Below, one piece after another: positions 1 through 64,000 of a stretch of 64,000 bases of DNA (within the stretch, counting starts at the first letter, position 1; each line of letters opens with the position of its first letter). The notes under the pieces were generated by a model. That model ran no database searches and was not told the origin of the DNA. It worked only from the letters and a program-made list of their open reading frames with translations. Made by a program: the position numbers and the translations under genes. Source of the DNA: an uncultured Candidatus Saccharibacteria bacterium (GTDB lineage: Bacteria > Patescibacteriota > Minisyncoccia > Phycocordibacterales > DSPV01); NCBI GenBank assembly GCA_964574355.1, contig CAZNMD010000003.1, positions 5,316-69,315 of the forward strand. Direction: 5' to 3'.

Positions 1-3000
1 TGTGGGCAAAGCCAACAAGTCTTGTCGCGGGCGCACCGTTTATTTCAAAAGCAACAAATTCTGGTGGGGGGCAGGGGTGGTCGTTCGGTTTGCATAACGG
101 TACAGTGAGTAGTCTTAATTTTACGGTGTATGGATTTACGGTAAGTGATCTAACGGTAACAACAGTATCTGGAACTGTTGTTGTAGATGAGTGGGCTCAT
201 TATGTTGTGACGTGGGATGGGACAAATCAGTCGAGCGGTGTGAAGGTTTATAAAAATGGAGCCCTTCTTTCGACTGTTATTTCTCAAAATGGTGGTTCTT
301 CTAGTGCTCAGAGTGATGTTTCGAGAGATTTAAAATTTGCTCGAGAGAGTGGGTATGGCTCGAATTATTTCAATGGAGCCCTTGACGATGTTCGAATTTA
401 TAATCGGGTACTCGCAGAAAGTGATGTTCAAGGATTGTATGGAATGATTCATACTCCAAGTGGTCCACCCTCCGGTGATACGAGCGCACCTTCTGTTCCT
501 TTTAGTGTTTCTGCTCTTCTTGGTTCTCCTTCGGAAGCGACTATTGCATGGAGTGCTTCATCTGACGACGTTGGAGTAGTGGGGTATCGTGTCTATCGAA
601 ATGCAACATTACTTACGAGTGTAACAGGAACTACTTTTTTTGATACGGCCCTCTCTTCCAATACAACGTATACATATACGGTTTCTGCGTATGATGCGGC
701 GGGTAATGTATCTTTGCCTTCAGTTGCGGCAGTGGTGACGACACCGCTTCCGGTTACTCCGACCTATAGTCTTACTGTTTCAAGATCTGGTACAGGAACA
801 GGATCGGTGATTGGTAGTGGCATTACTTGTGGTACAGATTGTAGCGAGTCTCTCGTTGGTGGGAGCAGCGTGTTGTTACAAGCAAATCCGGGATCAGGTT
901 CATCTTTTGGGGGATGGAGTGGGGCGTGTACAGGTACAGGTTCATGTAGCTTTTTGATGAATAGTAATACTACGGTCCAAGCACTTTTTTCTGGAAGCGT
1001 ATCTTCGTCTCTTACTGCTCCTGTGAATCTTCGTGCTCACGAGACACATCAGGACGCTTCGTTGTATGGATTTGAGTTTCGGTGGGATGATCCTTCAAAA
1101 GGATTAATGGATGGATTTTTAGTTGAAAAATCTACGGATGGAGTAATGTACGAATTTGTGGCTACTACTCCCTATAACGATACGCATTACACAATAACGG
1201 TACCGAATGGTACGACTAATTGGCTTCGAATAAAAGCTTTCAAAGGAGGTGTCTATTCGGAACCAACGGCGGCAATGAAATTTACAACCATTATTGCTCC
1301 GTTGTACTACAAGGTCGCAGCAACCGAAAGTGGTAAGGTGCTGCTCACCTGGCGAGACATTTCAACTGATGAAACTGGTTTTATGATTGAGCGCAGTACA
1401 AATGGAAAAGATTTTCAAGTTATTGCCAAAAAACCAACTGCAGATTTTTTAACTCAGTCGTATTATCCAGACAAAATCTTTACTGATGATAATGCAGGAG
1501 CTGGTCTTTTGTTGGGTACAACGTATCACTATCGATTGACTGCCTACAATGCACTTGGTGTGTCTCCCTATCCTGAAGTTTTTGCCGTTGCTCCGGGTAT
1601 GGTTCCTGCGGCACCTTTGGCTACCCTTACTCTTACAAAAGATACAACGAATGGTGTAACTCCAAATACCGTACTTATTCAGGTGACCGATAATTCAAAT
1701 AATGAACAAGGCTTTGTTGCTGAACGGTCAACTGACGGGGTGACATGGACGCTCGCGGGGACCGTGTCTGCTGCGGCGGGCGAAAAGTGGATGTATGATC
1801 GAGGAATTACCCCCGGTGTTACATACCAGTACCGAATCGCTGCCTACAATCAGACGGGACGTTCGTCGTATGTAATGAAAACTATCTCTATACCCGCAGT
1901 TCCTCCTGTTGGAACGCGTTTGTGGTATGTGTCAAAAGGAGCTTTGGGGAGTCCAACGGGTGCGTCTTGGACAAATGCATGGAGAAGTTTAAATGAAATT
2001 AACTGGGTAGCTATAAAGCCAGGAGATACGTTGTATCTTGATGGTGGAACATACAATGAAGTTTTGTATGTATATAGTTCCGGTACAGTTTCTCAGCCGG
2101 TCACGATTCGTCCTGGTTCGGCATCGCCTTCTCCTTCCGGTCATAGTAGTCGTGTTGTTGTAAATGGTATACAAATTCGAGCGAAGAATGTGGTTGTTGA
2201 TGGCGGTTTGCAGCCGTCATTTGTTCCGGTACGAGCCTATGACATCGTTCCAAATATCAATATGGAAGTCACTAATTGTCCAAATTCGTGCGTATTTTCT
2301 TCAGACGCTGAGGGAATTACGGTGCGGTTTCTTAATGTGCATCATCCTGCTGTGTTGGGGGCCAATGGTATTTCTTTGGTAGGGAACAATGCTGATCGCT
2401 TAACTATTTACGGTAATCATATTCACGATATAACTCAAGATGGTATTGGATATCAAACTGGAGTTGGTGCAGGATTTGATTCTATTAAAGTTTCTTTCAA
2501 TCTCATTGAAAGAACAAACGATGATGGTATTGAGGCTGGCGGACATGCAACAATTAACAATAATGTTATTTCGGGAAATGGTGTTGCTGGAATTGGTCAT
2601 CCTGACGGTATGCAGCTGAAGGGTGACTATATAAAAATTTATAATAATTCAATTTATAATCGTTCTCGTTCGTCGTATGTTATTTCGATTGAAACCTATG
2701 GTCCAACATCCGGTCACTGGCATATTTTTAATAACCAACTTTATTTTTCAACATTAGCGGGAGGCAAAGCGGCTACCGCCTCAGAAGGTATTTTCTTGGG
2801 AGCACGTTCCCAGAAAGGGAATATTGTTTCGTTTCAAACAGAACAGGTATGGGACGATATTATTATTGCAAATAATACATTCGTTAATTTGCAAAATAGT
2901 AGTGTTATTGTTTTTGGCACTCGTGTTGAAGAGGTGGCGAAGGTTAGAATTTTACAACTTCTTATTGCTAATAATCTTTCATATAACAATACGGGTACAA

Positions 3001-5345
3001 GTGGTAGTACGATCAGTTTGAAAGGAGACGCAGCTTCTTCTGTGGTTTATGATAATCCGTCCAGTCTTGTTTTTAAGAATAATGTTGTTGCTGGTTCAAA
3101 CACCAACGTGACCTATAAAGGGGTGACGTACCCTACAGTTGAAGCGCTCGATGCGGCTGTTGGTTTTCAAAATAATTCAAGCAACCCTCCTATCTTTGTA
3201 AGTTATGAAGGTGCAGATTTCAGGCCAGCAAATAGTGATACTGTGGTAAAAAATCGTGGTGCAGATTTGTCATCTTTTTTTGCTTTTGATTATGCGAACA
3301 CTCCTCGTCCGGTTGGAACTTCTTGGGATATAGGAGCTTTTGAATCGGTAGGAGATGATGGTGCACCACCTATTCTTGCACCTGTAACTGCCGTTCTTAC
3401 TGTTCAAAAAGGGGGAACAGGAGTGGGTATTGTTACAGGGGTTGGTATTTCTTGCGGAAGTGATTGCTCGCATGTTGCTTCTGTTGGTGCATCAATAACG
3501 CTCACTGCAACACCTCAGGCGGGATCGGTTTTTTCTGGTTGGTCTGGTGGGGGTTGTTCAGGAACGGGGACGTGTAGCGTTTCACTTACAAGTGCACTTT
3601 CTGTTGTTGCTCTGTTTAGTTTACAAGGGGCGTCACCAATTTCGAGTGATTTACTCTTAAAAATTGATTTTGATACAGATACATTTGGCAATAGTTTTGC
3701 CGATCGATCTGGTCGTGGACAGATTGCAACTTGCCAACCCGCGTATTCACTTAATGGACTGATGCATAATCAGTGTCCAGCAAGCTCAATTGGGCCAGAT
3801 GGAAGTAAAGCCGCTCAATTTATAGGTAAAACATGTGTTGTCGATAGTGATTATATTGGTGTGGTGGACAATGCTTTTTTGAAAAATATGCAAAAAGGCA
3901 CAATTTCTGTTTGGGGATATTACGACCCAACCGCTTATGTTGGAGCTCAGCTTCTTGACTCGTGGTCATATGTGCCGGGAACATGGGGACTTGGACGTAA
4001 TTGGAATGCTTCAGGTGATGCCTGGATGCGAACTCGATTTGCTGTTGCCGATACATCAGTTACGACAAGTGGTTTTGGGCCGTATCTATTCTTGTTTCCT
4101 GATAAAGGCCAATCTCGTTGGAGTTTATATACAATTACCTGGGATGGTTCGCGGGTGAAGGGTTACTTTGATGGTGTCCAAATCGCTGATGTTCCCCAGA
4201 TTCTTAATGTAAGTACGAATAGTTTTTATTTGGCATTAGGGGCATTTACTCATTACGAACCAAGAAATGCTTTGGATGAAAGTTGTTCAACTTATTATGG
4301 TGTACCAAAAACTGAACAGCGTATTATGCCTAACAACGGCTTTCTTACGGGCAAGTTGGATGATGTTCGTATTTATAATCGACCACTTTCAGATGAGGAA
4401 GTTGTTCAATTGTATAAAGCGGCAGGAATGTCTCCGGTCTCTTCTAAGTTCGCACCTGGTTCACGAGTTCAAGTTTTGCAAACATTGAATACCCGAAGCG
4501 TTCCAACGACAGCTGGTTTTGCTTCAGGTACACACGGAAAAGGAGCTCTTGGAGTAATTGTTGCTGGTCCGATCGCGGCAGATGGTTATATTTGGTGGCG
4601 TGTTGATTATGATTCGGGTCAAGACGGTTGGTCTGTTGAAGATTTTCTTGGAAGTTCTAGTTCGCCGATACCTCCTAATCTTCCCTTACCTACAACACCA
4701 TCAGTTCCTGAATCACCGGTCCCACCAACACCATCAGTTCCATCGACTCCTCCTTCTGGAGGAGGGGGTGGCGGGGTTACTCCCGCTAGTCCTCAACCTG
4801 AAAAACCTCGTTTGACTACGTCAGTTAGTTCTGGAGGTGGCGGTGGGGCTTCGGTGTCTCCTTCAGGAACAGTTGTGCCGCCAAATACGATTCCTTCGGT
4901 TGCCTCAGAAGCTCGTTCCTCAGATGCTCCGGTGTTTCGCTTTACGCTGCCTCTTTATCGGGGGGCAACAGGCCCAGAGGTAGTTTCTTTGCAAAAAATT
5001 CTTATCTCTGAAAAACTTCTTTCTTCTGATGCGGCTACAGGTCTTTATGGATTACAGACGATGCGAGCGGTTGAATCTTATCAATTACGATATGGTATTG
5101 TTGCCGGCGGTGACGCTGCAACGACCGGATTTGGTTTGGTTGGTAAACAAACACGTACGCACCTTAATACTCAAATAGAGCAGAGAAAGTATGATTCAGT
5201 TTTTGGAGCAAAAACATCTTCAGCTGGTTCGTTAGGAGAGGCGGATCGTATTGCCTCTCTACAAAGACAAATTATCGAATTGCAAAAGATCGTTCAACTT
5301 CTTGTGTTGCAGTTGGCTCAAATGAAATTACCAAAGTCCCAGTAA
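1..5345 (+). CDS. Giant multidomain cell-surface protein, 5'-partial: the reading frame is open from nt 3, so the gene continues upstream of the window. Domain order read from the translation: LamG/concanavalin-like jellyroll (…FNGALDDVRIYNRVL…), FN3 repeats, InlB-type B-repeat (…TCGTDCS…GWSGACTGTGSCS…), more FN3 repeats, right-handed parallel beta-helix (NosD/pectate-lyase-like: …GNHIHDITQDGIGYQTG…INNNVISGNG…), a second InlB B-repeat, a second LamG (…GKLDDVRIYNRPL…), an SH3-like segment, a Pro/Gly-rich linker, a PG_binding_1-like peptidoglycan-binding domain (…LYRGATGPEVVSLQKIL…) and a C-terminal coiled coil.
   Basis: Six-frame ORF 90..5345 (TTG at 90), with no in-frame stop back to nt 3. 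Domain motifs were recognised directly in the translation. Confidence 0.8.
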   Translation, partial: WAKPTSLVAGAPFISKATNSGGGQGWSFGLHNGTVSSLNFTVYGFTVSDLTVTTVSGTVVVDEWAHYVVTWDGTNQSSGVKVYKNGALLSTVISQNGGSSSAQSDVSRDLKFARESGYGSNYFNGALDDVRIYNRVLAESDVQGLYGMIHTPSGPPSGDTSAPSVPFSVSALLGSPSEATIAWSASSDDVGVVGYRVYRNATLLTSVTGTTFFDTALSSNTTYTYTVSAYDAAGNVSLPSVAAVVTTPLPVTPTYSLTVSRSGTGTGSVIGSGITCGTDCSESLVGGSSVLLQANPGSGSSFGGWSGACTGTGSCSFLMNSNTTVQALFSGSVSSSLTAPVNLRAHETHQDASLYGFEFRWDDPSKGLMDGFLVEKSTDGVMYEFVATTPYNDTHYTITVPNGTTNWLRIKAFKGGVYSEPTAAMKFTTIIAPLYYKVAATESGKVLLTWRDISTDETGFMIERSTNGKDFQVIAKKPTADFLTQSYYPDKIFTDDNAGAGLLLGTTYHYRLTAYNALGVSPYPEVFAVAPGMVPAAPLATLTLTKDTTNGVTPNTVLIQVTDNSNNEQGFVAERSTDGVTWTLAGTVSAAAGEKWMYDRGITPGVTYQYRIAAYNQTGRSSYVMKTISIPAVPPVGTRLWYVSKGALGSPTGASWTNAWRSLNEINWVAIKPGDTLYLDGGTYNEVLYVYSSGTVSQPVTIRPGSASPSPSGHSSRVVVNGIQIRAKNVVVDGGLQPSFVPVRAYDIVPNINMEVTNCPNSCVFSSDAEGITVRFLNVHHPAVLGANGISLVGNNADRLTIYGNHIHDITQDGIGYQTGVGAGFDSIKVSFNLIERTNDDGIEAGGHATINNNVISGNGVAGIGHPDGMQLKGDYIKIYNNSIYNRSRSSYVISIETYGPTSGHWHIFNNQLYFSTLAGGKAATASEGIFLGARSQKGNIVSFQTEQVWDDIIIANNTFVNLQNSSVIVFGTRVEEVAKVRILQLLIANNLSYNNTGTSGSTISLKGDAASSVVYDNPSSLVFKNNVVAGSNTNVTYKGVTYPTVEALDAAVGFQNNSSNPPIFVSYEGADFRPANSDTVVKNRGADLSSFFAFDYANTPRPVGTSWDIGAFESVGDDGAPPILAPVTAVLTVQKGGTGVGIVTGVGISCGSDCSHVASVGASITLTATPQAGSVFSGWSGGGCSGTGTCSVSLTSALSVVALFSLQGASPISSDLLLKIDFDTDTFGNSFADRSGRGQIATCQPAYSLNGLMHNQCPASSIGPDGSKAAQFIGKTCVVDSDYIGVVDNAFLKNMQKGTISVWGYYDPTAYVGAQLLDSWSYVPGTWGLGRNWNASGDAWMRTRFAVADTSVTTSGFGPYLFLFPDKGQSRWSLYTITWDGSRVKGYFDGVQIADVPQILNVSTNSFYLALGAFTHYEPRNALDESCSTYYGVPKTEQRIMPNNGFLTGKLDDVRIYNRPLSDEEVVQLYKAAGMSPVSSKFAPGSRVQVLQTLNTRSVPTTAGFASGTHGKGALGVIVAGPIAADGYIWWRVDYDSGQDGWSVEDFLGSSSSPIPPNLPLPTTPSVPESPVPPTPSVPSTPPSGGGGGGVTPASPQPEKPRLTTSVSSGGGGGASVSPSGTVVPPNTIPSVASEARSSDAPVFRFTLPLYRGATGPEVVSLQKILISEKLLSSDAATGLYGLQTMRAVESYQLRYGIVAGGDAATTGFGLVGKQTRTHLNTQIEQRKYDSVFGAKTSSAGSLGEADRIASLQRQIIELQKIVQLLVLQLAQMKLPKSQ

Positions 5346-5437
5346 GTGTCCGGTCGTTAAGAGATCTTTACAGTTCTTGTGTATAAACAGAGATTGTTTG
5401 TCACCTATACACGGTATACTGAGAATACTTTCATCTT

Positions 5438-7867
5438 ATGAATAAAGAAGACGCGTTCATTCTTTGGTATAAAGATCTTTCAATTGCCGATGTTGCTTTT
5501 GCGGGCGGTAAAAATGCTGCCCTAGGAGAAATGGTAAGTAATCTTGGAGCAATGGGTATTTCTGTGCCGAACGGATACGCAGTCACCGCAAAAGCCTATC
5601 GTTACTTTCTTGAAGCAACAGGGCTAAAAGATAAAATTGCTCATATTCTTTCTGATTTAAATACAAGTGATATCCAAAACCTCCAAGCAAAAGGGAGAGA
5701 GGTAAGAGAAACTATCTTAGCGGCAACTATCCCGAAAGATCTCGATGATGCGATTCGGGTGGCGTACGCTGAAATGGAAAAGATGTATGGGGTCAATACT
5801 GACGTTGCTGTTCGTTCGTCAGCTACAGCAGAAGATTTGCCCGGAGCATCATTTGCTGGTCAGCAAGAGACTTATTTGAATGTTGTAGGAGCTGACGCTG
5901 TTATGGTTGCAACAAAAAAATGTATTGCGTCTCTGTTTACCGATCGTGCTATTTCTTATCGTGTTGATAAGGGATTTTCGCATACAGATTCAGCGCTTTC
6001 GGTAGGTGTTCAAAAAATGGTTCGTTCAGATATGGGGGCTTCAGGAGTTGCTTTTTCAATTGATACAGAAACAGGTTTTGATAAGGTGGTGGTCATTAAT
6101 GCGTCTTATGGTCTTGGAGAAATGGTGGTGCAAGGGAAAGTAACACCGGATGAATTTACTGTTTTTAAACCAACGCTTCAAGAAGGGTATCGTTCGATTA
6201 TTGCTCGCGATTTGGGGCCAAAAGAAGTAAAGATGATATATGATGGCTCGTCGACGAAAATTATTGATACACCAGACGAAGATCGAAAGCGTTTTAGTTT
6301 AACTGACGATGAGATTTTAAAACTTGCCGATTGGGTAACAAAAATCGAAACCTATTTTTCCAATAAGCATGGACATTATCAACCGATGGATACTGAGTGG
6401 GCAAAAGATGGTATTACCGGAGAGTTGTTTATTGTTCAGGCGCGCCCAGAAACAGTGCACGCGATGAAGGATAAGAACATAATGAAAACGTATCGGTTGA
6501 AAGAGAAAGGGAAAGTTTTGGTCACGGGAACCGCCGTTGGAAGCAAGATCGCAAGTGGTAAGGTCCGCGTTATTAAAGATGCGTCAAAGATAGGTGAGTT
6601 CCAAAAAGGAGAAGTGTTGGTCACAGAAATTACTGATCCTGATTGGGAGCCAATTATGAAAATTGCTTCAGCGATTGTGACTGATAAGGGTGGTCGTACA
6701 TCGCATGCCGCAATTGTGTCACGCGAACTTGGAATTACCTGCGTTGTTGGTACTGAAAAAGCAACTACTGTTCTTCAGACGGGTCAGGATGTTACCGTCG
6801 ATTCTTCGAGTGGTAAAACAGGTTTCATTTATGAGGGGGTTGTGCCATTTGATGTTGTTGAAGAGCGTCTCGATACGATTCCAACAACACGGACAAAAAT
6901 CATGTTGAATATCGGTTCACCAGAAGAAGCGTTTGAAAAATATCAGCTTCCGGTTCAAGGTGTTGGATTAGGACGACTTGAATTTATTATCATGGGCCAT
7001 ATTCAGATTCACCCAAACGCGCTCATTGATTATGAAAAAATAAAGGCTGAAATGGGGAATGATGAGTATAAACAGAAAGTCATTCGAAAGATTGATGAAA
7101 TGGCACCAAATTATCCTGACAAGAGAGACTTTTATGTTGATGAATTAGCCGAAGGAATTGGAAAAATTGCAGCTGCATTTTACCCACATGAAGTAATCAT
7201 TCGTTTTTCTGACTTTAAAACAAATGAGTATAGGACGCTTGTTGGAGGAGAGTTGTATGAACCTCATGAGGAAAATCCAATGATTGGGTGGCGTGGTTCG
7301 TCGCGTTATTACGATCCAAAATTTAAGGAAGCGTTCGGTCTTGAAGTGAAGGCCATGAAGAAGGTTCGCGAGGGTATGGGTCTTAAAAATGTTGTTGGGC
7401 TTATTCCTTTTTGTCGCACGGTAGAGGAGGGACAAAAGGTTGTTGAAACAATTAAAGAATTTGGCCTTGATCGAGCCTCTGATCCTTCATTTAAGTTGTA
7501 CCTTATGTGTGAGATACCTTCGAATGTTATTTTGATTGAGCAATTTTTGGAAATTTTTGATGGTATGTCAATTGGATCAAATGATCTTACCCAGTTAACG
7601 CTTGGTATGGATCGTGATTCTGGTATTGTGTCGCATATTGGTAATGAGCAAAATCCGGCAGTTAAAAAATTAATTCAAGATACAATTTGGAAATGCAAAG
7701 AGCGTGGCAAGTATATTGGGTTATGTGGTCAAGGGCCATCAGATTTTCCTGAGTTTGCGCAATTTCTGGTGGAAAGCGGTATCCAAAGTATGTCACTAAA
7801 TCCAGATACGATTTTGAAAACACTTATTGCGACCGCTGAGACTGAAAAGAGAGTAGGGTTTAGATAG
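5438..7867 (+). CDS. ppsA: Phosphoenolpyruvate synthase (pyruvate, water dikinase).
   Basis: 809 aa. N-terminus MNKEDAFILWY…VAFAGGKNAALGEM. The PEP-utilising mobile domain with its catalytic His is present (GGRTSHAAIVSRELGITCVVG). The C-terminal PEP/pyruvate-binding TIM-barrel region is present. Confidence 0.9.
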   Translation: MNKEDAFILWYKDLSIADVAFAGGKNAALGEMVSNLGAMGISVPNGYAVTAKAYRYFLEATGLKDKIAHILSDLNTSDIQNLQAKGREVRETILAATIPKDLDDAIRVAYAEMEKMYGVNTDVAVRSSATAEDLPGASFAGQQETYLNVVGADAVMVATKKCIASLFTDRAISYRVDKGFSHTDSALSVGVQKMVRSDMGASGVAFSIDTETGFDKVVVINASYGLGEMVVQGKVTPDEFTVFKPTLQEGYRSIIARDLGPKEVKMIYDGSSTKIIDTPDEDRKRFSLTDDEILKLADWVTKIETYFSNKHGHYQPMDTEWAKDGITGELFIVQARPETVHAMKDKNIMKTYRLKEKGKVLVTGTAVGSKIASGKVRVIKDASKIGEFQKGEVLVTEITDPDWEPIMKIASAIVTDKGGRTSHAAIVSRELGITCVVGTEKATTVLQTGQDVTVDSSSGKTGFIYEGVVPFDVVEERLDTIPTTRTKIMLNIGSPEEAFEKYQLPVQGVGLGRLEFIIMGHIQIHPNALIDYEKIKAEMGNDEYKQKVIRKIDEMAPNYPDKRDFYVDELAEGIGKIAAAFYPHEVIIRFSDFKTNEYRTLVGGELYEPHEENPMIGWRGSSRYYDPKFKEAFGLEVKAMKKVREGMGLKNVVGLIPFCRTVEEGQKVVETIKEFGLDRASDPSFKLYLMCEIPSNVILIEQFLEIFDGMSIGSNDLTQLTLGMDRDSGIVSHIGNEQNPAVKKLIQDTIWKCKERGKYIGLCGQGPSDFPEFAQFLVESGIQSMSLNPDTILKTLIATAETEKRVGFR

Positions 7868-7887
7868 TTTATTTTGTTCAAAAACAT

Positions 7888-7920
7888 AAAAACAAGGCCG
7901 TACAAAGGCCTTGTTTTTAT
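7888..7920 (+). terminator. Rho-independent terminator of ppsA.
   Basis: AAAAACAAGGCC-gtacaaa-GGCCTTGTTTTT: a 12-bp perfect stem followed by a T-run. Confidence 0.8.
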
Positions 7921-7948
7921 TGACGTAAGTATATAAATATGTTAATAT
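7920..7948 (+). promoter_or_regulatory. Near-consensus sigma-70 promoter, TTGACG-N17-TAATAT, driving the G+C-rich gene 8042..9409.
   Basis: Hexamers at 7920-7925 and 7943-7948 with a 17-nt spacer, read directly. Confidence 0.55.
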
Positions 7949-8007
7949 AGTCGAAGGTAGTACTCGATGGCACTATTGTGTTGTTCGAGGGGTGGTACAT
8001 CGAAAAC

Positions 8008-8021
8008 GGGGATATATCCCC
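8008..8021. promoter_or_regulatory. Perfect 14-bp palindrome GGGGATATATCCCC between the promoter and the RBS of the 8042 gene. It is a candidate operator.
   Basis: Read directly. It lies 20 nt upstream of a GAAAGG RBS and the GTG start. Confidence 0.4.
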
Positions 8022-8041
8022 ATCGGTAGAAAGGTTACACA

Positions 8042-9409
8042 GTGCACCATTCGAAAATTAAAATTATTGTTCATGAACGTCCTCATTGGGATGAAATCGT
8101 CGGAGTTTGGTTGGCACAAACGTATGGTGGTGGGAAGTATGTCGGCCTCGACAAGGCTGCAATTCGTTTTGTCGAAGAAGATCCTCTCGGTGGGGACAAT
8201 CGGTTTGACTCCGAAGGGTTGTATCCGATCGGTACCGGCAAGGGTCGGTGCGACGATAAGGGTCCGGATGGTAAGCGCAAGGCGGGAAAGTGTTCTGCTT
8301 TGCTTGTTGCCGAAGATCTTGGTGTCGAAAAAAACCAAGAACTCATTCTCCTTCTTGAGGAAACGCTTCATTGCGATACCCAAAAGGGGGTTCGTCTCAC
8401 ACAGCTCGCCGAAGCTTTGAAGTTGATAATGCTCAAGTTCGGTACGGCTGGTCAGGAGTTTTTTTTACAGCACTCGTTGACAGTTGTTGGTGCCATTGTG
8501 GCTCAGTGCGCGAATCGCTACACCGCCGGTCGTGGCGAGAAGGGAGCCCTCGACTTCTTTGAGGGTTTCGTCCGGAACGGAAGGTTTACCGACCAACGAA
8601 TTATCGGGTTTATGCGTAAGCAGCTCCAAATCGGAGCAGCTCATACAGAGTCGGTCACGGAGATCGACTTTGTTCTTCGGGCGATGCAGCGAAATGGTAC
8701 GTCTCTCAAAGATACCACCGAGTTTGCTCGCTTCATTCTCCAACACGTCTATCAGGTGCAGGAACACATTCGTGACCTTTCTCAGGTTATCAAGCCTGAC
8801 AACAAAACTCATCGAGGTCAAAACTCGAGGGAGTTTGTCACTACCGGCTTGTTTGATGATTGTGAGAGGCCGGTTCGTTTCATCATCGTTGATAGCGACG
8901 ATCCGTTTGCTCACCGTGCAACATCGTACCTTCGGTATGATGTTCATGTCATCAGGCAGTCAACGGGCAATGTTCAGGTCTTTGCCAACACATCGAAGGG
9001 TGTCAAACTTCATGTGGTGGCGGCGATGATTCGGTGGCTCGAGCTGCCGAGTGATCAAAAGACTGGATTCCTCGATGAGCTCGAGGACGCCGGAATAATT
9101 GAAGGTGTGTCACACTGGTACTACTTCGTGGAGGCACAGATGCTGTTTAATGGTTCGCAAACTCACACAGGTGTGCGACCGACAGAACTTGCTGGTCAGG
9201 CGATCGTTGATGTTCTTCGCCACGCGTTTCACCCACGTGAAATTGGGAAGTGGAAGGCGTTGCATGGAAAGGGTCGCTTTTCGCGTCAGGTTCGGTGTCC
9301 GGAAAGGTCGGTCAAGTCCAATGTCTCGGTCCAGTCTGCCGGGAAGGATTGGCCGACGGATATCGCCGCTGATCTCGAAAGGATTTGCAGTGGTCTCAAC
9401 GGAGAGTAA
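8042..9409 (+). CDS. Hypothetical 455-aa protein with no recognisable family. It is the G+C-rich 'island A'.
   Basis: Long uninterrupted ORF with a GTG start 7 nt after a GAAAGG RBS. It is visibly richer in GC codons than its neighbours. Several long overlapping ORFs on both strands were judged to be by-products of the GC richness. Confidence 0.6.
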   Translation: MHHSKIKIIVHERPHWDEIVGVWLAQTYGGGKYVGLDKAAIRFVEEDPLGGDNRFDSEGLYPIGTGKGRCDDKGPDGKRKAGKCSALLVAEDLGVEKNQELILLLEETLHCDTQKGVRLTQLAEALKLIMLKFGTAGQEFFLQHSLTVVGAIVAQCANRYTAGRGEKGALDFFEGFVRNGRFTDQRIIGFMRKQLQIGAAHTESVTEIDFVLRAMQRNGTSLKDTTEFARFILQHVYQVQEHIRDLSQVIKPDNKTHRGQNSREFVTTGLFDDCERPVRFIIVDSDDPFAHRATSYLRYDVHVIRQSTGNVQVFANTSKGVKLHVVAAMIRWLELPSDQKTGFLDELEDAGIIEGVSHWYYFVEAQMLFNGSQTHTGVRPTELAGQAIVDVLRHAFHPREIGKWKALHGKGRFSRQVRCPERSVKSNVSVQSAGKDWPTDIAADLERICSGLNGE

Positions 9410-9433
9410 TCTCCACACGTCTTTATGACGATC

Positions 9434-9471
9434 GAGGAGCGTACAGCGATAAGCTGGCGCTCCTTTTTTTA
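9434..9471 (+). terminator. Rho-independent terminator of the 8042..9409 gene.
   Basis: GAGGAGCG…(inner CAGC-gataa-GCTG)…CGCTCCTT followed by TTTTTTT. Confidence 0.7.
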
Positions 9472-9495
9472 TTCAATCAATGATACGATTCGGTT

Positions 9496-10836
9496 ATGGA
9501 ACAGGGAGGGTGGAAAGATTTTTTTAAAGGAAAACGAGTCACCCAGCTAGGGCTCGGTCTTTTGGGGCGAGGTGTGAATGATGCGCTTTTTTTAGCAAAG
9601 CACGGAGCGATTTTGACTGTCACTGATAAAAAAACAGCAAAAGAATTAGAGGTCTCGATTGAGAAATTAGCCGAGTATAAAGATGCTATAACATTTGTGT
9701 TGGGCGAGCACCGACTCGAAAATTTTCGTGAGTGTGATTTTGTTTTAAAAGCTGCAGGTGTGCCCCTTGATTCACCAGAAATTGCCGAAGCTCGAAAATA
9801 TGCTATCCCTGTTGAGATGGACGCTTCGCTTTTTGCCAAGCTTGCACCAAAGGGGGTGACGATAGTTGGAATTACAGGTACGCGTGGAAAATCAACGACG
9901 ACACATTTGATTTTTCATATCTTGAAAGAAGGCGGAAAGAGAGCATTTCTTGGTGGTAATGTGCGGGATATTGCAACTCTGCCACTTCTGGAAGAAGTTC
10001 AATCGGGTGATTATGTTGTGTTGGAGTTGGATAGTTGGCAATTACAAGGTTTCGGTGAAGCTAATATTTCTCCTCATGTTTCGGTGTTTACGACGTTTAT
10101 GGATGATCATCTTTTGTATTACAAAAATGATAGAGATTTATATTTCGCCGATAAAGCAAATATTTTTAAAAATCAAAAGAAGGGTGATGTGCTGATTGTG
10201 GGAGAGCAGGTTGCAGAAAAGATAAATGGAACGAAGCCTCCAGTTTCGCCGATAATTGCCCATGTTACTGACGTTGCCTCGTGGAAAACAAATTTAATTG
10301 GCGAGCATAATCAACTAAATATCGCATGTGCAGTTCTCGCAGCGCGGGCATTGAAAATTGATGAGGCTCTTATAAAAGAAGCAGTCGAAACATTCAAAGG
10401 TGTACCAGGCCGTCTTGAATTCATTCGCGAAATTAATGGTGTGAAAATCTATAACGATACAACCGCAACGACGCCGGCTGCCGTTTCGGTTGGTCTTACT
10501 GCGCTTGACCCTGAAGCGAAGAAAAATATTGTTTTAATTTGTGGTGGTTTCGATAAAGGGATTGACGCGGGTGAGCTTGTTGAAGTCATCTCGAAGCACA
10601 CCAAAGAAATCATTCTTCTTCCTGGTTCTGGTTCCGAAAAACTTTTGTCTCTTATTTCTCATCTCTCATCTCAAATATCCAGAGTTTCCACGATGTCCGA
10701 AGCTGTTGCGAAAGCCGTTAAATGTGCGAAACAAAACGATATCATCCTTCTTTCTCCTGGATTTGCGTCATTTGGTCTTTTTAAAAACGAATATGATCGA
10801 GGTGAGCAGTTTGATAGGGAAGTAAAAAATCTATAG
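9496..10836 (+). CDS. murD: UDP-N-acetylmuramoyl-L-alanine--D-glutamate ligase.
   Basis: 446 aa. Mur-ligase P-loop GITGTRGKSTTTHLIFHIL. Rossmann-like N-domain. C-terminal domain present. Confidence 0.85.
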   Translation: MEQGGWKDFFKGKRVTQLGLGLLGRGVNDALFLAKHGAILTVTDKKTAKELEVSIEKLAEYKDAITFVLGEHRLENFRECDFVLKAAGVPLDSPEIAEARKYAIPVEMDASLFAKLAPKGVTIVGITGTRGKSTTTHLIFHILKEGGKRAFLGGNVRDIATLPLLEEVQSGDYVVLELDSWQLQGFGEANISPHVSVFTTFMDDHLLYYKNDRDLYFADKANIFKNQKKGDVLIVGEQVAEKINGTKPPVSPIIAHVTDVASWKTNLIGEHNQLNIACAVLAARALKIDEALIKEAVETFKGVPGRLEFIREINGVKIYNDTTATTPAAVSVGLTALDPEAKKNIVLICGGFDKGIDAGELVEVISKHTKEIILLPGSGSEKLLSLISHLSSQISRVSTMSEAVAKAVKCAKQNDIILLSPGFASFGLFKNEYDRGEQFDREVKNL

Positions 10837-10843
10837 CAAACTA

Positions 10844-10877
10844 CTACTTGACATACATCAAGTAGTATGATAAATTG
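10844..10877 (+). promoter_or_regulatory. Perfect 9-bp inverted repeat ACTACTTGA-cataca-TCAAGTAGT with an embedded TTGACA, and a putative -10 (TAAATT) 17 nt downstream. It is a candidate promoter/operator for the sigma-factor gene.
   Basis: Read directly between the murD stop and the sigma gene. Confidence 0.4.
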
Positions 10878-10889
10878 AGTTAGGTTCTG

Positions 10890-10914
10890 TATACCAGAAG
10901 GTATACGGTTTTTC
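10890..10914 (+). terminator. Small hairpin GTATACC-agaa-GGTATAC followed by GGTTTTT. It could be a weak terminator or an attenuator-like element.
   Basis: 7-bp AT-rich stem plus a T-run. Confidence 0.3.
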
Positions 10915-10942
10915 TAAGAACTTTGTAACAAAGGAGAATAGA

Positions 10943-11710
10943 GTGAATACAACGCCTGCCAAGGACGTACCGGTTGAAGGTGAAGAACAGCAATTCTTGA
11001 ACTATCTACGGTTTACGGTTCAGATAGTTCAAACAATACTGAGTCGTCTACCTCCGCATGTCGAAAAAGATGATTTGCTATCAGTAGGACAGCTTGGTTT
11101 GCTGAAGGCGATTCGGACGTTTGATCCAAGCAAAGGTTCTACCTTCGGTGCGTATGCTCGTCATCGTATTCGCGGGGTAGTCCTCGATGAATTGCGAAAG
11201 ATGGATATCTTTCCTCGTTCGGTTCGCGAGAGAGCTCGAATGGTCGCCGAGGTGGAAGATTGTTTGGTGAATAGGTTGGGTCGGGAACCAACAGAGATGG
11301 AAATGGCGTCAGAGATGGGGCTCGGTCTTGCGGCCTATCGTAAACTGAGATCTGAGATCCAACCTGTAGACTTTTTGTGTCTTGACGATCTACCATCTTG
11401 GTTGAAAAACAACCACTATGATCATGGGCGTCATGATTGTTATGACGCTATTGCCGACCAAAGTCTTCCGCTCGGTGAGGAACTCGAGCGTCGGGATATG
11501 TTGGCGGTGGTTTATCACTCGATCAAGAGTCTTCCTCCAAGACAGCAACAAGTGCTCGCGCTGTATTACGTTGAAGGGTGGACTTTTCGAGAAATTGGAG
11601 AAGCTCTTGGTTTTACTGAGAGCTATGCTTGTATGGTTCACAAAGAGGCAATTGTGACGCTTCGTGAACATTTCCAAAAAGAAGATCGACGCTGTACATT
11701 GGCTGGGTAG
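10943..11710 (+). CDS. RNA polymerase sigma factor of the FliA/WhiG (sigma-28) family.
   Basis: 255 aa. GTG start 6 nt after AAAGGAG. Region 2 …FGAYARHRIRGVVLDELRKMD…. Region 4 …VLALYYVEGWTFREIGEALGFTESYACMVHKEAIVTLR. Confidence 0.8.
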   Translation: MNTTPAKDVPVEGEEQQFLNYLRFTVQIVQTILSRLPPHVEKDDLLSVGQLGLLKAIRTFDPSKGSTFGAYARHRIRGVVLDELRKMDIFPRSVRERARMVAEVEDCLVNRLGREPTEMEMASEMGLGLAAYRKLRSEIQPVDFLCLDDLPSWLKNNHYDHGRHDCYDAIADQSLPLGEELERRDMLAVVYHSIKSLPPRQQQVLALYYVEGWTFREIGEALGFTESYACMVHKEAIVTLREHFQKEDRRCTLAG

Positions 11711-11721
11711 GGAAATTCAAG

Positions 11722-11773
11722 CTCCGTTCGTTCAGGTAGCCGTTTAGGGCCATTTGAACGAACGGAGTTTTTC
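11722..11773 (+). terminator. Strong rho-independent terminator of the sigma-factor gene.
   Basis: CTCCGTTCGTTCA…TGAACGAACGGAG: 13-bp perfect stem followed by TTTTT. Confidence 0.8.
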
Positions 11774-11817
11774 TATTGTTCCTATTAGGCGAGAGGTTGG
11801 TTTTTTGAAATAAAAAA

Positions 11818-11840
11818 TCACCCGACAAAAAGTCGGGTGA
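11818..11840 (-). terminator. Terminator of the minus-strand gene 11853..12794.
   Basis: TCACCCGAC-aaaaa-GTCGGGTGA 9-bp stem. The T-run lies on the minus strand (plus-strand AAATAAAAAA at 11808-11817). Confidence 0.65.
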
Positions 11841-11852
11841 TGGTGTGGCTAT

Positions 11853-12794
11853 CTACGAGCCGCGATTGTAAATGACGACGAGATTTCTCATGGCTTTTTC
11901 TGCGGGTGTTTTACCACGAGCACTTGAGTGCCACATAGCTTCGCCGGTATCTGCGTAGGTGTCACCAAAAGTATCGATTTCATCATTAGCAATCTGACCT
12001 TCAGGGACGCCATGGTTGGCAAATTGCGTCCGAATGATTGCCGGTAGGCAGATTCCCCCGAATGCATTTGGGGCAAGTACACAGTAGTCGCCCAGTCGCT
12101 GGAAGTGCGCAATCAATTTCCGATTGGTGACTCCGTACTTTTGGTCAGTGGGTCGGTGGAAAAAATGTTCTCCACCGATACCGCACGTGATGAACACCTC
12201 AAGGTCTTGTGCGTGTTCGTTCCACTCAAAGAATTTGCACATAATTCCGTCGACAACGCTTTCGTGTGGTCGACTTGGCGTACCTGTTTCCAGGCGTGTT
12301 CGATCAACCAAACAATCTCGTCCAGCGTGTGCGGCGATAACTTTGCCACTAACACGAGATCGAGCAATGATGGTCGGACAATCTGCCGATGCGAGCATCA
12401 TATATTTTCCTCGCGGAATTTCACAACCATCAGCGCTTACGCCGCGGTAGATTTTTACTCCTTTACGTGGAGGCAGAGTAATTTTTTCGTGTGATAGGTC
12501 AATCTGGCCTTGATACACTTCAGTCAGTTCGTTGGGTGTGCAGATACGCGCGTTGAAGTCTGAAGGGCGGGGTGCATAGATCGAAGTTCGATCGCCGCCG
12601 CCAAATAAGGCGTTGATCAAGGAGTACGCCGAGCATTTCGCAACACCCGCGTTGTTTTTGAGTTCGGCAATGCTCCAGTCAGTTTGTCCGTCATTTCGCC
12701 CGCACAAAGTGACTTCAACGGGGCTCGTTCGGGTTCCATCACCAAACAGAGTGAAAACCCGAGTCGGTCTTGCTAATTCGATGTCCGTGTTCAT
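11853..12794 (-). CDS. YfiH/PgeF-like (Cu-oxidase_4 / DUF152) purine-nucleoside-phosphorylase / peptidoglycan-editing-factor family protein. It is the G+C-rich 'island B'.
   Basis: 313 aa. …SADC-PTIIARSRVSGKVIA-AHAGRD… matches the family signature ADC-x15-AHAGWRG with identical spacing. GC-rich codons. Confidence 0.5.
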   Translation of the reverse strand: MNTDIELARPTRVFTLFGDGTRTSPVEVTLCGRNDGQTDWSIAELKNNAGVAKCSAYSLINALFGGGDRTSIYAPRPSDFNARICTPNELTEVYQGQIDLSHEKITLPPRKGVKIYRGVSADGCEIPRGKYMMLASADCPTIIARSRVSGKVIAAHAGRDCLVDRTRLETGTPSRPHESVVDGIMCKFFEWNEHAQDLEVFITCGIGGEHFFHRPTDQKYGVTNRKLIAHFQRLGDYCVLAPNAFGGICLPAIIRTQFANHGVPEGQIANDEIDTFGDTYADTGEAMWHSSARGKTPAEKAMRNLVVIYNRGS

Positions 12795-12843
12795 TCAAGG
12801 TTCTTTCTTTTTGTTGTGGTTTACTGAAATTTTCCTGAGAGAC

Positions 12844-12870
12844 AGTATACTATTATTGACGATTTGTCAA
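12844..12870. promoter_or_regulatory. Divergent promoter region containing the palindrome TTGACGATTTGTCAA. It supplies a -35 on both strands: the minus-strand reading is TTGACA-N15/16-TATACT for 11853..12794, and the plus-strand -35 TTGACG serves murC.
   Basis: Read directly. Confidence 0.35.
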
Positions 12871-12900
12871 TAAAGCAGTTTTCTGTTACACTCGTTTTTA

Positions 12901-14243
12901 TGAAAGTTCTAAGGGCAAAAAAACCTTCAAAACAGTCGCTTAAAGTAAAAAGTTTCATTGAGCATCAACATGTCCACTTTGTGGGTATTGGTGGTTCTGG
13001 CATGTCTTCTTTGGCTCAACTTTTACATACTGATGGGCGGGTGATTACAGGGTCTGATTTAAAACCCTCAAAGGTAGCGGAGACTTTAGCGATTGCCGGA
13101 ATAAAAATTCTAATTGGTCAAGATGAGCATGCTATACCTCGGGGTGTCGAAGCTATTATTTATAGCGCCGCGATTCCCGAACTTGATCCAAAATTTTTTA
13201 AACAGCTTAAAAAAATTGGCGTTCCTTTGTATGAATATCATGAAGCTGTAGGTGAGTATGCAAATCAAAAACACACGGTTGCTATTGCTGGTACTCATGG
13301 AAAAACGACAACAACGGCAATGATCGCTTCAATTTTAAAAGCGGCGGATATTGGCGCGAGCGCTCTTGTTGGTGGCGTAATGAATGATACGGGTAGTGGC
13401 GTCTATGCGGGAACAGGAGATACGTTTGTGGTTGAAGCTGATGAGTATAAAAATGGCTTTTTGCATTTATCGCCATCAGTGTTGGTTATTACCAACATTG
13501 ATCATGATCACGTAAATTTTTTTACTGATTTGTCAGCTGTTCAAAACTCATTTAAGCAACTAATACGAAAAGTTCCTGTTGATGGAGTTATTATTTGTAA
13601 TCCGGAGGATCCTCATGTGGCTCCGGTCATTGCAAAAACAAAACATCCGGTTATTGATTACACATCGGTTTCGCTCGATGGAGTTGATCTTAAGGTTCCA
13701 GGTGAACATAATCGTAATAATGCGAAAGCGGCACTTGCGGCGGTTGGTATTCTTGGTATTTCTCCAGAAATTGCAACAAAAACACTTTCACATTTTTCAG
13801 GTACAGGTCGACGATTTGAATATAAAGGAAAAATGAAAAACGGTGCGCTTGTATACGATGATTATGCCCATAATTCTCAAAAGGTTTCTGCTGCGATTGC
13901 AGGTGCGCGCGAAGCATTTCCAGATAAAAAAGTAACAGTTGTTTTTCAGCCACACCTCTTTAGCCGAACACGCGCTTTCTTGGGAGATTTTGCGAAAGCG
14001 TTATCTTTGGCAGATTCCATTATTGTCACTGATATTTATGCAGCTCGTGAGAAATTAGATTTATCAGTTACCGCGAAAGATCTTGTTAGAGAGATACATA
14101 AACTTAATAAAAACGTTTCGCATAGTTCCGTTTTTGGGGAAGTGGTGAGTGAATTATGTATGAATGCGAGTGAAAAAGATTTGATTATGACGATGGGGGC
14201 CGGAGATATTACAAAGGTGTCAGATTTGTTGGTAGCTGCTTAG
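12901..14243 (+). CDS. murC: UDP-N-acetylmuramate--L-alanine ligase.
   Basis: …HFVGIGGSGMSSLAQLL…, …AIAGTHGKTTTTAMIASIL…. The ORF track extends to TTG 12864, but that codon sits inside the promoter palindrome, so ATG 12901 is preferred. Confidence 0.85.
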
Positions 14244-14244
14244 C

Positions 14245-14925
14245 ATGAGTACTCTCTACGTCGTCGCTACGCCTATAGGAAATCTTGAGGATATATCACC
14301 TCGAGCGCTTCGGATTTTGTCTGAAGTCGATGTCATTCTTTGTGAGGATACGCGAGTTACTAGAAAACTGTTATCGCATTTTGGAATTTCTACCAAAACA
14401 ATTTCATACCACGCAAGAACGGAAGTTTTGAAACTTGACTACGTTCTTTCTTTTTTTGAAGAAGGGAAAAATGTTGCACTTGTATCAGATGCCGGTACCC
14501 CAGCAATATCAGATCCGGGGGCAATTTTGGTTAAGGAAGTTCGAAAAAAGTTTCCAGAGGTGAATATTGTGGCTATTCCAGGGCCATCAGCGCTTACCGC
14601 AGCAGTATCAATTGCTGGTCTTTTGGTTTCAGATTTTACATTTCTTGGATTTTTGCCTCATAAAAAGGGTAGAGAGACGTTATTTAAAGAGATTAGAGAG
14701 TCTTCACGAACGATGGTGTTTTACGAGTCTCCCCATCGAATTGAAAAAACGCTTGAATCATTATCGATATATCTCGCTCCTGATCGTACTGTTAGTATTT
14801 GTCGAGAACTGACAAAAATGTATGAAAGTGTTATTTCTGGTAATCCTGATTTTGTAAAAAATCATTTTGCGACACATACAGATCAGGTGAGGGGAGAATT
14901 TGTTGTTATTGTTTCTCCAAAATAA
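14245..14925 (+). CDS. rsmI: 16S rRNA (cytidine1402-2'-O)-methyltransferase, tetrapyrrole-methylase family.
   Basis: MSTLYVVATPIGNLEDISPRALRIL…VILCEDTRVTRKLL. It starts 1 nt after the murC stop. Confidence 0.85.
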   Translation: MSTLYVVATPIGNLEDISPRALRILSEVDVILCEDTRVTRKLLSHFGISTKTISYHARTEVLKLDYVLSFFEEGKNVALVSDAGTPAISDPGAILVKEVRKKFPEVNIVAIPGPSALTAAVSIAGLLVSDFTFLGFLPHKKGRETLFKEIRESSRTMVFYESPHRIEKTLESLSIYLAPDRTVSICRELTKMYESVISGNPDFVKNHFATHTDQVRGEFVVIVSPK

Positions 14926-14928
14926 AAC

Positions 14929-14957
14929 CCCCTGTTCGTCTCGTAAAAACAGAGGGT
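14929..14957 (-). terminator. Terminator of the minus-strand gene 14965..15342. Convergent with the rsmI end.
   Basis: CCCCCTGTT…AACAGAGGG stem with one mismatch. The T-run is on the minus strand. Confidence 0.45.
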
Positions 14958-14964
14958 TGGTCAC

Positions 14965-15342
14965 CTAAGATACTAGGTGAGTTTGTAGGATTTCTTCGTA
15001 GTTTAGTAGTTGATGGTGTCCTGGCGGAAATAAAGTAAGATTTTCGCTGTTTGAAAAAAGAACAACTGTACCGTCTTTGGGTTGGGTTTGTTGAAGCTTG
15101 AGGTCTTCAAATTTTTGCATGACAGTAGAGGTTTCTCCTGATGGTGCCCAGCCTCGGCACTCTTTTGAAGCCGCGGTTGGATTACGCAGCTCAAGTAAGG
15201 GGCAAATTTCTACCCAAATCCGATAGGTTCGCCCTTCTTTGTGTGCGAGAACATCTACAATTCTGCCTCGATAGGTGCAATCTCTTGTTTGGCTTTGAAT
15301 ATCTCCACCGATAAAATTTCGGAAATTGATCGGTTCTTTCAC
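14965..15342 (-). CDS. Hypothetical protein, 125 aa.
   Basis: ORF only. No recognisable motif. Confidence 0.4.
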   Translation of the reverse strand: MKEPINFRNFIGGDIQSQTRDCTYRGRIVDVLAHKEGRTYRIWVEICPLLELRNPTAASKECRGWAPSGETSTVMQKFEDLKLQQTQPKDGTVVLFSNSENLTLFPPGHHQLLNYEEILQTHLVS

Positions 15343-15406
15343 GTTACCCTCTCTTTCTAACTACTAGTGTACAACCAAAGGAGATAAGGAGCATGTATGG
15401 TACAAT

Positions 15407-15643
15407 GTGGCCGTATTCATCATTTTTTACGCTATGCGCAGAAAATTAGAACTAATAATCGGTACGCTGTTGCTACTTGTGTTACTGGCAGGAGTTCCTA
15501 CTTCATGGAAGCTTTCGGTTTCCCTTGTTTCGGCTATTATCCTTATTATTTTTGGATTAATTAATCCCAGAAAACATTCAACTGAAACAAAAGATGCAGC
15601 TTTCGTTGAGCATGGACCACTATCAGACGAGACACCAAAGTAA
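15407..15643 (+). CDS. Small membrane protein, 78 aa, with two predicted TM helices.
   Basis: Hydrophobic segments LIIGTLLLLVLLAGV and LVSAIILIIFGLI. Confidence 0.4.
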   Translation: MAVFIIFYAMRRKLELIIGTLLLLVLLAGVPTSWKLSVSLVSAIILIIFGLINPRKHSTETKDAAFVEHGPLSDETPK

Positions 15644-15655
15644 AAAAGAGAAGAG

Positions 15656-16855
15656 ATGCCGTTTTTGGTGATCCATTTTTTGTTTTCTGTTTTTGTTCTT
15701 GCATTTGGGGGAGCTTTTGCGTATGGTTCCTATTTTTATATTCCAGAGCATTATCCAGTGCGCGTTTCTACCCCTGTTGTTTCTGAGATCGTGAAAGAAG
15801 AAAAAGCGAGTGATCATTTGAAAACACCTGTTCCGCTTCGGGCTATTTATATGACAGCCTGTGTTGCTGCAACAAAAGATTGGCGTGCTCGGATTTTGAA
15901 ATTTATTAATGAAACAGAAATTAATGCCATTGTTATAGATGTGAAGGACTATACGGGAACTATTTCTATTCCTGGAGATGAGACAAAACTTCCAGGTATT
16001 GCCGGGAAGGGGTGCAAGGTTCCTGATATGGCGGCGTTTATTGATGAACTCCATGCTCATAATATATATACGATTGCTCGCATTGCTGTGTTTCAAGATA
16101 AATTTTATGCGACAAAGTATCCAGAATTAGCGGTAAAGAAAAAGACTGATACTGCTGTGGTATGGAAGGATAGAAAAGGTTTGCCGTTTATTGATGCTGG
16201 CGCACAACCGTATTGGGATTACATTGTTGCTATCGGAGAAGCTTCGTACGATGCTGGTTTTGATGAACTTAATTTTGATTACATACGATTCCCGACTGAT
16301 GGAAATATGAGTGATATTTATTATCCTTGGAGTAACGCGACAGTAACGGCTGACCGTGCTTTAGGTAAGGCAAAAGTGGTCACCTCCTTTTTTGAACATT
16401 TGCGTGCGTCGTTTGCAACAACAGGACCAAAACTCTCAGCTGATTTATTTGGTATGACAACCACAAATCCAGACGATTTAGGTATTGGTCAGCTGTTAGA
16501 ATCTGCTGCACCAAATTTTGATTACATTGCGCCAATGGTGTATCCATCTCATTACCCGAAAGGATTTGAAGGGTACGAAGATGTAAATAAGCATCCGTAC
16601 GAGATTGTAAAGATTTCTATGGATAAGGCTGTTTCAAGATTAATTTTAGCGTCAACTACTCCGTCAAAGCTTCGGCCATGGCTTCAGGATAATGATTATC
16701 CGGTGCCCTATAGTGCTGATATGGTTCGTGCCCAGATTCAAGCAACATATGATGCGGGGCTCGATTCATGGATGCTTTGGGATCCTTCAAATGGATATAC
16801 CCGAGAAGCTCTTTTTGGACCAGAGGCAGAATTGAGAAATAAAATAGTGGAGTAA
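15656..16855 (+). CDS. Membrane-anchored putative TIM-barrel glycoside-hydrolase-like protein (GHL / DUF4015-like).
   Basis: N-terminal TM helix. …INAIVIDVKDYTGTISIPG… and …FDELNFDYIRFPTDGN…. Family assignment is from memory. Confidence 0.45.
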   Translation: MPFLVIHFLFSVFVLAFGGAFAYGSYFYIPEHYPVRVSTPVVSEIVKEEKASDHLKTPVPLRAIYMTACVAATKDWRARILKFINETEINAIVIDVKDYTGTISIPGDETKLPGIAGKGCKVPDMAAFIDELHAHNIYTIARIAVFQDKFYATKYPELAVKKKTDTAVVWKDRKGLPFIDAGAQPYWDYIVAIGEASYDAGFDELNFDYIRFPTDGNMSDIYYPWSNATVTADRALGKAKVVTSFFEHLRASFATTGPKLSADLFGMTTTNPDDLGIGQLLESAAPNFDYIAPMVYPSHYPKGFEGYEDVNKHPYEIVKISMDKAVSRLILASTTPSKLRPWLQDNDYPVPYSADMVRAQIQATYDAGLDSWMLWDPSNGYTREALFGPEAELRNKIVE

Positions 16856-16890
16856 CTCCTTCATGAGTTTTTAATTTTCCACTTTCTCTA

Positions 16891-16919
16891 TAGACAAGTC
16901 TGTATGGTAGGTATACACT
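16891..16919 (+). promoter_or_regulatory. Promoter-like TAGACA-N17-TACACT.
   Basis: Read directly upstream of the GC-rich island at 16.9–17.3 kb. Confidence 0.35.
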
Positions 16920-16925
16920 TATCTA

Positions 16926-17233
16926 CCGGGTAACGGGCTTTATCGGACGTTAGCTTACTGGCTAGCGGAGCCTGTGTTTCAATACAATCAGTGATGGAAA
17001 GATAGTTGCTATGAGTGAATCCAAGAAGGATGGTCCTAAACAGGTCGGAAAAGCGACAGCTGCTCAAATTCTCGGTGATTACGGTAGGGCAGCGGGCCCT
17101 CCTCGCCAAATCGTTTCTGAACCGGGACAGCCGATTAGGGAAGAGAGGCGCTGTATTACACCTCTGAACGCTCATCTGTTCGGCTGTTCCAGTGTCATCC
17201 ATCGGACCTAGAGTAAGGTCTTTCGTGTCGTTT
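16926..17233 (+). other. G+C-rich, apparently structured transcribed island. It is either a structured ncRNA or the leader plus coding region of a 66-aa GC-rich small protein (ORF 17011..17211, preceded by a GGAAAG RBS).
   Basis: Its composition differs from the flanks. It lies between a promoter-like element and a strong terminator. No tmRNA, RNase P P4 or SRP domain-IV signature could be confirmed by eye. Confidence 0.3.
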
Positions 17234-17274
17234 ACCCCCGAATCCAGTAGCAGGATTCGGGGGTGAATTTTTTT
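17234..17274 (+). terminator. Rho-independent terminator.
   Basis: CCCCCGAATCC-agtagca-GGATTCGGGGG 11-bp perfect stem, then TGAA and TTTTTTTT. Confidence 0.75.
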
Positions 17275-17304
17275 TGTGCATGAATAAGGTACTTCCCTTC
17301 GGGA

Positions 17305-19287
17305 ATGTCGGCTATAATAGAGATGAATATGGATGGGAACCCTATTTGTTATTTTGCTGAAACAGATGCGCGTAATAAGCGTGTAAAGTTTGGCATAAAA
17401 GAAAGAGATCGTACACGCCATATGTACGTCATTGGAAAGACGGGTATGGGTAAATCAACCTTGCTTGAAAATATGGCAATTCAAGATATGCAGCGAGGTG
17501 ATGGTATTGCGTTTATTGATCCTCACGGAAAAACAGCAGACCTTCTTTTAGAGTATGTTCCTGAATCGCGCATTAAAGATGTTTTGTATTTTGCACCGTT
17601 TGATCTTGAGTACCCCATTTCTTTTAATGTGATGGAAGATGTCGGTATGGATAAGCGGCACTTGGTGGTTTCTGGTCTCATGAGTGCGTTTAAGAAAATT
17701 TGGCTCGATGCGTGGTCTGCCCGTATGGAGTACATATTGAGTAATATTCTTTTGGCACTTCTTGAATATCCTGGTTCAACAATTCTTGGAGTGAATCGTA
17801 TGCTTGCTGATAAGGATTATCGCAAGAAGGTTGTTGAAAACGTGAAGGATGTATCAGTTCGAGCATTTTGGCTTGATGAGTTTGCAAAGTATGGTGATCG
17901 ATATATGCAAGAGGCGGGAGCAGCAATTCAAAATAAAGTTGGTCAATTTGTAAGTAATCCGCTGATTCGTAATATTATCGGTCAGCCACAATCAACATTT
18001 GATTTACGAGCAATGATGGATCAGAGAAAGATTATCATTGTGAATCTTTCAAAAGGTCGGGTTGGTGAACAGAACGCAAATCTTTTGGGTAGTATGTTTG
18101 TGACCAAGTTGTATCTTGCGGCAATGTCTCGTGCTGATTTAAGTGATGCTGCACTTGCTCGTTCGCCAAATTTTAATTTGTATGTGGATGAGTTTCAATC
18201 GTTTGCTAATGAGTCCTTTGCAAACATTCTTTCTGAGGCTCGCAAATATCGTCTTTCTTTAACGATTGCCCATCAATACATTGAACAAATGTCGGAAGAA
18301 GTTCGAGCGGCGGTATTTGGAAACGTGGGGACGATGGTTGTGTTTCGTGTGGGTGCATATGATGCTGAAATTCTTGAGAAGGAATATGCTCCACGATTTA
18401 CTGCTGAAGATATTGTAAATCTTGGTTTCGCTCAGATTTATTTGAAACTCATGATTGATGGTGTTACTTCGCCGCCATTTTCTGCAACAACATTGCCGCC
18501 ACTTGAAAAGGCGCCGGTTTCTTTTCGCGATGATGTTATTGAATGGACAAGACGAACCTATGCAAGAAATCGTGCAGAGGTTGAAGTTGATATTCGTACC
18601 TGGAGTGAAAATGAGCGACCAGCTGAAGGATCGCATGACGCGAAGCGAAAACCTCAACCGTCCCGTGGAGTTTCTGATAGAGCGCCAGATGCCCGTGTAC
18701 GAACCGCAGAAGTTCGAAGACAGCCTATCCCTCCTCGTGAATATCGTTCGGTTCAAGTCCCTGAACTTTCTGGGAGCGCGGTTTCAAAAGCTACTCCTCC
18801 TGTTGTTGAGAGCCCGGTTGTGGCACCAAATGTGTCATTAACACCTTTACCAAAAATAGAAGGTGGGGAAGGAGGTTTTGTTTCTCTTAAAGATCTTAAG
18901 TCTGGGGCGGTAGTTTCTACATCCGTCTCTCCTCGTGCTCCTAAAATAATTTCAAGAGAAAAACCTGTTATATCTCAACAGCCCTCTGTTCGTGTTGATC
19001 AAGGTTCAAAAAAGGAAACGTTGGTTGGTGCTCAAGATCAAAAATCGGTTCTTCGAGACGCTCTTGCATCAGTATTGAAGAATAACGCTCCAATAGATCA
19101 TCAGCATCAACCATCAGGACATGTTCAAAAAAATCAATCTGTACATTCAACAACCTCGGGTCATCATCGGCCACATCCTCCCCAGGTTAGTTCTTCTGGA
19201 GAAGTGCATGAAACTAAGTCAAAGGCAGGAGAAGTTTCTGTTGATGAAGTAAGGCGTATTTTAGATATTCCTCGACCAAAAGAATGA
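17305..19287 (+). CDS. Soluble FtsK/TraD/VirD4-like (type-IV-coupling-protein-like) P-loop ATPase with a C-terminal low-complexity tail of about 250 aa.
   Basis: Walker A VIGKTGMGKST. Walker B NLYVDEFQSF. …RKYRLSLTIAHQYIEQM… resembles the TrwB_AAD_bind / TraG-D_C family. There are no N-terminal TM segments. The tail is P/S/V/K/R-rich. Confidence 0.6.
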   Translation: MSAIIEMNMDGNPICYFAETDARNKRVKFGIKERDRTRHMYVIGKTGMGKSTLLENMAIQDMQRGDGIAFIDPHGKTADLLLEYVPESRIKDVLYFAPFDLEYPISFNVMEDVGMDKRHLVVSGLMSAFKKIWLDAWSARMEYILSNILLALLEYPGSTILGVNRMLADKDYRKKVVENVKDVSVRAFWLDEFAKYGDRYMQEAGAAIQNKVGQFVSNPLIRNIIGQPQSTFDLRAMMDQRKIIIVNLSKGRVGEQNANLLGSMFVTKLYLAAMSRADLSDAALARSPNFNLYVDEFQSFANESFANILSEARKYRLSLTIAHQYIEQMSEEVRAAVFGNVGTMVVFRVGAYDAEILEKEYAPRFTAEDIVNLGFAQIYLKLMIDGVTSPPFSATTLPPLEKAPVSFRDDVIEWTRRTYARNRAEVEVDIRTWSENERPAEGSHDAKRKPQPSRGVSDRAPDARVRTAEVRRQPIPPREYRSVQVPELSGSAVSKATPPVVESPVVAPNVSLTPLPKIEGGEGGFVSLKDLKSGAVVSTSVSPRAPKIISREKPVISQQPSVRVDQGSKKETLVGAQDQKSVLRDALASVLKNNAPIDHQHQPSGHVQKNQSVHSTTSGHHRPHPPQVSSSGEVHETKSKAGEVSVDEVRRILDIPRPKE

Positions 19288-20738
19288 TAAAAATTTTGTT
19301 TATAACTACATTCGTTATATATGCGTTTACGCAAAACGCATATGCCCAGGTAGTGATAAACGAGATTATGTATGATGTTGCGGGAGGTGACGATGGCCAC
19401 GAATGGATTGAGGTAAAAAATACAGGTACTACGGCTATCGATCTTTCCTTGTATCGCTTTTTTGAGGCGGGAGTACATCATAAACTTAGTGCTGTTTTAG
19501 GTACGACTCTTTCTTCTGGCGGGTATGCAGTTATTGCTGATGATGCAGTAAAATTTCAAATTGATTTTCCTTCTTTTTCCGGAGTTCTTTATGACAGTTC
19601 ATTTTCTCTTTCAAATGTGGGGGAAACACTTTCTATAAAGCTTGACGATAGTGTTATTGATTCTGTGAGTTATGTTCCGAGTGAGTTAGCTAATGGTACT
19701 GGTGCCACACTTCAGAAGGTTGGATCGTCTTTTGTTTCGCTTGCTGCTACTCCTGGAGCTTCATCTGATGCAGGGAATCCTGTTGTGAATGAACCACCTG
19801 GGACCGAAGATCCAAATACTCCAAGTAATCAATCTTCACAAAATTCATCGAGTGGAAGTGGAGGAACAGTAGCTGATCCTGATCCGACTCGAATTGTTCC
19901 AGATGCGGGGGCGGATCAAACTGTGATTGCGGGCGCGCCTGTCCTTATGTCTGGTAAAGCCAGTATTGGAGGAAAACCAGTTTCTGATACAGCACGCTTT
20001 TTGTGGAATTTCGGAGACGGCGCCACGTTTATTGGCCGTACCACAAATCATGTGTATCGATCGCCTGGACGATATGTGGTCTCGCTTTCTGTGTCTTCTG
20101 GTGAAACGAGTGCTACCGATATGCTTACCATCACTGTTGTTGAATCGCCAATATCGATTGCGTCAACGGTTCCTGGTCCGGAGGGGTATGTCTCCTTATT
20201 CAATGCCTCGAAAGGTGTTGTTGATATTTCAACATGGTATCTTCAGGTTAAAGAACAGATATTTGTTTTTCCTCCCGGTACGTTTATTGCTGGTTCATCG
20301 GTTGTGCGTTTTGATGCGGCTATAACCAGGCTTTCTTTCGCTTCACCTCAAGAAGTGTTTTTGCGTTTTCCAAATGGAAAAGAGGCTTCTGTTGGTATAC
20401 AGGATGTTGTTACCCCAAAAGCTGCTGTTTCTGTTCAGGCGACCCCAAAACCTCACGTTGATCAATCAAAAATGACAACAGCTCCTGAAAAGGGTCTTTC
20501 AAAGAGCCTTGTTGTGGAAGCTGTTCCAGAAACACGCAAAGAAGAGGATGTTACAGATAAACTTTTACAAGGGGCATTAGTGGAAGAAACGATTGATCAG
20601 GGTCAAACACAAAAGAGTGGGATGTTTTGGTGGTATGGTGCACTTGTACTGGTTTTGGCTCTTGGCACGGTCGGAGTGATTTTGATTGAGAAAAAGAAGC
20701 CAGTGGACGAGTTTGAGATAATTGAGGCAGACGAGTAG
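19284..20738 (+). CDS. Secreted lamin-tail-domain (LTD)–PKD–LTD-like protein with a C-terminal TM anchor.
   Basis: Signal peptide MIKILFITTFVIYAFTQNAYA. LTD motif VVINEIMYDVAGGDDGHEWIEVKNTGTTAIDLS. PKD motif FLWNFGDGATF…HVYRSPGRY. C-terminal TM WWYGALVLVLALGTVGVILI. Its start overlaps the upstream stop (ATGA). Confidence 0.65.
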   Translation: MIKILFITTFVIYAFTQNAYAQVVINEIMYDVAGGDDGHEWIEVKNTGTTAIDLSLYRFFEAGVHHKLSAVLGTTLSSGGYAVIADDAVKFQIDFPSFSGVLYDSSFSLSNVGETLSIKLDDSVIDSVSYVPSELANGTGATLQKVGSSFVSLAATPGASSDAGNPVVNEPPGTEDPNTPSNQSSQNSSSGSGGTVADPDPTRIVPDAGADQTVIAGAPVLMSGKASIGGKPVSDTARFLWNFGDGATFIGRTTNHVYRSPGRYVVSLSVSSGETSATDMLTITVVESPISIASTVPGPEGYVSLFNASKGVVDISTWYLQVKEQIFVFPPGTFIAGSSVVRFDAAITRLSFASPQEVFLRFPNGKEASVGIQDVVTPKAAVSVQATPKPHVDQSKMTTAPEKGLSKSLVVEAVPETRKEEDVTDKLLQGALVEETIDQGQTQKSGMFWWYGALVLVLALGTVGVILIEKKKPVDEFEIIEADE

Positions 20739-20747
20739 TATAAGGGG

Positions 20748-21887
20748 ATGGTACCAAAACGCATTCTTATATTTTCATATGCATACGCACCTCTTGTTGG
20801 AGGGGCAGAAGTTGCAGTTCGTGAAATTACTGATCGTATTTCATCAAGCGAAATTGAATTCGATATGGTCACTGCGCGACCAAAAAATACAGTACCTGTT
20901 GAGAAAATAGGTAACGTCACCGTATATCGTGTTGGTGGTATTGGCGGGTTATGGAAATTTTTATTTCCGTATATTGCTTTTAGGAAAGCAAAAAAACTTC
21001 ATCAGAAGAAACCGTATCAAGGGGTGTGGTCTATTATGGCAGCCTATGCTGGTTTTGCTACAAGTTTTTTCAAAAAAAGATTCCCAGATGTTCCTTTTAT
21101 ATTAACGCTTCAAGAGGGGGATCCTCCAGAATACATTAGGCGAAAGGTTCGATTTGTTCGTCCGTTGTTTCGTACTATTTTTAAACGAGCTGACAAAATT
21201 CAGGCTATTTCTTCGTATCTTGGAATATTTGCAAAAGAAGAAGGTGCTAAAGTTGTACCTAGTGTGATTGGTAATGGTGTTGATGTTTCTTTATTTTCTA
21301 AAAAAATTACAGTGAGTGAGCGTCAGGCACTTCGTCGACCGTATGGTATTGATGATAACGATATTGTGCTTTTTACGGCATCTCGGCTAGTTACCAAAAA
21401 TGCGGTTGATGTGATTATGAGATCTCTCGTTTTACTTTCGCCTACCGTGAAGCTTGTTATCGCTGGTGATGGTCCCGAACGTCTGCGGCTTGAATCTTTG
21501 GCAAAAGAGCAGGGAGTTGCTAATCGAGTTTGTTTTTTGGGAACAGTTTCTTATGCCGAGTTGCCTCGATGGTATCAGGCAGCTGATATCGTTACTCGTC
21601 CGAGCCGATCTGAAGGATTTGGAAATGTTTTTGCAGAAGCGATGGCGGCAGGTGTTCCAGTGATTGCCACGTCAGTTGGAGGAATTCCCGATATTGTTAT
21701 AGATGGAAATACAGGCCTTGTTTGTCAGGTTGATGATCCAAAAGATTTGGCTCACAAGATTGAGACGCTCATCGCGGATCAATCCTTAAGACAACGTCTC
21801 GTTCAAAACGGTCTTATCCTTGTTGGAGAAAAATATGATTGGGAGGTCATTGCCCAAAGGATGAAAAAAGAAGTCTTCGGGGTGTAG
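20748..21887 (+). CDS. Glycosyltransferase family 4 (GT-B).
   Basis: …SRSEGFGNVFAEAMAAGVPVIATSVGGIPDIV…. Confidence 0.8.
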   Translation: MVPKRILIFSYAYAPLVGGAEVAVREITDRISSSEIEFDMVTARPKNTVPVEKIGNVTVYRVGGIGGLWKFLFPYIAFRKAKKLHQKKPYQGVWSIMAAYAGFATSFFKKRFPDVPFILTLQEGDPPEYIRRKVRFVRPLFRTIFKRADKIQAISSYLGIFAKEEGAKVVPSVIGNGVDVSLFSKKITVSERQALRRPYGIDDNDIVLFTASRLVTKNAVDVIMRSLVLLSPTVKLVIAGDGPERLRLESLAKEQGVANRVCFLGTVSYAELPRWYQAADIVTRPSRSEGFGNVFAEAMAAGVPVIATSVGGIPDIVIDGNTGLVCQVDDPKDLAHKIETLIADQSLRQRLVQNGLILVGEKYDWEVIAQRMKKEVFGV

Positions 21888-21906
21888 TAGTGGTGACAAT
21901 GAGTTA

Positions 21907-21935
21907 TTGACATAGCATTTTTTACATGCTATTAT
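21907..21935 (+). promoter_or_regulatory. Near-consensus sigma-70 promoter TTGACA-N17-TATTAT for the GC-rich 'island C'.
   Basis: Read directly. Confidence 0.5.
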
Positions 21936-22025
21936 TCAAACCAGATAGTTTTCGTTTTGCTGTTTGAAACCTCAACAAAGTCACGTCCTAAAAGGTTGTG
22001 GCGCAATGAAGAAAGGTCGGTAATC

Positions 22026-22664
22026 ATGAGTGAGACAATGACAGAGGCTGAAATTCGGGCGATGTTGCAGACCGAGTTCGATCAGGTCTTTGTAAGGCCA
22101 CCGAGTAGTTTGCCGTTTTTCCCGCATGTGGTCGTGTTTTTGTCGGCGCCTCAGGATGTTACTCGCCCTACAGAAGACGACGCTCACGAAATGAGTGCCG
22201 AGAATCTTGTCCGGGCCATGTACTCGGTGTTGCTGCTCGAATCCGAAGGTGGCAGTAACTCCACCATCCTTTTGAATGGTGAGACTGAGCAGTTGCCGGC
22301 AATGAAGCGTCTCGTTGAAGGTTTCGGTTGCAGACAGTACTTGCCTATCAATTCCGGCGATCGTGGTAAGAGCCACACGGGAACTCAGTTCGTTCAGTTG
22401 GCCAACTGGCTTCGAGAGCAACCTTTCAATTCCACGGTTGGAATTGTTTTGGTGACCAGTCAGTACCACGTGCCTCGGGTCCGCCGGTATGCTGCCAAGC
22501 ATATCTCTCGTGGGGATTACAAATGGCAGGTTGTCGGCGTGCCGAACGATGTCGGTCTCTATGATCGAGAGAAAAAGGTTGCCGGCGAAATCGACCGGAT
22601 CATCAAGTACTCGAAGGATGGAACTTTCGACCTCTTCCCGGACCTCGGTGAAGGGAATTCGTAA
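22026..22664 (+). CDS. DUF218 / YdcF-ElyC-SanA-like protein. It is the G+C-rich 'island C'.
   Basis: …LLNGETEQLPAMKRLVEGFG…INSGDRGKSHTGTQFVQLANWL…VGIVLVTSQYHVPRVRRY… matches the DUF218 pattern (E…S.nT.eNA…VTS.yHm.RA). The ORF extends to 21957, but the ATG at 22026 (MSETM…) is preferred. Confidence 0.45.
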   Translation: MSETMTEAEIRAMLQTEFDQVFVRPPSSLPFFPHVVVFLSAPQDVTRPTEDDAHEMSAENLVRAMYSVLLLESEGGSNSTILLNGETEQLPAMKRLVEGFGCRQYLPINSGDRGKSHTGTQFVQLANWLREQPFNSTVGIVLVTSQYHVPRVRRYAAKHISRGDYKWQVVGVPNDVGLYDREKKVAGEIDRIIKYSKDGTFDLFPDLGEGNS

Positions 22665-22687
22665 CGTGTCCTTCAATTAGAAATCGA

Positions 22688-22734
22688 ACAGCTCGCGTGT
22701 ATGCCAAATGTGGTGTACCGCGAGCTGTTTTTTT
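22688..22734 (+). terminator. Terminator located between convergent genes.
   Basis: ACAGCTCGCG…CGCGAGCTGT 10-bp stem followed by TTTTTTTATTTTTTT. Confidence 0.6.
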
Positions 22735-23782
22735 ATTTTTTTAAATATCGAAGTGTGCGGGCGATTGTATCGCGTATGCCACTTACTATTATTTTGAACC
22801 GATACAGCTCATTCGCTCCGTCTATAGTATAGCGAGGTAAACAAAAAAGATTTTTCGTATGCTCTGCTGTTCCGGGGATGGTTGTTAACGCAGCCTCATA
22901 TGTATTTTCTTTGAGAATGCGATAGGTGGTTGGGGTGAAATCATTACTTCCGCCGTTTGGATAGGCAAAAATACGTAAAGGGTTTTTTGTGTTTCGTTTT
23001 ACCGTTGCTGTTGAGTTTTGTATTTCCTTTCTAGCTTCTTCTTCTGATAGGTTTGATAGCACAGGATGAGAAACTGTGTGCGCCGCAAAAGTCATGCCGT
23101 TTGTCTCCATTTCTTGTATGTCTGGCCAGCTCATCGGTTCGTAGCCACTTCCTATAAGATTATCTGCCAGATTTTTTCCTGTTTTTCTAATCAGTTCATC
23201 AATAATCATGTCGACTTGTTGTGGAGGTAGCCTTTTAATTTTTGAACGTATTGTTTTATCTGCCTCTAGACGATTTTTTATTGTGTCGAGGGTAAAATGT
23301 TCTTTTCCTCCTTTTTGTTCCAAGGTGATATTTTTTTGTTCGGTTGTATTGATGGCATACTCGATTTGATCAACAGGAAGGGGAATATTCTTTTCAATAA
23401 AGTTAGTTGTTATAAAAAAAGTCGCAGGAACATTTTCTTTTTTAAGAATGGGGTAAGCTTCAGTAAAGTTGTTTTTATATCCGTCATCAAAGGTAATTGC
23501 GACCAAAGATCGAGAGAAAGGTTTTTTTGTGGCAACTGTTTCTACGAGTTCAGTAAGAGAAACAACGTCAAAGTTTTTTTTGAGATATATGAGGTGTTGC
23601 TCAAAAGCGCTTGGTGAAATGAATTTTTTTCTATAGTTAAAAATGCCACTTCCTTTTTGTGAGCTGACCCCGTGATATAAAAGAATAATCGCTTGTGGTT
23701 TTTTGAGTGATAGAATAAGGCGTGGGAGCCCTATAAAATCAATTATTCTCATGGCGATTGATATAAGTAATTTTGTGGACAT
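22733..23782 (-). CDS. Polysaccharide deacetylase (NodB homology / CE4) with an N-terminal TM helix.
   Basis: …LVAITFDDGYKNNFTEAYPILKKENVPATFFITTNFIE…. Confidence 0.8.
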   Translation of the reverse strand: MSTKLLISIAMRIIDFIGLPRLILSLKKPQAIILLYHGVSSQKGSGIFNYRKKFISPSAFEQHLIYLKKNFDVVSLTELVETVATKKPFSRSLVAITFDDGYKNNFTEAYPILKKENVPATFFITTNFIEKNIPLPVDQIEYAINTTEQKNITLEQKGGKEHFTLDTIKNRLEADKTIRSKIKRLPPQQVDMIIDELIRKTGKNLADNLIGSGYEPMSWPDIQEMETNGMTFAAHTVSHPVLSNLSEEEARKEIQNSTATVKRNTKNPLRIFAYPNGGSNDFTPTTYRILKENTYEAALTTIPGTAEHTKNLFCLPRYTIDGANELYRFKIIVSGIRDTIARTLRYLKK

Positions 23783-23873
23783 GAGTTAGTGGGTGAGTCC
23801 TTCTCTCTCGGTGGGTTCTATTATAGGATGAGAATTCTTAAAAAAGAATTGTTTGATGGTTCGTGGTTAACGT

Positions 23874-25610
23874 ATGCAACAGAATATACAAAAACGTGCA
23901 CCGGTGTTGGTTCTGGGAGATAGTATGCGAAGTACGCTCGCGGTTGTTCGATCGTTGGGGCGACGGGGTATTTCTGTGCATCTTGGTGTGTCTTACGTAA
24001 CCCTTTCTGTTACACGTTCCAAGTATGTGAGGCGTGTCATTGTATTACCCTCGGAGAAACACCACCGTTCTGCCTGGCTTCAGACGCTCCTTAAGATTGT
24101 CGAGGAGACGTCATACTCGCTCTTGATTCCGACGACTGAAGGGGTTGCGCTTCCGGTGATTGAAGACCAAAAAGTCATTGAGCCTTTTGTTCGCCTTGCC
24201 GTCCCTTCCTTTTCTTTGTTTGAAGAGACGTTTGATAAAAGAAAAACGGTCGAACTTGCAAAGGCTTCTAATGTCCCTTTTCCAAAAACAGCAATCATAG
24301 AAACAGAACAGATGTTGGAAGAAATTCTAGGAAAGGCAACATTTCCCCTTGTTATTAAACCAGCATTTTCAAAGAAAACGACCAAAGAAAACCAGGTTGG
24401 GCTGAGTGTGAGCGTTGCGAAAACGAAAGAGGAGGCTCGTGAACTGGCTTTGGTTCGATTACGTCAGGTGCCGGTTCTTTTTCAGGAGTATGTTGCAGGG
24501 GTTGGTGTTGGGCAAGAATTTTTGTGTGACAATGGAAAAATTCTTCTTTCATTTCAACATGAGCGAGTCCGAGAACAGTCAGGAAGTGGGGGAAGTACAT
24601 ATCGGGTGAGTGCTTCACTTCATCCAGGCATGCTAGAAGCGTCAAAGAAAATGCTTGAAAAGATTAACTGGACGGGGGTTGTTATGGTTGAGTATCGTTG
24701 GAATAAAGATACTGATTCTTTTTTTCTTATAGAGATTAATGGGAGGTTGTGGGGTTCGTTGCCGCTTCCAGTCGCTCTTTCGGTTGATTTTCCGTATGCC
24801 ATGTATTCTTTTTTTGTCGAAGGGAAAAAAGATTTTTCGGGAACGTATAAAACAGGAGTGTATGGGCGTGATGTTTTTTCCGATGTTCGTCTTTTGTTAA
24901 GGTTGTCACGTTCTTTGGGAGTCATGTTTTTGATGAAGGAATTTTTTGTTGCTTTTAGTCGGATTATGATGGGGCGCGAACGGTGGGATATGGTTGCTTT
25001 TGACGATATGTATCCTGCACTTAAAGAGACTATGCGAGTTGCTAAAAAAGAGTTTGAACAATTGAGTCGTGCTGTAGGTGTTGTGGTACGAAACAAGGTA
25101 CGTCGTTTATCGGTTACCAAGCGATTAAAAACCGAGTGTATTAATTCTCTTGCTGAGGCAAAAAATATTTTGTTTGTGTGTTATGGGAACGTTAACCGTA
25201 GTGTTTTCGCTGAGCAGTATACCCGAAGTATTCTTTCCGAAAAACAAAAAGAATTTTTTACAGTACGGTCGGCAGGAACAATTTCAAAAGAGGGCAGAGA
25301 GGCCTCTTTTGAGGCACAAGAAATCGCGAAAAAATATGGTGTGTCGCTCGATACACACCGTTCTGTTTCGGTTTCCCCAAAGATTATTGATGAAGCTGAT
25401 CTTATTTTTTATGTTGATACGAAAACTCGTAATGAATTGTTGAGTCGTTTTTCTGGAGCGGCAAAAAAAATGTATCCATTAAGTTTTCTTGCCAGTGACG
25501 TGCCGGAAGAAATTGATGATCCTTATGGTAAGGATAGTGATTACTTTAGAAGGGTATTTGATTATATAAAGAAGAGCGTTGATGCTTTGTATGTACATAT
25601 GAAGCCGTGA
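23874..25610 (+). CDS. Fusion protein: an N-terminal ATP-grasp ligase domain (about 420 aa) joined to a C-terminal low-molecular-weight protein-tyrosine-phosphatase domain.
   Basis: ATP-grasp end motif …FLIEINGRLWGS…. LMW-PTP P-loop ILFVCYGNVNRSVFAEQY (C-x5-R-S) and a DPYG general-acid motif. Confidence 0.7.
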   Translation: MQQNIQKRAPVLVLGDSMRSTLAVVRSLGRRGISVHLGVSYVTLSVTRSKYVRRVIVLPSEKHHRSAWLQTLLKIVEETSYSLLIPTTEGVALPVIEDQKVIEPFVRLAVPSFSLFEETFDKRKTVELAKASNVPFPKTAIIETEQMLEEILGKATFPLVIKPAFSKKTTKENQVGLSVSVAKTKEEARELALVRLRQVPVLFQEYVAGVGVGQEFLCDNGKILLSFQHERVREQSGSGGSTYRVSASLHPGMLEASKKMLEKINWTGVVMVEYRWNKDTDSFFLIEINGRLWGSLPLPVALSVDFPYAMYSFFVEGKKDFSGTYKTGVYGRDVFSDVRLLLRLSRSLGVMFLMKEFFVAFSRIMMGRERWDMVAFDDMYPALKETMRVAKKEFEQLSRAVGVVVRNKVRRLSVTKRLKTECINSLAEAKNILFVCYGNVNRSVFAEQYTRSILSEKQKEFFTVRSAGTISKEGREASFEAQEIAKKYGVSLDTHRSVSVSPKIIDEADLIFYVDTKTRNELLSRFSGAAKKMYPLSFLASDVPEEIDDPYGKDSDYFRRVFDYIKKSVDALYVHMKP

Positions 25611-25675
25611 TTTATTGAGGCGCAGTAAGAAGTTTTTTCTTTAATACATAACCTCTGATTTTTAGTATGATGGGT

Positions 25676-25711
25676 ATATGCGAATTTTGATTGCTACAGG
25701 GATTTATCCGC
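25676..25711 (+). repeat. Direct repeat, copy 1 (36 bp: atATGCGAATTTTGATTGCTACAGGGATTTATCCGC). It duplicates the start of the GT gene at 26816.
   Basis: Perfect 36/36 identity with 26814..26849. Confidence 0.9.
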
Positions 25712-25731
25712 TGGGTCATTTGGTTGCGTAA
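25678..25731 (+). pseudogene. Remnant 5' fragment of the glycosyltransferase gene (MRILIATGIYPLGHLVA*).
   Basis: The first 11 codons are identical to the GT gene at 26816. A stop follows after 17 codons. Confidence 0.45.
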
Positions 25732-25765
25732 ACTAATCAATACTTTCGTAACACTTCTTCCGGTG

Positions 25766-25795
25766 ATTGACATTTATATACATTTTATGCTATAA
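25766..25795 (+). promoter_or_regulatory. Consensus sigma-70 promoter TTGACA-N18-TATAAT for the GC-rich 'island D'.
   Basis: Both hexamers are perfect consensus. Confidence 0.55.
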
Positions 25796-25902
25796 TTAGC
25801 ATAGATTTTGGATAGGTCTAAAGGTCGATTATTTTGCCAAAGGCGAGATAAGGAAACAGACAGAGGATATGTCCGAAACAAAGAAAGGATAGGTTCATTG
25901 AT

Positions 25903-26619
25903 ATGAACGCGTCTGAATTCGGTTGTGGTCACGCTCATCAAGTTGCGATTACAGCAGCGAAAGCTGGCTGGGAGATCGCTGATTTCACAGCTCTTCAACA
26001 AAGTGAAGAACTTTGTCGAGTTGTCCTTGGAGTCATTCGAAACGGTGGTTTACCGACTGGACTCGGTTCTACTGAGGAGCAACTCGTTTCATGGAGAAAC
26101 TTCTACACGAAGTATTTCGGCATCGAATGTGGAGACATTAAAATCCCAACTCGCACTATCGGTTTCGACCGACTCATTGTTGTTCCGCAAGGGATCACAA
26201 TGAACCGGATCGTTGAGGTGGCGCGAAAGCAGATTGAGATTTCTCTCTATGTCGAAGATCTTGATGCAAACGTTCCGACCAACGACCGGGATCCGAAGAG
26301 TGGTGGCTATGCCATTTGGGTTCGCGAACGACAAGAAGCCGATGAGGAACTCAAAAACCTCTCAGCGATCGCACTCGCAGAGAAAAGTGTAAAAGGAATC
26401 ACACTTCTCGAACGCCTCCTTTACGGTTTCAAGTATTTTCTCGAGACCGAAAAGTGTCTCGACGAGACGAACTGGACACTGTGTTCAGGTTCCCGCGGTT
26501 TGGATGGCGATGTGCCGCGCGTGCGTTGGAATCCCGATGCTCGTTGCGTGGGGGTCTATTGGTCGTATCTGCGGGGTGCGCGTGTGTTCCTCCGTTCCCG
26601 TGCAGTTGTTACCTTGTAA
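25903..26619 (+). CDS. Hypothetical 238-aa protein with no recognisable family. It is the G+C-rich 'island D'.
   Basis: GGATAGG RBS 9 nt upstream of the ATG. GC-rich codons. Confidence 0.55.
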   Translation: MNASEFGCGHAHQVAITAAKAGWEIADFTALQQSEELCRVVLGVIRNGGLPTGLGSTEEQLVSWRNFYTKYFGIECGDIKIPTRTIGFDRLIVVPQGITMNRIVEVARKQIEISLYVEDLDANVPTNDRDPKSGGYAIWVRERQEADEELKNLSAIALAEKSVKGITLLERLLYGFKYFLETEKCLDETNWTLCSGSRGLDGDVPRVRWNPDARCVGVYWSYLRGARVFLRSRAVVTL

Positions 26620-26641
26620 CTTCTGCCTTGTTCTCTTCAAA

Positions 26642-26671
26642 CCCCTCGCGATCTGATCGCGAGGGGTTTTT
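26642..26671 (+). terminator. Strong terminator of island D.
   Basis: CCCCTCGCGA-tctga-TCGCGAGGGG followed by TTTTT. Confidence 0.8.
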
Positions 26672-26813
26672 CATGTAAAATAATATCGGTTGTGAAATTG
26701 GTCCATTATAGCGGAATAGTGATTCCTATCGGGGTATACTTATCTATCTTATTTAAGGAAAAAAGTTAGAAAAAGTATTTCGTGAAGCAGCTAGTTTCAT
26801 TGTATAGTAACTG

Positions 26814-26849
26814 ATATGCGAATTTTGATTGCTACAGGGATTTATCCGC
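26814..26849 (+). repeat. Direct repeat, copy 2. It lies at the true start of the GT gene.
   Basis: Identical to 25676..25711. Confidence 0.9.
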
Positions 26850-27826
26850 CAGAGGTTGGTGGGCCGGCACGATATGCGGCCGAACTTCAAAGGATATGGA
26901 AAAAAGAAGGTGATGTTGTTTTTGTTGCGGTGGCGAGCCGATTTAAGTGGCTGCCCTTTATTGTGCGACAGGTCGCCTTTTTTAAGTGGTGCATAGTAAA
27001 AGCAGTTCGGGCGAATGTTATTTTTGCTCTCGATACTTTTTCTGCCGCAGTACCGGCATTTTATGCCGCACGAATTTTAAGAAAACCCTTTGTTGTTCGT
27101 GTTGGGGGAGATTTTTTATGGGAAATGTATACTGAACGTACAAAAAAAGACATAACACTTAAAACATTTTGTGAAAATATTCCACATGATCTATCAATAA
27201 AAGAAAAAATTGTTTTTTATTTTATACGAAATATGCTTCGTGGCGCCTCTCGGGTGATATTTTCTGTTCCTTGGTATGAGACACTTGCAAAAAAAGCATA
27301 TGGGCCATTGAGAACCAGTAGTATTGTTGAAAATCCAAATGGTCCACGAGAACGTTCTTACGAACCGCAGAAAAAAGTGTTTCTTTTGGCTGGCAGAAAA
27401 ATGTTTTTAAAAAATGCTGATCGTTTTAGAAAAGCATTTGTGGAAGCGCAAAAACATAGTGATATTAGTTTTGTTGAGGATAGGGTTTCTCGAGAAAAAT
27501 ATATTGAACTATTAAAAACATGTTATGTGGTTGCGATTCCATCACTTTCTGAGGTGAGTCCAAATACCGCCCTTGATGCTATTCGTTTTGGTAAGCCAAT
27601 TATTTTAACAAAAGAGTGTGGATATGCTGAACGTTTTGGTGCGGCGGCAGTGTTGGTTGATCCATTAAGTGAGGTCTCAATTCGGTCTGCTATCGAGTTA
27701 TTGAGTTCATCTGTTGCGTATGCTGAGGCGGCGCGCGCCGCAGAAGCAATTTCTTGTACAAGAAATTTTGAAGAAGTGGCGTTAGAAATTCGCGGTATCA
27801 TAAAGGATATATGCGCGTTATCGTAA
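26816..27826 (+). CDS. Glycosyltransferase (GT-B, GT4-like).
   Basis: MRILIATGIYPPEVGGPARYAAEL…. Confidence 0.65.
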   Translation: MRILIATGIYPPEVGGPARYAAELQRIWKKEGDVVFVAVASRFKWLPFIVRQVAFFKWCIVKAVRANVIFALDTFSAAVPAFYAARILRKPFVVRVGGDFLWEMYTERTKKDITLKTFCENIPHDLSIKEKIVFYFIRNMLRGASRVIFSVPWYETLAKKAYGPLRTSSIVENPNGPRERSYEPQKKVFLLAGRKMFLKNADRFRKAFVEAQKHSDISFVEDRVSREKYIELLKTCYVVAIPSLSEVSPNTALDAIRFGKPIILTKECGYAERFGAAAVLVDPLSEVSIRSAIELLSSSVAYAEAARAAEAISCTRNFEEVALEIRGIIKDICALS

Positions 27827-28977
27827 TTGGTTCAGAGAGAAATTTGTTTAAAGAGGGAAGTGCTGCCCGAGAACGTATCGCGGGATACGGGGCGCTTTTT
27901 GAGGAACTTCACCTTATTGTTTTTACTGGGCGAGGATCTGAATTTAGAGAACAAAAAATTGCTGATAATGTATTTGTGTATCCGACACGATCATGGTCAC
28001 GCTTTTTTTATGTTTTTGACGCAAAGAACATTGCTCGTCGACTACGGCGTTCTTTTTCGACTCATCCGTTGAGCGACTCACGGGTTGTTGTTTCTGCACA
28101 GGATCCTTTTGAAGCTGGTCTTGTTGCAAGGCAAGTGGCATCTTTGTTTCCTGCCAAACTTCATCTCCAGATTCATACGGATTTTTTGTCACCCTATTTT
28201 GGTTCCTCTGTTCTTAATCGGACGCGAGTTGCTATTGCAAAGAGAATTTTACCGTTCGCCGATTCTGTGCGGGTAGTCTCGAAGACGATAGAACAAGGGC
28301 TTGTTGAGTCCGGTCTGGTTGATAAAGAGAAAATAAGAGTACTCCCAATTTATGTTGATGGTTCGACTTTTGATGAACATGTCGTTATTGATTCTGATAC
28401 TGATTTACGAAAAAAATTTCCTGAATATAAATTTATTGCCCTTATGGCTTCGCGTTTAGCTCCTGAAAAAGATATGGGGCTTGCGATTCGAGCTATTGGA
28501 AAATTAGCAAAAGAAAATCAACATATTGGTCTTGTTTTAGTGGGTGAGGGGCCAGAAAAGCACCGTCTCATGAAACTCGCTGGTACCTGCGGAGCGGGAA
28601 AAAATGTTCGATTTCTTCCTTGGCAAAGACATTTAGGGAGTCTCTATAAGACGGCTAATGTATTTATCCTTACTTCTTCATTCGAGGGCTATGGAATGGC
28701 GCTGGTTGAAGCTGCTCTTTCGGGAACTCCTATTATTTCAACAAAGGTTGGTATCGCCGTTGAATTAAAAGATGGTAAGGAGGCTCTTTTGTGTGATGTT
28801 GGAGACGAAGAGTGTTTTCTTAAAAAAATGCGTCTTTTAGTGCATGATCATTCCCTGCGACAACTTCTTAAAGCAAATGCTCGTTTGTGGATGCTTTCTC
28901 ATTTGCCAGATAAAGAGACGTATCTCAGGCAGTATAAAGAATCATTTGAGCTTGCCTTTACTATAGGGGCCAGGTGA
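27811..28977 (+). CDS. Glycosyltransferase family 4.
   Basis: …SSFEGYGMALVEAALSGTPIISTKVG…. It overlaps the upstream gene by 16 nt. Confidence 0.75.
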   Translation: MRVIVIGSERNLFKEGSAARERIAGYGALFEELHLIVFTGRGSEFREQKIADNVFVYPTRSWSRFFYVFDAKNIARRLRRSFSTHPLSDSRVVVSAQDPFEAGLVARQVASLFPAKLHLQIHTDFLSPYFGSSVLNRTRVAIAKRILPFADSVRVVSKTIEQGLVESGLVDKEKIRVLPIYVDGSTFDEHVVIDSDTDLRKKFPEYKFIALMASRLAPEKDMGLAIRAIGKLAKENQHIGLVLVGEGPEKHRLMKLAGTCGAGKNVRFLPWQRHLGSLYKTANVFILTSSFEGYGMALVEAALSGTPIISTKVGIAVELKDGKEALLCDVGDEECFLKKMRLLVHDHSLRQLLKANARLWMLSHLPDKETYLRQYKESFELAFTIGAR

Positions 28978-29117
28978 TAATGCCCCGCGTGTCAGTTTCA
29001 ATGAAAAACAGTTTGGAAAAGACAAAGAGGGCGTTATGCTGTTGAGAGCCCTTGAAAAGAAAAATATAGAGTTGCTGGTTGATTCTCAAAAAGATCCTGA
29101 CCTTCTTCAAGGAGTAT

Positions 29118-30176
29118 ATGGTAAAAAAATTACTCATCGTCACACAAAAAGTAGATAAGAACGATCCCGTTCTTGGTTTTTTTCATACGTGGCTTTTGGA
29201 GTTTGCTAAACAAGTTGAACAGGTGATTGTAATCGGACTTTCGGTTGGGGAACATAATTTGCCGAAGAATGTTCGTGTGATTTCGCTTGAAAAAGAAAAG
29301 GGAAAAGGAAGAATTGCTCGAACAATAACTTTTTTACAAACCATTATTGCACTGAAAAGAGAGTATGATTCTGTGTTTGTTCATATGAACCCGGAATACG
29401 TCGCTCTTGCGGGACTTATATGGCAAGGAATGAGAAAAAAGGTTTCTTTGTGGTATACCCATCGAAATGTTGATCTCAAGTTAAAACTTGCTGTTACATT
29501 TTCTGACGTTGTTTTTACTGCGTCACCCGAAAGTTGTCGTATTAAAAGTAAAAAAATTAAAATTATTGGGCACGGAGTTGATGTTGATCTTTTTAATGCG
29601 GTTGTTCACGACAAATCAGTTGATGTAAATCGTACTATTCGCATTGCTCACATTGGTCGTATTACGCCGATAAAAAATTGCGAAACACTTATCGAAGCGA
29701 TTTCGTTGATAAATCGTGAGCGGCCCGTTAGTCTTACTTTTGTGGGAGGAGGGGTAATGGCAGGTGATACGTCGTACGAGGCCAATCTTTCTCGATTGAT
29801 TAAAGAGCGAGGTCTTGAAGATCAAGTGATTTTTAAGGGCAGTATTGTTCATGCGGCATTACCGGCATTTTTAAGTTCAGTTGATGTGACCATCAATGGT
29901 ACGCCAACGGGAGGCCTTGATAAGGTTGTGCTTGAATCAATGGCGGCCGGGGTACCTGTTTTGACTAGTAATACCTCTTTTTCGCCATTCTTTGGAGATA
30001 ATGCTTCACGACTTATCTTTAAAGAGCGTGATGCAAAAGATCTTGCTTTTAAAATAGTCGCACTGTGTTCAAGCCAAGATTTTTTATCCTTAGGCGAATT
30101 TCTTAAAAAAAGTGCTTCACGTTTCGGTATTCCACGTCTTATTGGTCAAATAATTACAGAACTTAAGACGGAATAA
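29118..30176 (+). CDS. Glycosyltransferase family 4.
   Basis: MVKKLLIVTQK…; …GGLDKVVLESMAAGVPVLTSN…. The ORF track starts at 29079 (TTG), but the ATG at 29118 is preferred. Confidence 0.75.
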   Translation: MVKKLLIVTQKVDKNDPVLGFFHTWLLEFAKQVEQVIVIGLSVGEHNLPKNVRVISLEKEKGKGRIARTITFLQTIIALKREYDSVFVHMNPEYVALAGLIWQGMRKKVSLWYTHRNVDLKLKLAVTFSDVVFTASPESCRIKSKKIKIIGHGVDVDLFNAVVHDKSVDVNRTIRIAHIGRITPIKNCETLIEAISLINRERPVSLTFVGGGVMAGDTSYEANLSRLIKERGLEDQVIFKGSIVHAALPAFLSSVDVTINGTPTGGLDKVVLESMAAGVPVLTSNTSFSPFFGDNASRLIFKERDAKDLAFKIVALCSSQDFLSLGEFLKKSASRFGIPRLIGQIITELKTE

Positions 30177-30220
30177 ATACAGTATTATTTCGGGACTTTT
30201 TATGATATCCTCAACCCACT

Positions 30221-31288
30221 ATGAGAGTATGCTATTTTGGCATCTTTGATCCGGCCTATTGTCGTAATAAAAACATCATTAAGGGCTTACGAAAAGCCGG
30301 AGTGGGTGTCATTGAGGTTATTGATACCACTCGGGGACCTATTAAATTTTGGCGGCTTTTGAAGAAGTACTGGCCGATTCGAAAAGATTATGATGCTATG
30401 ATTGTCGGTTTTCCGGGGCAAATTATTGTTCCGTTTGCAAAGCTTTTAACTCGCCGGCCAGTTATTTTTGATCTGCATGTTTCTTACTACGACAGTATCA
30501 TCAAAGAGAGAAAGCAATTTGGAGATAAAACTTGGGCTGCTCTTAAATTTTATCTCATGGATTGGGTCGCTTGTCGGATGGCTGATCTTGTACTACTTGA
30601 TACCGAAGAACATGTTCGTTATGTCGCCGAGCTTTTACACATTTCGCCGAAAAAATTTGGAGTGGTTCGACATGGTATAGATAATGAGCTTTTTGCTCCG
30701 CCGGCTGCTCGGGTGCAAAAAAATCCCGGCGATCCAATGATAGTTTCGTTCCATGGGTATATCCAACTTTTAAATGGAATGGATTTGGTTGTTCGGGCAA
30801 TGGATCAGCTTAAAAATGAACCCATAAAGCTTTGGATTATTGGTGGTGGTAGCGAGTATCCAAAAATGCAGACATTGGCCCGAGAATTGAATCTTTCTAA
30901 TGTAGAATTTTTCCCGCCGATGGCACCACCAGATTTGGCTAAAAAAATTGCTAATGCTGATGTTGGTTTAGGATTTTTCTCAAAGAGTTTAAAAATTGAT
31001 CGTGTGATTGCGAATAAGGTTGTTGAACTTATGGCTTTAAAGGTTCCGGTTCTGACAGGAGATTCTGTTGCGATGCGAGAGTGTTTTACTCAAAAGGAAG
31101 AAGTTTTTTATTGTGAACGAGGGAGTGTTGAATCTATTGTGGCGGCATTAAGGGAGTTGGCTCTAAAACCAGATATGCGCTCAAAAATTGCTGAAGGTGG
31201 GTATAAGAGGGTGACGGGTGGCATGACGTATGTTGATGCGGGTAAACAAACAGTTGCTCTTGTTGAGCGTTTTGTGAAATCAAAATAA
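30221..31288 (+). CDS. Glycosyltransferase family 4.
   Basis: …ELMALKVPVLTGDSVAMRECF…. Confidence 0.7.
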   Translation: MRVCYFGIFDPAYCRNKNIIKGLRKAGVGVIEVIDTTRGPIKFWRLLKKYWPIRKDYDAMIVGFPGQIIVPFAKLLTRRPVIFDLHVSYYDSIIKERKQFGDKTWAALKFYLMDWVACRMADLVLLDTEEHVRYVAELLHISPKKFGVVRHGIDNELFAPPAARVQKNPGDPMIVSFHGYIQLLNGMDLVVRAMDQLKNEPIKLWIIGGGSEYPKMQTLARELNLSNVEFFPPMAPPDLAKKIANADVGLGFFSKSLKIDRVIANKVVELMALKVPVLTGDSVAMRECFTQKEEVFYCERGSVESIVAALRELALKPDMRSKIAEGGYKRVTGGMTYVDAGKQTVALVERFVKSK

Positions 31289-31290
31289 AT

Positions 31291-32283
31291 ATGGCAAACG
31301 TTAAGCATAAAAAACGAGAGGATTCGAGAATTCGAGTTTTAGTTACCGGTGGGGCCGGGTACGTTGGTGGTGCAGTTACTGATATTTTGGCCTCAATGCC
31401 GGAGAGATATGAATTTCGAGTGTATGACACTTTGTTATATGAGGAGTCGTATAGGAAACCGGTACCGTTTGTGTATGGTGATATTTTAGATATTCCTCGC
31501 CTTAAAGAACAATTAGAATGGGCAGATGCTGTTATTTGGCTCGCTGCAATTGTTGGTGATGGTGCATGTAAGTGGGACGAAGTTTTGACTACAAAAACTA
31601 ACCAAGAATCATTAGGGTGGCTCGCAGAAAATTTTTCAGGACGAATTATTTTTGCTTCCACGTGTTCGGTGTATGGGGCACAAGAGACGGCTTTATTAAC
31701 AGAATCTTCTCCTTTAAATCCCCTCTCTTTGTATGCGTACACAAAAATTGAGGCAGAAAAATTGCTTGCTAAAAAGGATGCGGTGATATTTCGATTAGGC
31801 ACACTTTTTGGTGTATCTGATATTTTTTCTCGTGTCCGTATGGATTTGGTTGCCAATTTATTAACCGCGAGGGCGCTTATGACCGGTACAATTGATGTGT
31901 TTGGGGGTGAGCAGTATCGTCCGCTTCTTCATGTGAAAGATGCTGCGGTCGCGTTTGTTTCAGCTCTTGAGGTTTCTTCGCTCAAGCAGGCCGAGATTTA
32001 TAATATTTCTTACAAAAATATACGAATGCTTGAGTTGGCAAATCTTGTTGTTAAGCATTTTCCAAAAGTTAAGGTAAAAGTTACGGATATGCCGTTTGAG
32101 GATTTACGTAATTACTCAGTTTCGCCAGAGAAAGCAAAAAAAGAACTTGGGTTTAATCCAACCCATACGATTGATGAAGGTATTACTGAAGTTGCCGCCC
32201 TCTTGACTGATAAGCGGGTTAAGGATTTTAATAATCCTCGTTATAGTAACCAATCGTTCTTAAAAGATATGTTAAAGCGATAA
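31291..32283 (+). CDS. NAD-dependent nucleotide-sugar epimerase/dehydratase (SDR).
   Basis: RVLVTGGAGYVGGAVTDIL…. Confidence 0.75.
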   Translation: MANVKHKKREDSRIRVLVTGGAGYVGGAVTDILASMPERYEFRVYDTLLYEESYRKPVPFVYGDILDIPRLKEQLEWADAVIWLAAIVGDGACKWDEVLTTKTNQESLGWLAENFSGRIIFASTCSVYGAQETALLTESSPLNPLSLYAYTKIEAEKLLAKKDAVIFRLGTLFGVSDIFSRVRMDLVANLLTARALMTGTIDVFGGEQYRPLLHVKDAAVAFVSALEVSSLKQAEIYNISYKNIRMLELANLVVKHFPKVKVKVTDMPFEDLRNYSVSPEKAKKELGFNPTHTIDEGITEVAALLTDKRVKDFNNPRYSNQSFLKDMLKR

Positions 32284-32302
32284 ATGGTAGGTATGTAATT
32301 TT

Positions 32303-32752
32303 ATGAAAGATACACCGACACTTATTGAGGGGGGGCTTGCGGTTGATGATCGCGGGTATGTGGCGTTTTCAAATGGCTTTGCGTTTGAAGGAGTAAAGCG
32401 TTTTTATGCAGTAGAAAATTTTAATAAAGATACTATTCGAGCGTGGCACGGGCACGAGAAGGAAGGGAAATACGTTTTTGTTTCGAGTGGCACTGCGATA
32501 GTGGCAGCGGTGAAGATGACTGATACAAAAAAACCGAGTAAGAAAGAAAAAATTGAGAGATATGTGCTCTCGTCTCGAAAACCTTCGATTCTTTGGATTC
32601 CCTCGGGATATGCAAATGGTTTTAAGTCACTTGAATCGGGTACGAAGTTGTTTTTCTTTTCAACTTCAACACTTGAAGAGTCAAAGGGTGATGATTATCG
32701 ATTTCCGGTCGATTATTGGGGAGACACTATATGGCAGGTAGAAAACAGGTAA
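32303..32752 (+). CDS. Cupin-fold sugar 3,5-epimerase / 3,4-ketoisomerase-like protein (RmlC / FdtA-WxcM-like).
   Basis: 149 aa. …RAWHGHEKEGKYVFV…. Confidence 0.45.
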   Translation: MKDTPTLIEGGLAVDDRGYVAFSNGFAFEGVKRFYAVENFNKDTIRAWHGHEKEGKYVFVSSGTAIVAAVKMTDTKKPSKKEKIERYVLSSRKPSILWIPSGYANGFKSLESGTKLFFFSTSTLEESKGDDYRFPVDYWGDTIWQVENR

Positions 32753-33678
32753 AGAGAAAAACTCCCGTTGCGGTGAAAAAAGATGCTCGACCTCGAGTGT
32801 TGGTTCTTGGTATTACGGGAATGTTAGGTTCAATGATGTTTCGTTACCTAAACAAACAAGGTTTTTTGGTTGCTGGTACAGTTCGGAATAAAAAATTTAT
32901 ACCGAAAAAAAGCACTACTCCTATTTTTGATTTTGATGCTGAAAAAGCAGTTCTCGATGAGCGAGTTTTCAAAAAATGGAAGCCAACATATGTTATTAAT
33001 TGTATTGGTATTATTAAGCCCTATTGTAAGGATGATGATCCTCTTGGTGTTTTGCGCGCTATTCGAGTAAATGCATTGTTTCCCCATCTTCTCGCTCAGC
33101 TTGGTGAGCGATACGGTTTTCGAACAATTCAAATTGCGACAGATTGTGTGTATAGTGGGACTAAGGGTGGGTATGTTGAGACTGATTTGCATGACGCTCT
33201 TGATGTGTACGGTAAAACAAAAAGTCTTGGCGAGGTTCATCGTGGAAAATTTTTAAATATCCGAACTTCAATTATTGGTCCAGAAGAGAAGGGCAAGCTT
33301 TCACTTTTGGAATGGTTTTTATCTCAACCAAAGGGTTCGTCTATTAAAGGTTTTGCACATCATCGCTGGAATGGGGTGACGGTTTTACAGTTTGCCGAGC
33401 TTGTTGCGGGTATCATTAATCGTGGCGCGCAACATTTTGATACGTTAGTGGCAACTTCTTTTGTTCATCATTTTGTTCCCAATAAACCGGTTGATAAATA
33501 TGAATTGATGCATATTTTTAACGAGGTGTTTAAGCGTGATCTTGTTATTGATCGGGTTGATACGATTGGGCCACCGGTTGATCGGACTCTTCATACTCGT
33601 TTTGCTTTGGTGCAAGGAGGTGTTGAGTTGCCAATGAAAGAAGCGATTGAAGCTTTGGTAGCATATATCAATAAGTAA
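32716..33678 (+). CDS. RmlD-like NAD(P)-dependent sugar-nucleotide reductase (SDR).
   Basis: RVLVLGITGMLGSMMF…. RmlD-like substrate-binding region. Confidence 0.55.
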   Translation: MGRHYMAGRKQVKRKTPVAVKKDARPRVLVLGITGMLGSMMFRYLNKQGFLVAGTVRNKKFIPKKSTTPIFDFDAEKAVLDERVFKKWKPTYVINCIGIIKPYCKDDDPLGVLRAIRVNALFPHLLAQLGERYGFRTIQIATDCVYSGTKGGYVETDLHDALDVYGKTKSLGEVHRGKFLNIRTSIIGPEEKGKLSLLEWFLSQPKGSSIKGFAHHRWNGVTVLQFAELVAGIINRGAQHFDTLVATSFVHHFVPNKPVDKYELMHIFNEVFKRDLVIDRVDTIGPPVDRTLHTRFALVQGGVELPMKEAIEALVAYINK

Positions 33679-33708
33679 TAATAGTGAGTGTAGTACACTG
33701 ATATTTCT

Positions 33709-34365
33709 ATGAGCGAAGTCATAAAAGATTTTTATAACAATCATAAGGCGTTTGGCATTAATTCTTTGCGTCGTCGCAAAATTCACGCACTTGCCAATAA
33801 AGCATTTGCTGGAGAAAAAAAACGTGTTTTGGATGTTGGGTGTACAAGCGGCTACGTGTCAGCTCCTCTTAAAGAGGCTGGGCATTATGTTGTTGGGATT
33901 GATATCGCGGATAAGCCGATTGCTGAAGCGAAAAAAGTTCTTAATGAAGCCTACGTTGTAGATATCGAGCGTTATCCGTGGCCCAAGGAGGTAGAAGGGA
34001 AAAAATTTGATCTTATTATTCTAGGTGAAGTTATTGAACACCTTTTTGATCAGTCAGCAATTCTTCAGCAATTGAAGAAATTGCTTTCGCCAGGGGGGTA
34101 TATTTTAGTAACGACGCCAAATCTTTTAATTTGGAGTGAGCGTGTTCGGATGCTTTTGGGTACGTACGAAAATAAGGATGCGGGACATATTCGAATGCTT
34201 TCATTTAGAACGTTTAGGATGTTATGTGATAAAGAGGGTTTGTTGATTGTTGCCGAGGATCATGTTTGGAAACCAAACTGGTTAGAACGTTTTCAAGCGT
34301 TTCTTCCGGCAAATATGTTTGCGTATCAGATTGTTACGTTGCTTCAAGATAATCATTCGTCATGA
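33709..34365 (+). CDS. Class I SAM-dependent methyltransferase.
   Basis: VLDVGCTSGYVSAPLKEAGHYVVGIDIA…. Confidence 0.7.
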   Translation: MSEVIKDFYNNHKAFGINSLRRRKIHALANKAFAGEKKRVLDVGCTSGYVSAPLKEAGHYVVGIDIADKPIAEAKKVLNEAYVVDIERYPWPKEVEGKKFDLIILGEVIEHLFDQSAILQQLKKLLSPGGYILVTTPNLLIWSERVRMLLGTYENKDAGHIRMLSFRTFRMLCDKEGLLIVAEDHVWKPNWLERFQAFLPANMFAYQIVTLLQDNHSS

Positions 34366-35357
34366 TGAGTGCGAGTGAAAAACGAGCCGTTGCGGTTATT
34401 AACCCACGGGAGGCGGATGGTTTAGCTAGAACATTGCTTGATGGATTTTCTTTGTTGGCCGAGCGAGGAGATATTGAACTAAAATTGTCGTCCTCTTTTG
34501 AATATGATGTACCGCTCTCTGATAAGATTTTATCCCGACCCGATTTTATTTCTTTTGCTCGAAAAGCTGATGCGGTCGTTCTTATAAACGGAAAATATGG
34601 TACCGATGTGCGACTTGCTGAAGATGTTGATTCTTTTGAAAAAACAGCTTTTATTGATGGTTCAGAGTTGGGTGGTAATAATCGTTTAGATGTTGAAGTG
34701 TTGCGTCGTGTACTTGATGGCACATACAAAGGAAAAGGTGCTATCGATAAGGATATGCTTGCTCGATGTCTTCTCTATATGCGTCGAGAAAAGCCATATG
34801 TAAAAGGGGTAGTACCCCTTCCTTTTGGAATAGAGAGTTTGTATACAAGGGCGTGGACTGCTCGTCCACCAAAAGACATTGATTTTGTCTGTATATTTGG
34901 TCAAGAAGAGTATCCGCCGTTTAGGCGTTATGTAAGAGAGGAATTAGAACGGTTTTGTAAAAAGGAAGGCTTTGTTTGTGTTACAGATAAAATGCCTCGT
35001 TCGGAATTTTATCGAACATTGGCCCGTGCGAAGGTAGGGGTTTCTGTTGGTGGCGGAGGGTTTGACACGTTACGTTTTTGGGAAATTTTAGGAGCAAATG
35101 CTGTTTTGATGACTGAGACAATTGATATTTTTCCAAAATATGACACATCTCTTGATTTTGAGCGGATTTGGCAATTTAATAATCTGTTCGATTTTTCTTA
35201 TGAATTAGAAAGAGTAGGGGCATTTCTTAAGGAGGAGTATACAAAAGTTTTTCAAACGAAAGCTTGGCAGGATGAATATGATACTATTCTCGCAACACAT
35301 GGTTCAATTGCTCGTGCGCAGACTGTGTTGAATGAAATTGCAAAAAGACGACCATGA
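34362..35357 (+). CDS. Putative glycosyltransferase (CgeB / Glyco_trans_1_2-like).
   Basis: …RSEFYRTLARAKVGVSVGGGGFDTLRFWEILGANAVLMTE…. Weak resemblance only. Confidence 0.3.
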   Translation: MMSASEKRAVAVINPREADGLARTLLDGFSLLAERGDIELKLSSSFEYDVPLSDKILSRPDFISFARKADAVVLINGKYGTDVRLAEDVDSFEKTAFIDGSELGGNNRLDVEVLRRVLDGTYKGKGAIDKDMLARCLLYMRREKPYVKGVVPLPFGIESLYTRAWTARPPKDIDFVCIFGQEEYPPFRRYVREELERFCKKEGFVCVTDKMPRSEFYRTLARAKVGVSVGGGGFDTLRFWEILGANAVLMTETIDIFPKYDTSLDFERIWQFNNLFDFSYELERVGAFLKEEYTKVFQTKAWQDEYDTILATHGSIARAQTVLNEIAKRRP

Positions 35358-36163
35358 ACAACGTATCTTCTTTAGAAAAAAAAGAAACATGTGCGATTCT
35401 TATCGCTTCGTGTAAGGCCTATAGTGATTCATGGAAGCCATTTTTTACTCAGTTTTTTAAATATTGGACTGATTGTCCGTTTCCAATATATTTAGTGACT
35501 GAGGGGGGAGAGTCACCAGATCCACGTGTGAATATGATTATGCTTCAAAAAGATTTGGGTTGGTCTGATAATGTACGCGAGGCTTTACGAATCATTAATT
35601 TGCCGTATGTGATTTATATTCTTGATGATGTGCCATTAATGAGTAAGGTTGATACGCAAAGAATCCTTTCTCTTCTTTCTCTTATGAAAAAAGAAAAGGC
35701 AGGATATTTACGTTTGTATCCGGCGCCAGGTCCACAGCATTCATATAAAAATTATGGTGAAGTGGGTGAAATTGCTAAAGATGCATTGTATCGAACCTCA
35801 ACGATGGCGGCTCTTTGGGACGTGAACACTTTTCGATCTTTATTGGTGCCCGGTGAAAATGCGTGGCAGTTTGAAATTATTGGCACTGAGCGATCTCGAG
35901 TACTTTCGGAGCCTTTTTTGTCGGTGTGGCCAAAAGATGGTGCTGCAATAAATCATTTTGCAACTGCTATAAAAAAAGGTAAGTGGCAGTGGGACGCTGC
36001 ACGATTTTTGCGTCGAGAAGGAGTTGAAATAGATCGTGCCCGACGTGCAGTTGAGTCGTTTCCAAAATATATTGTTCGAACCATGGGAGGCATGCCGGTG
36101 ATCGGCCGTGTTGTTGGTGTTATTAATCATCGTATAAAAAAAGTATTAAAAAAGCGGGGATAG
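35354..36163 (+). CDS. Hypothetical protein, 269 aa.
   Basis: ORF in operon context. No recognisable motif. Confidence 0.4.
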   Translation: MNNVSSLEKKETCAILIASCKAYSDSWKPFFTQFFKYWTDCPFPIYLVTEGGESPDPRVNMIMLQKDLGWSDNVREALRIINLPYVIYILDDVPLMSKVDTQRILSLLSLMKKEKAGYLRLYPAPGPQHSYKNYGEVGEIAKDALYRTSTMAALWDVNTFRSLLVPGENAWQFEIIGTERSRVLSEPFLSVWPKDGAAINHFATAIKKGKWQWDAARFLRREGVEIDRARRAVESFPKYIVRTMGGMPVIGRVVGVINHRIKKVLKKRG

Positions 36164-36220
36164 AATTTTTGTCCAAGACTATTTTCCCTTCTTGTATCCT
36201 TGTGATAGCATTCGCCCACA

Positions 36221-37282
36221 ATGCTTTGGACAAAAAAGGATAAAGTCGCTCTTATAACGGGTATTACTGGCCAAGACGGGAGCTATTTGGCTGAATTTTT
36301 GCTGAAGAAAGGCTATATGGTTCATGGTATTATTCGCCGGGCAAGTACGTTTAATACATCGCGAATCAATCATATTTTTGAAGATCCTCATACTCCGGGT
36401 AAGAGACTTATTTTGCACTACGGTGATTTAACGGATAGTACTAATATTGCAAAACTGATTAGAAATATTAGGCCAGATGAAATTTATCATTTGGGTGCCC
36501 AAAGTCATGTTCGGGTTAGTTTTGATATTCCAGAATATACGGCAGACGCAACAGGTGTTTCGACTGTACGACTTCTTGAAGCAATTCGTGAATCGGGTGT
36601 GGATACAAAGTTCTATCAAGCGTCATCTTCTGAGATGTTTGGTAAGGTGCTTGAAGTTCCCCAAAAAGAAACAACACCATTTTATCCTCGATCACCATAT
36701 GGTGCCGCAAAAGTATTTGCGTATTGGCTGACCGTTAATTATCGTGAGAGCTATAACATGTTTGCTGTGAATGGGATTCTTTTTAATCACGAATCTCCGC
36801 GCCGAGGTGAAACATTTGTTACTCGAAAAATTACTCGTGGTTTAGCGCGTATTAAGCTTGAGCTGGAGACAACTCTCTTTTTGGGAAATTTGCACGCAAA
36901 GCGTGATTGGGGCTATGCGCCTGATTATGTTGAAGCCATGTGGTTAATGCTTCAGCATGATACACCGGAAGATTTTGTTATTGCCACAGGAGAAACTCAT
37001 ACAGTGCGAGAATTTGTTGAAGAGGCTTCACGGGCGATTGGTTTTGATCTTGTATGGAAAGGTGAGGGAGTAGACGAGGTTGGGGTTGATAAGAAAACAG
37101 GTAAGGTTATTCTTCGAATTGATAAGAATTATTTTCGTCCAACTGAAGTTGATTTATTAATTGGCGATGCGTCGAAAGCAAAAAGGCTTCTTGGGTGGGA
37201 GCCATCAGTGCGATTTCATGAGCTTGTCGATATAATGGCTAAAGCAGATTATGAACGCGAAAAAAGATTGGCCGGTAAATAA
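36221..37282 (+). CDS. gmd: GDP-mannose 4,6-dehydratase.
   Basis: [35 protein letters not shown]…. Confidence 0.9.
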
Positions 37283-37288
37283 AATCTA

Positions 37289-38458
37289 ATGTTTATAAAA
37301 CTTATCAAATCGACATTTCATAACGAGAAAGAAACAAAGCGCCGATTAGTTAAGTTTATTGAAGGTGCACGATCTCTTTCTATGGGTGAACAGTGCCGGA
37401 ATTTTGAGGAACAGTTTGCCAAAAAACAGGGAAGAAAATATGCAGTTTTTGTAAACAGTGGTTCCTCTGCAAATCTTGTTTTGATCCAAGCTCTTTTGAA
37501 TCTTGGGCGCTTGAAGCAGGGTGATAGGGTTGGTGTATCGGCGATTACCTGGGCAACAAACGTTATGCCAATTCTTCAAATGGGTTTACAACCTGTCGCT
37601 ATTGATTGCGAGCTTTCAACTCTTAATATTTCTTCAAAAACTCTCGCTCCACATCTTAAGGGTTTGAAGGCTTTATTTTTAACCAATGTTCTTGGATTTT
37701 CATCCGATATTAGCGCAATCAAAAACGCCTGTGCTAAGGCTAAAGTAATGCTTCTGGAAGATAATTGTGAATCTTTAGGTTCAAAGGTTGATGGTAAACT
37801 ACTTGGCAATTTTGGTCTCGCAGCCACATTTTCTTTTTTTGTTGGACACCATCTTTCAACAATTGAAGGTGGGATGGTTGTGACCGATGACGAAAAATTG
37901 CACGATATGTTGGTGATGGTTCGCGCTCATGGGTGGGATCGGCACTTACCTTTACATAAACAGAAAAAACTAAGGACACGTCACGAGATTGATGAACACT
38001 ATGGTAAGTATACATTTTATGAGCTCGCATATAATGTTCGGCCAACTGAAATTCAAGGATTTTTAGGACTTGAATCTTTGCGTTACTGGGATGAAATTGT
38101 CGGTGCTCGTGAGCAAAATTTTCATAAAATTTTTTCAGCAGTTCTTGATCATAAAGATTTTCATAATCTTGATGTTTCCCATATGGATATTGTTTCCAAT
38201 TTTGCCTTTCCTGTTATTGCCAAAAGTGAACGTCTTGCAAAAGAGTATCGAAAGCGTTTTGAAAATGCTGGTGTTGAAGTTCGGCCGATTATTTCTGGCG
38301 ATATTACTCTCCATCCATTTTGGAAAAAGTATGTGGGCACAGCCCCTATCTTAAAAAATAGTCGTACGGTTCACTATCAAGGTTTCTATTTTGGCAATAA
38401 TCCCGATCTCACGAAAAAAGAAATTGATTTTTTATGCTCACTATTTTCCGTTAAATAA
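37289..38458 (+). CDS. DegT/DnrJ/EryC1/StrS-family PLP-dependent sugar aminotransferase/dehydratase (perosamine-synthase-like).
   Basis: …FEEQFAKKQGRKYAVFVNSGSSANLVLIQAL…. Confidence 0.75.
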   Translation: MFIKLIKSTFHNEKETKRRLVKFIEGARSLSMGEQCRNFEEQFAKKQGRKYAVFVNSGSSANLVLIQALLNLGRLKQGDRVGVSAITWATNVMPILQMGLQPVAIDCELSTLNISSKTLAPHLKGLKALFLTNVLGFSSDISAIKNACAKAKVMLLEDNCESLGSKVDGKLLGNFGLAATFSFFVGHHLSTIEGGMVVTDDEKLHDMLVMVRAHGWDRHLPLHKQKKLRTRHEIDEHYGKYTFYELAYNVRPTEIQGFLGLESLRYWDEIVGAREQNFHKIFSAVLDHKDFHNLDVSHMDIVSNFAFPVIAKSERLAKEYRKRFENAGVEVRPIISGDITLHPFWKKYVGTAPILKNSRTVHYQGFYFGNNPDLTKKEIDFLCSLFSVK

Positions 38459-38462
38459 AAAA

Positions 38463-38487
38463 CTACCCTAGTTTGTGGCTAGGGTAG
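38463..38487 (-). terminator. Terminator of the minus-strand gene 38504..39244.
   Basis: CTACCCTAG-tttgtgg-CTAGGGTAG 9-bp perfect stem. The T-run is on the minus strand. Confidence 0.65.
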
Positions 38488-38503
38488 AGTAGAGTTGGTG
38501 TGA

Positions 38504-39244
38504 CTATTGTGCCCACACCAGGCTCGGTTTCAGACCAGTAAAATCAGCTTCAGTTTGCATTGCGCGAATGAGATCAATACGTTGCTTGTCTCGTTTTGCC
38601 CGCATTGTCTCGTCGTCTTCAACCATTTGTTCAATCGGGTGAATGTAATCAACGGTAACAGAACCGATCGTCCAGCCCCTTTGAATCATATCGATCATCG
38701 GCACAAAAAGAATCTCCCAATTATCGCCGTGGCGACCGTTGTATCCTGCCATCAATTCCGCTGCTTTGCGGGTCATGATGCGAGGTCCCACCCACAGATC
38801 TAGGTCAGGTCGACCGGTAATGTTGGCTGCTTCCCAGTTTGCCCACACTTCACAGTAGTGCTGATATTGGGGGTAGTTCGTGAAGGTTTTTCGTCGTGGA
38901 ATAACGATCTCACACCCTTGGTTTACGAGGTGATTGATACAGGGTTGAAAGAGTGGCACCATCGGATGTTTTTCCGGTTCAAGCCAAATGATAGTGTCAG
39001 CTTCAGTTGAGAGGCCAAGATTTAGGCACTGGCGCCGCGAGTTTCCCATTCCTGGCTCTTTTTGACGATGAACAGTTGCGCCTCGAGCTGAAAGTTCATT
39101 CTCGATTTTCGGATCGGGTGATCCGTCTACCACAATGAGTGGATAGTTGGCTTTTCTCGCCTCTTCTGCGGTTTTGAGTGCCAATGTGGCACGCATGTCG
39201 TCGACGTTTGGTGAGAAAGTTGTTGTAACAAGGCAGACGCTCAC
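38504..39244 (-). CDS. GT-A-fold glycosyltransferase-like protein. It is the G+C-rich 'island E' and is the only minus-strand gene in this part of the cluster.
   Basis: …YPLIVVDGSPDP… (GT2-like DxD region). GTG start 6 nt after AAGGA. GC-rich codons. Confidence 0.4.
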   Translation of the reverse strand: MSVCLVTTTFSPNVDDMRATLALKTAEEARKANYPLIVVDGSPDPKIENELSARGATVHRQKEPGMGNSRRQCLNLGLSTEADTIIWLEPEKHPMVPLFQPCINHLVNQGCEIVIPRRKTFTNYPQYQHYCEVWANWEAANITGRPDLDLWVGPRIMTRKAAELMAGYNGRHGDNWEILFVPMIDMIQRGWTIGSVTVDYIHPIEQMVEDDETMRAKRDKQRIDLIRAMQTEADFTGLKPSLVWAQ

Positions 39245-39356
39245 GCGTGTTCCTTTTTGTTGAGGTTTTGGTTCTCCGAATCCAGAAGCAAGCTAACACA
39301 AAAATTAATATTAGGCAAGAGAGCTTAAAATCTTTCTAAAATGTTACAATGCCGCT

Positions 39357-40295
39357 ATGGATAAGAGTAAAAAGCTTTATTTGGCCGGCCATCGTGGGCT
39401 TGTGGGATCCGCAATTCATCGTCGGCTTCAAAAAAGTGGTCATGATAGTCTTTTGACACGAACACATAAAGAACTTGATCTTTTAGATCAAAAGAAGGTT
39501 CGCAGTTTTTTTGAAAAAGAAAAGCCGGCCTATGTTATTTTGGCTGCTGCGAAAGTTGGTGGTATTAAAGCTAATATGGGTGCACCGGCAGATTTTTTGT
39601 ATCAAAATCTTCAAATTCAAAATAATGTTATTTGGGCAGCACATGAATGTGGTGTTGAAAAATTACTTTTTCTGGGTTCAAGTTGTGTCTATCCACGCGA
39701 ATCACCACAACCAATGAAAGAAGAATACTTATTAGAGGGTAGACCTGAGCCAACCAACGAAGGCTATGCGCTTGCCAAGATTGCTGGGCTTAAGTTGTGC
39801 GAAACGATATATACCCAATATGGAAAGAAATTTATTTCTTGTATGCCGCCGAATATCTATGGGGAAGGGGATCATTTTGATCTTGAGTCATCACACGTTA
39901 TTTCAGCTTTGATTCGTCGTATGCACGAAGCAAAAGAGATAAAAGCTCCAGACGTTTCAATTTGGGGCGATGGTACTGCGCGTCGCGAATTTTTATATGT
40001 CGAAGATTTAGCAGATGCTGCACTTTTTCTTATGGAAAATTACGATAAAAAAGAATTTATCAATGTGGGTGTTGGTGTTGATGTTTCTATTAAAGAGCTT
40101 GCGGAAATGATTAAAAAAGTTGTTGGCTACGAAGGCACGCTTTCCTTTGACTCATCAAAACCAAATGGTATGCCACAAAAATTGTTGGATGTTTCAAGGG
40201 TTACTAGTTTGGGGTGGAAATATTCAACATCACTTTCCGAGGGACTGCGAAGAACGTACGAATATTACAAGCATCACGTTTTGAAAACGTTATAA
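39357..40295 (+). CDS. fcl: GDP-L-fucose synthase (GDP-4-keto-6-deoxy-D-mannose 3,5-epimerase/4-reductase).
   Basis: KLYLAGHRGLVGSAIHRRL…. Confidence 0.85.
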   Translation: MDKSKKLYLAGHRGLVGSAIHRRLQKSGHDSLLTRTHKELDLLDQKKVRSFFEKEKPAYVILAAAKVGGIKANMGAPADFLYQNLQIQNNVIWAAHECGVEKLLFLGSSCVYPRESPQPMKEEYLLEGRPEPTNEGYALAKIAGLKLCETIYTQYGKKFISCMPPNIYGEGDHFDLESSHVISALIRRMHEAKEIKAPDVSIWGDGTARREFLYVEDLADAALFLMENYDKKEFINVGVGVDVSIKELAEMIKKVVGYEGTLSFDSSKPNGMPQKLLDVSRVTSLGWKYSTSLSEGLRRTYEYYKHHVLKTL

Positions 40296-40305
40296 TTTTT
40301 TATCC

Positions 40306-41352
40306 ATGCTTTCAGTGTATGTTGGTAAATTATTACCCCCACGATTTCACCATCTAGAGTTTTTGTATCCAAATCTTGGTTTTTCAGCCGAAACAAATGA
40401 TTTTGGAGAACCGAATCCCTTTTTGCACACAAATTCTATTGTTAAAACGGTTAGTTCGCCCTATGAGGCTGATGCGTATCTTTTACCGTATGGGGTTCGG
40501 TTGGCAGAAAAGGAGGGCTCATATTTGTCTGAGTTTTTAAGAATGATAGAAGAGGTTCCAAAACCGCTTATTGTGTGTGCCTATGGTGATTCTCCGGAAC
40601 CATCGCCTGTACCCGCGGCTATTGTTCTTCGAACCTCAGCCTATCGTTCTACCCTTCAAAAAAATGAGCTTCTTGTTCCTCCGCATATTCCTGATGTGGG
40701 AAAGCTGTATGGGGTATTACCAAAACAAAAAGAAGACGCTCCAACGGTAGCGTTTTGTGGATATGCGGCGTTTCCTTCAATGAAAGCGCGTCTTACATTT
40801 TTCTATAAAAATACTTTAGCTGGCATAGGTGCTGTTTTTTCTGATTCGATCGCGGTTCGCCGTCAGGGTATATATTTTCGAAAAAAAGCAATGCGAGCTC
40901 TTTCGGGGACTTCTCGGATACAGACAAAATTTATTACCCGTTCATTTTATTCCGGCAGTCGTAAGACGATTGGTATGGATGCTAAAGTTGCACGTAGAGA
41001 ATACGTTGAAAATATGCAAAGTGCTGATTTAGCTCTTGCACCAAAAGGTGATGGAAATTATTCATTGCGTTTTTATGAAGCGCTTTCTCTTGGGCGAATT
41101 CCTATTCTTATTGATACGGATACACCACTTCCTGGTAATGAGGAATGGTATAAAGATGCGGTTGTTCGCGTGTCTTGGAAAGATATTGAAACGTTGCCAG
41201 AAATTGTTACAGAATGGTTTGCCTCGATTTCGAACGATGAATTTATCCTCATGCAGGAACGAGCTCGTACTCTTTTTACTGATCATTTGTTTGCACCACA
41301 ATTTTATACTGAGCTTTTTATTGATATTGAAAAAAGAATTAAGACAATGTAA
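40306..41352 (+). CDS. Exostosin (GT47)-like glycosyltransferase.
   Basis: …LALAPKGDGNYSLRFYEALSLGRIPILID…. Confidence 0.45.
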   Translation: MLSVYVGKLLPPRFHHLEFLYPNLGFSAETNDFGEPNPFLHTNSIVKTVSSPYEADAYLLPYGVRLAEKEGSYLSEFLRMIEEVPKPLIVCAYGDSPEPSPVPAAIVLRTSAYRSTLQKNELLVPPHIPDVGKLYGVLPKQKEDAPTVAFCGYAAFPSMKARLTFFYKNTLAGIGAVFSDSIAVRRQGIYFRKKAMRALSGTSRIQTKFITRSFYSGSRKTIGMDAKVARREYVENMQSADLALAPKGDGNYSLRFYEALSLGRIPILIDTDTPLPGNEEWYKDAVVRVSWKDIETLPEIVTEWFASISNDEFILMQERARTLFTDHLFAPQFYTELFIDIEKRIKTM

Positions 41353-41409
41353 AAATAACTTTGTGGGTATAGCATGTTGCTAGTAGAGAATTAATCTCGG
41401 ATATATTTT

Positions 41410-42060
41410 TTATGAAGTGTAGTTGGTTGTTTCGGGTATTGATTTTACAAGTTGTTGTTTAAATACAAAAAACCGAAAGGCTATAAAGTTCCACGTCATG
41501 GATATGACAGCGGTCAGTAGTTTTACGATGTTAATCCAGAGGGCTTCAGCCGTGCCATTTGGTGCGCCGGTTATTGTGGTGAGAATGTAAAGAATAATGA
41601 TATTAATGAGGAAGCTACCGAGTGATACAAGGGTGAAATTACTGAATTCTTTTAAACTTGCTACCTCTTTGGTTCCAAATGACCACGAGCGATTAATAAA
41701 ATATGAAAAGACAAGAATTATGAAAAAAGAAAGTGTGGAAATTGCAATGAGTGGCCAACCTGCATAGGCAAAAAACAAGAAAGAGAGTAGGTTAACGATG
41801 CTGATGTCGAATGTAGTATTAAAGACACCAGTAATGAAAAATTTGGTGAAAGTAAAAAGAATTGGCCAACGCGCATCGAGTGCGCGGGTTATTAAAATAA
41901 CTACATTGCAAAGAATGATCGCTCCGATAACAACAAGGGCTCCTAATGTTACACCAATGTGAAGAGCTCGTTCGTGCAGGTGCACCAAAGGTGGTATTAA
42001 AAAGATACCAATAGCAAAAGCGAGTAGTGTGGCAAGTCTAAAATCTTGATTAGTTAACAT
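41410..42060 (-). CDS. Polytopic membrane protein with about 6 TM helices.
   Basis: Hydrophobicity pattern only. Confidence 0.45.
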   Translation of the reverse strand: MLTNQDFRLATLLAFAIGIFLIPPLVHLHERALHIGVTLGALVVIGAIILCNVVILITRALDARWPILFTFTKFFITGVFNTTFDISIVNLLSFLFFAYAGWPLIAISTLSFFIILVFSYFINRSWSFGTKEVASLKEFSNFTLVSLGSFLINIIILYILTTITGAPNGTAEALWINIVKLLTAVISMTWNFIAFRFFVFKQQLVKSIPETTNYTS

Positions 42061-42065
42061 GCTTT

Positions 42066-43160
42066 TTATGTCGTCGTGTGTTTTGGTTCTTTAACATGTT
42101 GTTTCCCAGCTTTTACGGTCATGAAAAGGAAGGGAGAAATCCATTTTCGAACAAAAGGGTAATTGGTGGCATTGTGATCGTGGTGAAGATGCAACTGTGT
42201 TTCTTTGAGCCATTCGTATACTTCATCATATGTATGGTGGGTCGCTATAGGTGCAGTGTACCAGTCAAAAATATAGTGAGGGTGTGCTTCCCATCGAACA
42301 AATGCATTGATTATTTTATGGAGGAAGGTGTGAGGAATGAGAGATGCAATAAATGCTCCTATTTTTGAAAGTTGGTACATTAAAGAAAGGGGAAGGTGGG
42401 TTGTGATTGCTCGCGTTGTTGCATCCACGATTTCGTATATAAAATTTCCCTTATGATACAGGTGGATAGTGATTTTTCCTTGTTCTGTAAGTAAAGGAAC
42501 AAGCGAGAGAAAAGCTCCTTTTGCGTTTCCGGTGTGCATAAGGACACCGTTTGAGAAAATAAAGTCGAAAGAGCTGTTTTTAAAGGGAAGTTTAAAAAGG
42601 TCCGCCTGAACAATATGAGCTTTTGGATTTTCGTGAAGATTATTTTCGGCAGCATCCACTGCGTGTGAAAGGTCGACGCTCACAACTTCCGCGCCATAGT
42701 CGAGTGCGATTTTTGAATAGCGGCCATTACCACAGCCGGCATCAAGGACCAGCTTGCCTTTAATTTCTTCAGGTGTAAAAAGCACTTTGTAATCAAAGTG
42801 ACGCTTCGCCCCTTCTGGGGTTTGTCCTTCTCCCCAACCAAATTTGTTCCATGTTTCCCATTCGCTCCCGAAGTTTTTTATGGTTTCTTTTTTTAGTTTG
42901 GAAATATGTTGAGCATTTATTGTTGCTCCGCTTTTTCTAATTTCGTTTTCATATTGTTCAGTAAATTTTTCGTGTCGAGAAAAAGCGTCAGGTAAAAAAC
43001 GTGGAACGTATGAGACGAGCGGATATGTTGTTTGGCAATGTGTGCATATAAAAATTCCATCAGCAATATTTCCAGAAGTATCTGGTTTTGAAAAAGAGGT
43101 AAAAGAGATTTCTCCCTTACATGAGGGACAACAGAGAAGAGGAAGAAGGGTGGTGCGCAT
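42066..43160 (-). CDS. Class I SAM-dependent methyltransferase with an N-terminal Trm112-like zinc ribbon.
   Basis: CCPSCKG…CTHCQTTYPLVSYVPRFL; …VLDAGCGNGRYS…. The ORF extends to 43247, but the ATG at 43160 is preferred because it avoids overlap with the downstream GT and has an AGGA RBS. Confidence 0.65.
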   Translation of the reverse strand: MRTTLLPLLCCPSCKGEISFTSFSKPDTSGNIADGIFICTHCQTTYPLVSYVPRFLPDAFSRHEKFTEQYENEIRKSGATINAQHISKLKKETIKNFGSEWETWNKFGWGEGQTPEGAKRHFDYKVLFTPEEIKGKLVLDAGCGNGRYSKIALDYGAEVVSVDLSHAVDAAENNLHENPKAHIVQADLFKLPFKNSSFDFIFSNGVLMHTGNAKGAFLSLVPLLTEQGKITIHLYHKGNFIYEIVDATTRAITTHLPLSLMYQLSKIGAFIASLIPHTFLHKIINAFVRWEAHPHYIFDWYTAPIATHHTYDEVYEWLKETQLHLHHDHNATNYPFVRKWISPFLFMTVKAGKQHVKEPKHTTT

Positions 43161-43203
43161 GGAGACAATCCTAACAGTTTTTTTGAACTTGGTCAGGTGG
43201 GAT

Positions 43204-44355
43204 TTAGAGTGTTCTATCAAGGCGACGAATAAAAGCGAGAATGTCATTGGCCCGTTTCTCCCAAGTGTAGTTTTGAGCTCGGTCGTGAGCTGTTGCGCCT
43301 AATTTTGCCGCTCGTTGTTTATCATGAAGTGCTGATGAGAATACTTGCGCAAGTGATTCAGGGTTATCTGCGGTGAAAAAGAGTGCGCAGGTTTCATCGA
43401 GAATTTCTCGTAATGAGGGCAGATTTGAAGCGATAATTGCTTTTCCCATAGCCATTGCTTCAAATAATTTGAGGGGTGAAGTGTGATGACTTCCTAAGCG
43501 TTCCTTGCCCGATGTGGGGATAATGACGTAGTCCGCTGCCTGAAGGTAGTCCGGAATTTTTGTGTGTGGCTGTTGACCTTCAAAACGGACCCGAGCTTTA
43601 ATTTTTCTTGCTTTTTCCTTTAACTCAGTTTCATATCCCGCACCTCCTCCCACGATGATAACTTCCTGATTTTCTTTGAGGTGTACTGAAGCTTCAACAA
43701 GCGTATCGACACCCTTCCATTTAAAAAGTTGTCCGGTATAGACCACAATTTGTTTTTTTTGGTCAATGCCGAGTATTTTTCGGGCGTCTTCTTTGGTTTT
43801 GTTTGAAGAAAAACGAGTAAGATCAACGGCGTCGGGGGCAACAAACAGTTTGTGGGCAGGTGCTCCGACGGCGATTAATTCGTTGCGTAAGTTTTGAGTA
43901 ATACAAATAATGGCGATACAACGTTCAAAAGCTTCTTTGAATCTTTCTGGGCGATTTGGGACCGTGTGTGTTTCGTATACGGTCGGTAAACCGCTTTCTG
44001 CGAGACGAATGAAGGTTTGATCATCGCGTATGTAGTAAATGTCAGCGGTATTTTTTTGAGCATCTTTGTGTGCATTTTTTGCAAAAGAACGATACAGCAA
44101 GGCATATGGTATTTTTCCCAAAAGAGGCGCTAAAGGGGTCAGGTTTAGAATCGGTAGTGTTCGTAAAGAAAAAGTAGGAGGAATAGTATAGTAGGCAAAG
44201 AGTTCAGTTTCTGATTTTTTTTGGGTATATCTTCTGGGGATGACAAGTTCTACCTCTGCACCTGCCGCCGCAAAGGCCTGACACATGGAGACGATTTGAA
44301 TGCCGTGAGCTTTTTCTGTTGGTAGCCGGGCACTAGTAAGGTAGCGTAGTTTCAT
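43204..44355 (-). CDS. Glycosyltransferase family 4.
   Basis: …GKERLGSHHTSPLKLFEAMAMGKAIIASNLPSLREIL…. Confidence 0.75.
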   Translation of the reverse strand: MKLRYLTSARLPTEKAHGIQIVSMCQAFAAAGAEVELVIPRRYTQKKSETELFAYYTIPPTFSLRTLPILNLTPLAPLLGKIPYALLYRSFAKNAHKDAQKNTADIYYIRDDQTFIRLAESGLPTVYETHTVPNRPERFKEAFERCIAIICITQNLRNELIAVGAPAHKLFVAPDAVDLTRFSSNKTKEDARKILGIDQKKQIVVYTGQLFKWKGVDTLVEASVHLKENQEVIIVGGGAGYETELKEKARKIKARVRFEGQQPHTKIPDYLQAADYVIIPTSGKERLGSHHTSPLKLFEAMAMGKAIIASNLPSLREILDETCALFFTADNPESLAQVFSSALHDKQRAAKLGATAHDRAQNYTWEKRANDILAFIRRLDRTL

Positions 44356-44363
44356 TGATGATA

Positions 44364-46190
44364 TTAGACAGTGAGTTTATAGCGTTCAAAAAAATCTGCA
44401 AGAACAAAGATTGCATAATAACTATGCCCTAGAATAGGGAGCATTTCTTTCAGCCCGTTTCTGGTTTGCGTTTTATGTATACCAATATCAATCGTTGGTA
44501 TAAGGCCAGGGAAGGTTTTTTTGTACCATTCGAGGGCAGACAGGAGTTTTTCTGTCTGATGTTCGGCTAGTAGTTGCGAAATGGGAACACTGAAACCCTC
44601 TTTTTTTCGTTCAATAAGATTTTCTTTCAGTGTTGTTTTTAAGAATCGGCGAAGGGGTATTTTTCCGGTCTTACCTTCTCGTTTCCAGGTTGCTGGAGCG
44701 CCACCAACCAGGCGGAATAATTTTCGGTCAAGTAACGGGACTCGTCCCTCGATTCCATGGGCCATAGTTGTGGTATCGATTTTTAACAAGAGCTTATCAG
44801 GGAGAGCAATAAGTCGGTCAAATGCTAAACCTCGATCGGGGGTTTCTCGTTCTTTAATTCGTCCGCGAATACGTTCTTTAATTGAAGCATCTTGAACTAA
44901 ACCGGCGGAGGTGGCTGTTTCGGTTAAAAACAAACCAAGCGCGTCGCCGCGAATTGTTTTTATTCGACGAGTAATACCCCGGGCTATACGTAGGGGAAAA
45001 TGGGCAGGAGATAGAGGGAAGCCGAGACGTATGAGCGCATCAAGGGTTTTTCCTGTTCGTCCTGATTGAATGTCTGCAGAAAGGCCGGCAAGACGTTTTG
45101 CTCGTGGGTATCCGCCAAAAAGTTCGTCTCCCCCCTCTCCGGAGAGAACAACTTTTACTTCTTCTTTGGCTAATTTTGAAACGGTGTAGGTTGGCATTAG
45201 TGATGAGTCTCCAAGGGGTTCGTCCATGTGTGCGAGAGCTTCTTCGAGGAGTGTATTTGCGTGTGTTTCTGAAAGAGTGAATGTGTTTAATTTTATACCG
45301 CAATGCTCAGTAATCTTTCTTGCAAATTCAATATCCTTTTTCCCAGGAACTTCTACATGAAAGGCGGTTAGATGAACCCCTAGTTCTTTTAATGTGAGAG
45401 CAAGAACAGAAGAATCGATTCCACCTGAAAAGAAGAGACCTACAGGCACATCGGCAATGAGATGATGTTTTACAGAGTCAAAGAGGGTGGTTTTGAGCTC
45501 GTCGTCAGTTGGGGGTTCTTTGGTGGGTGCTTCAAGGCGAGATATATAAGATTTTTCTGTTGTATCAATAACATTAATGAGGATACTTTCTCCAGGGAGA
45601 AGGGAACGAGCATTTTTTAGTATTGTTTTTGGGGCAACGATGTAGCCCAAGAAAACAAGATCGCGCACGGCCTCGTGATCAATAGTCTTATTAATTTCTG
45701 GTAGAGCGAGTAATCCTCGAATTTCTGAGGATAATGCTATTGTTTTTTCATCTCGGTATAGGTATAAGGGTTTAATTCCAAAATGATCTCGTGAAAGAAA
45801 GAGTGTTTTGTTGTCACGATCATAAATTGCAAAAGCCCACATACCACGAAAGAGATCGACGCATGAAGGACCCCATTTTTCGTAGGCATATAAAATTACT
45901 TCAGTATCTGATCCTCCGCGGAAAGTTACACCAAGATGTTCAAGTTCATTTCTAAGGGTTGCGGCGTTATATACTTCACCATTGTAGACAATTGTGTAGC
46001 GACCATTTTGTGTGGTCATTGGTTGCGCCCCTGTTTCAGTAAGATCAACTATGGAAAGTCGATTATGACCAAGTGTGCATTGTGGAAACAGGGCGATGTT
46101 TGTCTGGTCTGGCCCACGATGAGCCGTGGCTTGATTCATGGCTTTAATCGCCTTTTCGTTGTTACCAAGGATACCATTGATGCCACACAT
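44364..46190 (-). CDS. asnB: Asparagine synthetase (glutamine-hydrolysing).
   Basis: MCGINGILG… N-terminal nucleophile. …LSGGIDSS… PP-loop. Confidence 0.85.
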   Translation of the reverse strand: MCGINGILGNNEKAIKAMNQATAHRGPDQTNIALFPQCTLGHNRLSIVDLTETGAQPMTTQNGRYTIVYNGEVYNAATLRNELEHLGVTFRGGSDTEVILYAYEKWGPSCVDLFRGMWAFAIYDRDNKTLFLSRDHFGIKPLYLYRDEKTIALSSEIRGLLALPEINKTIDHEAVRDLVFLGYIVAPKTILKNARSLLPGESILINVIDTTEKSYISRLEAPTKEPPTDDELKTTLFDSVKHHLIADVPVGLFFSGGIDSSVLALTLKELGVHLTAFHVEVPGKKDIEFARKITEHCGIKLNTFTLSETHANTLLEEALAHMDEPLGDSSLMPTYTVSKLAKEEVKVVLSGEGGDELFGGYPRAKRLAGLSADIQSGRTGKTLDALIRLGFPLSPAHFPLRIARGITRRIKTIRGDALGLFLTETATSAGLVQDASIKERIRGRIKERETPDRGLAFDRLIALPDKLLLKIDTTTMAHGIEGRVPLLDRKLFRLVGGAPATWKREGKTGKIPLRRFLKTTLKENLIERKKEGFSVPISQLLAEHQTEKLLSALEWYKKTFPGLIPTIDIGIHKTQTRNGLKEMLPILGHSYYAIFVLADFFERYKLTV

Positions 46191-46256
46191 ACCCTCTAGT
46201 ATAGCCGAATTTTTGGTTTAGAGAGATCGTTATAAATAATCTCTTTGTGTTAAAGT

Positions 46257-47615
46257 ATGTTGGTGCAAAAGACACTTACACGAACTATTGGAGAGGGGAC
46301 GGCATGGACCACGGCAAGTACGCTGATTGTAAAGGTTGTTAGTTTAGCAACAATTTTTATTACATTGCGTACTCTTTCTGTATACGAATATGGTGTTGCT
46401 GAGCTTGCAATTGCTGCAGTTGGATTTTTTAGTATTTTTCAACTGCCCGGTCTGACCTCCGTTGTTGTTGCCGATATGGGGGTTTTGAAGGGTAAAGGAA
46501 GTATAGCTGAAGCAAAAGGGATTTATTGGAGTTTCCTTAAGCTTTCAGGGGGGATGGCTTTACTTGCTACGATCGTTCTTTTTTTTGGAGCTGAAGTTAT
46601 TGGGTCTTTTTATCCTGAACATATTGCCAGTTATTTTCGTATTTTAGCTTTTACGTTTCCTCTTTCGGTTATAGGGACGGCATATGGTGCACTTTTTTCT
46701 GTCACGTTTCGTTATTTTGAACAGTCAGTTTCCTCTTTTCTCCAAGAGTTTTTTAAACTTGTTATTCTTGCTGTGTGTGTTTTTGTTTTTGGTCTTAAGG
46801 TTGAGGCAATTCTCTTCGGTATGATTGGCGGTCAGGCGTTTACATTCATTGTTCAGTTTCCTGCGGCCTTGCGCGCATATCGATCTCTCGGAAATGTCAG
46901 ACCAGCTTCTTTTTCAATGTGGAGAACAATATACGAACACGGTAAGTGGAGTGTTTTTTCTACGTACTTAGGTTCATTTGGAAATAATATTCGTACATAT
47001 ATCGTTAAGTTATTTTTAGGAACGGAAGCGGTAGCCCTTTTTGCCGTTGCGGTAGGTGTGATTGGTCATACTTCAGCACTTGTGCCTATTGGTAGCGTTG
47101 TGACACCTATTATTCCTCAATATCTTTCTGACAAGGAGCGGTTTCTTCGAATTATTGGTAAAGCAATTAAATATCAAGTTGTTGGCTATCTTTTAGTTGG
47201 TGTCGTTGCGGCCATTATTTTTCCTCCTATCATTGTTTTTCTGTTTCCAAAGTATGAGGCAGCGATGTCTCTATACAGGATAATGTTACCAGCCTTGATT
47301 CCTCTTGGAATTATGTCCGTTTTTACGACAATATTTTTTGCTTACAAAGCTCAAAAGAACCTCTTTTTTGCTGTTATGGTAAAGACGGTATATTTTACTT
47401 TTTTCACCGCTTTATTTGCTTGGCTATTTGGCATTGTTGGTGTCGCGTGCGCATACGTAGTCACTGTCTTTTTATATACATTAGAAAGATACAGACAGGT
47501 TCGAAAATTAGTACCCAATTACAAGTTTCGCTTTAGTGAGATGTTTTCATTTGATGAACTTGATCGTGTTATTTTAGAAAAATTTCGTGGCGCCCTAAGA
47601 AGGGTGTTTATATAA
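46257..47615 (+). CDS. Polysaccharide-unit flippase (Wzx-like, MOP superfamily).
   Basis: 452 aa with about 12 TM segments. Confidence 0.6.
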   Translation: MLVQKTLTRTIGEGTAWTTASTLIVKVVSLATIFITLRTLSVYEYGVAELAIAAVGFFSIFQLPGLTSVVVADMGVLKGKGSIAEAKGIYWSFLKLSGGMALLATIVLFFGAEVIGSFYPEHIASYFRILAFTFPLSVIGTAYGALFSVTFRYFEQSVSSFLQEFFKLVILAVCVFVFGLKVEAILFGMIGGQAFTFIVQFPAALRAYRSLGNVRPASFSMWRTIYEHGKWSVFSTYLGSFGNNIRTYIVKLFLGTEAVALFAVAVGVIGHTSALVPIGSVVTPIIPQYLSDKERFLRIIGKAIKYQVVGYLLVGVVAAIIFPPIIVFLFPKYEAAMSLYRIMLPALIPLGIMSVFTTIFFAYKAQKNLFFAVMVKTVYFTFFTALFAWLFGIVGVACAYVVTVFLYTLERYRQVRKLVPNYKFRFSEMFSFDELDRVILEKFRGALRRVFI

Positions 47616-47625
47616 TTTTTTTTCA

Positions 47626-48288
47626 ATGAAATCTTTTATAAAAAAAATAGTAAAAAAGGCAGGTTTTTCTTTTTTTAGGGGTAATGTGATTCCTTTCGAT
47701 ACGCGTCAGATGAGGAATGTTCTTTTGTACGCTGCTATTTGGGAAAAAATAACAGACCTATCAGGATCGATTGTTGAGTGTGGGGTTGGAAAAGGTAGGT
47801 CAATTCTTATTTTAACTTTTCTTGCCGCGCGTGAAAAAAATAATCGTCATGTGTGGGGGTTTGATTCTTTTTGTGGTTTTCCGGAAATTTCTTCTGAAGA
47901 TGATAGTGTTCGTCATCCCAAAAAAGGAGATTGGTCAGGTACGAGTATGTCTGATATTCAATCAATCCTTGATAGGGCAGGTCTTTCAGAATATAGACTG
48001 AAGGGAAATAGTATTTTGGTACCAGGTTTTTTTGAGGATAGTTTAAATAAATATACCGGTGGGCCAATAGCTTTTTTACACGTTGACTGTGATTTGTATC
48101 AGTCTTATAAATTTGTCCTTGAGCATATGGTTCCGCTCGTTGTTCCTGGAGGTGTGGTTTTATTTGATGAATACAATGAAGAAAAATGGCCGGGTGCAAA
48201 AAAGGCAGTCGATGAATTTCTCAAAAAAAATGCGTATGTACTTGAACAAGAACTAATAGGGGGTAAGTACTTTTTTATAAAAAAATGA
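47626..48288 (+). CDS. TylF/MycF-family O-methyltransferase.
   Basis: …HVDCDLYQSYKFVLEHMVPLVVPGGVVLFDEY…. Confidence 0.55.
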   Translation: MKSFIKKIVKKAGFSFFRGNVIPFDTRQMRNVLLYAAIWEKITDLSGSIVECGVGKGRSILILTFLAAREKNNRHVWGFDSFCGFPEISSEDDSVRHPKKGDWSGTSMSDIQSILDRAGLSEYRLKGNSILVPGFFEDSLNKYTGGPIAFLHVDCDLYQSYKFVLEHMVPLVVPGGVVLFDEYNEEKWPGAKKAVDEFLKKNAYVLEQELIGGKYFFIKK

Positions 48289-49001
48289 AACTAATTCAGA
48301 AAATTCGTTCAATTATTGGTCCTTATGTAGATAAGGTTTTAAATAAGCGAGCTTTATCAAAAATACAAAAAAGAGAAGAGCTATGGGGGATATTACAAAC
48401 GGTGATTTCTCCTTCAACGGGATGCTCTTTTTCTGATTACTGGGCTTTATATAGCTATATAAAAAAACAAAAACCACTGGAGGTTTTGGAGTTAGGGTCT
48501 GGTATTTCAACCCTTGTTATTGCTCAAGCGCTTTTAGAAAATGGTATAGGCCGGGTAACTTCCATGGAAGAATCTTGGAAGTATCGTGATGCGACTGATA
48601 AAACAATTCCAAATTCCCTCAGGTCGTTTGTTGATCTTTGTGTCAGTCCAGCTGTTGAGTATCGTTGGGGTCCGTTTGTGGGGACCGTATACAAGGAAAT
48701 ACCAGAAAGAGAATATGATTTTGTTTTTGTTGATGGTCCTCAGTATGATGCAACGAATTCATTTGATGCTGATCTTTTGAGGTTAATTAGTCGGTCTGAA
48801 AGGCCGGTATCCGCGTTGATTGATATGAGAACAGGTACATCCTTGATGTACTATTTTTTGTTAGGTAATAAATTTTCATATAACTATATTGAGAATCGTG
48901 GTTTCGTAAAAGGCGCCACAAAAAAAGATGTTTCAACGTATTCTAAATTGGTCGCTCGATATATGAAGAAGCACGCATTTCGAAGGTCTTTTTTTGTCTA
49001 A
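48285..49001 (+). CDS. Putative class I SAM-dependent methyltransferase.
   Basis: …LELGSGISTLVIAQALL…FVFVDGP…. Confidence 0.4.
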   Translation: MKLIQKIRSIIGPYVDKVLNKRALSKIQKREELWGILQTVISPSTGCSFSDYWALYSYIKKQKPLEVLELGSGISTLVIAQALLENGIGRVTSMEESWKYRDATDKTIPNSLRSFVDLCVSPAVEYRWGPFVGTVYKEIPEREYDFVFVDGPQYDATNSFDADLLRLISRSERPVSALIDMRTGTSLMYYFLLGNKFSYNYIENRGFVKGATKKDVSTYSKLVARYMKKHAFRRSFFV

Positions 49002-49047
49002 TACTGTAAGATGTGGCAGTAAAGTATGAAATGCTATAAGAGATAAT

Positions 49048-50421
49048 GTGTGTTGTTTAGGTAAAATGAAAACAGTTATTATTCCTCTTTTTGACGGTAT
49101 GATTGCTCGGAATATTTTGCATACGGACGTTGCGAGTATTTTACGTGATCAGGGAATTAGAATCGTAATTATTCCCCCTGAAGGAAAGAGTGATTTGTAT
49201 GTAAAAAAATTTTCTGACGGAAAAACAACTTTTGTTGAGTCCTCTGATGATGCGTGGAAGAATTCTAGACTCGATTCCATTCTTCTTAATCTTTTTCTCC
49301 AATCAATCCCGACCCGTTTTATGCGTATTCGGCAAGTGGATTGGTATTTACATAATAAAAAATATATTCACTATGTTGTGGTTACTGTGCTCCGATTTTT
49401 GGGACGTTTCAAATTGTACAGAGCTCTTATAAGGAAGGTTGCTCTTTTTCAACCTATTAAACCACGCGCCAGAGAAATTTTTGAAAAATGGAAACCTGAT
49501 GCAGTTTTTGCCCCCACAATGATTTCTGGAATTGAAGTAGCTCTTCTTCGTCTAGCAAAAGAAAAAGGGAAAATTACGATTGGTATGGCAAAATCGTGGG
49601 ATAACTTTACGAGTAAGGCGTTTATTCGGGTTTTTCCTGACTGGATTATTGTGCACAACGAGTTGCAAATTGAAGAAGCTGCGACCCTCTTTGATTATCC
49701 TCGTGACAAAGTTAAAGTGACTGGAATTCCGCAAATGGATCATTATCGAGACGATTCTTTTGTTGAGACAAGGATTGAATTTTGTAAAAAACTTGGTTTA
49801 GATCCAGAGAAGAAAATTATTTTGTATGCGCCGGCTGGTGATTGGATGAATCCAAATGACAAGGAAACGCTAGAAATTATTCTTGATTGGATTAACGATG
49901 GAACGTTGTCAAATTGCCAAGTGTTATTACGACTCCATCCTGGGTATCATTCACGAACTGAAGAGTTAAAGGGTAGGGCGAATCTTATTGTTGAACGTCC
50001 CGGTAAACATTTCGGAGTCCGTTTGAAGTCTGTTGAATTTGAAGAAGATGATATGCGGCATCTTGCCTCTTCTTTGAAACACAGTGCTGTCGTTTTGCAC
50101 ACGGCGTCTACTATTGGTATGGAGGCGGCGTATCTTGACCGTCCGGTTATTCATATTGGGTTTGATGGAAAGCAAAAATTGTCTTACTGGAAATCTGTTG
50201 TTCGCTACTACGACCGTGAACATTGCGTGCCACTTGTTGCGTCGGGGGGAGGGCGGTTAGTAAAAGATAGTAGAGAGCTTAAGCAGGCTCTTTTAGCCTA
50301 TCTCACTACCCCTTCCTTGGATCATGAGGGGCGTGAGCGGTTGGTTTCAATGCTATGCTACAAGCCTGATGGTCATGCTGGTAGGAGGTTGGGGGAATTT
50401 CTTGTTCAAAAAATAAAATGA
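49048..50421 (+). CDS. CDP-glycerol glycerophosphotransferase (TagB/TagF)-like protein.
   Basis: …HTASTIGMEAAYLDRPVIHIGFD…. Confidence 0.45.
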   Translation: MCCLGKMKTVIIPLFDGMIARNILHTDVASILRDQGIRIVIIPPEGKSDLYVKKFSDGKTTFVESSDDAWKNSRLDSILLNLFLQSIPTRFMRIRQVDWYLHNKKYIHYVVVTVLRFLGRFKLYRALIRKVALFQPIKPRAREIFEKWKPDAVFAPTMISGIEVALLRLAKEKGKITIGMAKSWDNFTSKAFIRVFPDWIIVHNELQIEEAATLFDYPRDKVKVTGIPQMDHYRDDSFVETRIEFCKKLGLDPEKKIILYAPAGDWMNPNDKETLEIILDWINDGTLSNCQVLLRLHPGYHSRTEELKGRANLIVERPGKHFGVRLKSVEFEEDDMRHLASSLKHSAVVLHTASTIGMEAAYLDRPVIHIGFDGKQKLSYWKSVVRYYDREHCVPLVASGGGRLVKDSRELKQALLAYLTTPSLDHEGRERLVSMLCYKPDGHAGRRLGEFLVQKIK

Positions 50422-51833
50422 TGTTTTATCAAAACGTGAATGAACAGAAAATAGTAACGCCACTTAGAAGGTTGTGGTATTTTGCCCTGATACTCTTTTT
50501 TGTTGCTCTTTTTGCTCGACTTTTAGTGTTTGGGGGATTAATTGCGTATGACGGACCAGTTAAAGGGTTTGTGTTTGGTGATGGAACTCGTTATTTTGGT
50601 CTTGCTGAAAGTGTTGTAGAGGGTCGGGGGTATGTGTATGAAGACGGCATTGAGTCATATCGACCTCCTGGTTACCCGGCCTATCTTATGCCATTTATTT
50701 TTCTCGGGCTTCCTGTTTGGTTTGCTGTGTTCGTTCAGCTTCTTATTGCTTCCTGTATACCAGTTGCAGTTTTGTTTGTGGCGACGCGTTCTTTTCATTT
50801 ACCATTGTGGGTTGGTATGGTCGCGGGTCTTTTTGCTGCTCTTGAGCCTGTTCAAGTTTTTTACAGCGTAACTCTCACTCCCGACGTTTTTTTTACCGTA
50901 GGTCTTTTTCTTTCTCTTTATTTTCTTGTTCGGTATGTTGAGACAGGGTGGTGGATGAATATGGTGTTTGCCGGGTTAGCCCTTGGGTGTGCAAATTATA
51001 TGAGGCCTGCCGGTATATATGCCGCGTTTGTTTTGATCGCTAGTCTGTGGGTATTTTTGTTTATAAAAAATCTTTTTTCTAAAAAAAGTATTATTCACGG
51101 AATGCTTTTTGTTGCGGTTTCTGTTCTTACGATTGTTCCGTGGTGTATTCGAAATTATTATACGTTCGATTCATTTTCGTTCGTTTCTTCCAGCGCCTAT
51201 ACTTTTTTTGCATATGGTGGAGTTGCAACACAAGCGGTTGCTGATAATCGAGATTATAACGTTGTTAAAAAAGAATTTCTTAATGAGCTTGCTCAAAAGG
51301 CTCCGGATCCATTACGTCCGACGAGTCTTCGAAATAAATCGTATTTAGTCGATAAGACAATTAACGTTATTAAGCAACATCCAGTTGCCTACATAAAAAC
51401 CTACCTTCTTGGCGTTAATACTCTCTTTTTTTCAGGTAACTATCATTACCTCCTTTCTCGATACAAGTTGATTGATCGCCCTGACGGACTCGTTTCTTTT
51501 TCTCTCGTTTTTGCTTCTGAAGGTTTTTTTGGTTTATTAAAGGCTATTTCTCGGCTTATTTTTGAACCATATGTTTTGTTGGCTGTAGCCGGAAAAATCA
51601 TGTGGATGGGACTTGTTTTGTGTTCAGTTGTGGGGGCGATTGTTATGCGTCGTCACCCGTTAGCAATACTTTTTTTGGCAAGCATGTTTTATTTTGCGGT
51701 AACAATTTTAGCGACAACAATTGGGGTGGAAGCGAGACATCGTTATGCTTTGAATCCTCTCATTTTCCTCTTTGTCTCGGTTGTGTTTTACTTACTCTAT
51801 GAAAAAGGTATCCGTCGTCGCGCCGGTCTTTAA
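50418..51833 (+). CDS. GT-C-fold glycosyltransferase (ArnT / PMT family 39/83-like).
   Basis: Polytopic protein of about 11 TM helices. …YRPPGYPAYLMPF…. Confidence 0.6.
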   Translation: MMFYQNVNEQKIVTPLRRLWYFALILFFVALFARLLVFGGLIAYDGPVKGFVFGDGTRYFGLAESVVEGRGYVYEDGIESYRPPGYPAYLMPFIFLGLPVWFAVFVQLLIASCIPVAVLFVATRSFHLPLWVGMVAGLFAALEPVQVFYSVTLTPDVFFTVGLFLSLYFLVRYVETGWWMNMVFAGLALGCANYMRPAGIYAAFVLIASLWVFLFIKNLFSKKSIIHGMLFVAVSVLTIVPWCIRNYYTFDSFSFVSSSAYTFFAYGGVATQAVADNRDYNVVKKEFLNELAQKAPDPLRPTSLRNKSYLVDKTINVIKQHPVAYIKTYLLGVNTLFFSGNYHYLLSRYKLIDRPDGLVSFSLVFASEGFFGLLKAISRLIFEPYVLLAVAGKIMWMGLVLCSVVGAIVMRRHPLAILFLASMFYFAVTILATTIGVEARHRYALNPLIFLFVSVVFYLLYEKGIRRRAGL

Positions 51834-52740
51834 TGAAGAGGAGACTGTTGTAGAGCTTGTCTCTCGAATTTCAAACGCTCTGAAGGCTCTGAAGGGTTGG
51901 GAGGGCGATATTGTGATTGTGGACGATGGCTCTCGTGATGGGACACTTGCCCATCTGACGCAACTTTCCCTAGAGAATCCAAAGCTTTCGGTTGTTTCAT
52001 TTTCAAGAAATTTTGGACATCAAGCTGCTGTGACTGCGGGGATAGATTATGCAGAGGGTGACGCTATTGTTGTTATGGATGGAGACTTGCAAGATCCGCC
52101 AGAACTTATTCCCGAGTTGCTTCAAAAACACGAAGAAGGATTTGATGTTGTGTATGCGGTTCGAGCAAAACGCAAAGAAGGGTTTTTAAAGAGAGGCGCC
52201 TATTCAATTTTTTATAGGATTTTTCGACTTTTTTCAAATCATGTTTTGATGCCGCGCGATGCTGGTGATTTTTCACTTATTTCAAGACGTGTGGCTGAGG
52301 TGATGAAGCGTATGCCAGAAAGAAATCGTTTTGTTCGTGGGTTACGAGCGTGGGCAGGATTTTCTCAGGTTGGTATTTCATATCAACGCGATCATCGGTA
52401 TGCAGGTAAACCAAAATATTCATTTTTGAAATTGTTACGTTTAGCGTACGATGGTATTTTTTCATTCTCGTACGTACCTATCACGCTCGTAACGGTAGCT
52501 GGTTTTGTCTCAGCAATTCTTTCGTTCATTGGGATTGTGTATGTTCTCTATTTTCGAATTACTGAAGGACGAGAAGTTCCAGGGTTTGCAACCTTGGCAA
52601 TTTTTATTCTTTTCCTTGGTGGGTTACAGCTTATGGCGCTAGGTGTTTTGGGTGAATATATTCGTCGGATGTATGACGAGGTTAAACAGCGACCTCACTA
52701 TGTTGTTCGGACGATTCTTGGAAGTGTTTCTAAAAAATAA
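51799..52740 (+). CDS. Polyprenyl-phosphate sugar glycosyltransferase, GT2 (ArnC/DPM1-like), with C-terminal TM helices.
   Basis: MKKVSVVAPVFNEEE…IVIVDDGSRDGT…VMDGDLQDPPE…. Confidence 0.8.
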   Translation: MKKVSVVAPVFNEEETVVELVSRISNALKALKGWEGDIVIVDDGSRDGTLAHLTQLSLENPKLSVVSFSRNFGHQAAVTAGIDYAEGDAIVVMDGDLQDPPELIPELLQKHEEGFDVVYAVRAKRKEGFLKRGAYSIFYRIFRLFSNHVLMPRDAGDFSLISRRVAEVMKRMPERNRFVRGLRAWAGFSQVGISYQRDHRYAGKPKYSFLKLLRLAYDGIFSFSYVPITLVTVAGFVSAILSFIGIVYVLYFRITEGREVPGFATLAIFILFLGGLQLMALGVLGEYIRRMYDEVKQRPHYVVRTILGSVSKK

Positions 52741-52748
52741 ACGGGTCT

Positions 52749-53459
52749 ATGAAAAAAGAAGCGTTTGATCTTATGAAAAGTGGTGAGGATTCGTGGTGGT
52801 ATGTTGGACGTCAGCGTGTTGTTGGTGTACTCCTCAATCGTTTTTTATCAGAGAAAAAAGGTGATCAACAGCTTTTGGATGTTGGTGCAGGCTTCGGTTC
52901 GATGTTTCAAGCTCTCACTTCGTTTGGTTTTGTTGATGCCTTTGAGCCAGAGGAACGGCTTCATGAGGTTTTACAACAGCGGGGATACCGTTCTTTATTT
53001 CTTACCTGGAAGGATGTATTTCGTTCCAATGAAACATATGATGTTGTTGGCGCGTTTGATGTTGTTGAACATTCTAAAGATGAAGATTATATTCTTTCAA
53101 ACATGTATCAAGTGCTTCGACCGGGTGGAAAAGTTATTATTTCTGTTCCAGCGTATCAATGGTTATGGTCAAAGCATGATGAGATAAATAATCATTATCG
53201 TCGGTATACAAAAAAGATGCTTTCCAATTCGTTGAAGCGTGTAGGGTTTACAGTGGAGTATGTTGGTTACTGGAATACATTCTTGTTTCCGCTTGCTCTT
53301 GTTGCTCGTCTGTTAAATCGTTCAGGTGGTGCAGCGTTTACTAACCGTGGTTTTATAAACAGTTTGTTCGTTGCTGTTGTGTCTCTGGAGGCCCATCTCA
53401 TGCGTTTTGTGTCATTACCCTTTGGTTTATCTGTCTTTGTTGTTGCAAAGAAAGTTTAA
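52749..53459 (+). CDS. Class I SAM-dependent methyltransferase.
   Basis: LLDVGAGFGSMFQAL…. Confidence 0.7.
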   Translation: MKKEAFDLMKSGEDSWWYVGRQRVVGVLLNRFLSEKKGDQQLLDVGAGFGSMFQALTSFGFVDAFEPEERLHEVLQQRGYRSLFLTWKDVFRSNETYDVVGAFDVVEHSKDEDYILSNMYQVLRPGGKVIISVPAYQWLWSKHDEINNHYRRYTKKMLSNSLKRVGFTVEYVGYWNTFLFPLALVARLLNRSGGAAFTNRGFINSLFVAVVSLEAHLMRFVSLPFGLSVFVVAKKV

Positions 53460-53464
53460 AAAAT

Positions 53465-54178
53465 ATGGCGTCAGCCTCGTTTCACTTAATTGTCCCGGCC
53501 TACAATGAAGCGGCAGTGATTGCCGAAACAGTTCGCGAGCTTGATCGAGTTCTTTCGAAAGTTCCAAAATTGACGTATGAAATTATTGTTGCCGATAATG
53601 GTTCAACTGATGGAACGGCCGAGATTGCGCAGGGTGTTAATCTTCCACACCTCAAAGTCTTGTCGGTACCCCAAAGGGGTAAAGGTTTTGCCATAACTCA
53701 TGCAGCAAAATTTTCTGATGCGGATGTTTTTGGTTTTTGCGACGCAGATTTGTCAGCCGATCCTTCTTCGCTACCCGATATGCTTTTTCATATAGAAAAC
53801 GGCGCGCATGTGGTTGTTGGTTCGCGCCTGTTGGACGAACACCTTGTTAGGCGGGCATTTTGGCGCACATTTTCTTCAAAGGTTTTTAACGTTGCTCGCC
53901 GAATGATTCTTGGTATTCGTGTTGCTGATAGTCAATGTGGTCTGAAATTATTTAAAGGAACACATATTCATCTTGTCAGAGACTCGGTTGAAACAGGTTG
54001 GTTTTTGGATATGGAAATTCTTGCCCGCGCCGAACGCGAAAAATTAACAATTGTTGAGGTTCCCGTCTCGTGGACCGAGTTTCGCTACGCAGATCGTAAA
54101 AGTAAGTTGAGAGTTTTACGTGATGGCTTTGGAGCTTTGGTGGCGATGGTGCGTATTCGGTATCGTTTAATGATGTAG
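53465..54178 (+). CDS. Glycosyltransferase family 2 (DPM1-like).
   Basis: LIVPAYNEAAVIAETVREL…IIVADNGSTDGT…. Confidence 0.75.
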   Translation: MASASFHLIVPAYNEAAVIAETVRELDRVLSKVPKLTYEIIVADNGSTDGTAEIAQGVNLPHLKVLSVPQRGKGFAITHAAKFSDADVFGFCDADLSADPSSLPDMLFHIENGAHVVVGSRLLDEHLVRRAFWRTFSSKVFNVARRMILGIRVADSQCGLKLFKGTHIHLVRDSVETGWFLDMEILARAEREKLTIVEVPVSWTEFRYADRKSKLRVLRDGFGALVAMVRIRYRLMM

Positions 54179-54219
54179 AGTTTCCTTTTTTATTACTAGG
54201 CGTATATAATCGCTTCACA

Positions 54220-54936
54220 ATGAATATTATCGCTATTATTCCGGCACGGGGCGGTTCCAAGGGAGTATTAGGGAAAAACGTAAAGTTATTGGAGGGAAAG
54301 CCTCTGATTGCGTGGACCATAGAAGCGGCAAAGGCGGTGCCGTTAATCAGTCGCGTTATTGTGAATACTGATGATGCGGAAATAGCAAAGGTATCAAAAA
54401 AATATGGTGCTGAAATTTTTGACCGACCGAAAGAATTAGCCGAAGATTTAACGCTTGATTTTCCTGTCTTTGAGCATCATTTGCATGATCTTGAAAAAAA
54501 AGGTGAGTTGCCCGATATGGTTGTTGATTTACGTGCGACAGCGCCGCTTCGACAATCACATCGAATCGCTGAGGGTATCGAGTTGCTTATTAAGGCAGGA
54601 CAAAAGAAAGCTGATTCGGTTCGTGCAGTTTCTAAAGCTGCTAAGCATCCGTACAAAATGTGGAAACTTCAAAATGGATTTATCCAACCATTTCTTCCGG
54701 AATCATTTACGGGGATGAAAGAGCCGTATAATGCTGCCCGCCAAATGCTTCCACCGGTATTTCAAAATAATGGCAGTATGAATGCGTTTTGGCCAGAAGT
54801 TGTTTTAAAGAAAAAAAGCATGACAGGTGAGAAAATTTTGGGCTATAGTATGGAAGATTGGGAGTCGGTAAATATTGATAGTGAGATTGATTTTTTACTC
54901 GCTGAAGAGTTAATGAAAAAACATCTTAAGAAATAA
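54220..54936 (+). CDS. neuA: CMP-nonulosonic-acid (N-acylneuraminate) cytidylyltransferase.
   Basis: MNIIAIIPARGGSKGVLGKNVKLLEGKPLIAWTI…. Confidence 0.8.
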   Translation: MNIIAIIPARGGSKGVLGKNVKLLEGKPLIAWTIEAAKAVPLISRVIVNTDDAEIAKVSKKYGAEIFDRPKELAEDLTLDFPVFEHHLHDLEKKGELPDMVVDLRATAPLRQSHRIAEGIELLIKAGQKKADSVRAVSKAAKHPYKMWKLQNGFIQPFLPESFTGMKEPYNAARQMLPPVFQNNGSMNAFWPEVVLKKKSMTGEKILGYSMEDWESVNIDSEIDFLLAEELMKKHLKK

Positions 54937-54946
54937 CCGTACTGAT

Positions 54947-56023
54947 ATGGCATATAAAGCAAAAATTTTTGGAGCGGGTTCAATCGGTAATCATTTGGCG
55001 CAAGCGTGTCGTCGGGCAGGGTGGGATGTGGTGGTTGTTGATCGGGACCCAAAAGCGTTGAAACGGATGAAAGAGGAAATTTATCCAACACGTTATGGTG
55101 CATGGGATGACGCCATCCAACTTTTTGAATCTGGCAAGGACCCGAAAGGTAGCTTCGATGCTATTTTTATCGGAACGCCGCCCCATGTGCGTATGCCGAT
55201 TGCCATGGAAGCACTTGCAGAAAAACCAAAAGTGCTTCAGTTGGAAAAACCCCTTGGTATGCCATCTTTGGAGGGTATTGCACCGTTTGTTGCGAAGGTA
55301 AAAAAAGGAAAAACTGCGGTGATTGTGGGCTATGATCATTCTGTTTCGGATGCGGCAGAGTTTATTGTTTCACTTCTCAGATCAAATACGATTGGTGGCA
55401 TTGAAACACTTGATGTTGAATTTCGTGAACATTGGGGAGGAATATTTAAGGCCCACCCATGGCTTTCTGGGCCAGCTGATACATACTTGGGTTTTACAGA
55501 AAAAGGTGGTGGCGCATCAGGTGAGCATTCACACGCGATGCACTTGTGGATTTATTTGGCTAAAATTGCAGGCTTTGGTTCACCGAAAGGGGTTTCAGCA
55601 ATGTATGAATGGCGAAAAGAAGGAAAAGCGGTTTATGATGCGATTGCAACATTTTCACTTTTAACGGATAAAAAGAAAGTTGGTCGCGTTGTTCAAGATG
55701 TGGTGACATCACCAACTCGAAAGTGGATCCGCGTGCAAGGAAAAAATGGTTTTATTGAGTGGTACTGCAATGGTAAGCCAGAGGGTGACCATGTTATTTG
55801 GAAGGTTGGTGATCAGCCGATTAGCGAAAAAGTTTTTCCCAAAAAACGTCCCGATGATTTTTTCCGTGAAGTACAGCATATAGAGGCGATTCTTTCAGGT
55901 AAGGTGAAAGCAAAAGATTCTCCGATGTCGCTTCAGAATGCTCTTGATGTTATGAGTGTTCTTTCGGCTGCAAGGAAAAAGAAAGGGGTTGTTTCGACGC
56001 CTGTAAAATTAATAAAGGCCTAG
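54947..56023 (+). CDS. Gfo/Idh/MocA-family oxidoreductase.
   Basis: KIFGAGSIGNHLAQACRRAGWDVVVVDRD…. Confidence 0.6.
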   Translation: MAYKAKIFGAGSIGNHLAQACRRAGWDVVVVDRDPKALKRMKEEIYPTRYGAWDDAIQLFESGKDPKGSFDAIFIGTPPHVRMPIAMEALAEKPKVLQLEKPLGMPSLEGIAPFVAKVKKGKTAVIVGYDHSVSDAAEFIVSLLRSNTIGGIETLDVEFREHWGGIFKAHPWLSGPADTYLGFTEKGGGASGEHSHAMHLWIYLAKIAGFGSPKGVSAMYEWRKEGKAVYDAIATFSLLTDKKKVGRVVQDVVTSPTRKWIRVQGKNGFIEWYCNGKPEGDHVIWKVGDQPISEKVFPKKRPDDFFREVQHIEAILSGKVKAKDSPMSLQNALDVMSVLSAARKKKGVVSTPVKLIKA

Positions 56024-56031
56024 TGTGCTTG

Positions 56032-56059
56032 TTGACTTTTTTGTGAAGCATAGTATTTT
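56032..56059 (+). promoter_or_regulatory. Promoter-like TTGACT-N16-TATTTT. Its -10 lies only about 8 nt before the ATG, so the mRNA may be leaderless.
   Basis: Read directly. Confidence 0.35.
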
Positions 56060-56067
56060 GCGTTTGT

Positions 56068-56739
56068 ATGTCGCACTTAGTTCTTTCATTTGATGTTGAT
56101 GGGACACTCACAAGGCGTGGTGAGCCGCTTAAACAAGAAGCGTGGGATCTACTTCTACGTGGTCGACCAATGGATGTATGGGAAGCGCTGCTCAAGGCTC
56201 GGGATAAGTATTCTGGAGGCAAGGGTTCTCGGTACGATATTATTCGAGAAATGCTCCAAGAAATTGGTGTTACAGGCGGAGAGCTTGAGATGAAAACAGA
56301 AGAGTGGGCAGAAGCATATCAGGTGGCGGTCATGTCGCTGATCCGTGCTGATTTTCGGCCAGAAGCGAGATCGGTCTTGGAGACTCTCAAAGAGCGATAT
56401 AGGCTCTATGTGAATTCCGCGACAGAAGAGGAAGGCCTGAAGAGGTGTTTAGCGGAAGTTGATTTCTCACAATTCTTCGAAGAGATATTTGGCTACCCCA
56501 AAGATGGTAGTCGAAAGAAAACTGACAACCTCCGGTTGATTCTTCAGGTTGAAGGCGTGGACCCAGAACGTTTGATTCACGTCGGTGATTCAAAATCTGA
56601 TGTCGACGCGGCTCACGCGGTCGGGTGTATCTTTATTGGTGTTGCAAATGATGACAATAGGTGGGTTCCAGAGCGAGAACCCTTTGTCGTAGTTCATTCG
56701 CTTTCTGACCTCGAAGAGGCTATCGACACTGTTTTATAG
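56068..56739 (+). CDS. HAD-superfamily phosphatase. It is the G+C-rich 'island F'.
   Basis: Motif I FDVDGTL. Motif IV …GDSKSDVDAA…. GC-rich codons. Confidence 0.65.
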   Translation: MSHLVLSFDVDGTLTRRGEPLKQEAWDLLLRGRPMDVWEALLKARDKYSGGKGSRYDIIREMLQEIGVTGGELEMKTEEWAEAYQVAVMSLIRADFRPEARSVLETLKERYRLYVNSATEEEGLKRCLAEVDFSQFFEEIFGYPKDGSRKKTDNLRLILQVEGVDPERLIHVGDSKSDVDAAHAVGCIFIGVANDDNRWVPEREPFVVVHSLSDLEEAIDTVL

Positions 56740-56756
56740 GAGAACACAAAAAAGTA

Positions 56757-56786
56757 AACGCTACCCCTTGCACGGGTGGCGTTTTT
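56757..56786 (+). terminator. Terminator of the HAD gene.
   Basis: AACGCTACCCC-ttgcac-GGGTGGCGTT followed by TTTT. Confidence 0.7.
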
Positions 56787-56804
56787 CACTATAGTGTACC
56801 CACG

Positions 56805-58352
56805 ATGCTAGAACGCAAGAAAAAGCCGTGGGAGAGAGAAAAACTTGATTTTACGGGTCTCTTTACCTTTGAATTGGCTAATAATCATGGTGGTTCGGTT
56901 GAACATGGCCGACGAATAATCAGGGAAGTTGGTACGGTGGCAAAAAAGGCAGGTATTAAGGCGGCGTTTAAATTTCAGTTTCGTGACTTAGATACCTTTA
57001 TTCATCCTGATTACCGAAACGATAGAAACAACAAACACATAGCTCGTTTCCTTGGTACAGCATTATCAAAGAAGCAATTTAAAGAACTTGTGGAAGAGGT
57101 TCGTGCGAATGGTTTTTATACGATGGCAACGCCGTTTGACGAGAAATCGGTTGAACTGATTGAAGAGCTTGATATTGATATTGCAAAAGTGGCTTCTTGT
57201 TCGGCGAAGGATTGGCCTCTCTTAGAACGTATTATTGAGGCCGGTAAACCAATCATTGCCTCAACTGGCGGGCTGACCCTTGAGGAAATTGATAATCTTG
57301 TTTCATTTCTTGATCATAAATATGCACATTTTGCGATTATGCACTGTGTTTCTATTTATCCAACTCCTGTTGAAAAACTTGAATTAAATCAGATACAGTT
57401 GCTGTGTCGACGTTACCCAGGAGTTGCGATTGGTTTTTCAACCCATGAGAGTCCTGATAACTACGAGGCAATTCAAGTTGCGTATACAAAAGGAGCTACT
57501 ATTTTTGAAAGACATGTTGGTATTCCAACAGAAACAGTCCCTCTAAATAAATATTCTTCAACTCCTGATCAGGTGGGGAAATGGATTGATTCATATAAAC
57601 GAGCAGTTGCTTCAGTTGGCAGTAGTGAACGGGGTGAGCCTGATCCAGATGAGGTTCGTGATTTAAAATCGTTGATGCGGGGCGTCTTTGCAAAACGAGA
57701 TATTCGTCCCGGTGAAGAGATTCAAAAAGAAGATGTGTTTTTTGCAATTCCTCTTATGCCTGGGCAAATGACTTCTGGTGAATGGAAGCCGGGATTTATT
57801 GCTTCGAGCGCTCTTACTCGAGGTGCGCCATTACCAGCATCAATGTCTGTTGGTAGAAAAGAAAAAGGGCAGTATGTCTATCGTATCGTACATGAAGTAA
57901 AAGGATTTCTTCGTGAGGCCGGTATACCAGTTGTTCCAAGTATGGACGTAGAACTTTCTCATCATTACGGTATCGAACATTTTAGAGAGGTTGGTGCAAC
58001 GATTATTGATTGTATTAATCGTGATTATTGCAAAAAAATTATTGTTGTGTTGCCGGGCCAGAGGCATCCTTATCATCATCACAAAAAGAAAGAAGAAACT
58101 TTTCACGTGCTTTCAGGAGAGTTGATAATAGAAATAGAGGGTAGGGAAAAAATACTTGTTCCTGGTGATATTCAGGTGGTTGAACGAGGAATTCGACATT
58201 CTTTTTGGTCAAAGAAAGGTGTTGTGTTTGAAGAGGTTTCAACTACACACTTTAATAACGATTCAATTTATGAGGATCCAGCTATAAACAAGATGGCTCG
58301 GGAGGAGCGTAAGACAAAACTTGTTAATTGGGGAAGGCACCAATTTGAATAA
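56805..58352 (+). CDS. Sialic-acid-synthase-like protein (NeuB TIM barrel + SAF domain) fused to a C-terminal cupin domain.
   Basis: …ELANNHGGSVEHGRRII… NeuB. …PGEEIQKEDVFFAIP… SAF. …PYHHHKKKEETFHVLSGELIIEIEG… cupin. Confidence 0.75.
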   Translation: MLERKKKPWEREKLDFTGLFTFELANNHGGSVEHGRRIIREVGTVAKKAGIKAAFKFQFRDLDTFIHPDYRNDRNNKHIARFLGTALSKKQFKELVEEVRANGFYTMATPFDEKSVELIEELDIDIAKVASCSAKDWPLLERIIEAGKPIIASTGGLTLEEIDNLVSFLDHKYAHFAIMHCVSIYPTPVEKLELNQIQLLCRRYPGVAIGFSTHESPDNYEAIQVAYTKGATIFERHVGIPTETVPLNKYSSTPDQVGKWIDSYKRAVASVGSSERGEPDPDEVRDLKSLMRGVFAKRDIRPGEEIQKEDVFFAIPLMPGQMTSGEWKPGFIASSALTRGAPLPASMSVGRKEKGQYVYRIVHEVKGFLREAGIPVVPSMDVELSHHYGIEHFREVGATIIDCINRDYCKKIIVVLPGQRHPYHHHKKKEETFHVLSGELIIEIEGREKILVPGDIQVVERGIRHSFWSKKGVVFEEVSTTHFNNDSIYEDPAINKMAREERKTKLVNWGRHQFE

Positions 58353-58437
58353 AAACTGACTTTTGTTGAGTCATTGCTAGCGTTGGGTCCGTTGGTCTGT
58401 TACGATAAGAGGCGTTAATTCAATCGTAATAAAAGGG

Positions 58438-60879
58438 ATGAAAACTAATTTTTACTTAAAGACGGCTATTATCGGTGGGCTTTTTGCTGTTCCATTTGTT
58501 CCTCTCATTATTGCACCGTCACTTTTCTTTCCGTTTATTGCGGGTAAGGGCTTTGCTTTTCGTATTCTTGTTGAAATTATTTTTGCTCTCTGGCTCATTC
58601 TCGCACTTCGAGACCCTGAGTATCGTCCCCGCATGTCGCATCTTTTGACACTCACGTCTCTTTTTGTGGGCATTATTTTGCTCGCTGATATTTTTGGAGT
58701 TGCTCCGTATAAAAGTCTTTGGTCAAATTTTGAACGCATGGAAGGTTTTGTTTCTCTCCTCCATCACTTCTTGTATTTTATTGTTGCGGGTGCCATTCTC
58801 TCCACGGAACGTCTCTGGTCGCTATTCTTTCACACTTCAGTAGGGGTTTCGCTTTTTGTTGGTTTTTATTCAACGCTTCAATTGTTGGGTGAATTAGTTA
58901 TTAATCAGGGTGGTGTGCGTGTCGATGGGACATTTGGAAACGCTGCGTATCTTGCGGCATACTTGCTCATTCATATTTTTATTCTGTGCTTCTTTTTGTC
59001 GCGCGATCGTTTGTCTCGATCAGGTGATGTCCTTATCTCCGTTGCCCTTGGTTCTGTTTCGTTTTTAATTTATTACGGAATTCACATTGCGCGTTTGGGG
59101 ACTAGTGTTGTTCAAAATGCTGGAGCGTCGGTATTGGTTGTTGCTTTACTCCTTCTTACTGCATCTCTTTCAATTTATGCAACAAGCCGGCGGGCAATCT
59201 GGTATATTCGTTTTGGCGAGCCGATCGTCTATTCTCTGTCGATACTTTTTCTTGGTATTATTTTGGTGTATACCGCGACCCGCGGAGCAATTCTTGGACT
59301 TCTTGGGGGCGCCCTCTTGACCGCTCTTTTAGTTGTTTTGTTTGAGCGTGAGAACAAAACGGCGAGACGTGTTGGAATTGCCGCCCTTGTTGGTGTTGTT
59401 ATGGTTGTTGGAGCATTTTTTGTCCTTAAAGATTCGACCGTTGTTCGTGATCATCCAGTTTTGTCTCGTCTTGCTTCGATTAGTTTATCTGAAGGAACGC
59501 CACGTTTTACTATTTGGAATATCGGTTGGCAAGGTTTTCTAGAGAGACCGATTTTGGGATGGGGACAAGAAAATTTCAATTATTCTTTCAACACCCATTA
59601 CCATCCACGAATGTATGGCCAAGAGCAGTGGTTTGATCGGGCTCACAATATTTTCTTTGATTGGTTAACTGCGGGGGGTGTTTTGGGAATTCTCTCGTAC
59701 TTATCTTTATATGGTGCAGCCCTCTGGCTTATTTGGAAGCGAGATTTTAAAAAAGGTTGGCTCTCTCGGTTGATGGGGAAGATTCATTCTGTTCCTGATA
59801 ATAGTTTTTCAGTCACTGAACGGGCATTGTTAACGGGACTCCTGGCCGCGTATTTGTTTCAAAACATGTTTGTGTTCGATAACATCGTAACGTATATTTT
59901 GTTCTTTACGATTCTTGCATATATTCACGCTACACACAGTTCTCCTCTTTCTGATGTGTGGCAGAAAAGAATTTCTTTTGATCTTGGTTTTGTGAATAAA
60001 GTTCTTGCTCCGCTTATCGTCGTTATTCTTTTTGCGGGTATATACGTTATTAATATTAGACCCATTCAGGCCGGTTCAACCTTGATTCAAGGATTACGAA
60101 AGCAACAAGAGGGTGATCTTGATACTACCTATGCTAAATACCAAGAAGTTTTTGCCCTTAAGACGTTTGCTGATAGTGAGGCACGTGAACAGTTGATTCA
60201 AACAGCAATCAATGTTTCTAATAGTCCGAGTGTTGATGTAACGACCAAACAAAAGTTTTTAACTTTGGCAAAATCTGAACTTGAAAAACAGCTTGTTCGA
60301 ACTCCCAACGATGCTCGTTACGTCCTCTTTTTTGGATATCTTCTCAATAGGACAAATCAACCAAAAGAAGCACTTACGTATTTGAACAGGGCCGTTGATT
60401 TGTCTCCAAAAAAACAAACAATGTATTTCGAGCTCGGTAGTGCGTATCTTTCTGCAGGTTTGACGACGGAGGCGTATGAAACATTCAAGACTGCGTATGA
60501 ATTTGAGCCAAAATATAAAGATGCTGCTGTATTTTTTGCACTCGGTGCTATGTACAATGGGAAAAAGACTGAAGCGGTTACTGCGCTGAATCAAACGTAT
60601 GGAACCACAACGGTAAGCGATGATCGGTTGGTGAAAGCTTTTTTTGAGAAGCAAGAATGGGGCTTGTTGATGCCTATTCTTCTTTCAAGGGTTGCTTCAA
60701 GTCCAACAAATGATCAATACAGAATTAATTTAGCCGCAGCGTATCTTCAGATGAAACAGCCCCAAAAGGCAATTCAAGAACTTACCATTTTACGTGGTTT
60801 TGAAAGTGTGGATGCGGAAGGTAAGGCAATGATTGATCAATGGATTGCTGATATTAAGGCCGGACGAAACCCTCAGTAA
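58438..60879 (+). CDS. O-antigen-ligase (Wzy_C)-like polytopic membrane protein with a C-terminal TPR-repeat domain.
   Basis: About 12 TM helices in the first ~500 aa. TPR-like repeats occupy the last ~250 aa. Confidence 0.55.
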   Translation: MKTNFYLKTAIIGGLFAVPFVPLIIAPSLFFPFIAGKGFAFRILVEIIFALWLILALRDPEYRPRMSHLLTLTSLFVGIILLADIFGVAPYKSLWSNFERMEGFVSLLHHFLYFIVAGAILSTERLWSLFFHTSVGVSLFVGFYSTLQLLGELVINQGGVRVDGTFGNAAYLAAYLLIHIFILCFFLSRDRLSRSGDVLISVALGSVSFLIYYGIHIARLGTSVVQNAGASVLVVALLLLTASLSIYATSRRAIWYIRFGEPIVYSLSILFLGIILVYTATRGAILGLLGGALLTALLVVLFERENKTARRVGIAALVGVVMVVGAFFVLKDSTVVRDHPVLSRLASISLSEGTPRFTIWNIGWQGFLERPILGWGQENFNYSFNTHYHPRMYGQEQWFDRAHNIFFDWLTAGGVLGILSYLSLYGAALWLIWKRDFKKGWLSRLMGKIHSVPDNSFSVTERALLTGLLAAYLFQNMFVFDNIVTYILFFTILAYIHATHSSPLSDVWQKRISFDLGFVNKVLAPLIVVILFAGIYVINIRPIQAGSTLIQGLRKQQEGDLDTTYAKYQEVFALKTFADSEAREQLIQTAINVSNSPSVDVTTKQKFLTLAKSELEKQLVRTPNDARYVLFFGYLLNRTNQPKEALTYLNRAVDLSPKKQTMYFELGSAYLSAGLTTEAYETFKTAYEFEPKYKDAAVFFALGAMYNGKKTEAVTALNQTYGTTTVSDDRLVKAFFEKQEWGLLMPILLSRVASSPTNDQYRINLAAAYLQMKQPQKAIQELTILRGFESVDAEGKAMIDQWIADIKAGRNPQ

Positions 60880-60905
60880 GGCATAGTTGGTTTAGTTCGT
60901 TCTAT

Positions 60906-60940
60906 ACACATCCCACTATGTTCTGGTGGGATGTGTTTTA
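60906..60940 (+). terminator. Rho-independent terminator.
   Basis: ACACATCCCAC-tatgttctg-GTGGGATGTGT followed by TTTA. Confidence 0.7.
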
Positions 60941-61025
60941 TAACAAGTTGCCTCTTTTTTCTGCAGAGGTAGTATGAGGTGATATGTTGTTCAAATAATG
61001 TGTGGTTGCTCTAAAACATAAGGGT

Positions 61026-62054
61026 ATGCTTTCAATCCAAGAAAACAATTTACTTTCGACATATACCACATTTAAAACAGGGGGGCCGGCTCGTTTTTTC
61101 GCGGAAGTATCAAATGATACGGAAATGGTCTCTGCGATTTCCTTTGCTCGTAAACGAGACCTTCCTGTTTTCTTTTTGGGTAGTGGTAGTAATAGCTTGG
61201 TGAGCGATCGAGGTTTTTTGGGGTTGGTTATAAAAGTGATGTATCGAGGTGTGTCATGTGAACCAATTTCTGATTCCCGTATAAGGCTTTTGGTTGGAGC
61301 CGGAGAAGTATGGGATGATGTCGTTTCTTTTTCTGTGAAAAAAGGATTATGGGGAATTGAAAATTTGTCTGGTATTCCTGGTACTGTGGGCGGGGCAGTT
61401 GTTGGGAATATTGGTGCATATGGAGAAGAGGTTAAAGATACGCTCGATTTTGTTACAACATATGATTGTCTAACGGGAGAAGAAAAGATTTTTTCTGCTA
61501 ATGAGATTTCACTTTCCTACCGTTCAAGTTTTTTTAAATCAAAAGAAGGTAGACGGTATGTTGTTGTTTCGGCCGCGTTTCAGTTATCTACAAAAGGTAA
61601 ACCATCTATTGAATATAAAGATCTCGCACTCTATTTTAGAGAGAAAACTCCTTCCTCTATAGAGGAAGTACGTGAGGCTGTTCTTTCGATACGAGCGGCA
61701 AAATTACCTGATTGGCGCCAGGTTCCAACAGTTGGTTCTTATTTTAAGAATCCTCGCGTCACGAGTAGTGTGTACGAAACATTAAAAGTACGTTTTCCTG
61801 AGATTCCACCGGCTCGAAATGAAGAGGGTGTGGTAAAAATTTCCGCAGCATGGCTTTTAGATAAAGTTTGCGGGTTAAAAGGTTTTACTCTTGGAAATGT
61901 TTCTACACATGATCGCCAGGCTTTAGTTGTGATTACAAACGGAAAAGCAACGTCGAAAGAAATTTTTATGTTTGGGGAAATGATATCAAAAAAAGTTTTT
62001 GATGCGACTGGTATTATTCTCGAAAGAGAAGTTGAATTGATTGGAGATTTTTAA
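61026..62054 (+). CDS. murB: UDP-N-acetylenolpyruvoylglucosamine reductase.
   Basis: …FKTGGPARFFAEV…PVFFLGSGSNSLVSD… FAD-binding region. The ORF track starts at 61002; MLSIQ… at 61026 is also possible. Confidence 0.85.
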   Translation: MLSIQENNLLSTYTTFKTGGPARFFAEVSNDTEMVSAISFARKRDLPVFFLGSGSNSLVSDRGFLGLVIKVMYRGVSCEPISDSRIRLLVGAGEVWDDVVSFSVKKGLWGIENLSGIPGTVGGAVVGNIGAYGEEVKDTLDFVTTYDCLTGEEKIFSANEISLSYRSSFFKSKEGRRYVVVSAAFQLSTKGKPSIEYKDLALYFREKTPSSIEEVREAVLSIRAAKLPDWRQVPTVGSYFKNPRVTSSVYETLKVRFPEIPPARNEEGVVKISAAWLLDKVCGLKGFTLGNVSTHDRQALVVITNGKATSKEIFMFGEMISKKVFDATGIILEREVELIGDF

Positions 62055-62230
62055 AAAAATAATTTTTTTAAAAGTTTTCCACATTTTAAAATAAAAAATG
62101 TAGTATTACGTTTGAATTGGGCGCATACTAATAACAGTGAATGTTACTTCGCTTCGCTTTGTGCGAATTGGTCGAGAAGTCATTCTCCTATTGTTAGATT
62201 AATTTGTGCATGCTCTTGATGCACCAATCT

Positions 62231-62308
62231 TATGGCAAAAAAGAAAGCTCGAAAGGCAAAGAAAACAACGAAGGCTTCAAAAAAGCGAAAGACAAAGAAG
62301 CGCCGATA
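62231..62308 (+). CDS. Possible tiny, extremely basic peptide (MAKKKARKAKKTTKASKKRKTKKRR, 25 aa).
   Basis: ATG-initiated ORF followed at 62319..62354 by a hairpin and T-run. It is too short for the ORF track. Coding status is uncertain. Confidence 0.25.
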
Positions 62309-62318
62309 ATGTATTTCA

Positions 62319-62354
62319 AAAAAGTGGTTCATCGTGAGCCACTTTTTTGTTTTT
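62319..62354 (+). terminator. Terminator-like hairpin.
   Basis: AAAAGTGG-ttcatcgtgag-CCACTTTT followed by TTGTTTT. Confidence 0.5.
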
Positions 62355-62445
62355 AAGACTGTGTATGCCCTTGTTAGCTCACTAAAAAAAGATCATATTG
62401 TCTCCTGGTGTTGGCTGCTTATAAAATGGTATGATAGTCCAACTT

Positions 62446-64000
62446 ATGCTAGCCCTGTTTGAAAAATTGTTTGGCAATGATGCAGCAAAACGGATTAAGG
62501 AAATAGAGCCGATTGTTCAACGTATTAATGCTCTTGAGCCAGAAATGCAGGGTATGTCTGATACCGATTTTTTCTCTAAAACTGCTCAATTGAAAGAGCG
62601 TCTCACTCAAGGAGAAACACTTGATGATATTTTACCCGAAGCATTTGCGTTGGTTCGAGAAGCTGCAAAAAGAGAGCTTGGTGAGCGTCATTACGATGTT
62701 CAGCTTATTGGAGGAGTAGTACTCCATCGTCGTGGTATCGCTGAGATGCGTACAGGTGAAGGTAAAACTCTTGTTGGAACGTTACCGGTTTATTTAAACG
62801 CACTTACGGGGCGGGGTGTTCATGTTGTTACTGTAAATGATTATCTTTCTCGACGTGATGCTGTGTGGATGGGTCAGGTGTATGCAAAGCTCGGTTTATC
62901 GGTTGGAGTTGTTAATCACGAGGCATCGTTTTTGTATGATCGTACGCATAGTGAAAAAGATAAAGAACGTGATGAGAAGGGTTCGTTCCATGTCGTGCAT
63001 GAGTTTTTGAGACCAGTGACGCGACGAGAGGCGTACGAAGCAGATATTACTTATGGGACGAACAATGAATTTGGTTTTGACTATCTTCGCGACAATCTTG
63101 AACGTGAAGCAAAAAATCTTCGTCAGCGTCCATTTTATTTTGCGATCGTTGATGAGGTCGACAGTATTTTGATTGATGAGGCTCGTACACCATTGATTAT
63201 TTCTGGTCCTACGGCAGAATCAGAAAGTTTATATAAAAAATTTGCAGGTATTGCGGCCGGTCTTACGGAAGAAGTTGATTACACTGTTGATTTAAAACAG
63301 CAAGCTATTTCACTTACTGAGGCGGGTATTGATAAAGTTGAAAAAGAATTACAGATAGAAAATTTGTATACAGAAGGTGGTGTAAAATCTGTGCACCATT
63401 TAGAAACAGCTGTTCGGGCCAAGGCGTTGTTCCATAAAGATAAAGAATATGTTGTACGTGATGGAAAAGTAATTATTGTTGATCAGTTCACTGGGCGTAT
63501 GCAACCTGGACGACGTTGGTCTGAAGGGCTCCATCAAGCAATTGAAGCTAAAGAGGGTGTTGAACTAGAACGAGAGAGTAGGACGTATGCATCAGTCACG
63601 TACCAAAATTATTTTAAATTGTATGAAAAATTAGCTGGCATGACTGGTACGGCATATACTAGTCGCGAAGAGTTTGCAAAGGTATATGGGCTTGATGTAG
63701 TTCCAATTCCGACAAATAAAAAGATTTCTCGTATTGATCACGAAGATTTAATTTTTCAAACTGAACACGGAAAGTTTTTAGCTACAGCGAAGCGAGTTAA
63801 AGAGTTGCATGAAAAGGGTCAACCGGTCTTGATCGGTACAGTTTCAATTGAAAAAAACGAGCTTTTATCAAAATATCTTGAAGCTGATGGTATCCCTCAT
63901 CAGGTATTGAATGCAAAAAACCACGAACGTGAAGGAGAAATTATTGCTCAGGCTGGCAAGAAAGGTGCTGTGACTATTGCAACCAATATGGCTGGTCGTG
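62446..64000 (+). CDS. secA: Preprotein translocase ATPase SecA, 3'-partial (it runs off the window end).
   Basis: [19 protein letters not shown]…[24 protein letters not shown]…. DEAD-motor motifs. The reading frame is open to nt 64000. Confidence 0.9.

Follow-up and report, generated by a model that had tools for sequence, protein, structure and literature searches.

A predicted soluble ATPase of the type IV coupling protein clade and an exported LTD-PKD-LTD protein form a frequently retained gene pair in Paceibacteria-type Patescibacteria

The window (the whole stretch of DNA analysed, 64 kb) carries on its + strand two overlapping genes, encoding a VirD4/TraD/TrwB-type ATPase and an exported protein with lamin-tail (LTD) and PKD domains. 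Both open reading frames had been delimited with exactly these coordinates in an earlier, sequence-only reading, and direct reading of the sequence confirmed that the stop codon of the first gene and the start codon of the second share the ATGA at 19284-19287. The features of the locus are as follows.

15656..16855, + strand: membrane-anchored DUF4015 putative glycoside hydrolase, 399 aa (Pfam DUF4015, E 2e-88)
16856..17304, + strand: leader/intergenic region, 449 nt (promoter and terminator scan)
16891-16919, + strand: promoter-like site (promoter scan)
about 16920-17030, + strand: conserved hairpin region
17011-17211, + strand: small ORF, 66 aa, conserved in the related loci L088 and L001
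17230-17268, + strand: strong intrinsic terminator, then a T-run (terminator scan)
17305..19287, + strand: gene of the VirD4/TraD/TrwB-type ATPase lacking a transmembrane (TM) segment, 660 aa
17305..18609, + strand: ATPase core (aa 1-435), a RecA-like nucleotide-binding domain into which an all-alpha domain is inserted
17434..17460, + strand: Walker A, GKTGMGKST, aa 44-52
18184..18204, + strand: Walker B, VDEFQSF, aa 294-300 (66 homologues)
18250..18279, + strand: RLSLTIAHQY, aa 316-325, following ARKY, conserved in 66 homologues
18610..19284, + strand: disordered S/V/P/R/K-rich tail, aa 436-660, 225 aa
19033..19083, + strand: conserved tail helix 1, aa 577-593, ...SVLRDALASVLK, motif L-[RK]-x-A-L-x-x-V
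19231..19272, + strand: conserved C-terminal peptide, aa 643-656, EVSVDEVRRILDIP, consensus E-[VI]-P-E-[ED]-x-L-[RK]-x-x-L
19284..20738, + strand: gene of the exported, C-terminally membrane-anchored LTD-PKD-LTD protein, 484 aa
19284..19349, + strand: signal peptide, aa 1-22, ...NAYA|QV (cleavage site inferred)
19347..19748, + strand: lamin-tail domain 1, aa 22-155 (best Pfam LTD stretch aa 17-131; pLDDT >90)
19893..20141, + strand: PKD domain, aa 204-286 (Pfam PKD_4 and PKD)
20151..20399, + strand: lamin-tail-like domain 2, aa 290-372 (second Pfam LTD stretch; pLDDT >90)
20622..20690, + strand: C-terminal TM helix, aa 447-469 (hydropathy peak 2.19; predicted helix)
20691..20735, + strand: short cytoplasmic tail, IEKKKPVDEFEIIEADE region, family motif [FYW]-x-[IL]-[ILV]-[DE]
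20748..21887, + strand: GT4 glycosyltransferase gene (Pfam Glycos_transf_1, E 4e-43)

In the leader, the first ~170 nt are conserved in loci L088 and L089. Compensatory changes preserve the stem of the terminator. The fold has a z-score of -3.1, and no Rfam match was obtained for 16856..17304 at E<=1. The genome is compact, and since short gaps and overlaps are common here between unrelated genes (the MurC and RsmI genes, for example, lie one base apart), the ATGA overlap is a weak sign of functional coupling.

As judged from its sequence, the first gene encodes a soluble P-loop ATPase that falls in the type IV coupling protein (T4CP) clade and has intact catalytic motifs. Four Pfam families scored above their gathering thresholds, all weakly (T4SS-DNA_transf, TrwB_AAD_bind, TraG-D_C and DUF87); T4SS-DNA_transf reached 28.7 bits and, with TrwB_AAD_bind, extends across aa 29-349. 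The core was modelled by AlphaFold with a pLDDT of about 90, the helices of the all-alpha insert lying at about aa 115-239. Foldseek returned TrwB as the best structural match (E 2e-10, about 415 aligned columns, TM-score 0.61 normalised to TrwB), followed by HerA, DotL, Cag-beta and VirB4, and an actinobacterial T4CP encoded in the conjugation cluster of an Embleya plasmid is 31% identical to the window ATPase (E 5e-55). The placement in the VirD4/TraD/TrwB clade made in the sequence-only reading is upheld by the coupling-protein families found above their gathering scores, by the top-ranking TrwB fold and by the similarity to the Embleya protein. The three motifs that it had picked out are likewise all present in the ATPase. 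Across 66 homologues, Walker A is invariant, as are V294, D295, E296, F297, Q298 and F300 of Walker B, and R313, K314, Y315, L317, L319, A322, H323, Q324 and Y325 at or near RLSLTIAHQY. The latter segment probably represents the arginine-finger/sensor strand, by analogy with FtsK/HerA/VirB4-class ATPases. The protein has a P-loop nucleotide-binding domain of the FtsK/HerA/VirB4/VirD4 class, complete with both Walker motifs and the putative arginine/sensor strand, together with the inserted all-alpha domain and the TrwB-like overall fold (AlphaFold, Foldseek). Homologues from other species are 60-86% identical to it over their alignment, with a core close to invariant, and the gene is present in at least 577 species representatives.

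Two other assignments of the ATPase were considered and rejected. Pfam FtsK_SpoIIIE, expected for an FtsK/SpoIIIE translocase, matched only with E 0.099 over aa 32-57 (the P-loop), and no FtsK structure occurred among the top 50 Foldseek matches. For a HerA-type defence or repair ATPase, PADLOC matches were weak (mad8 1.5e-13, HerA 1.5e-9), the target-normalised TM-scores of HerA folds (0.40-0.46) were below that of TrwB, and the ATPase gene has no nuclease, Sir2 or DUF4297 neighbour of the kind found in HerA-NurA, HerA-Sir2, HerA-DUF4297 or MADS mad8 systems.

The N-terminal transmembrane anchor of T4CPs is absent from the window ATPase, as had been claimed at the outset. Its maximum Kyte-Doolittle mean over 19 residues is 1.32, a TM-like segment was found in none of 166 short-form relatives, and an N-terminal extension is impossible because in-frame stops occur about 24 nt upstream of the ATG. 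In a protein library of 1.84 billion sequences, 5,934 clusters matched the ATPase at E<=1e-30. Relatives at 47-56% identity carry the ATPase domain at about aa 300-470; in these long-form relatives the N-terminal region consists of a TM helix and DUF8128, and is homologous to the N-terminus of the Embleya T4CP (E 1e-14). PHROG 5156, which belongs with these long forms, matched the window ATPase with E 4e-59, over profile positions 391-805 of 824 only. Compared with a DUF8128-type T4CP, only the C-terminal half aligns and the N-terminal TM + DUF8128 is missing; this module is encoded neither in the window nor in 80 related loci. By these comparisons the window ATPase is a derived short form that has lost the TM + DUF8128 module.

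The C-terminal tail (13% S, 12% V, 11% P, 8% R, 7% K) has a pLDDT below 50 except in two short helices (AlphaFold), and varies in length and sequence among homologues. The earlier description of a disordered tail was thus right as to disorder but overestimated its length, which is about 225 aa and not about 250 aa. In tail helix 1 (pLDDT about 79), all 66 sequences have L583 and L587; the C-terminal peptide, with a helix predicted at aa 646-652, keeps E643 and L653 in at least 90% of the 66 homologues. By eye, nearly all of the 80 loci show this peptide, those lacking a downstream LTD gene included. The C-terminal extension of TraD binds TraM, and that of DotL binds adaptors; by analogy, the tail would probably act as a flexible tether, whose conserved terminal peptide may dock onto a partner found in all these organisms. 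As the peptide is conserved with or without a following LTD gene, this partner would not specifically be the LTD protein.

The product of the second gene is a Sec-exported type I membrane protein with three Ig-like domains on a disordered stalk. The LTD-PKD-LTD architecture proposed earlier (signal peptide, two LTDs, a PKD domain and a C-terminal TM helix) was recovered by Pfam, AlphaFold and hydropathy. Pfam LTD matched in two stretches (E 1e-20; 74.3 bits for a cut-off of 34.3) and PKD with E 7e-14. The AlphaFold model comprises an N-terminal hydrophobic helix (aa 2-15) and three beta-sandwich domains (aa 22-155, 204-286 and 290-372), of which the PKD domain resembles that of collagenase ColG (target-normalised TM-score 0.77, Foldseek). 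The A-x-A-Q pattern at the signal peptide is conserved in the family, and the LTD signature E-I-x-Y-[DN]...E-[WF]-[IV]-E-[LV]-x-N is present with its residues conserved. The cytoplasmic tail is short, acidic/hydrophobic and conserved; its motif occurs in 62 of 120 family members, some of them unlinked to an ATPase gene. The LTD-PKD-LTD-stalk-TM architecture is fixed, about 450-520 aa long and specific to Paceibacteria-type genomes. No catalytic domain was found in the protein, and from its architecture alone we infer a surface protein with a role in binding or adhesion. Apart from these domains, NCBIfam matched the N-terminus of ExeM weakly. The nucleic-acid-handling role that had been attached to bacterial LTDs is not established: the ExeM study states that the role of the LTD "has not yet been elucidated", and found that the domain was not needed to degrade extracellular DNA in vivo (PMC6085458).

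The gene pair is widespread in tiny Paceibacteria-type (CPR) bacteria and often retained together. Among 77 species loci, 29 have an LTD gene behind the ATPase gene in the same orientation; in 28 of them the two are immediate neighbours, which mostly overlap or are fewer than about 20 nt apart. In the other 48 loci (about 60% of species), no LTD gene follows. In the reverse comparison, of 62 metagenome loci centred on an LTD gene, 44 (71%) have the ATPase gene immediately upstream of it. These frequencies are far above chance, so that the co-occurrence in relatives on which the sequence-only reading depended was indeed found. Because paired cases turn up in every major branch of the ATPase tree, the comparison suggests that the pair is the ancestral arrangement, followed by losses. 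The two genes are nevertheless separable (in some lineages the LTD gene lies between pfkB and ychF), and the pairing is frequent, not obligatory: they form an ancient two-gene unit of Paceibacteria-type Patescibacteria. The neighbourhood is conserved as well. Of 80 related loci, 57 have a DUF4015 homologue on the same strand before the ATPase gene (at position -1 or -2 in 50), and 50 have a GT4 homologue behind it; both kinds of gene neighbour the ATPase gene no less often than the LTD gene does. In the window, the GT4 gene opens a run of glycosyltransferase genes, which places the block DUF4015 - ATPase - (LTD) - GT4 inside a surface-glycan island.

It had been proposed that LTD domains capture DNA outside the cell and that a TraD-like motor moves it in or out, or that the pair is a surface-attachment module. 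T4CPs and FtsK/HerA relatives translocate DNA, TrwB and HerA are the best fold matches of the ATPase, LTD domains are known in the extracellular nuclease ExeM (which the partner weakly matches), and the pairing is strongly non-random. However, the pair contains no conduit, since the LTD protein has a single TM helix, nor does it have a nuclease domain. The search for ComEC and type IV pilus genes advised in the sequence-only reading was negative in the 64-kb window, where nuclease, VirB4 and relaxase genes were not found either; ComEC, ComEA (helix-hairpin-helix) and pilus genes were also absent among the Pfam-scanned window genes and the conserved neighbours. Neither the window nor the 80 loci (searched within 6 kb) encode a VirB4-like or other related ATPase, and the genetic association with a T4SS or a relaxase that is typical of T4CPs was found neither in the window nor in these loci, including the Pfam-annotated relatives L081-L090. 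With binding of DNA by bacterial LTDs unproven and the ExeM LTD dispensable for DNA degradation in vivo (PMC6085458), with most species keeping the ATPase gene without an adjacent LTD gene, and with a tail peptide conserved whatever the LTD adjacency, a DNA uptake or export module made of a separable pair is very improbable. A related possibility is a coupling protein split in two, the TM helix and cytoplasmic tail (DEFEIIE) of the LTD protein recruiting the hexamer in replacement of TM + DUF8128. The short-form ATPase has no anchor of its own, and the adjacent gene on the same strand supplies both a TM helix and a C-terminal cytoplasmic motif; but LTD proteins that stop directly behind the TM helix and lack the tail motif are also encoded beside the ATPase gene (e.g. 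L041, L042, L059, L066), the motif also occurs in LTD proteins unlinked to it (P0215, P0238), and the majority of ATPase loci have no adjacent LTD gene, which leaves the split arrangement improbable.

The two proteins might also share no function, the ATPase being a housekeeping DNA translocase or remodeller (e.g. in an FtsK-like role in chromosome segregation or division) whose gene lies in a block of conserved order beside envelope genes, and the LTD protein an unrelated surface protein. The extreme conservation of its core and its presence in so many species would fit, as would the equally tight spacing of unrelated neighbours. The synteny moreover reaches MurD, MurC, RsmI, DUF4015 and GT4 genes with no obvious link to the ATPase, and because DUF4015 and GT4 are as syntenic with it as LTD is, the adjacency may reflect general conservation of gene order. 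Against this, an ATPase gene directly upstream in 71% of LTD-centred loci is high for pure drift, the arrangement is kept across lineages whose LTD proteins are only 30-40% identical, and the ATPase is nearest to T4CPs and not to FtsK (FtsK_SpoIIIE E 0.1, P-loop only). Such an independence of the two products is considered unlikely, though less so than the preceding readings.

The explanation preferred here, to which we give about an even chance, is that of an exapted coupling ATPase and a surface LTD protein both serving a cell-surface or host-contact apparatus, and not a self-contained DNA pump. Both genes would belong to one transcript at the start of an island for surface-glycan biosynthesis (DUF4015 hydrolase - ATPase - LTD - GT4). 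The ATPase, probably a hexameric ring by analogy with TrwB, would recruit substrates to, or energise, a machinery encoded elsewhere, possibly a patescibacterial monoderm-type T4SS, to which it would be linked by homology only; the LTD protein would serve on the surface as an adhesin or scaffold. It counts against this explanation that the T4CP homologue of Ca. Southlakia epibionticum is reported to be dispensable for growth as an epibiont, other T4SS genes being essential (PMC12102498), and that the gene pair is separable.

Compared with known systems, the window ATPase shares with TrwB (R388), TraD (F) and VirD4 the nucleotide-binding and all-alpha domain fold and matching Walker A, Walker B and ARKY...HQ motifs, and with TraD a C-terminal extension ending in a conserved peptide. 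Unlike them, it has no N-terminal transmembrane domain and no nearby T4SS or relaxase genes (64-kb window), and it is chromosomal, apparently lineage core, and not on a mobile element; its identity to TrwB in structural alignment is only 14-17%. The patescibacterial DUF8128 long forms (P0320/MFA7308455.1), whose ATPase domain is 47-56% identical to it, and the Embleya plasmid T4CP WP_331738717.1, a DUF8128 long form at 31% identity, have an N-terminal TM helix and a roughly 350-aa DUF8128 module, whereas the window protein starts at the ATPase domain. Near the patescibacterial long form at locus L094 are genes for a T4SS pilin and for a second T4CP, and the Embleya cluster encodes PrgI, an ATP-binding protein, a relaxase-like protein and NlpC/P60. 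Like the ExeM N-terminus and PKD surface or S-layer proteins, the LTD protein is secreted and has LTD/PKD Ig-like beta-sandwich domains; it differs from ExeM-type LTD proteins by the lack of a nuclease, phosphatase or other catalytic domain, and its family differs from other bacterial LTD proteins by a fixed architecture and a conserved cytoplasmic C-terminal motif.

That Patescibacteria have orphan VirD4-like genes is already known from a report of 2025 (PMC12102498, Microb Genom): 5,713 VirD4-type homologues were described in 2,918 Patescibacteria genomes, of which 148 were near virB4, and exaptation was considered possible by the authors. The window gene almost certainly belongs to this orphan T4CP set, whose genes are abundant, chromosomal and mostly far from virB4. 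A term search of PMC12102498 found neither the anchorless architecture nor the tail motifs, and nothing on an LTD partner or on synteny with DUF4015 and GT4. What is new here is the derived short form, the two tail helices, the frequent pairing with an LTD gene and the larger syntenic block.

The window reads GAATGATAAAAATTT at 19281-19295, where the TGA of the ATPase gene overlaps the ATG of the LTD-protein gene, so that the ATGA stop/start overlap claimed in the sequence-only reading is borne out. The three motifs quoted there from the ATPase were all found, and each is invariant in an alignment of 66 homologues. Genes and motifs are located as follows.

17305-19287, + strand: ATPase gene, 660 aa (ORF list)
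19284-20738, + strand: LTD-protein gene, 484 aa (ORF list)
ATPase aa 44-52: Walker A motif, GKTGMGKST
ATPase aa 294-300: Walker B motif, VDEFQSF
ATPase aa 316-325: RLSLTIAHQY

No hydrophobic segment was detected in the ATPase (highest 19-residue Kyte-Doolittle mean of 1.32), and a missed N-terminal extension is excluded because in-frame stops lie just 5' of the ATG; the protein does lack N-terminal TM helices, as proposed. At the level of the motor domain, its placement in the type IV coupling protein (T4CP; VirD4/TraD/TrwB) clade is well supported by Pfam matches, a structural match and a plasmid homologue. The ATPase passes the gathering thresholds of four coupling-protein-group Pfam families, but weakly (T4SS-DNA_transf, E 8e-7; DUF87; TrwB_AAD_bind; TraG-D_C), so the significant HMM match to this clade on which the earlier assignment had been staked was obtained; its matches to the NCBIfam TraD and VirD4 models fall far under the cut-offs. 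A PDB sequence search returned TrwB alone, around the P-loop. TrwB was also the best structural match (E 2e-10, target-normalised TM-score of 0.61, about 415 columns) to the ATPase core, which was modelled by AlphaFold2 with a pLDDT of about 90; HerA, DotL, Cag-beta and VirB4 followed. Searching plasmids with tblastn retrieved an 812-aa protein of an Embleya plasmid (31% identity, E 5e-55, 93% of the domain), whose gene is flanked by genes annotated as PrgI-family, ATP-binding protein, replication-relaxation and NlpC/P60, i.e. a monoderm-type conjugation cluster.

Two other readings were considered and rejected. For a HerA/MADS-type defence system, PADLOC matches were weak and no effector gene was adjacent; for a phage origin, phage tblastn matches were just 22-27% identical and base composition is uniform along the window. 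The nearest ATPase relative in the plasmid collection, likewise without an anchor, is a soluble 395-aa homologue (41% identical, E 5e-83) encoded at 99994-101181 of the Sulfitobacter mediterraneus plasmid NZ_CP081110.1 (locus L091), a non-mobilizable alphaproteobacterial plasmid on which it lies among recombinase and transposase genes.

Comparison with relatives shows that the absence of an anchor is derived. The profile of PHROG 5156 matches the ATPase with E 4e-59 over profile positions 391-805 of 824 only. An exhaustive search of 1.84 billion representatives gave 5,934 clusters at E<=1e-30, among which two architectures were distinguished. Relatives with 55% identity or more, the closest ones, begin the ATPase domain at residue 2-20, as does the window protein (short form); from about 56% identity down, many proteins begin it at residue 300-470 (long form), following an N-terminal TM helix and a module of roughly 350 aa that corresponds to DUF8128 in the precomputed Pfam annotation. 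Among the long forms is a named Patescibacteria protein whose gene has a T4SS-pilin-like gene and another DUF8128-T4CP gene nearby, and the N-terminus of the Embleya T4CP is homologous to the long-form N-terminal module (E 1e-14). The PHROG coverage, the two architectures and this N-terminal homology indicate that the long form is the arrangement of true T4CPs, and that the window ATPase has lost the N-terminal module. No TM-like segment was found in any of 166 short-form sequences, nor does the window or any of 80 related loci encode a separate copy of the TM + DUF8128 module, which the adjacent DUF4015 gene product is not. Neither ATPase-LTD fusions nor C-terminal TM anchors occur among the long-tailed relatives, whose long tails are disordered. 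Some more distant short forms (P0278, P0301, P0315 and P0339) carry a zinc-ribbon-like CxxC-x(12-20)-CxxC motif in the disordered tail.

The tail of the window ATPase had been described as disordered, rich in P, S, V and K and about 250 aa long. Disorder (AlphaFold2 pLDDT below 50, save for two short helices) and composition (rich in S, V, P, R and K) agree with this description, and the length is to be corrected to 225 aa (aa 436-660). Tail length ranges from 118 to 359 aa in the 80 loci and the sequence varies freely, outside two motifs that are both predicted helices in the AlphaFold2 model.

ATPase aa 583-590: tail motif 1, L-[RK]-x-A-L-x-x-V, with L583 and L587 invariant in 66 sequences
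ATPase aa 643-653: near-terminal tail motif 2, E-[VI]-P-E-[ED]-x-L-[RK]-x-x-L

The terminal peptide is kept with or without an LTD gene downstream and does not track LTD adjacency, which points to a partner common to all these organisms.

The predicted domains of the LTD protein, namely a signal peptide, two LTD modules, a PKD domain and a C-terminal TM anchor, were recovered by Pfam (two LTD stretches, E 1e-20; PKD, E 7e-14) together with an AlphaFold2 model, in which the following features were observed.

N-terminal: signal helix
aa 22-155, 204-286 and 290-372: three well-predicted beta-sandwich domains
two disordered linkers
aa 447-469: TM helix

Homologues of the same architecture (about 450-520 aa, 28-70% identity) occur in Taylor-, Lloyd-, Kaiser- and Nomurabacteria-type genomes. 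The fold search returned multi-Ig surface proteins, S-layer components and PKD domains only, with no enzyme domain, and the protein may be an adhesin or scaffold. A nucleic-acid-handling role for bacterial LTDs is a weak claim: in the ExeM study, extracellular DNA was degraded in vivo without the LTD, whose role the authors describe as not elucidated (PMC6085458). The TM helix is followed by a basic patch and, in 62 of 120 family members, by a terminal [FYW]-x-[IL]-[ILV]-[DE] motif, which the positive-inside rule places in the cytoplasm; it reads DEFEIIE in the window (cytoplasmic tail at 20691-20735, + strand) and EWDIIEE, GYTIIEE or DFKIID in other LTD-family proteins (P0121-P0240). This motif does not track ATPase adjacency, motif-less proteins being adjacent and motif-bearing ones unlinked, and it is unlike the C-terminal sorting signals known to us, whose motif precedes the TM helix. 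Shortened partners were observed beside the ATPase gene in four loci: those of L019 (7792-8652) and L058 (7787-8620) have LTD1 and the TM anchor only (277-286 aa), and those of L032 and L037 are without LTD1; the three-domain ectodomain is therefore modular.

Linkage of the two genes was examined in both directions. In the forward test, 80 species-level ATPase-centred loci were subjected to a six-frame HMM search with an LTD-family profile, 77 of them having enough downstream DNA. An LTD-PKD-LTD gene was found in 29/77 loci, always downstream and on the same strand as the ATPase gene; it is directly adjacent in 28 of the 29 and one gene away in L033, and the gaps are mostly -20 to +20 nt. In the reverse test, 80 metagenome loci centred on LTD-family genes were collected with a 12-sequence alignment as query, and an ATPase core was found directly upstream on the same strand in 44 (71%) of the 62 with enough upstream DNA, none being upstream in the other 18. 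Some unlinked LTD genes lie between pfkB and ychF, and a DUF218 or AAA_18 gene intervenes in other loci. Both counts establish that the pair, which does co-occur in relatives, is linked far above chance, yet separable. LTD-linked loci are scattered across all major branches of a neighbour-joining tree of the ATPase core, and this distribution fits an ancestral ATPase-LTD arrangement with later repeated loss or relocation.

Synteny extends to the whole block, and not just to the pair, since DUF4015, GT4, MurC and RsmI genes recur around the ATPase gene. A homologue of DUF4015 (window 15656-16855, + strand) lies upstream of the ATPase gene in 57/80 loci and GT4 (20748-21887, + strand) downstream in 50/80, with MurC and RsmI also often upstream. 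The order conserved across many species (window 12864-21887, loci L001-L090) is MurC - RsmI - (small minus-strand gene) - DUF4015 - ATPase - (LTD) - GT4 - further GT4, and the close relatives L088, L089 and L090 have the full gene order of the window. DUF4015 is a membrane-anchored putative glycoside hydrolase; its constant place beside a T4CP-like gene might mean that it serves a secretion apparatus as wall hydrolase, or it may just be a member of the glycan cluster. The window is a surface-glycan island, in which many GT4 and GT2 genes accompany a polysaccharide deacetylase, a Wzy_C-TPR ligase-like protein, sugar-nucleotide enzymes and Mur ligases. Unrelated neighbours in it lie 0-2 nt apart or overlap, one example being MurC (end at 14243) and RsmI (start at 14245), so that little more than co-transcription can be read from the ATGA overlap. 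At the island edge, a 1,751-aa giant surface protein (90-5345, + strand) combines Laminin_G_3, fn3, InlB B-repeat-like and peptidoglycan-binding domains, and within the glycan cluster a 578-aa protein (23874-25610, + strand) presents an unusual fusion of ATP-grasp and low-molecular-weight phosphotyrosine phosphatase.

The DUF4015 and ATPase genes are separated by 449 nt (16856-17304), a gap in which three features were identified.

16891-16919: promoter-like site
17230-17268, followed by a run of seven T: strong intrinsic terminator, 30 nt before the ATPase start
17011-17211, + strand: 66-aa ORF (MSESKKDGPKQVGKATAAQILG...HLFG...)

The gap has a fold z-score of -3.1, and L088 and L089 keep its hairpin region (about 170 nt), with a few compensatory changes. 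It gave no Rfam match even at E<=1 in a permissive scan, the Rfam gathering-threshold and tRNA/tmRNA scans of the whole window were both empty, and blastn and nhmmer comparison with the 80 species-level loci detected no conservation past close relatives; gaps of 250-600 nt are common at the same position in related loci. A leader/attenuator is one possible identity for this gap, a small RNA another. By phmmer, the ORF recurs in L088 (E 4e-16), where a 3-nt indel keeps the frame, and in L001 (E 7e-5), a less closely related locus; L089 does not have it. It may be a genuine small gene, or it may owe its conservation to that of the RNA. In L090, an IS200-like Y1 transposase gene (5424-5882) occupies the DUF4015-ATPase gap; L086 and L087 have a similar Y1_Tnp gene close to an LTD gene that is not linked to the ATPase gene.

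The ATPase family is widespread. At least 8,000 matches were obtained by a word-indexed search, with 57-85% identity over the ATPase domain to Taylorbacteria, Paceibacterota and Parcubacteria proteins among the matches listed, and at least 577 stretches encode a relative in a one-genome-per-species scan. Orphan VirD4-like genes in Patescibacteria are already published: a 2025 survey counted 5,713 VirD4-type homologues in 2,918 Patescibacteria genomes, 148 of them near virB4, and its authors raise possible exaptation (PMC12102498). A term search of that survey gave no mention of a missing anchor, LTD proteins or DUF4015/GT4 synteny. The new elements are the anchorless short form, which derives from DUF8128-type T4CPs, and its conserved tail motifs; the LTD-PKD-LTD partner, whose linkage has been quantified; and the DUF4015-ATPase-LTD-GT4 block.

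The ATPase is an intact, highly conserved, soluble T4CP-clade motor with a tethered, predicted docking peptide, and the LTD protein is exported, anchored at its C-terminus and built of three Ig-like domains; their genes, anciently co-oriented and frequently adjacent, stand at the head of an envelope-glycan cluster. The self-contained DNA uptake/export module suggested in the sequence-only reading is unlikely, with a slight chance at best, because the pair includes neither conduit nor nuclease and splits up in many lineages. That the LTD protein serves as a split anchor for the ATPase is attractive but unsupported, and we give it a small probability, the LTD tail motif and the ATPase terminal peptide both being independent of adjacency. 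A serious rival, of low but appreciable probability, is pure synteny with a housekeeping ATPase, in whose favour the DUF4015-ATPase-LTD-GT4 block is syntenic as a whole.

We consider that the ATPase probably forms a hexamer, and that it and the LTD protein may cooperate with machinery encoded elsewhere, possibly a patescibacterial type IV secretion system (T4SS). A more specific proposal, which we regard as improbable in its entirety, is a two-piece trans-envelope device, i.e. an accessory hydrolase-coupling ATPase-adhesin module for a patescibacterial T4SS encoded elsewhere. In such a device, the LTD-PKD-LTD protein would bind a host-surface or extracellular ligand outside the cell, and its TM helix and DEFEIIE-type cytoplasmic tail would dock the anchorless T4CP-like hexamer there, standing in for the lost TM + DUF8128 anchor; outside contact would be coupled to ATP-driven recruitment or translocation inside, and the upstream DUF4015 protein would be the wall hydrolase of the module.

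Patescibacteria (CPR) rely on host cells, and their ways of taking host material are largely unknown. Their T4SS is the one apparatus that genetics has shown a cultivated representative cannot do without in epibiotic growth (cited in PMC12102498). Thousands of VirD4-like genes dispersed over Patescibacteria chromosomes remain unexplained, and this orphan family gains a concrete anatomy for its major Paceibacteria-type form: a soluble protein that has lost its anchor, with a very strongly conserved core, a disordered tether with a putative conserved docking peptide, and a probable ancestral link to a surface Ig-domain protein. The ATPase may serve a T4SS, a new surface device or housekeeping; if only syntenic housekeeping is involved, the result is a useful annotation correction. 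In known systems, the C-terminal residues of TraD bind TraM and the C-terminal extension of DotL binds adaptors. The tail of the ATPase may likewise be a tether to a universal partner and, by analogy, the protein would resemble TraD and DotL in its layout, in which a disordered tether links a globular motor to a peptide at the terminus.

Follow-up and report, generated by a model that had tools for sequence, protein, structure and literature searches.

A widespread ATP-grasp ligase–tyrosine phosphatase fusion from a Saccharibacteria glycan locus as a candidate deacetylase-coupled glycan-tailoring enzyme

The results of this analysis demonstrated that a gene in a glycan biosynthesis locus of an uncultured Candidatus Saccharibacteria bacterium encodes an ATP-grasp carboxylate-amine ligase fused to a protein-tyrosine phosphatase of the low-molecular-weight class (LMW-PTP), and that the protein belongs to a large and widespread family which is only generically annotated, is uncharacterised, and is found in exopolysaccharide and surface-glycan loci. 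Based on the conserved genomic context of this family, it was hypothesised that the protein is a bifunctional cytoplasmic glycan-tailoring enzyme, combining a deacetylase-coupled acyl ligase with a Wzb-like phosphatase. We assign this explanation as a whole a probability of roughly 45%. The window, that is, the whole stretch of DNA analysed, comprises 64,000 nucleotides, and the gene is organised in it as follows.

23874..25610, plus strand: whole fusion gene, ATP-grasp ligase, helical linker and LMW-PTP (one ORF of 578 aa plus stop, ATG start)
23874..24233, plus strand: N-terminal pre-ATP-grasp alpha/beta subdomain, aa 1–120 (strand/helix pattern, AF2 model)
24234..24836, plus strand: ATP-grasp nucleotide-binding core, aa 121–321 (Pfam CPSase_L_D2, ATP-grasp_3 and ATPgrasp_Ter, aa 121–316)
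24732..24746, plus strand: E-I-N-G-R motif, holding the Glu and Asn that bind Mg in ATP-grasp enzymes and their catalytic Arg (translation)
24837..25157, plus strand: helical linker or ligase C-terminal extension, aa 322–428, with conserved acidic residues (AF2 helices)
25158..25607, plus strand: LMW-PTP domain, aa 429–578 (PF01451, 80.4 bits; PDB matches to LMW-PTPs and YwlE)
25179..25202, plus strand: P-loop C-Y-G-N-V-N-R-S, aa 436–443, with nucleophile Cys436 and Arg442 (translation)
25518..25529, plus strand: general-acid loop D-P-Y-G, aa 549–552, with Asp549 (translation)

The ORF was uninterrupted, in agreement with the original prediction of a single ORF carrying both domains, and the motifs quoted there were all found in place. 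The NCBI call (P0001) is a shorter product of 561 aa starting at M18; the ATG at 23874 is preferred here because L12, V13 and G15 are invariant across the family, as are R26, S27, L28, G29, S49 and P86 of the same N-terminal subdomain in the family alignments. The ligase half extends from aa 1 to about 330 and is followed by the helical linker, whose helices in the AF2 model span aa 334–348, 350–365, 380–409 and 413–428. Linker residues R332, D378 and P381 are invariant in both alignments (A1 and A2), whereas D337 and D372 do not vary in A2 and show at least 90% conservation in A1. The AF2 model was confident over both halves (mean pLDDT 91.6, pTM 0.75).

The original prediction had raised the possibility that a frameshift or an assembly error joined two separate genes, or that domain scans would fail to support both domains, and neither was borne out by the data. 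In the Pfam domain scan proposed as a check, both domains exceeded the curated cut-offs. An independent assembly carries a 577-aa protein 78% identical to the window fusion, and the linker joining the domains is structured and conserved. More than 100 full-length homologues (31–45% identity) keep the ligase-phosphatase architecture, which is encoded in at least 491 species-representative genomes belonging to about 15 phylum-level lineages and is carried by three closed Vibrio plasmids. No point in favour of an artefact, including two genes misread as one, was found, and conservation of the architecture leaves that explanation practically no chance of being correct.

The search for the same architecture in other genomes, likewise proposed at the outset, also changes how the fusion should be regarded. 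It had been described as unusual, whereas it proved to be common in environmental bacteria and unstudied rather than rare; the ligase half alone as a query retrieved 1,022 clusters at 50% identity, and a literature search for the fusion, or for an ATP-grasp protein in such a context, found no description. Carriers include candidate-phyla bacteria and at least one archaeon, and among cultured organisms Vibrio alfacsensis (on plasmids; homologue WP_322805275.1), Haliea salexigens DSM 19537, Stieleria tagensis and Bdellovibrio sp. HCB290. Exactly the ligase and the phosphatase make up 220 of the 252 collected relatives. About 17% of the closest ligase relatives do not have the phosphatase, yet their pairing with deacetylases persists.

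The N-terminal half is an ATP-grasp carboxylate-amine ligase by its profile matches, its fold, its ATP-binding lysine and its E-x-N-x-R motif. Pfam scores exceeded the cut-offs for CPSase_L_D2 (aa 121–297, 26.9 bits against 19.8) and ATP-grasp_3 (26.6 against 23.2 bits), and ATPgrasp_Ter and RimK were also named by the scan. A Foldseek search with the N-terminal part matched ATP-grasp enzymes with a probability of 1.0 and E of about 1e-16, including CPS, biotin carboxylases, L-amino-acid ligases and PylC. The ligase half looks catalytically competent. K122, K162 (in FPLVIKP), E273, N289 and R291 are invariant in 40 diverse members, E287 is invariant in A2 and nearly so in A1 (at least 90%), and the motif E.N.R.[WFY]GS is present in 118 of the 121 family members. 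When a characterised close homologue of the ligase was sought by Foldseek against the PDB and by a profile search of PDB sequences, only generic ATP-grasp proteins and 2pn1 were found. The closest solved relatives are 2pn1 and the PRK12767 'carbamoyl-phosphate-synthase-like' proteins together with the L-amino-acid ligases and PylC; 2pn1, which is itself uncharacterised, matched with E 7e-15 by profile and a TM-score of 0.80 normalised to the target, while the TM-scores of PylC and 3vot were 0.66 and 0.63. The NCBIfam models PRK12767 and PRK06849 scored 46–65 bits against cut-offs of 218–406, as expected of related families but not of the same one. Like the ligase half, 2pn1, the L-amino-acid ligases (3vot, RizA) and PylC are all carboxylate-amine ligases or presumed to be so, but their identity to it is just 12–18%, and none of them has the phosphatase or the conserved helical extension (aa 322–428).

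The C-terminal half had been described as a bona fide LMW-PTP with a CX5R(S) P-loop and a DPYG acid loop, and this description was sustained. LMWPc (PF01451) matched aa 432–572 with 80.4 bits against a cut-off of 23.2 (E 1.9e-22), covering profile positions 1–143 of 144, and this part matched solved LMW-PTPs among the PDB sequences with E 2.5e-13. C436, G438, N439, R442 and S443 are invariant in an alignment of 40 diverse members, as are D549 and P550 of the acid loop, which lies about 110 residues past the P-loop. The CX5R(S) motif was found in all 121 members, and in most of them the DP of the acid loop is followed by Y, W or F. According to PMC7772506, P-loop position 5 distinguishes arginine phosphatases, which have Thr there, from LMW-PTPs, which have Ile. 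In the family this position is Ile in 118 members, Val in three and Thr in none of the 121, and it is Val in the window protein; because it is Ile or Val and never Thr, the domain is assigned to the phosphotyrosine type, and with its catalytic apparatus intact it looks catalytically competent. A family HMM gave 118 bits on a sequence taken as E. coli Wzb and 104 bits on YwlE.

An arsenate-reductase-like reaction had also been suggested for this domain, and an arginine phosphatase may be considered with it. Weak NCBIfam matches to LMW-PTP-type ArsC were obtained (28–32 bits), the arginine phosphatase YwlE is among the best PDB sequence matches (E 1.5e-12), and one homologue is labelled 'arsenate reductase/protein-tyrosine-phosphatase family' in UniRef. 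The ArsC scores, however, fall far below the cut-offs (TIGR02691, 28.5 against 174; NF010053, 31.8 against 215). The window domain (aa 429–578) contains a single Cys, the nucleophile, which is the only family-invariant Cys, and this rules out a thioredoxin relay of three cysteines. In the contexts examined, where the setting was always glycan synthesis, ars genes were never seen. The arginine phosphatase assignment is rejected by the position-5 test, the diagnostic Thr being missing from all 121 members, and the arsenate reductase assignment by the scores and the single Cys. Together, the two are very improbable.

The surroundings of the gene in the window are as follows.

22733..23782, minus strand: CE4/NodB polysaccharide de-N-acetylase, divergent from the fusion (PF01522, 98.4 bits; PgaB/IcaB-like NCBIfam matches)
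23783..23873, no strand: divergent intergenic region between deacetylase and fusion, 91 bp, 40% GC (ORF coordinates)
44364..46190, minus strand: Asn-synthase-like glutamine amidotransferase, WbpS-like (PF00733 with GATase_6/7)
20748..62054, no strand: surrounding glycan (Wzx/Wzy-type) biosynthesis locus (domain scans; the end, that of the last ORF at 61002–62054, was taken from the ORF listing alone)

The original prediction placed the gene next to a polysaccharide deacetylase and just upstream of the glycan locus. The first part was confirmed by the PF01522 match of the gene at 22733–23782, but the second was not, and the fusion lies inside the locus because GT4 genes are located on either side of it, before it at 20748 and after it from 26816. 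GT4 genes occur at 20748, 26816–31288 and 43204, a Wzx at 46257 and a Wzy_C-TPR at 58438; the locus also holds epimerases/dehydratases, a GDP-mannose dehydratase, a DegT aminotransferase, NeuB, a cytidylyltransferase and methyltransferases. A consensus scan found no promoter-like site in the deacetylase/fusion intergenic region, and a tRNA scan found no tRNA or tmRNA genes in the window. The head-to-head arrangement of CE4 and fusion is also present in a Saccharibacteria relative (L008).

The neighbouring deacetylase proved to be no coincidence but the most conserved feature of the genomic context of the family. Among 55 loci having at least 5 kb on both flanks, 40 contained within 10 kb of the fusion either a CE4/NodB gene or a gene of 'cluster 4', a NodB-like group without a Pfam match whose NodB assignment is weak (hhalign 90%; weak PF01522 matches in 4 of 16; PDB E 0.15–0.3). 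The two were almost mutually exclusive, both being present in two loci only. In 37 of 88 loci one or the other was the immediate neighbour of the fusion, no more than 200 bp away, and in 35 of these it shared the strand of the fusion; adjacent deacetylase-fusion pairs often overlap by 4 nt. GT4 was the commonest neighbour family (40 loci), yet it was adjacent in only five. Covalent forms were also found, in the orders CE4-ligase-phosphatase (P0011 and P0205), ligase-phosphatase-CE4 (P0250), cluster 4-ligase-phosphatase (P0156) and ligase-phosphatase-methyltransferase-PIG-L (P0221). Three kinds of de-N-acetylase, namely CE4, the NodB-like cluster 4 and the unrelated PIG-L, are thus fused to the ligase-phosphatase unit. 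Other fusion partners are FemAB-like GNAT (11 of 22 long forms), GT4 and GT2, and FemAB-like and AsnB-like genes recur around the fusion. A NodB-like gene was found near three of five non-fused ligase paralogues. The idea that DegT aminotransferases supply the sugar amine where a locus has no deacetylase was unsupported (0 of 15). Across the family, the gene partnered with the fusion is a de-N-acetylase acting on sugars rather than a BY-kinase, and the CE4 de-N-acetylase of the window is probably the functional partner of the ligase.

Since de-N-acetylases neighbour, adjoin or are fused to the ligase, the ligase most likely re-acylates, or aminoacylates, a freshly de-N-acetylated amino sugar, as VimE and VimA do. 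The proposed order of events is as described below. The neighbouring de-N-acetylase (22733–23782) would strip the N-acetyl group from an amino sugar in a nucleotide- or lipid-linked precursor, a step for which the genomic evidence argues strongly. The ATP-grasp half would then activate a carboxylate, most likely that of an amino acid, as an acyl-phosphate and join the acyl group to the freed sugar amine, so that the sugar becomes N-aminoacylated or N-acylated. In the third and weakest step, the C-terminal predicted cysteine phosphatase would most likely remove tyrosine phosphates from polysaccharide assembly proteins, doing a Wzb-like job on a BY-kinase where one exists while tethered to the tailoring enzyme. 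Because the ligase relatives that do not have the phosphatase still pair with deacetylases, the proposed ligation does not depend on the phosphatase.

A parallel to the first two steps is the Wbp/Vim linking-sugar pathway of Porphyromonas and Tannerella, which yields a 2-N-seryl or 2-N-glycyl sugar through VimE (CE4), VimA (TIGR03019, FemAB-like) and WbpS, the last having a role in uronamide formation (PMC7468200). As proposed for the fusion loci, a CE4 enzyme exposes a sugar amine that is then aminoacylated, and an AsnB-like amidotransferase belongs to the pathway. VimA falls in the XrtA/PEP-CTERM FemAB family, members of which neighbour or fuse with the ligase-phosphatase protein. In the Vim pathway, however, the acyl group is transferred by the GNAT/FemAB-like enzyme and not by an ATP-grasp ligase, and there is no phosphatase. 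A second parallel is the synthesis of mycothiol and bacillithiol, whose deacetylases MshB and BshB belong to the PIG-L family, as does the domain fused in P0221. In the pathways of MshB/MshC and BshB/BshC, a GT4 acts upstream, GlcNAc is de-N-acetylated, and an amino acid is then ligated to the free amine in an ATP-dependent manner. Neither MshC nor BshC is an ATP-grasp enzyme, and their products are small-molecule thiols rather than polymers, whereas the fusion lies in a Wzx/Wzy polysaccharide locus.

The ligation might also run in the opposite direction, the ligase activating the C6 carboxylate of a uronic acid and joining it to a free amine to give a uronamide. Cj1438C of Campylobacter is a precedent for such a reaction; in the C. 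jejuni HS:2 capsule, serinol-P or ethanolamine-P is ligated to GlcA and then dephosphorylated by the action of Cj1438C and Cj1435 (PMC11800379). UDP-glucose dehydrogenase genes lie near the fusion in 8 of 55 loci. AsnB-like uronate amidotransferase genes lie within 10 kb in 21 of 55, so that uronic acids are likely in these glycans. However, such a reaction would not account for the close association with three kinds of de-N-acetylase, which is often covalent or translationally coupled and in which the deacetylase yields a sugar amine, and the five ATP-grasp families listed by the Pfam scan at E ≤ 0.01 did not include the TupA-like one, of which Cj1438C is a member. We consider the uronamide reaction quite unlikely, and retain acylation of the sugar amine as the preferred role of the ligase.

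For the phosphatase, a Wzb-like role, e.g. on a BY-kinase, is our leading guess. It shares with the LMW-PTPs Wzb, Etp and AmsI the fold, the CX5R(S) P-loop, Ile or Val at position 5, the acid loop of DP plus an aromatic residue, and a location in polysaccharide loci. Unlike Wzb, which is a stand-alone protein of about 150 aa typically encoded beside wza/wzc, the domain is the C-terminus of a 578-aa ligase, and its NCBIfam scores are below the equivalog level (Wzb NF007520, 45.8 bits against 243; Etp NF008486, 41.2 against 247). The partners of Wzb are absent for the window fusion: no BY-kinase, Wzz or Wza was found anywhere in the 64 kb, as the original prediction had noticed for the BY-kinase. 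In the relatives, a BY-kinase was present within 10 kb in 5 of the 55 loci, as the adjacent gene in L045, and was not found within that distance in the other 50; no separate LMW-PTP gene was found in 88 loci. On the complete 174-kb plasmid of Vibrio alfacsensis, in contrast, there is an XrtA/PEP-CTERM system whose 'XrtA-associated tyrosine autokinase', at record positions 95278–96093, is encoded at a distance of 26 kb from the fusion, and the fusion has the plasmid's only LMW-PTP domain. Windows of ±10 kb therefore undercount BY-kinases, and the statement that a BY-kinase is never associated, drawn from such neighbourhoods, was softened. Being the sole LMW-PTP in some relatives' systems that have a BY-kinase is a Wzb-like trait.

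The phosphatase occurs almost only in cis with the ligase, and is also fused to sugar-acting domains, namely GT4, GT2, deacetylases, FemAB-like GNAT and methyltransferases; participation in one chemical pathway with the ligase would explain this no less well than a regulatory role. In that case the ligase would join a phosphorylated block to the sugar, or act on a phosphorylated glycoside, and the fused phosphatase would remove the phosphate, making the step irreversible. The absence of BY-kinases from the window and from most of the ±10 kb neighbourhoods accords with this, as does an APH-family small-molecule kinase-like gene found within 10 kb in eight loci and adjacent in four. The combination of a GT4, a phosphatase, a de-N-acetylase (including PIG-L), an ATP-dependent ligase and a GNAT has its counterpart in the mycothiol pathway, whose MshA/MshA2 step is a further precedent. 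The Campylobacter pair described above likewise performs an ATP-grasp amide step followed by a dedicated dephosphorylation, as the fusion could do; but Cj1438C is a TupA-like enzyme activating the uronate carboxylate and Cj1435 is a separate HAD phosphatase, and the fusion matches neither family, although it is HAD phosphatases and a TupA-type ATP-grasp that the known precedents employ. Coupled chemistry also has to contend with the phosphotyrosine-type active site, in which position 5 is Ile or Val in all members and the DP of the acid loop is followed in most by an aromatic residue, since such LMW-PTPs are reported to be inactive on alkyl phosphates like pSer and pThr (PMC7772506). Ligase paralogues without the phosphatase pair with deacetylases too, and the systems of some relatives, in which a BY-kinase accompanies the fusion as the only LMW-PTP, fit a Wzb-like role. 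We regard such coupling as possible, although on balance doubtful.

A broader proposal, which we hold to be rather unlikely as a whole, is that the LMW-PTP half is a biosynthetic phosphatase, not a protein phosphatase, whose substrate is a phosphorylated intermediate, either a glycan or a small molecule, that the ligase makes or uses; that the module of deacetylase, ligase and phosphatase, optionally with GT4 and FemAB-like components, is self-contained and installs an aminoacyl or acyl 'handle' on a sugar; and that in XrtA/PEP-CTERM systems this handle could be the long-sought acceptor for protein attachment by exosortase. For VimA-like proteins, the idea of exosortase attachment had been put forward in PMC7468200.

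Cells place amino-acid handles on sugars by first removing the N-acetyl group and then re-acylating the amine, as in the Porphyromonas linking sugar, mycothiol and bacillithiol. If the preferred reading of a deacetylase-coupled ligase with a Wzb-like phosphatase is correct, the fusion family would be an ATP-grasp version of the re-acylation step, spread over about a thousand protein clusters and the species counted above. The family occurs in XrtA/PEP-CTERM exopolysaccharide systems that take part in forming flocs and biofilms, and if the ligase aminoacylates an exopolysaccharide sugar, it would offer a concrete candidate for the attachment chemistry of exosortase substrates. The phosphatase may be the missing Wzb of XrtA-type systems, in which the autokinase is encoded without a stand-alone phosphatase on the plasmid examined; alternatively, it may represent the first case in which an LMW-PTP fold was taken into the chemistry of glycan biosynthesis.

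Judged by its sequence and its relatives, the fusion is genuine, and the functional reading first given to it is supported in part. The original prediction of an ATP-grasp ligase joined to an LMW-PTP was borne out by a domain scan, in which the reading frame was intact and both halves exceeded their Pfam cut-offs, and the three motifs that it named were located as follows.

23874-25610 (+): fusion ORF, uninterrupted, 578 aa
aa 121-316: ATP-grasp region; Pfam CPSase_L_D2 26.9 (cut-off 19.8), ATP-grasp_3 26.6 (cut-off 23.2)
aa 432-572: LMW-PTP domain, complete; PF01451, 80.4 bits (cut-off 23.2)
24732-24746: EINGR motif
25179-25202: CYGNVNRS motif
25518-25529: DPYG motif

A frameshift or an assembly error joining two genes was countered by a 577-aa homologue from an independent assembly (78% identical) and by more than 100 full-length proteins with the same architecture at 31-45% identity. 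The AlphaFold2 model, computed from a 40-sequence family alignment, was confident in both halves (mean pLDDT, 91.6; pTM, 0.75), pLDDT dipping to about 65-70 only at residues 400-420, inside the linker helices. In Foldseek, the N-terminal 330-360 residues resembled ATP-grasp enzymes (E about 1e-16), and the top target-normalised matches were 2pn1 (TM 0.80), PylC (0.66) and the L-amino-acid ligase 3vot (0.63). The C-terminal domain gave sequence matches to solved LMW-PTPs with E values of 2.5e-13 to 1e-5. Ligase residues K162, E273, N289 and R291 and phosphatase residues C436, G438, N439, R442, S443, D549 and P550 were invariant in the 40-member alignment, and E287 was kept in at least 90% of members. 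This invariance of the catalytic residues in both halves argues that the ligase and phosphatase activities are both under selection. The NCBI call (P0001, 561 aa) begins at Met18, which removes the conserved first beta-strand VLVLG; since L12, V13 and G15 are invariant across the family, we prefer to start the protein at ATG 23874.

The architecture had been described as unusual, and a search of other genomes showed that it is common: with each species represented by one genome, at least 491 genomes encoded the fusion. Carriers include Saccharibacteria, Nitrospirota, Planctomycetota, Acidobacteriota, Binatia, Poribacteria, Chloroflexota, Armatimonadota, Calditrichota, Rokubacteria, Bdellovibrio, Alpha-, Beta- and Gammaproteobacteria and one Methanomassiliicoccaceae archaeon, the closest named relatives being from Saccharibacteria and Adlerbacteria. 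Haliea salexigens DSM 19537, Stieleria tagensis and Bdellovibrio sp. HCB290 are cultured carriers, and three closed Vibrio alfacsensis plasmids also encode the fusion, where PGAP labels it merely 'ATP-grasp domain-containing protein'. The ligase half alone as a query retrieved 1,022 clusters (50% identity) at E <= 1e-30. All NCBIfam models scored far under their cut-offs, and the fusion was described nowhere in the literature found by our searches; the family is large, common and uncharacterised. Among the variants, P0138 has a tandem ATP-grasp, ATP-grasp, phosphatase arrangement, and P0218 and P0213 combine ATP-grasp with a FemAB-like GNAT domain without the phosphatase.

The fusion gene had been placed just upstream of the glycan locus; it lies inside the locus, flanked by GT4 genes. 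The adjoining polysaccharide deacetylase was confirmed as a CE4 enzyme.

17305-19287 (+): VirD4/TraG-like coupling ATPase, its C-terminal 250 aa or so forming a low-complexity tail
19284-20738 (+): lamin-tail-domain + PKD surface protein, its start overlapped by the ATPase gene
20748: GT4
22733-23782 (-): CE4 polysaccharide deacetylase, divergent from the fusion gene, 91-bp spacer
26816-31288: GT4 genes
43204: GT4
44364-46190 (-): Asn-synthase-like amidotransferase
46257: Wzx
56805-58352 (+): NeuB+SAF+Cupin_2, 515 aa, an unusual fusion
58438-60879 (+): Wzy_C (O-antigen ligase/polymerase-like) + TPR repeats, 813 aa, an unusual fusion

The locus also contains epimerases/dehydratases, a GDP-mannose dehydratase, a DegT aminotransferase, a cytidylyltransferase and methyltransferases, and a groundwater contig (L006) has the same LTD/PKD, GT4, CE4(-) gene order. 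This shared order and the closest named relatives point to a candidate-phyla (Patescibacteria) bacterium as the source of the window. As noted at first, the 64-kb window carries no BY-kinase gene; it has no Wzz, Wza or tRNA genes either. A perfect sigma-70 consensus at 25767-25796 (+) (TTGACA, 18 nt, TATAAT, upstream TG) starts 157 nt past the fusion stop codon, ahead of an ORF at 25903-26619 (+) whose 238-aa product had no Pfam or NCBIfam match, suggesting that a separate transcription unit begins at this promoter-like site. Across positions 1-64000, GC skew was positive in all 2-kb bins and nearly all genes were on the + strand, which would fit a single replication arm.

Neighbours were surveyed in 88 loci (the window and relatives with up to 10 kb per side) by calling ORFs, clustering the neighbours and labelling the clusters by HMMs for which Pfam-annotated genes served as seeds; 55 loci extended 5 kb or more to each side of the fusion. 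A de-N-acetylase is the dominant partner of the fusion. Among the 55 well-flanked loci, canonical CE4 was present in 23 and a Pfam-less family (cluster 4, about 336 aa) in 18; the two are almost mutually exclusive, occurring together in 2 loci and covering 40 of the 55 combined. In 37 of the 88 loci one or the other was the immediate neighbour (no more than 200 bp away); 35 of these share the strand of the fusion, and stop and start often overlap by 4 nt. GT4, the commonest family and taken as the control, occurred in 40 loci yet was adjacent in just 5. Cluster 4, for which there is no Pfam or NCBIfam model, is probably a divergent NodB-type enzyme: it aligned with the CE4 cluster (hhalign, 90% probability, E 1.7e-6), 4 of 16 members had weak PF01522 matches, and its PDB profile matches were NodB/polysaccharide-deacetylase chains over the same His-motif region, at weak E values of 0.15-0.3. 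Its members have invariant T-E, H-x-H and H-S, with a nearly invariant Asp preceding T-E. The family occurs in L066 (8973-9983) and 23 other loci, and its genes show translational coupling with the fusion.

De-N-acetylases were also found fused to the same unit.

P0011, P0205: CE4-ligase-phosphatase
P0250: ligase-phosphatase-CE4
P0156: cluster 4-ligase-phosphatase
P0221: ligase-phosphatase-methyltransferase-PIG-L, four domains

The remaining fused domains likewise act on sugars: the FemAB-like GNAT domain PF13480, present in 11 of 22 long forms, GT4, GT2, GINT1_N and methyltransferases. These loci also contain five ligase paralogues that are not fused, of which three were near a NodB-like gene. 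Since three kinds of de-N-acetylase have joined the same unit, this convergent evidence indicates that the ligase substrate is a sugar just stripped of its N-acetyl group. Three loci from Planctomycetota and Hyphomonas (L024, L038, L046) are without any deacetylase-like gene; their order of Wzy, APH-like kinase, fusion, sulfotransferase or GT61, FkbM methyltransferase and heparinase II/III-like gene hints at sulfated, glycosaminoglycan-like polymers.

ATP-grasp enzymes convert a carboxylate to an acyl-phosphate, which is passed to an amine, and the residues needed for this chemistry are present in the fusion protein. The partner de-N-acetylase would free the sugar amine, and the ligase half would then N-acylate, probably aminoacylate, the hexosamine while the unit is still cytoplasmic, ahead of flipping by Wzx; we infer this as the simplest reading of the ligase half. 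MshB/MshC and BshB/BshC follow the same de-N-acetylate-then-acylate logic. The best-documented parallel to the pairing is the Wbp/Vim pathway, in which VimE (CE4) takes off the 2-N-acetyl group, VimA (TIGR03019 FemAB family) attaches Ser or Gly and WbpS (AsnB-like) forms a uronamide (PMC7468200). TIGR03019 FemAB proteins, XrtA-type deacetylases and AsnB-like amidotransferases likewise recur around the fusion, and some fusion loci are bona fide XrtA/PEP-CTERM systems with TIGR03100/03101 hydrolases and a TIGR03087 GT. Uronate amidation by the ligase half, as by Cj1438C (PMC11800379), would not account for the link with a deacetylase and is the less likely reading. The fusion would best be seen as a variation on the established glycan-tailoring scheme of de-N-acetylation followed by re-acylation.

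The phosphatase half carries a phosphotyrosine-type signature. Most members have an aromatic residue after the acid-loop DP, and the family HMM scored a sequence taken to be E. coli Wzb at 118 bits, above YwlE at 104 bits. The suggested arsenate-reductase-like reaction was rejected: the window domain has a single Cys, the sole family-invariant Cys is the nucleophile, and ArsC models scored 28-32 bits against cut-offs of 174-215. An arginine phosphatase was also rejected, since P-loop position 5, where a Thr is diagnostic of such enzymes (PMC7772506), has Ile in 118 of 121 members, Val in the other 3 and Thr in none. The P-loop subtype CxGNICRS occurred in 58 loci, of which 24 have cluster 4, 14 have CE4 and 5 have a BY-kinase nearby. 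The subtype CxGNINRS (N6) occurred in 29, including the window, a relative from Saccharibacteria and loci that carry XrtA-associated hydrolase genes, and neither cluster 4 nor a BY-kinase was within 10 kb in any of these. In N6, Asn replaces the second P-loop Cys, which in LMW-PTPs is thought to shield the nucleophile from oxidation. The tyrosine-phosphatase-type domain is clearly predicted to be functional.

For its target, we rank a Wzb-like protein phosphatase first, at a probability of about 0.4-0.45. A BY-kinase was within 10 kb in 5 of 55 loci and was the adjacent gene in one (L045); neighbourhoods of 10 kb per side undercount these kinases, as shown by a fully annotated 174-kb Vibrio alfacsensis plasmid. 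There the fusion lies inside an XrtA/PEP-CTERM system, a cluster-4 gene follows it with a 4-nt overlap, and an 'XrtA-associated tyrosine autokinase', a chain-length determinant and an exporter are 26 kb away. The sole LMW-PTP domain on this plasmid is the one in the fusion, and a separate LMW-PTP gene was found in none of the 88 loci with a family HMM able to detect one. Because the fusion is the only LMW-PTP alongside the autokinase, these results support a Wzb-like role in XrtA-type systems. Against this role, the phosphatase occurs almost only in cis with the ligase and other sugar-acting domains. That pattern (220 of 252 relatives are exactly ligase plus phosphatase) is equally expected if the phosphatase acts on a phosphorylated intermediate of the ligase's own pathway. 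MshA/MshA2 is one precedent for such an activity, and Cj1438C/Cj1435 (PMC11800379) is another. In 8 loci an APH-type kinase-like gene was no more than 10 kb from the fusion, in 4 of them adjacent, and about 17% of the closest ligase relatives are without the phosphatase. On all this evidence, action on a pathway intermediate is placed second, as rather unlikely, behind the protein-phosphatase reading. With cultured carriers and sharply testable hypotheses, the family is worth pursuing; such work may shed light on the phosphatase missing from XrtA-type EPS systems and on the sugar acceptor that exosortases use. In the plasmid locus L090 (29545-33934, corresponding to 119244-123633 of NZ_CP140104.1), a trio beside cysDN encodes a cytidylyltransferase, a glutamine-amidotransferase-like hydrolase and a 995-aa PEP-utilising enzyme. 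We take this trio to resemble the Campylobacter Cj1416-Cj1418 phosphoramidate (MeOPN) genes, and the EPS of the plasmid may carry a P-N modification.

Follow-up and report, generated by a model that had tools for sequence, protein, structure and literature searches.

How does a glycosyltransferase (GT) gene come to have its own first codons repeated more than a kilobase upstream? Within the window, the whole 64,000-nucleotide stretch analysed here, the exact 36-mer ATATGCGAATTTTGATTGCTACAGGGATTTATCCGC occurs only twice, with an offset of 1138 nt between the copies (Table 1). The original prediction had read this perfect direct repeat as the footprint of an insertion, and the two copies are indeed identical at 36/36 positions. 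No third copy was found in the window at up to three mismatches, and a 36-mer repeat appeared in 0 of 100 shuffled controls, with a chance expectation of none. The downstream copy had been taken for the authentic GT start, which is where the orthologues all begin too, and the 17-codon remnant described upstream is likewise present (MRILIATGIYPLGHLVA followed by a stop, 25678-25731), opened by the upstream copy. Outside the repeat borders identity collapses, to 19/60 positions before and 16/60 after.

Table 1. Features of the GT locus. Positions refer to the window unless a relative is named.
Feature	Position	Strand	Description
Spacer "leader 2", ATP-grasp/LMW-PTP gene to upstream repeat	25611..25675	+	L002-type spacer
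Upstream 36-nt copy	25676..25711	+	2 nt, then GT codons 1-11, then 1 nt; displaced GT 5' stub
Inserted DGR cassette remnant	25712..26795	+	left end, promoter, 5'UTR, target, hairpin, deletion scar, RT 3' end
Cassette unit			TGGGTCATTTGGTTGCGTAA...GCAGCTAGTTT
Sigma-70-type target-gene promoter	25767..25796	+	TTGACA-18-TATAAT, TG extension, 12/12 consensus matches; same 30-mer in L001
DGR target (variable protein) gene, 238 aa	25903..26619	+	variable N-terminus, conserved core, C-terminal C-type-lectin-like domain
Variable region (VR) of target	26487..26607	+	121 nt, ungapped vs TR; conserved IMH-like 3' end
TR in relatives	L085 180-300; L001 1146-1266		
GC-rich hairpin and T-run	26639..26669	+	15-nt perfect arms
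Deletion scar	26703..26717	+	~1.56 kb of intact relative gone: TR, avd, RT codons 1 to ~280
DGR RT remnant	26718..26807	+	last ~29 codons (~281-309) and TAG stop 26805-26807
Native-type GT leader	26796..26815	+	TTCATTGTATAGTAACTGAT; precedes downstream GT copy
Downstream 36-nt copy	26814..26849	+	functional GT start
GT4-family glycosyltransferase gene, 336 aa, insertion target	26816..27826	+	Pfam Glycos_transf_1; orthologues P0122-P0127
Second-lineage local leader			TATTGTATAGTTGAGCT

Comparison with relatives, the close ones all from Logan assemblies, indicates that the segment between the copies is a genuine insertion, because L002 has the uninterrupted locus with one copy of the segment. 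This deacetylase – ATP-grasp/PTP – GT arrangement, which the original prediction had proposed to look for and which bears out its insertion claim, is an empty site from the window's own lineage; the inserted cassette is absent, and the same upstream spacer, of the leader 2 type, directly precedes the GT gene. The window aligns with L002 at 23034-25709 (L002 1-2664) and again at 26814-28253 (L002 2631-4070), and the last 24 nt of leader 2 (TCTGATTTTTAGTATGATGGGTAT) match the L002 sequence upstream of the GT ATG. In the window, the ATP-grasp/PTP gene and the GT gene flank the insert.

Two leader types are present at the locus, the L002-type spacer before the upstream copy and a native leader motif before the downstream copy. 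The motif, TTTT[C/T]ATTGTATAG, stands before the GT gene and right after the upstream terminator in L003, L086 and L088, which are free of any diversity-generating retroelement (DGR), and a variant occurs in L087. L088 is an empty site of a second lineage and has the native leader. The left repeat border is the point where the two unrelated leaders meet conserved coding sequence, at -2 of the ATG, and the right border of the duplicated segment is the stub-cassette junction, ...TTTATCCG[C/T] abutting TGGGTCATTTGGTTGCGTAA, which is also the left junction in L001. When the two lineages are compared, no 34-nt interval of the GT gene is better conserved than the repeat segment (rank 1 of 984).

The insert itself is a degenerate remnant of a Patescibacteria DGR, and its identity as a DGR is solid. 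L001 and L085 contain the same cassette carrying a TR, and the intact order is promoter, target with C-terminal VR, hairpin, TR, avd and RT, directly upstream of the conserved GT4 gene. The window cassette is collinear with L001 31-1004 plus 1993-2052 and with L085 1-38 plus 1638-1700; its right boundary is approximate, within the last RT codons, where the native GT leader motif begins. Against the L085 TR, 19 of the 21 mismatches in the window VR fall at template adenines (binomial P ~1e-10), as do 22 of 25 against the L001 TR and 16 of 18 between the L001 VR and its own TR, with binomial P values of 1e-7 to 1e-10 across comparisons. The same adenine-biased TR/VR pattern is seen in 27/28 family loci. 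Between the window and L001 the VRs differ at 23/121 positions, which indicates past activity only.

The 238-aa ORF belongs to no family in Pfam, PHROGs or NCBIfam; its structure model has a CLec fold and matches three solved DGR variable proteins, and the ORF is read as the DGR target gene with a C-type-lectin fold. The L085 RT is a 309-aa protein (RVT_1, E 4.6e-23) with LPLGNVTSQLFANVYL and YCDD motifs; it does not reach the cut-offs set for group II intron, retron and Drt models. Between TR and RT, L085 encodes a 92-aa ORF matching bAvd (E 3.5e-5) and DivGenRetAVD (E 1.2e-5), both below the curated cut-offs. The hairpin downstream of VR may act as an intrinsic terminator and/or as the DGR target-site hairpin; an 86-nt stretch that includes it has a folding energy of -34.5 kcal/mol (z = -8.5), and its surroundings (26608-26702) are 98% identical to L001. 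Rfam gave no credible RNA in 25400-27000, and the cassette left end and 5'UTR have a counterpart in 0 of the 79 family loci.

The window copy is not a functional DGR, as RT codons ~281-309 alone survive. Read against the intact L085, a deletion of ~1.56 kb separates window 26665-26702, which corresponds to L085 1-38, from the point where homology picks up again (L085 ~1600-1638, window 26718-26751). The avd ORF is absent, and a search of the 64-kb window found neither a TR nor another RT through which the VR could still be diversified. In a tblastn search with the L001 RT, residues 147-174 of the called 174-aa product match 26718-26804 (E 3.5e-6), and over the last 14 RT codons the window and L085 are identical at 40/41 nt. 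L001 is a second, independently deleted copy, having lost 606 nt at an ATTTT microhomology. What the window retains is a target gene, intact and promoter-driven but orphaned, and its VR bears the adenine-specific imprint of past diversification; among the loci of this target family that could be decided, 21/56 are in this orphan-target state. The "complete expression unit" of the original prediction is thus correct as to promoter, 238-aa ORF and hairpin, but the unit is a decayed DGR and not an anonymous one. The end of the RT gene at 26718-26804 had been overlooked there.

Base composition had also been used to single out this segment as one of several GC-rich islands. The target lies ~11 GC points above its flanks in 24/25 loci; a high GC content characterises this DGR target family as a whole and does not prove foreign origin. 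No homology was found among the five GC-rich islands, of which at least B and C are also resident and conserved in relatives. GC content was accordingly rejected as evidence of foreign origin, and in practical terms a GC-rich "island" in this family should not be taken as a sign of recent foreign arrival.

The cassette also occurs at the orthologous GT start in the second, distantly related lineage, and the two cassettes are related horizontally. GT identity between the lineages is about 66% (65.7%, L089 versus the window), and third-codon identity in two host genes is 36-47%; the target gene is 83% identical between cassettes, with a third-codon identity of 69.6%, and the non-coding cassette parts are 93-98% identical, whereas the host leaders cannot be aligned beyond the motif. 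Leader plus repeat of L001/L085 is 93% identical to L088, and the L001 stub equals the L089 GT start at 30/30 positions. In each of the two lineages, the stub is the local GT allele: both L001 copies have the derived CGTGTATTGA, and both window copies the ancestral CGAATTTTGA.

The second-lineage locus is composed of L001 (SRR26372208), L085 (ERR4450739) and L089, three separate samples joined by ~44 nt of near-identical sequence only. L001 starts inside the repeat, and inclusion of the leader in the second-lineage duplication is read solely from Logan contig break points; a 2681-bp contig probably covers the repeat-to-repeat span only. Pattern scans for the hairpin and for the stub-cassette junction returned 0 matches in JGI metagenome contigs, as did the junction in IMG/VR. 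In exact searches, neither the target nor the GT protein of the window matched a contig, and the best match among the GTDB representatives scanned was 48%.

We consider it probable that the cassette spread horizontally, entered by recombination at the short conserved 5' end of the GT gene without encoding a recombinase, and subsequently decayed. The recombination route would proceed as follows. Incoming DNA bearing its own copy of the GT-start segment would recombine at the opening ~34 nt of the GT gene, which are highly conserved, perhaps also using the conserved leader motif where the native leader is present. Either a Campbell-type (single-crossover, "ends-in") topology or a homology-facilitated illegitimate join would leave the segment on both sides, because the incoming DNA carried its own copy. 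The upstream copy would become a dead 11-codon stub and the downstream copy a regenerated gene start, in line with the regeneration that the original prediction envisaged, the incoming DNA having brought a fresh GT start and its own leader. Later, the direct repeats could delete the cassette precisely, restoring the empty site, or release a circle able to re-insert; the empty sites of sister genomes agree with such events without being diagnostic of them. In the window, the ~1.56 kb deletion removed TR, avd and most of the RT.

Several observations fit recombination at the GT 5' end. The intact cassette encodes target, TR, avd and RT only, and a recombinase or transposase gene is absent from it, which extends to the intact form what had been observed in the window, where terminal inverted repeats are also lacking at the cassette ends. 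As Campbell-type integration predicts, the duplicated segment is the segment shared by donor and recipient. The mechanism has a precedent in T6SS and Rhs arrays, whose displaced gene ends have been proposed to arise by homology-facilitated illegitimate recombination with a one-sided anchor (PMC5361080). Against this reading, a simple Campbell crossover joining segments of 85-88% identity should yield chimeric copies, so gap repair or later gene conversion has to be added to arrive at a pair of local type; either process, drawing on the recipient, may have made the two copies identical, or the event may be recent. A length of 34 nt also lies at the lower limit for RecA-dependent exchange. The duplication is not general to these DGRs, since comparable flanking duplications were found in 0 of 24 other family cassettes (exact matches of at least 13 nt plus blastn, 24-28 cassettes), and a family-wide trait was rejected on these grounds.

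A bolder reading, which we raise tentatively as a possibility, treats the bare DGR cassette (target, TR, avd and RT, ~2.6 kb) as a small mobile module that encodes no recombinase, homes to the 5' end of the conserved cell-surface GT gene in different Patescibacteria and on each occasion makes a duplication of ~35-50 nt of local sequence, either through some dedicated mechanism (an enzyme acting in trans or its own RT/Avd) or through efficient short-homology capture. If true, "evolvability cassettes" would pass from one genome to another with no need of phages, plasmids or ICEs.

Integration at an att-like site, as the original prediction suggested, would require a tyrosine or serine recombinase acting in trans to join a circular cassette to the chromosomal GT start, generating attL and attR. 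Such a site would account for the same position in two divergent lineages with an identical left junction and for the perfect flanking copies, and the lack of a recombinase in the cassette has precedent in IMEX-type elements, which have none of their own and on which XerCD acts in trans. However, no recombinase gene is seen in the cassette or adjacent to it, the 36-mer is without the dyad symmetry typical of core sites, and the left border falls exactly where the two unrelated leaders give way to conserved coding sequence, as plain homology predicts. Site-specific exchange would also keep donor sequence on one side, whereas both copies are the local allele, and the other 24 family cassettes have no such repeats. 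The identical core at both junctions and the one-copy empty sites L002 and L088 are equally predicted by plain homologous recombination. Overall, the presence of the cassette at this gene start in another, divergent lineage agrees with the suggested site, but a dedicated att/integrase system is unsupported and appears unlikely; short-homology recombination accounts for the data equally well or better.

We regard a transposition-like or target-primed insertion as improbable. Under this model a staggered cut would be filled in, possibly with participation of the DGR RT, leaving a long target-site duplication (TSD) of 36 to ~50 nt. In both lineages the sequence beyond the unit TGGGTC...GCTAGTTT looks entirely local, and this formally defines a TSD; the cassette does encode an RT, and non-LTR retroelements make duplications of variable, sometimes considerable, length. 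Nevertheless, an RNA transcribed from the promoter would lack the promoter itself, which is internal to the unit, and close relatives (83-98% identical) occur at one site only among the loci examined. The window duplication ends at -2 of the ATG, where the leaders differ, and a flanking duplication accompanies no other family cassette. Adenine-biased substitution is absent outside the VR, where differences are ordinary transitions, so mobilisation of the whole cassette through copying by the mutagenic RT was rejected. A transposon was rejected as well, there being neither terminal inverted repeats nor a transposase and the 36-nt duplication being bounded by the limit of homology.

A single ancient vertical insertion, with repeats homogenised by gene conversion and empty sites created by repeat-mediated deletion, is similarly doubtful. 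It would explain the left junction common to both lineages and the concerted change of the two copies to CGTGTATTGA in L001 as against CGAATTTTGA in the window, and precise cassette deletion is possible via the direct repeats. The divergence contrast already disfavours it, with third-codon identity far higher in the target than in flanking host genes, and with near-identical non-coding cassette DNA beside host leaders that cannot be aligned beyond the motif.

An assembly artefact, in which strain variants were joined as a chimera at the 36-mer, is very improbable. The source is a MAG contig, and repeats of this size can mislead short-k assemblies, but an error private to the window is unlikely on sequence grounds because two other assemblies share its junctions, L001 the stub-cassette (left) junction and both L001 and L085 the right junction of cassette, leader and GT. 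The L001, L085 and L089 contigs also break at the repeat, as a real repeat predicts. Finally, an old tandem GT duplication with an almost wholly decayed upstream copy, which the start of that copy at the GT ATG might suggest, is refuted: 25712-26813 has no nucleotide or translated similarity to the GT gene, no extended homology exists beyond the 36-nt repeat, the content is a DGR, and an empty site exists.

The locus offers a rare full series of states of one chromosomal DGR: each of the two lineages has an empty site, one cassette is intact, and two copies have decayed independently. DGRs travel on phages and conjugative elements; here a cassette has landed at one and the same gene start in genomes in which the flanking genes have almost reached synonymous saturation. 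Small-genome Patescibacteria can evidently gain, then lose, a hypermutation system, and a normal-looking, promoter-driven surface-protein gene remains.

Among known systems, the cassette resembles the DGRs of CPR/Patescibacteria, which form clade 2 of Roux et al. 2021 (PMC8144416), the prototype being Mtd/TR/Avd/bRT of Bordetella phage BPP-1. Shared features are a target with C-terminal VR and C-type-lectin fold, a hairpin downstream of VR, a TR ~0.25-0.4 kb downstream, TR/VR mismatches specific to adenines and an RT with an SQ motif; the avd match is weak. In contrast to those DGRs, the window has lost the TR, avd and RT machinery and kept the target, no model in Pfam, PHROGs or NCBIfam covers the target family, and a duplication of the neighbouring gene start flanks the cassette, which 24 other members lack. 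The stand-alone target with no RT or TR nearby recalls orphan or remote DGR targets and degenerate DGRs, from which it differs in that decay can be read directly, via the near-identical intact L085 and the separately deleted L001.

DGRs of mobile elements, such as phages and the Bacteroides ICEs at tRNA-Lys (bioRxiv 10.1101/2024.11.15.621889), likewise transfer target, TR and RT as a cohesive unit, whereas the present cassette appears to be a bare ~2.6-kb unit with conjugation, phage and integration genes absent around it. Integrative elements at gene ends (tRNA att sites, IMEX at dif) share the flanking repeats, the restored gene end and the recurrent site; in our locus no integrase was found, core-site architecture is lacking, and the border is an ordinary limit of homology. 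The displaced ends of Campbell-type Rhs, CDI and T6SS arrays (PMC5361080) similarly arise from an incoming conserved gene end that leaves a stub and a regenerated copy, with no need of an element recombinase. From these arrays the locus is distinguished by a 5' anchor of only ~34 nt in place of a long conserved 5' or 3' region, by its DGR cargo, and by two copies that both carry the recipient allele.

The 36-nt segment ATATGCGAATTTTGATTGCTACAGGGATTTATCCGC occurs in exactly two copies in the window, at 25676-25711 and 26814-26849, with no further match there at up to three mismatches and none in 100 dinucleotide-preserving shuffles. As originally predicted, these direct repeats flank the GC-rich ORF termed island D, the downstream copy is the authentic start of a 336-aa GT4 glycosyltransferase (GT) gene, and the upstream copy opens a remnant ORF; the claimed promoter, 238-aa ORF and terminator-like hairpin are all present between them. 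Identities just outside the copies fall to 19/60 before and 16/60 after, such that similarity stops sharply at both borders, and the insert shows no nucleotide or translated similarity to the remainder of the GT gene. An old tandem duplication of the GT gene, the alternative raised alongside the original prediction, is ruled out because no homology extends past the repeat.

Features of the window and of related Logan contigs (window coordinates unless a contig is named)
Feature	Position	Remark
TraG/TrwB-like coupling ATPase (DUF87/T4SS-DNA_transf), then LTD/PKD-domain protein	17305-20738	
ATP-grasp + C-terminal low-molecular-weight phosphotyrosine phosphatase fusion	23874-25610	578 aa; conserved in L002
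ORF of upstream repeat copy	25678-25731	reads MRILIATGIYPLGHLVA*
Promoter TTGACA-N18-TATAAT	25767-25796	12/12, TG extension
238-aa ORF between repeat copies	25903-26619	
Hairpin	26639-26669	15-nt perfect arms + T-run
RT remnant	26718-26804	last ~29 codons; stop 26805-26807
GT4 glycosyltransferase	26816-27826	336 aa; start is downstream repeat copy
Other GC-rich ORFs	8042-9409; 11853-12794(-); 21957-22664; 38504-39244(-)	
TR of intact cassette	L085 180-300	
Deletion in L001	L001 1390-1394 / L085 429-1034	loses part of avd + RT N-terminus

The 238-aa ORF has no family in Pfam, PHROG or NCBIfam, and among its more than 511 homologues all those with a source name are hypothetical proteins of Patescibacteria MAGs. 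The closest, P0002 (81% identical by alignment), lies on Logan contig L001, which opens with the same junction as the window between the stub, the displaced copy of GT codons 1-11, and the insert (...TTTATCCGT joined to TGGGTCATTTGGTTGCGTAA) and, besides the ORF, has the window's hairpin and an identical promoter. Past the hairpin, L001 carries a 121-nt near-copy of the ORF 3′ end, which is a template repeat (TR), followed by a reverse transcriptase (RT) gene, and it ends with ...TAGTTGAGCT ATGCGTGTATTGA, the GT start. A second Logan contig, L085, holds an intact version in the order hairpin, TR, avd ORF, RT, leader and GT start. Its 309-aa RT (RVT_1) has the motifs LPLGNVTSQLFANVYL and YCDD, and its avd ORF weakly matches Avd models from profile position ~21 onward; this putative avd ORF (L085 316-594, minus strand) runs antiparallel to the target and RT genes. 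The window variable region (VR, 26487-26607) and the L085 TR mismatch at 21 positions, and TR adenines account for 19 of these (binomial P ~1e-10); for the L001 VR against its own TR, 16 of 18 mismatches are at adenines. Mismatches fell overwhelmingly at TR adenines in 27/28 family loci checked, and an RT gene is present on 35 of 79 target-family loci from GTDB genomes, typically ~0.7 kb downstream of the target. The C-terminal domain of the AlphaFold model (pLDDT 88) matches FGE-type C-type-lectin folds, and the model also matches three solved variable proteins of diversity-generating retroelements (DGRs), namely TvpA (2y3c), Mtd (1yu0) and TaqVP (5vf4). The TR/VR adenine pattern, the RT and TR in relatives and the modeled C-type-lectin fold therefore identify island D as a DGR target gene and the insert as a DGR cassette. 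The L001 TR (1146-1266) and the L085 TR differ at four positions, all G/C in L085 and A/T in L001, and at these sites the window VR has the L085 bases; the TR itself therefore drifts. The ~105-nt 5′ UTR of the cassette has no Rfam match.

Window positions 26665-26702 correspond to L085 1-38, and the next homologous stretch is the last ~29 RT codons; the ~1.56 kb missing comprises the TR, avd and RT codons 1 to ~280, and no TR or RT was found elsewhere in the 64-kb window. L001 is 99% identical to L085, but a separate deletion of 606 nt, at a 5-nt ATTTT microhomology, has occurred in it. This one cassette has thus decayed on two independent occasions. Stand-alone targets make up 21/56 decidable loci of the family, and the one in the window may be a relic, or else a remote target served by a DGR at another place in the genome. 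One contig, JAQUKX010000003.1, carries two family members (L024 and L032) ~19 kb apart; an RT accompanies only one of them on its locus, an arrangement that suggests remote targets served in trans. The source names of two further members, P0077 and P0099, share the locus-tag prefix NUV47, which suggests that both come from one MAG.

The uninterrupted locus anticipated in the original prediction exists in L002, a relative in the window's lineage whose GT matches that of the window at 86% protein and 84% nucleotide identity. There, deacetylase(-), ATP-grasp/LMW-PTP and GT follow one another and the repeat segment occurs once; window 23034-25709 aligns to L002 1-2664, and 26814-28253 to L002 2631-4070. 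In the window the L002 spacer precedes the upstream copy, and the downstream copy follows a leader, TTTT[C/T]ATTGTATAG, that contains the RT stop codon. The more distant DGR-free relatives L003, L086 and L088 share this motif, and L087 has a variant; the motif follows immediately on the preceding gene's terminator, and 8-9 nt separate it from the GT ATG. The two copies, with an L002-type spacer upstream and a native-type one downstream, therefore sit behind different leaders. The left edge of the repeat is the point where leader and coding sequence meet (±2 nt), and its right edge is the stub-cassette join, a geometry that would be expected if DNA comprising cassette, native leader and GT start had been joined at GT codon 11/12.

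The space upstream of the 336-aa GT (21888-26815, compared with L002, L003, L005, L086, L087 and L088) is a hotspot of gene-content change. The two GT genes adjoin each other in L005 and L087. In L003, L086 and L088 the space holds one small ORF or two, the DUF218-like island C among them. A block of deacetylase plus ATP-grasp/PTP occupies it in L002 and in the window, where island C and the DGR are present as well; of the seven relatives examined with GT context, L002 alone shares this block with the window. The coupling ATPase and LTD/PKD protein keep their position in L003, L005 and L088, and so belong to the core locus rather than to a mobile element.

Target genes average 11 GC points above their own flanks (24/25 family loci), and RT genes of the family are ~7 GC points poorer. 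GC-richness is therefore a trait of the target family and not in itself a sign of recent import. The five GC-rich islands (A-E) are unrelated to one another, the DGR target included. Islands B and C are residents rather than recent insertions, given that relatives have GC-rich homologues of both at matching positions; B weakly matches Cu-oxidase_4 and C DUF218, and A and E have no Pfam match.

A second lineage is represented by short Logan contigs from different samples. The leader and repeat of L001/L085 are 93% identical to those of L088 (leader alone, 20/20), which is this lineage's empty site. The GT of contig L089, 90% identical to that of L088, starts TAGTTGAGCT ATGCGTGTATTGATTGCTACAGGTATTTATCCGCC, a sequence equal to the L001 stub at 30/30 positions; this GT is only 65.7% identical to the window GT; neighboring genes reach 47-63%, and third-codon identity between window and second-lineage host genes is 36-47%. 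For the target gene, in contrast, identity between the window and L001 is 83%, and third-codon identity (69.6%) is on par with that of window versus L002 host genes (69.9%). Cassette non-coding identity is 93.5% across the promoter/5′ UTR (25712-25902) and 98% across the post-VR hairpin region (26608-26702). Because cassette identity (83-98%) lies far above that of host genes, the cassettes appear to be much younger than the split of their hosts, and the cassette has probably moved horizontally to occupy the orthologous GT start in both lineages. Non-coding parts are more conserved across lineages than target coding sequence outside the VR (83%), a pattern suggestive of constraint on cis elements, rapid evolution of the protein or mosaic history.

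The stub is the local allele in each lineage, both copies reading CGAATTTTGA in the window and CGTGTATTGA in L001. The repeat segment is the most conserved 34-nt GT window between the two lineages (rank 1/984) and among the most conserved across eight orthologues (0.81 versus a mean of 0.65). The most economical account is short-segment recombination of Campbell ("ends-in") topology or a homology-facilitated illegitimate join. Incoming DNA would bring its own GT-start copy, and insertion would leave this segment on both sides of the cassette. Once formed, the structure could pass between members of a lineage through ordinary recombination, in which the stub would serve as a short left arm and the GT gene as the right one, and the direct repeats would permit precise deletion of the cassette or release of a circle able to re-insert. 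Local-type sequence in both copies would call for gap repair templated by the recipient, or for gene conversion at a later stage. Transformable bacteria are documented to undergo homology-facilitated illegitimate recombination. The same process has been put forward to account for displaced gene ends in T6SS and Rhs arrays (PMC5361080).

The only rival with appreciable weight is a site-specific recombinase acting in trans. The original interpretation holds in part: the insertion is real, its site recurrent and the gene start regenerated. The insert is a decayed DGR, and its GC-richness is no evidence of foreignness; the intact cassette encodes no recombinase. Whole-cassette copying by the mutagenic RT is unlikely, since differences outside the VR lack adenine bias (CT 46, AG 32, AC 10, AT 10), and duplication as an intrinsic product of DGR biology is rejected because 24 other cassettes of the family have no flanking duplications. 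No appreciable weight attaches to a TSD-forming insertion (the insert has no terminal inverted repeats), to vertical descent with conversion, given the cassette and host-gene identities, or to an assembly artefact.

DGRs are abundant in Patescibacteria (PMC8144416) and orphan targets are common in this family, so the element itself is of an already known kind. Less usual is its readable history, which takes in empty sites, one intact copy and two that have decayed. [quoted passage not shown] Unusual here is the evidence that a bare DGR cassette of ~2.6 kb, with no phage or ICE around it, reached the same gene start in two divergent genomes.
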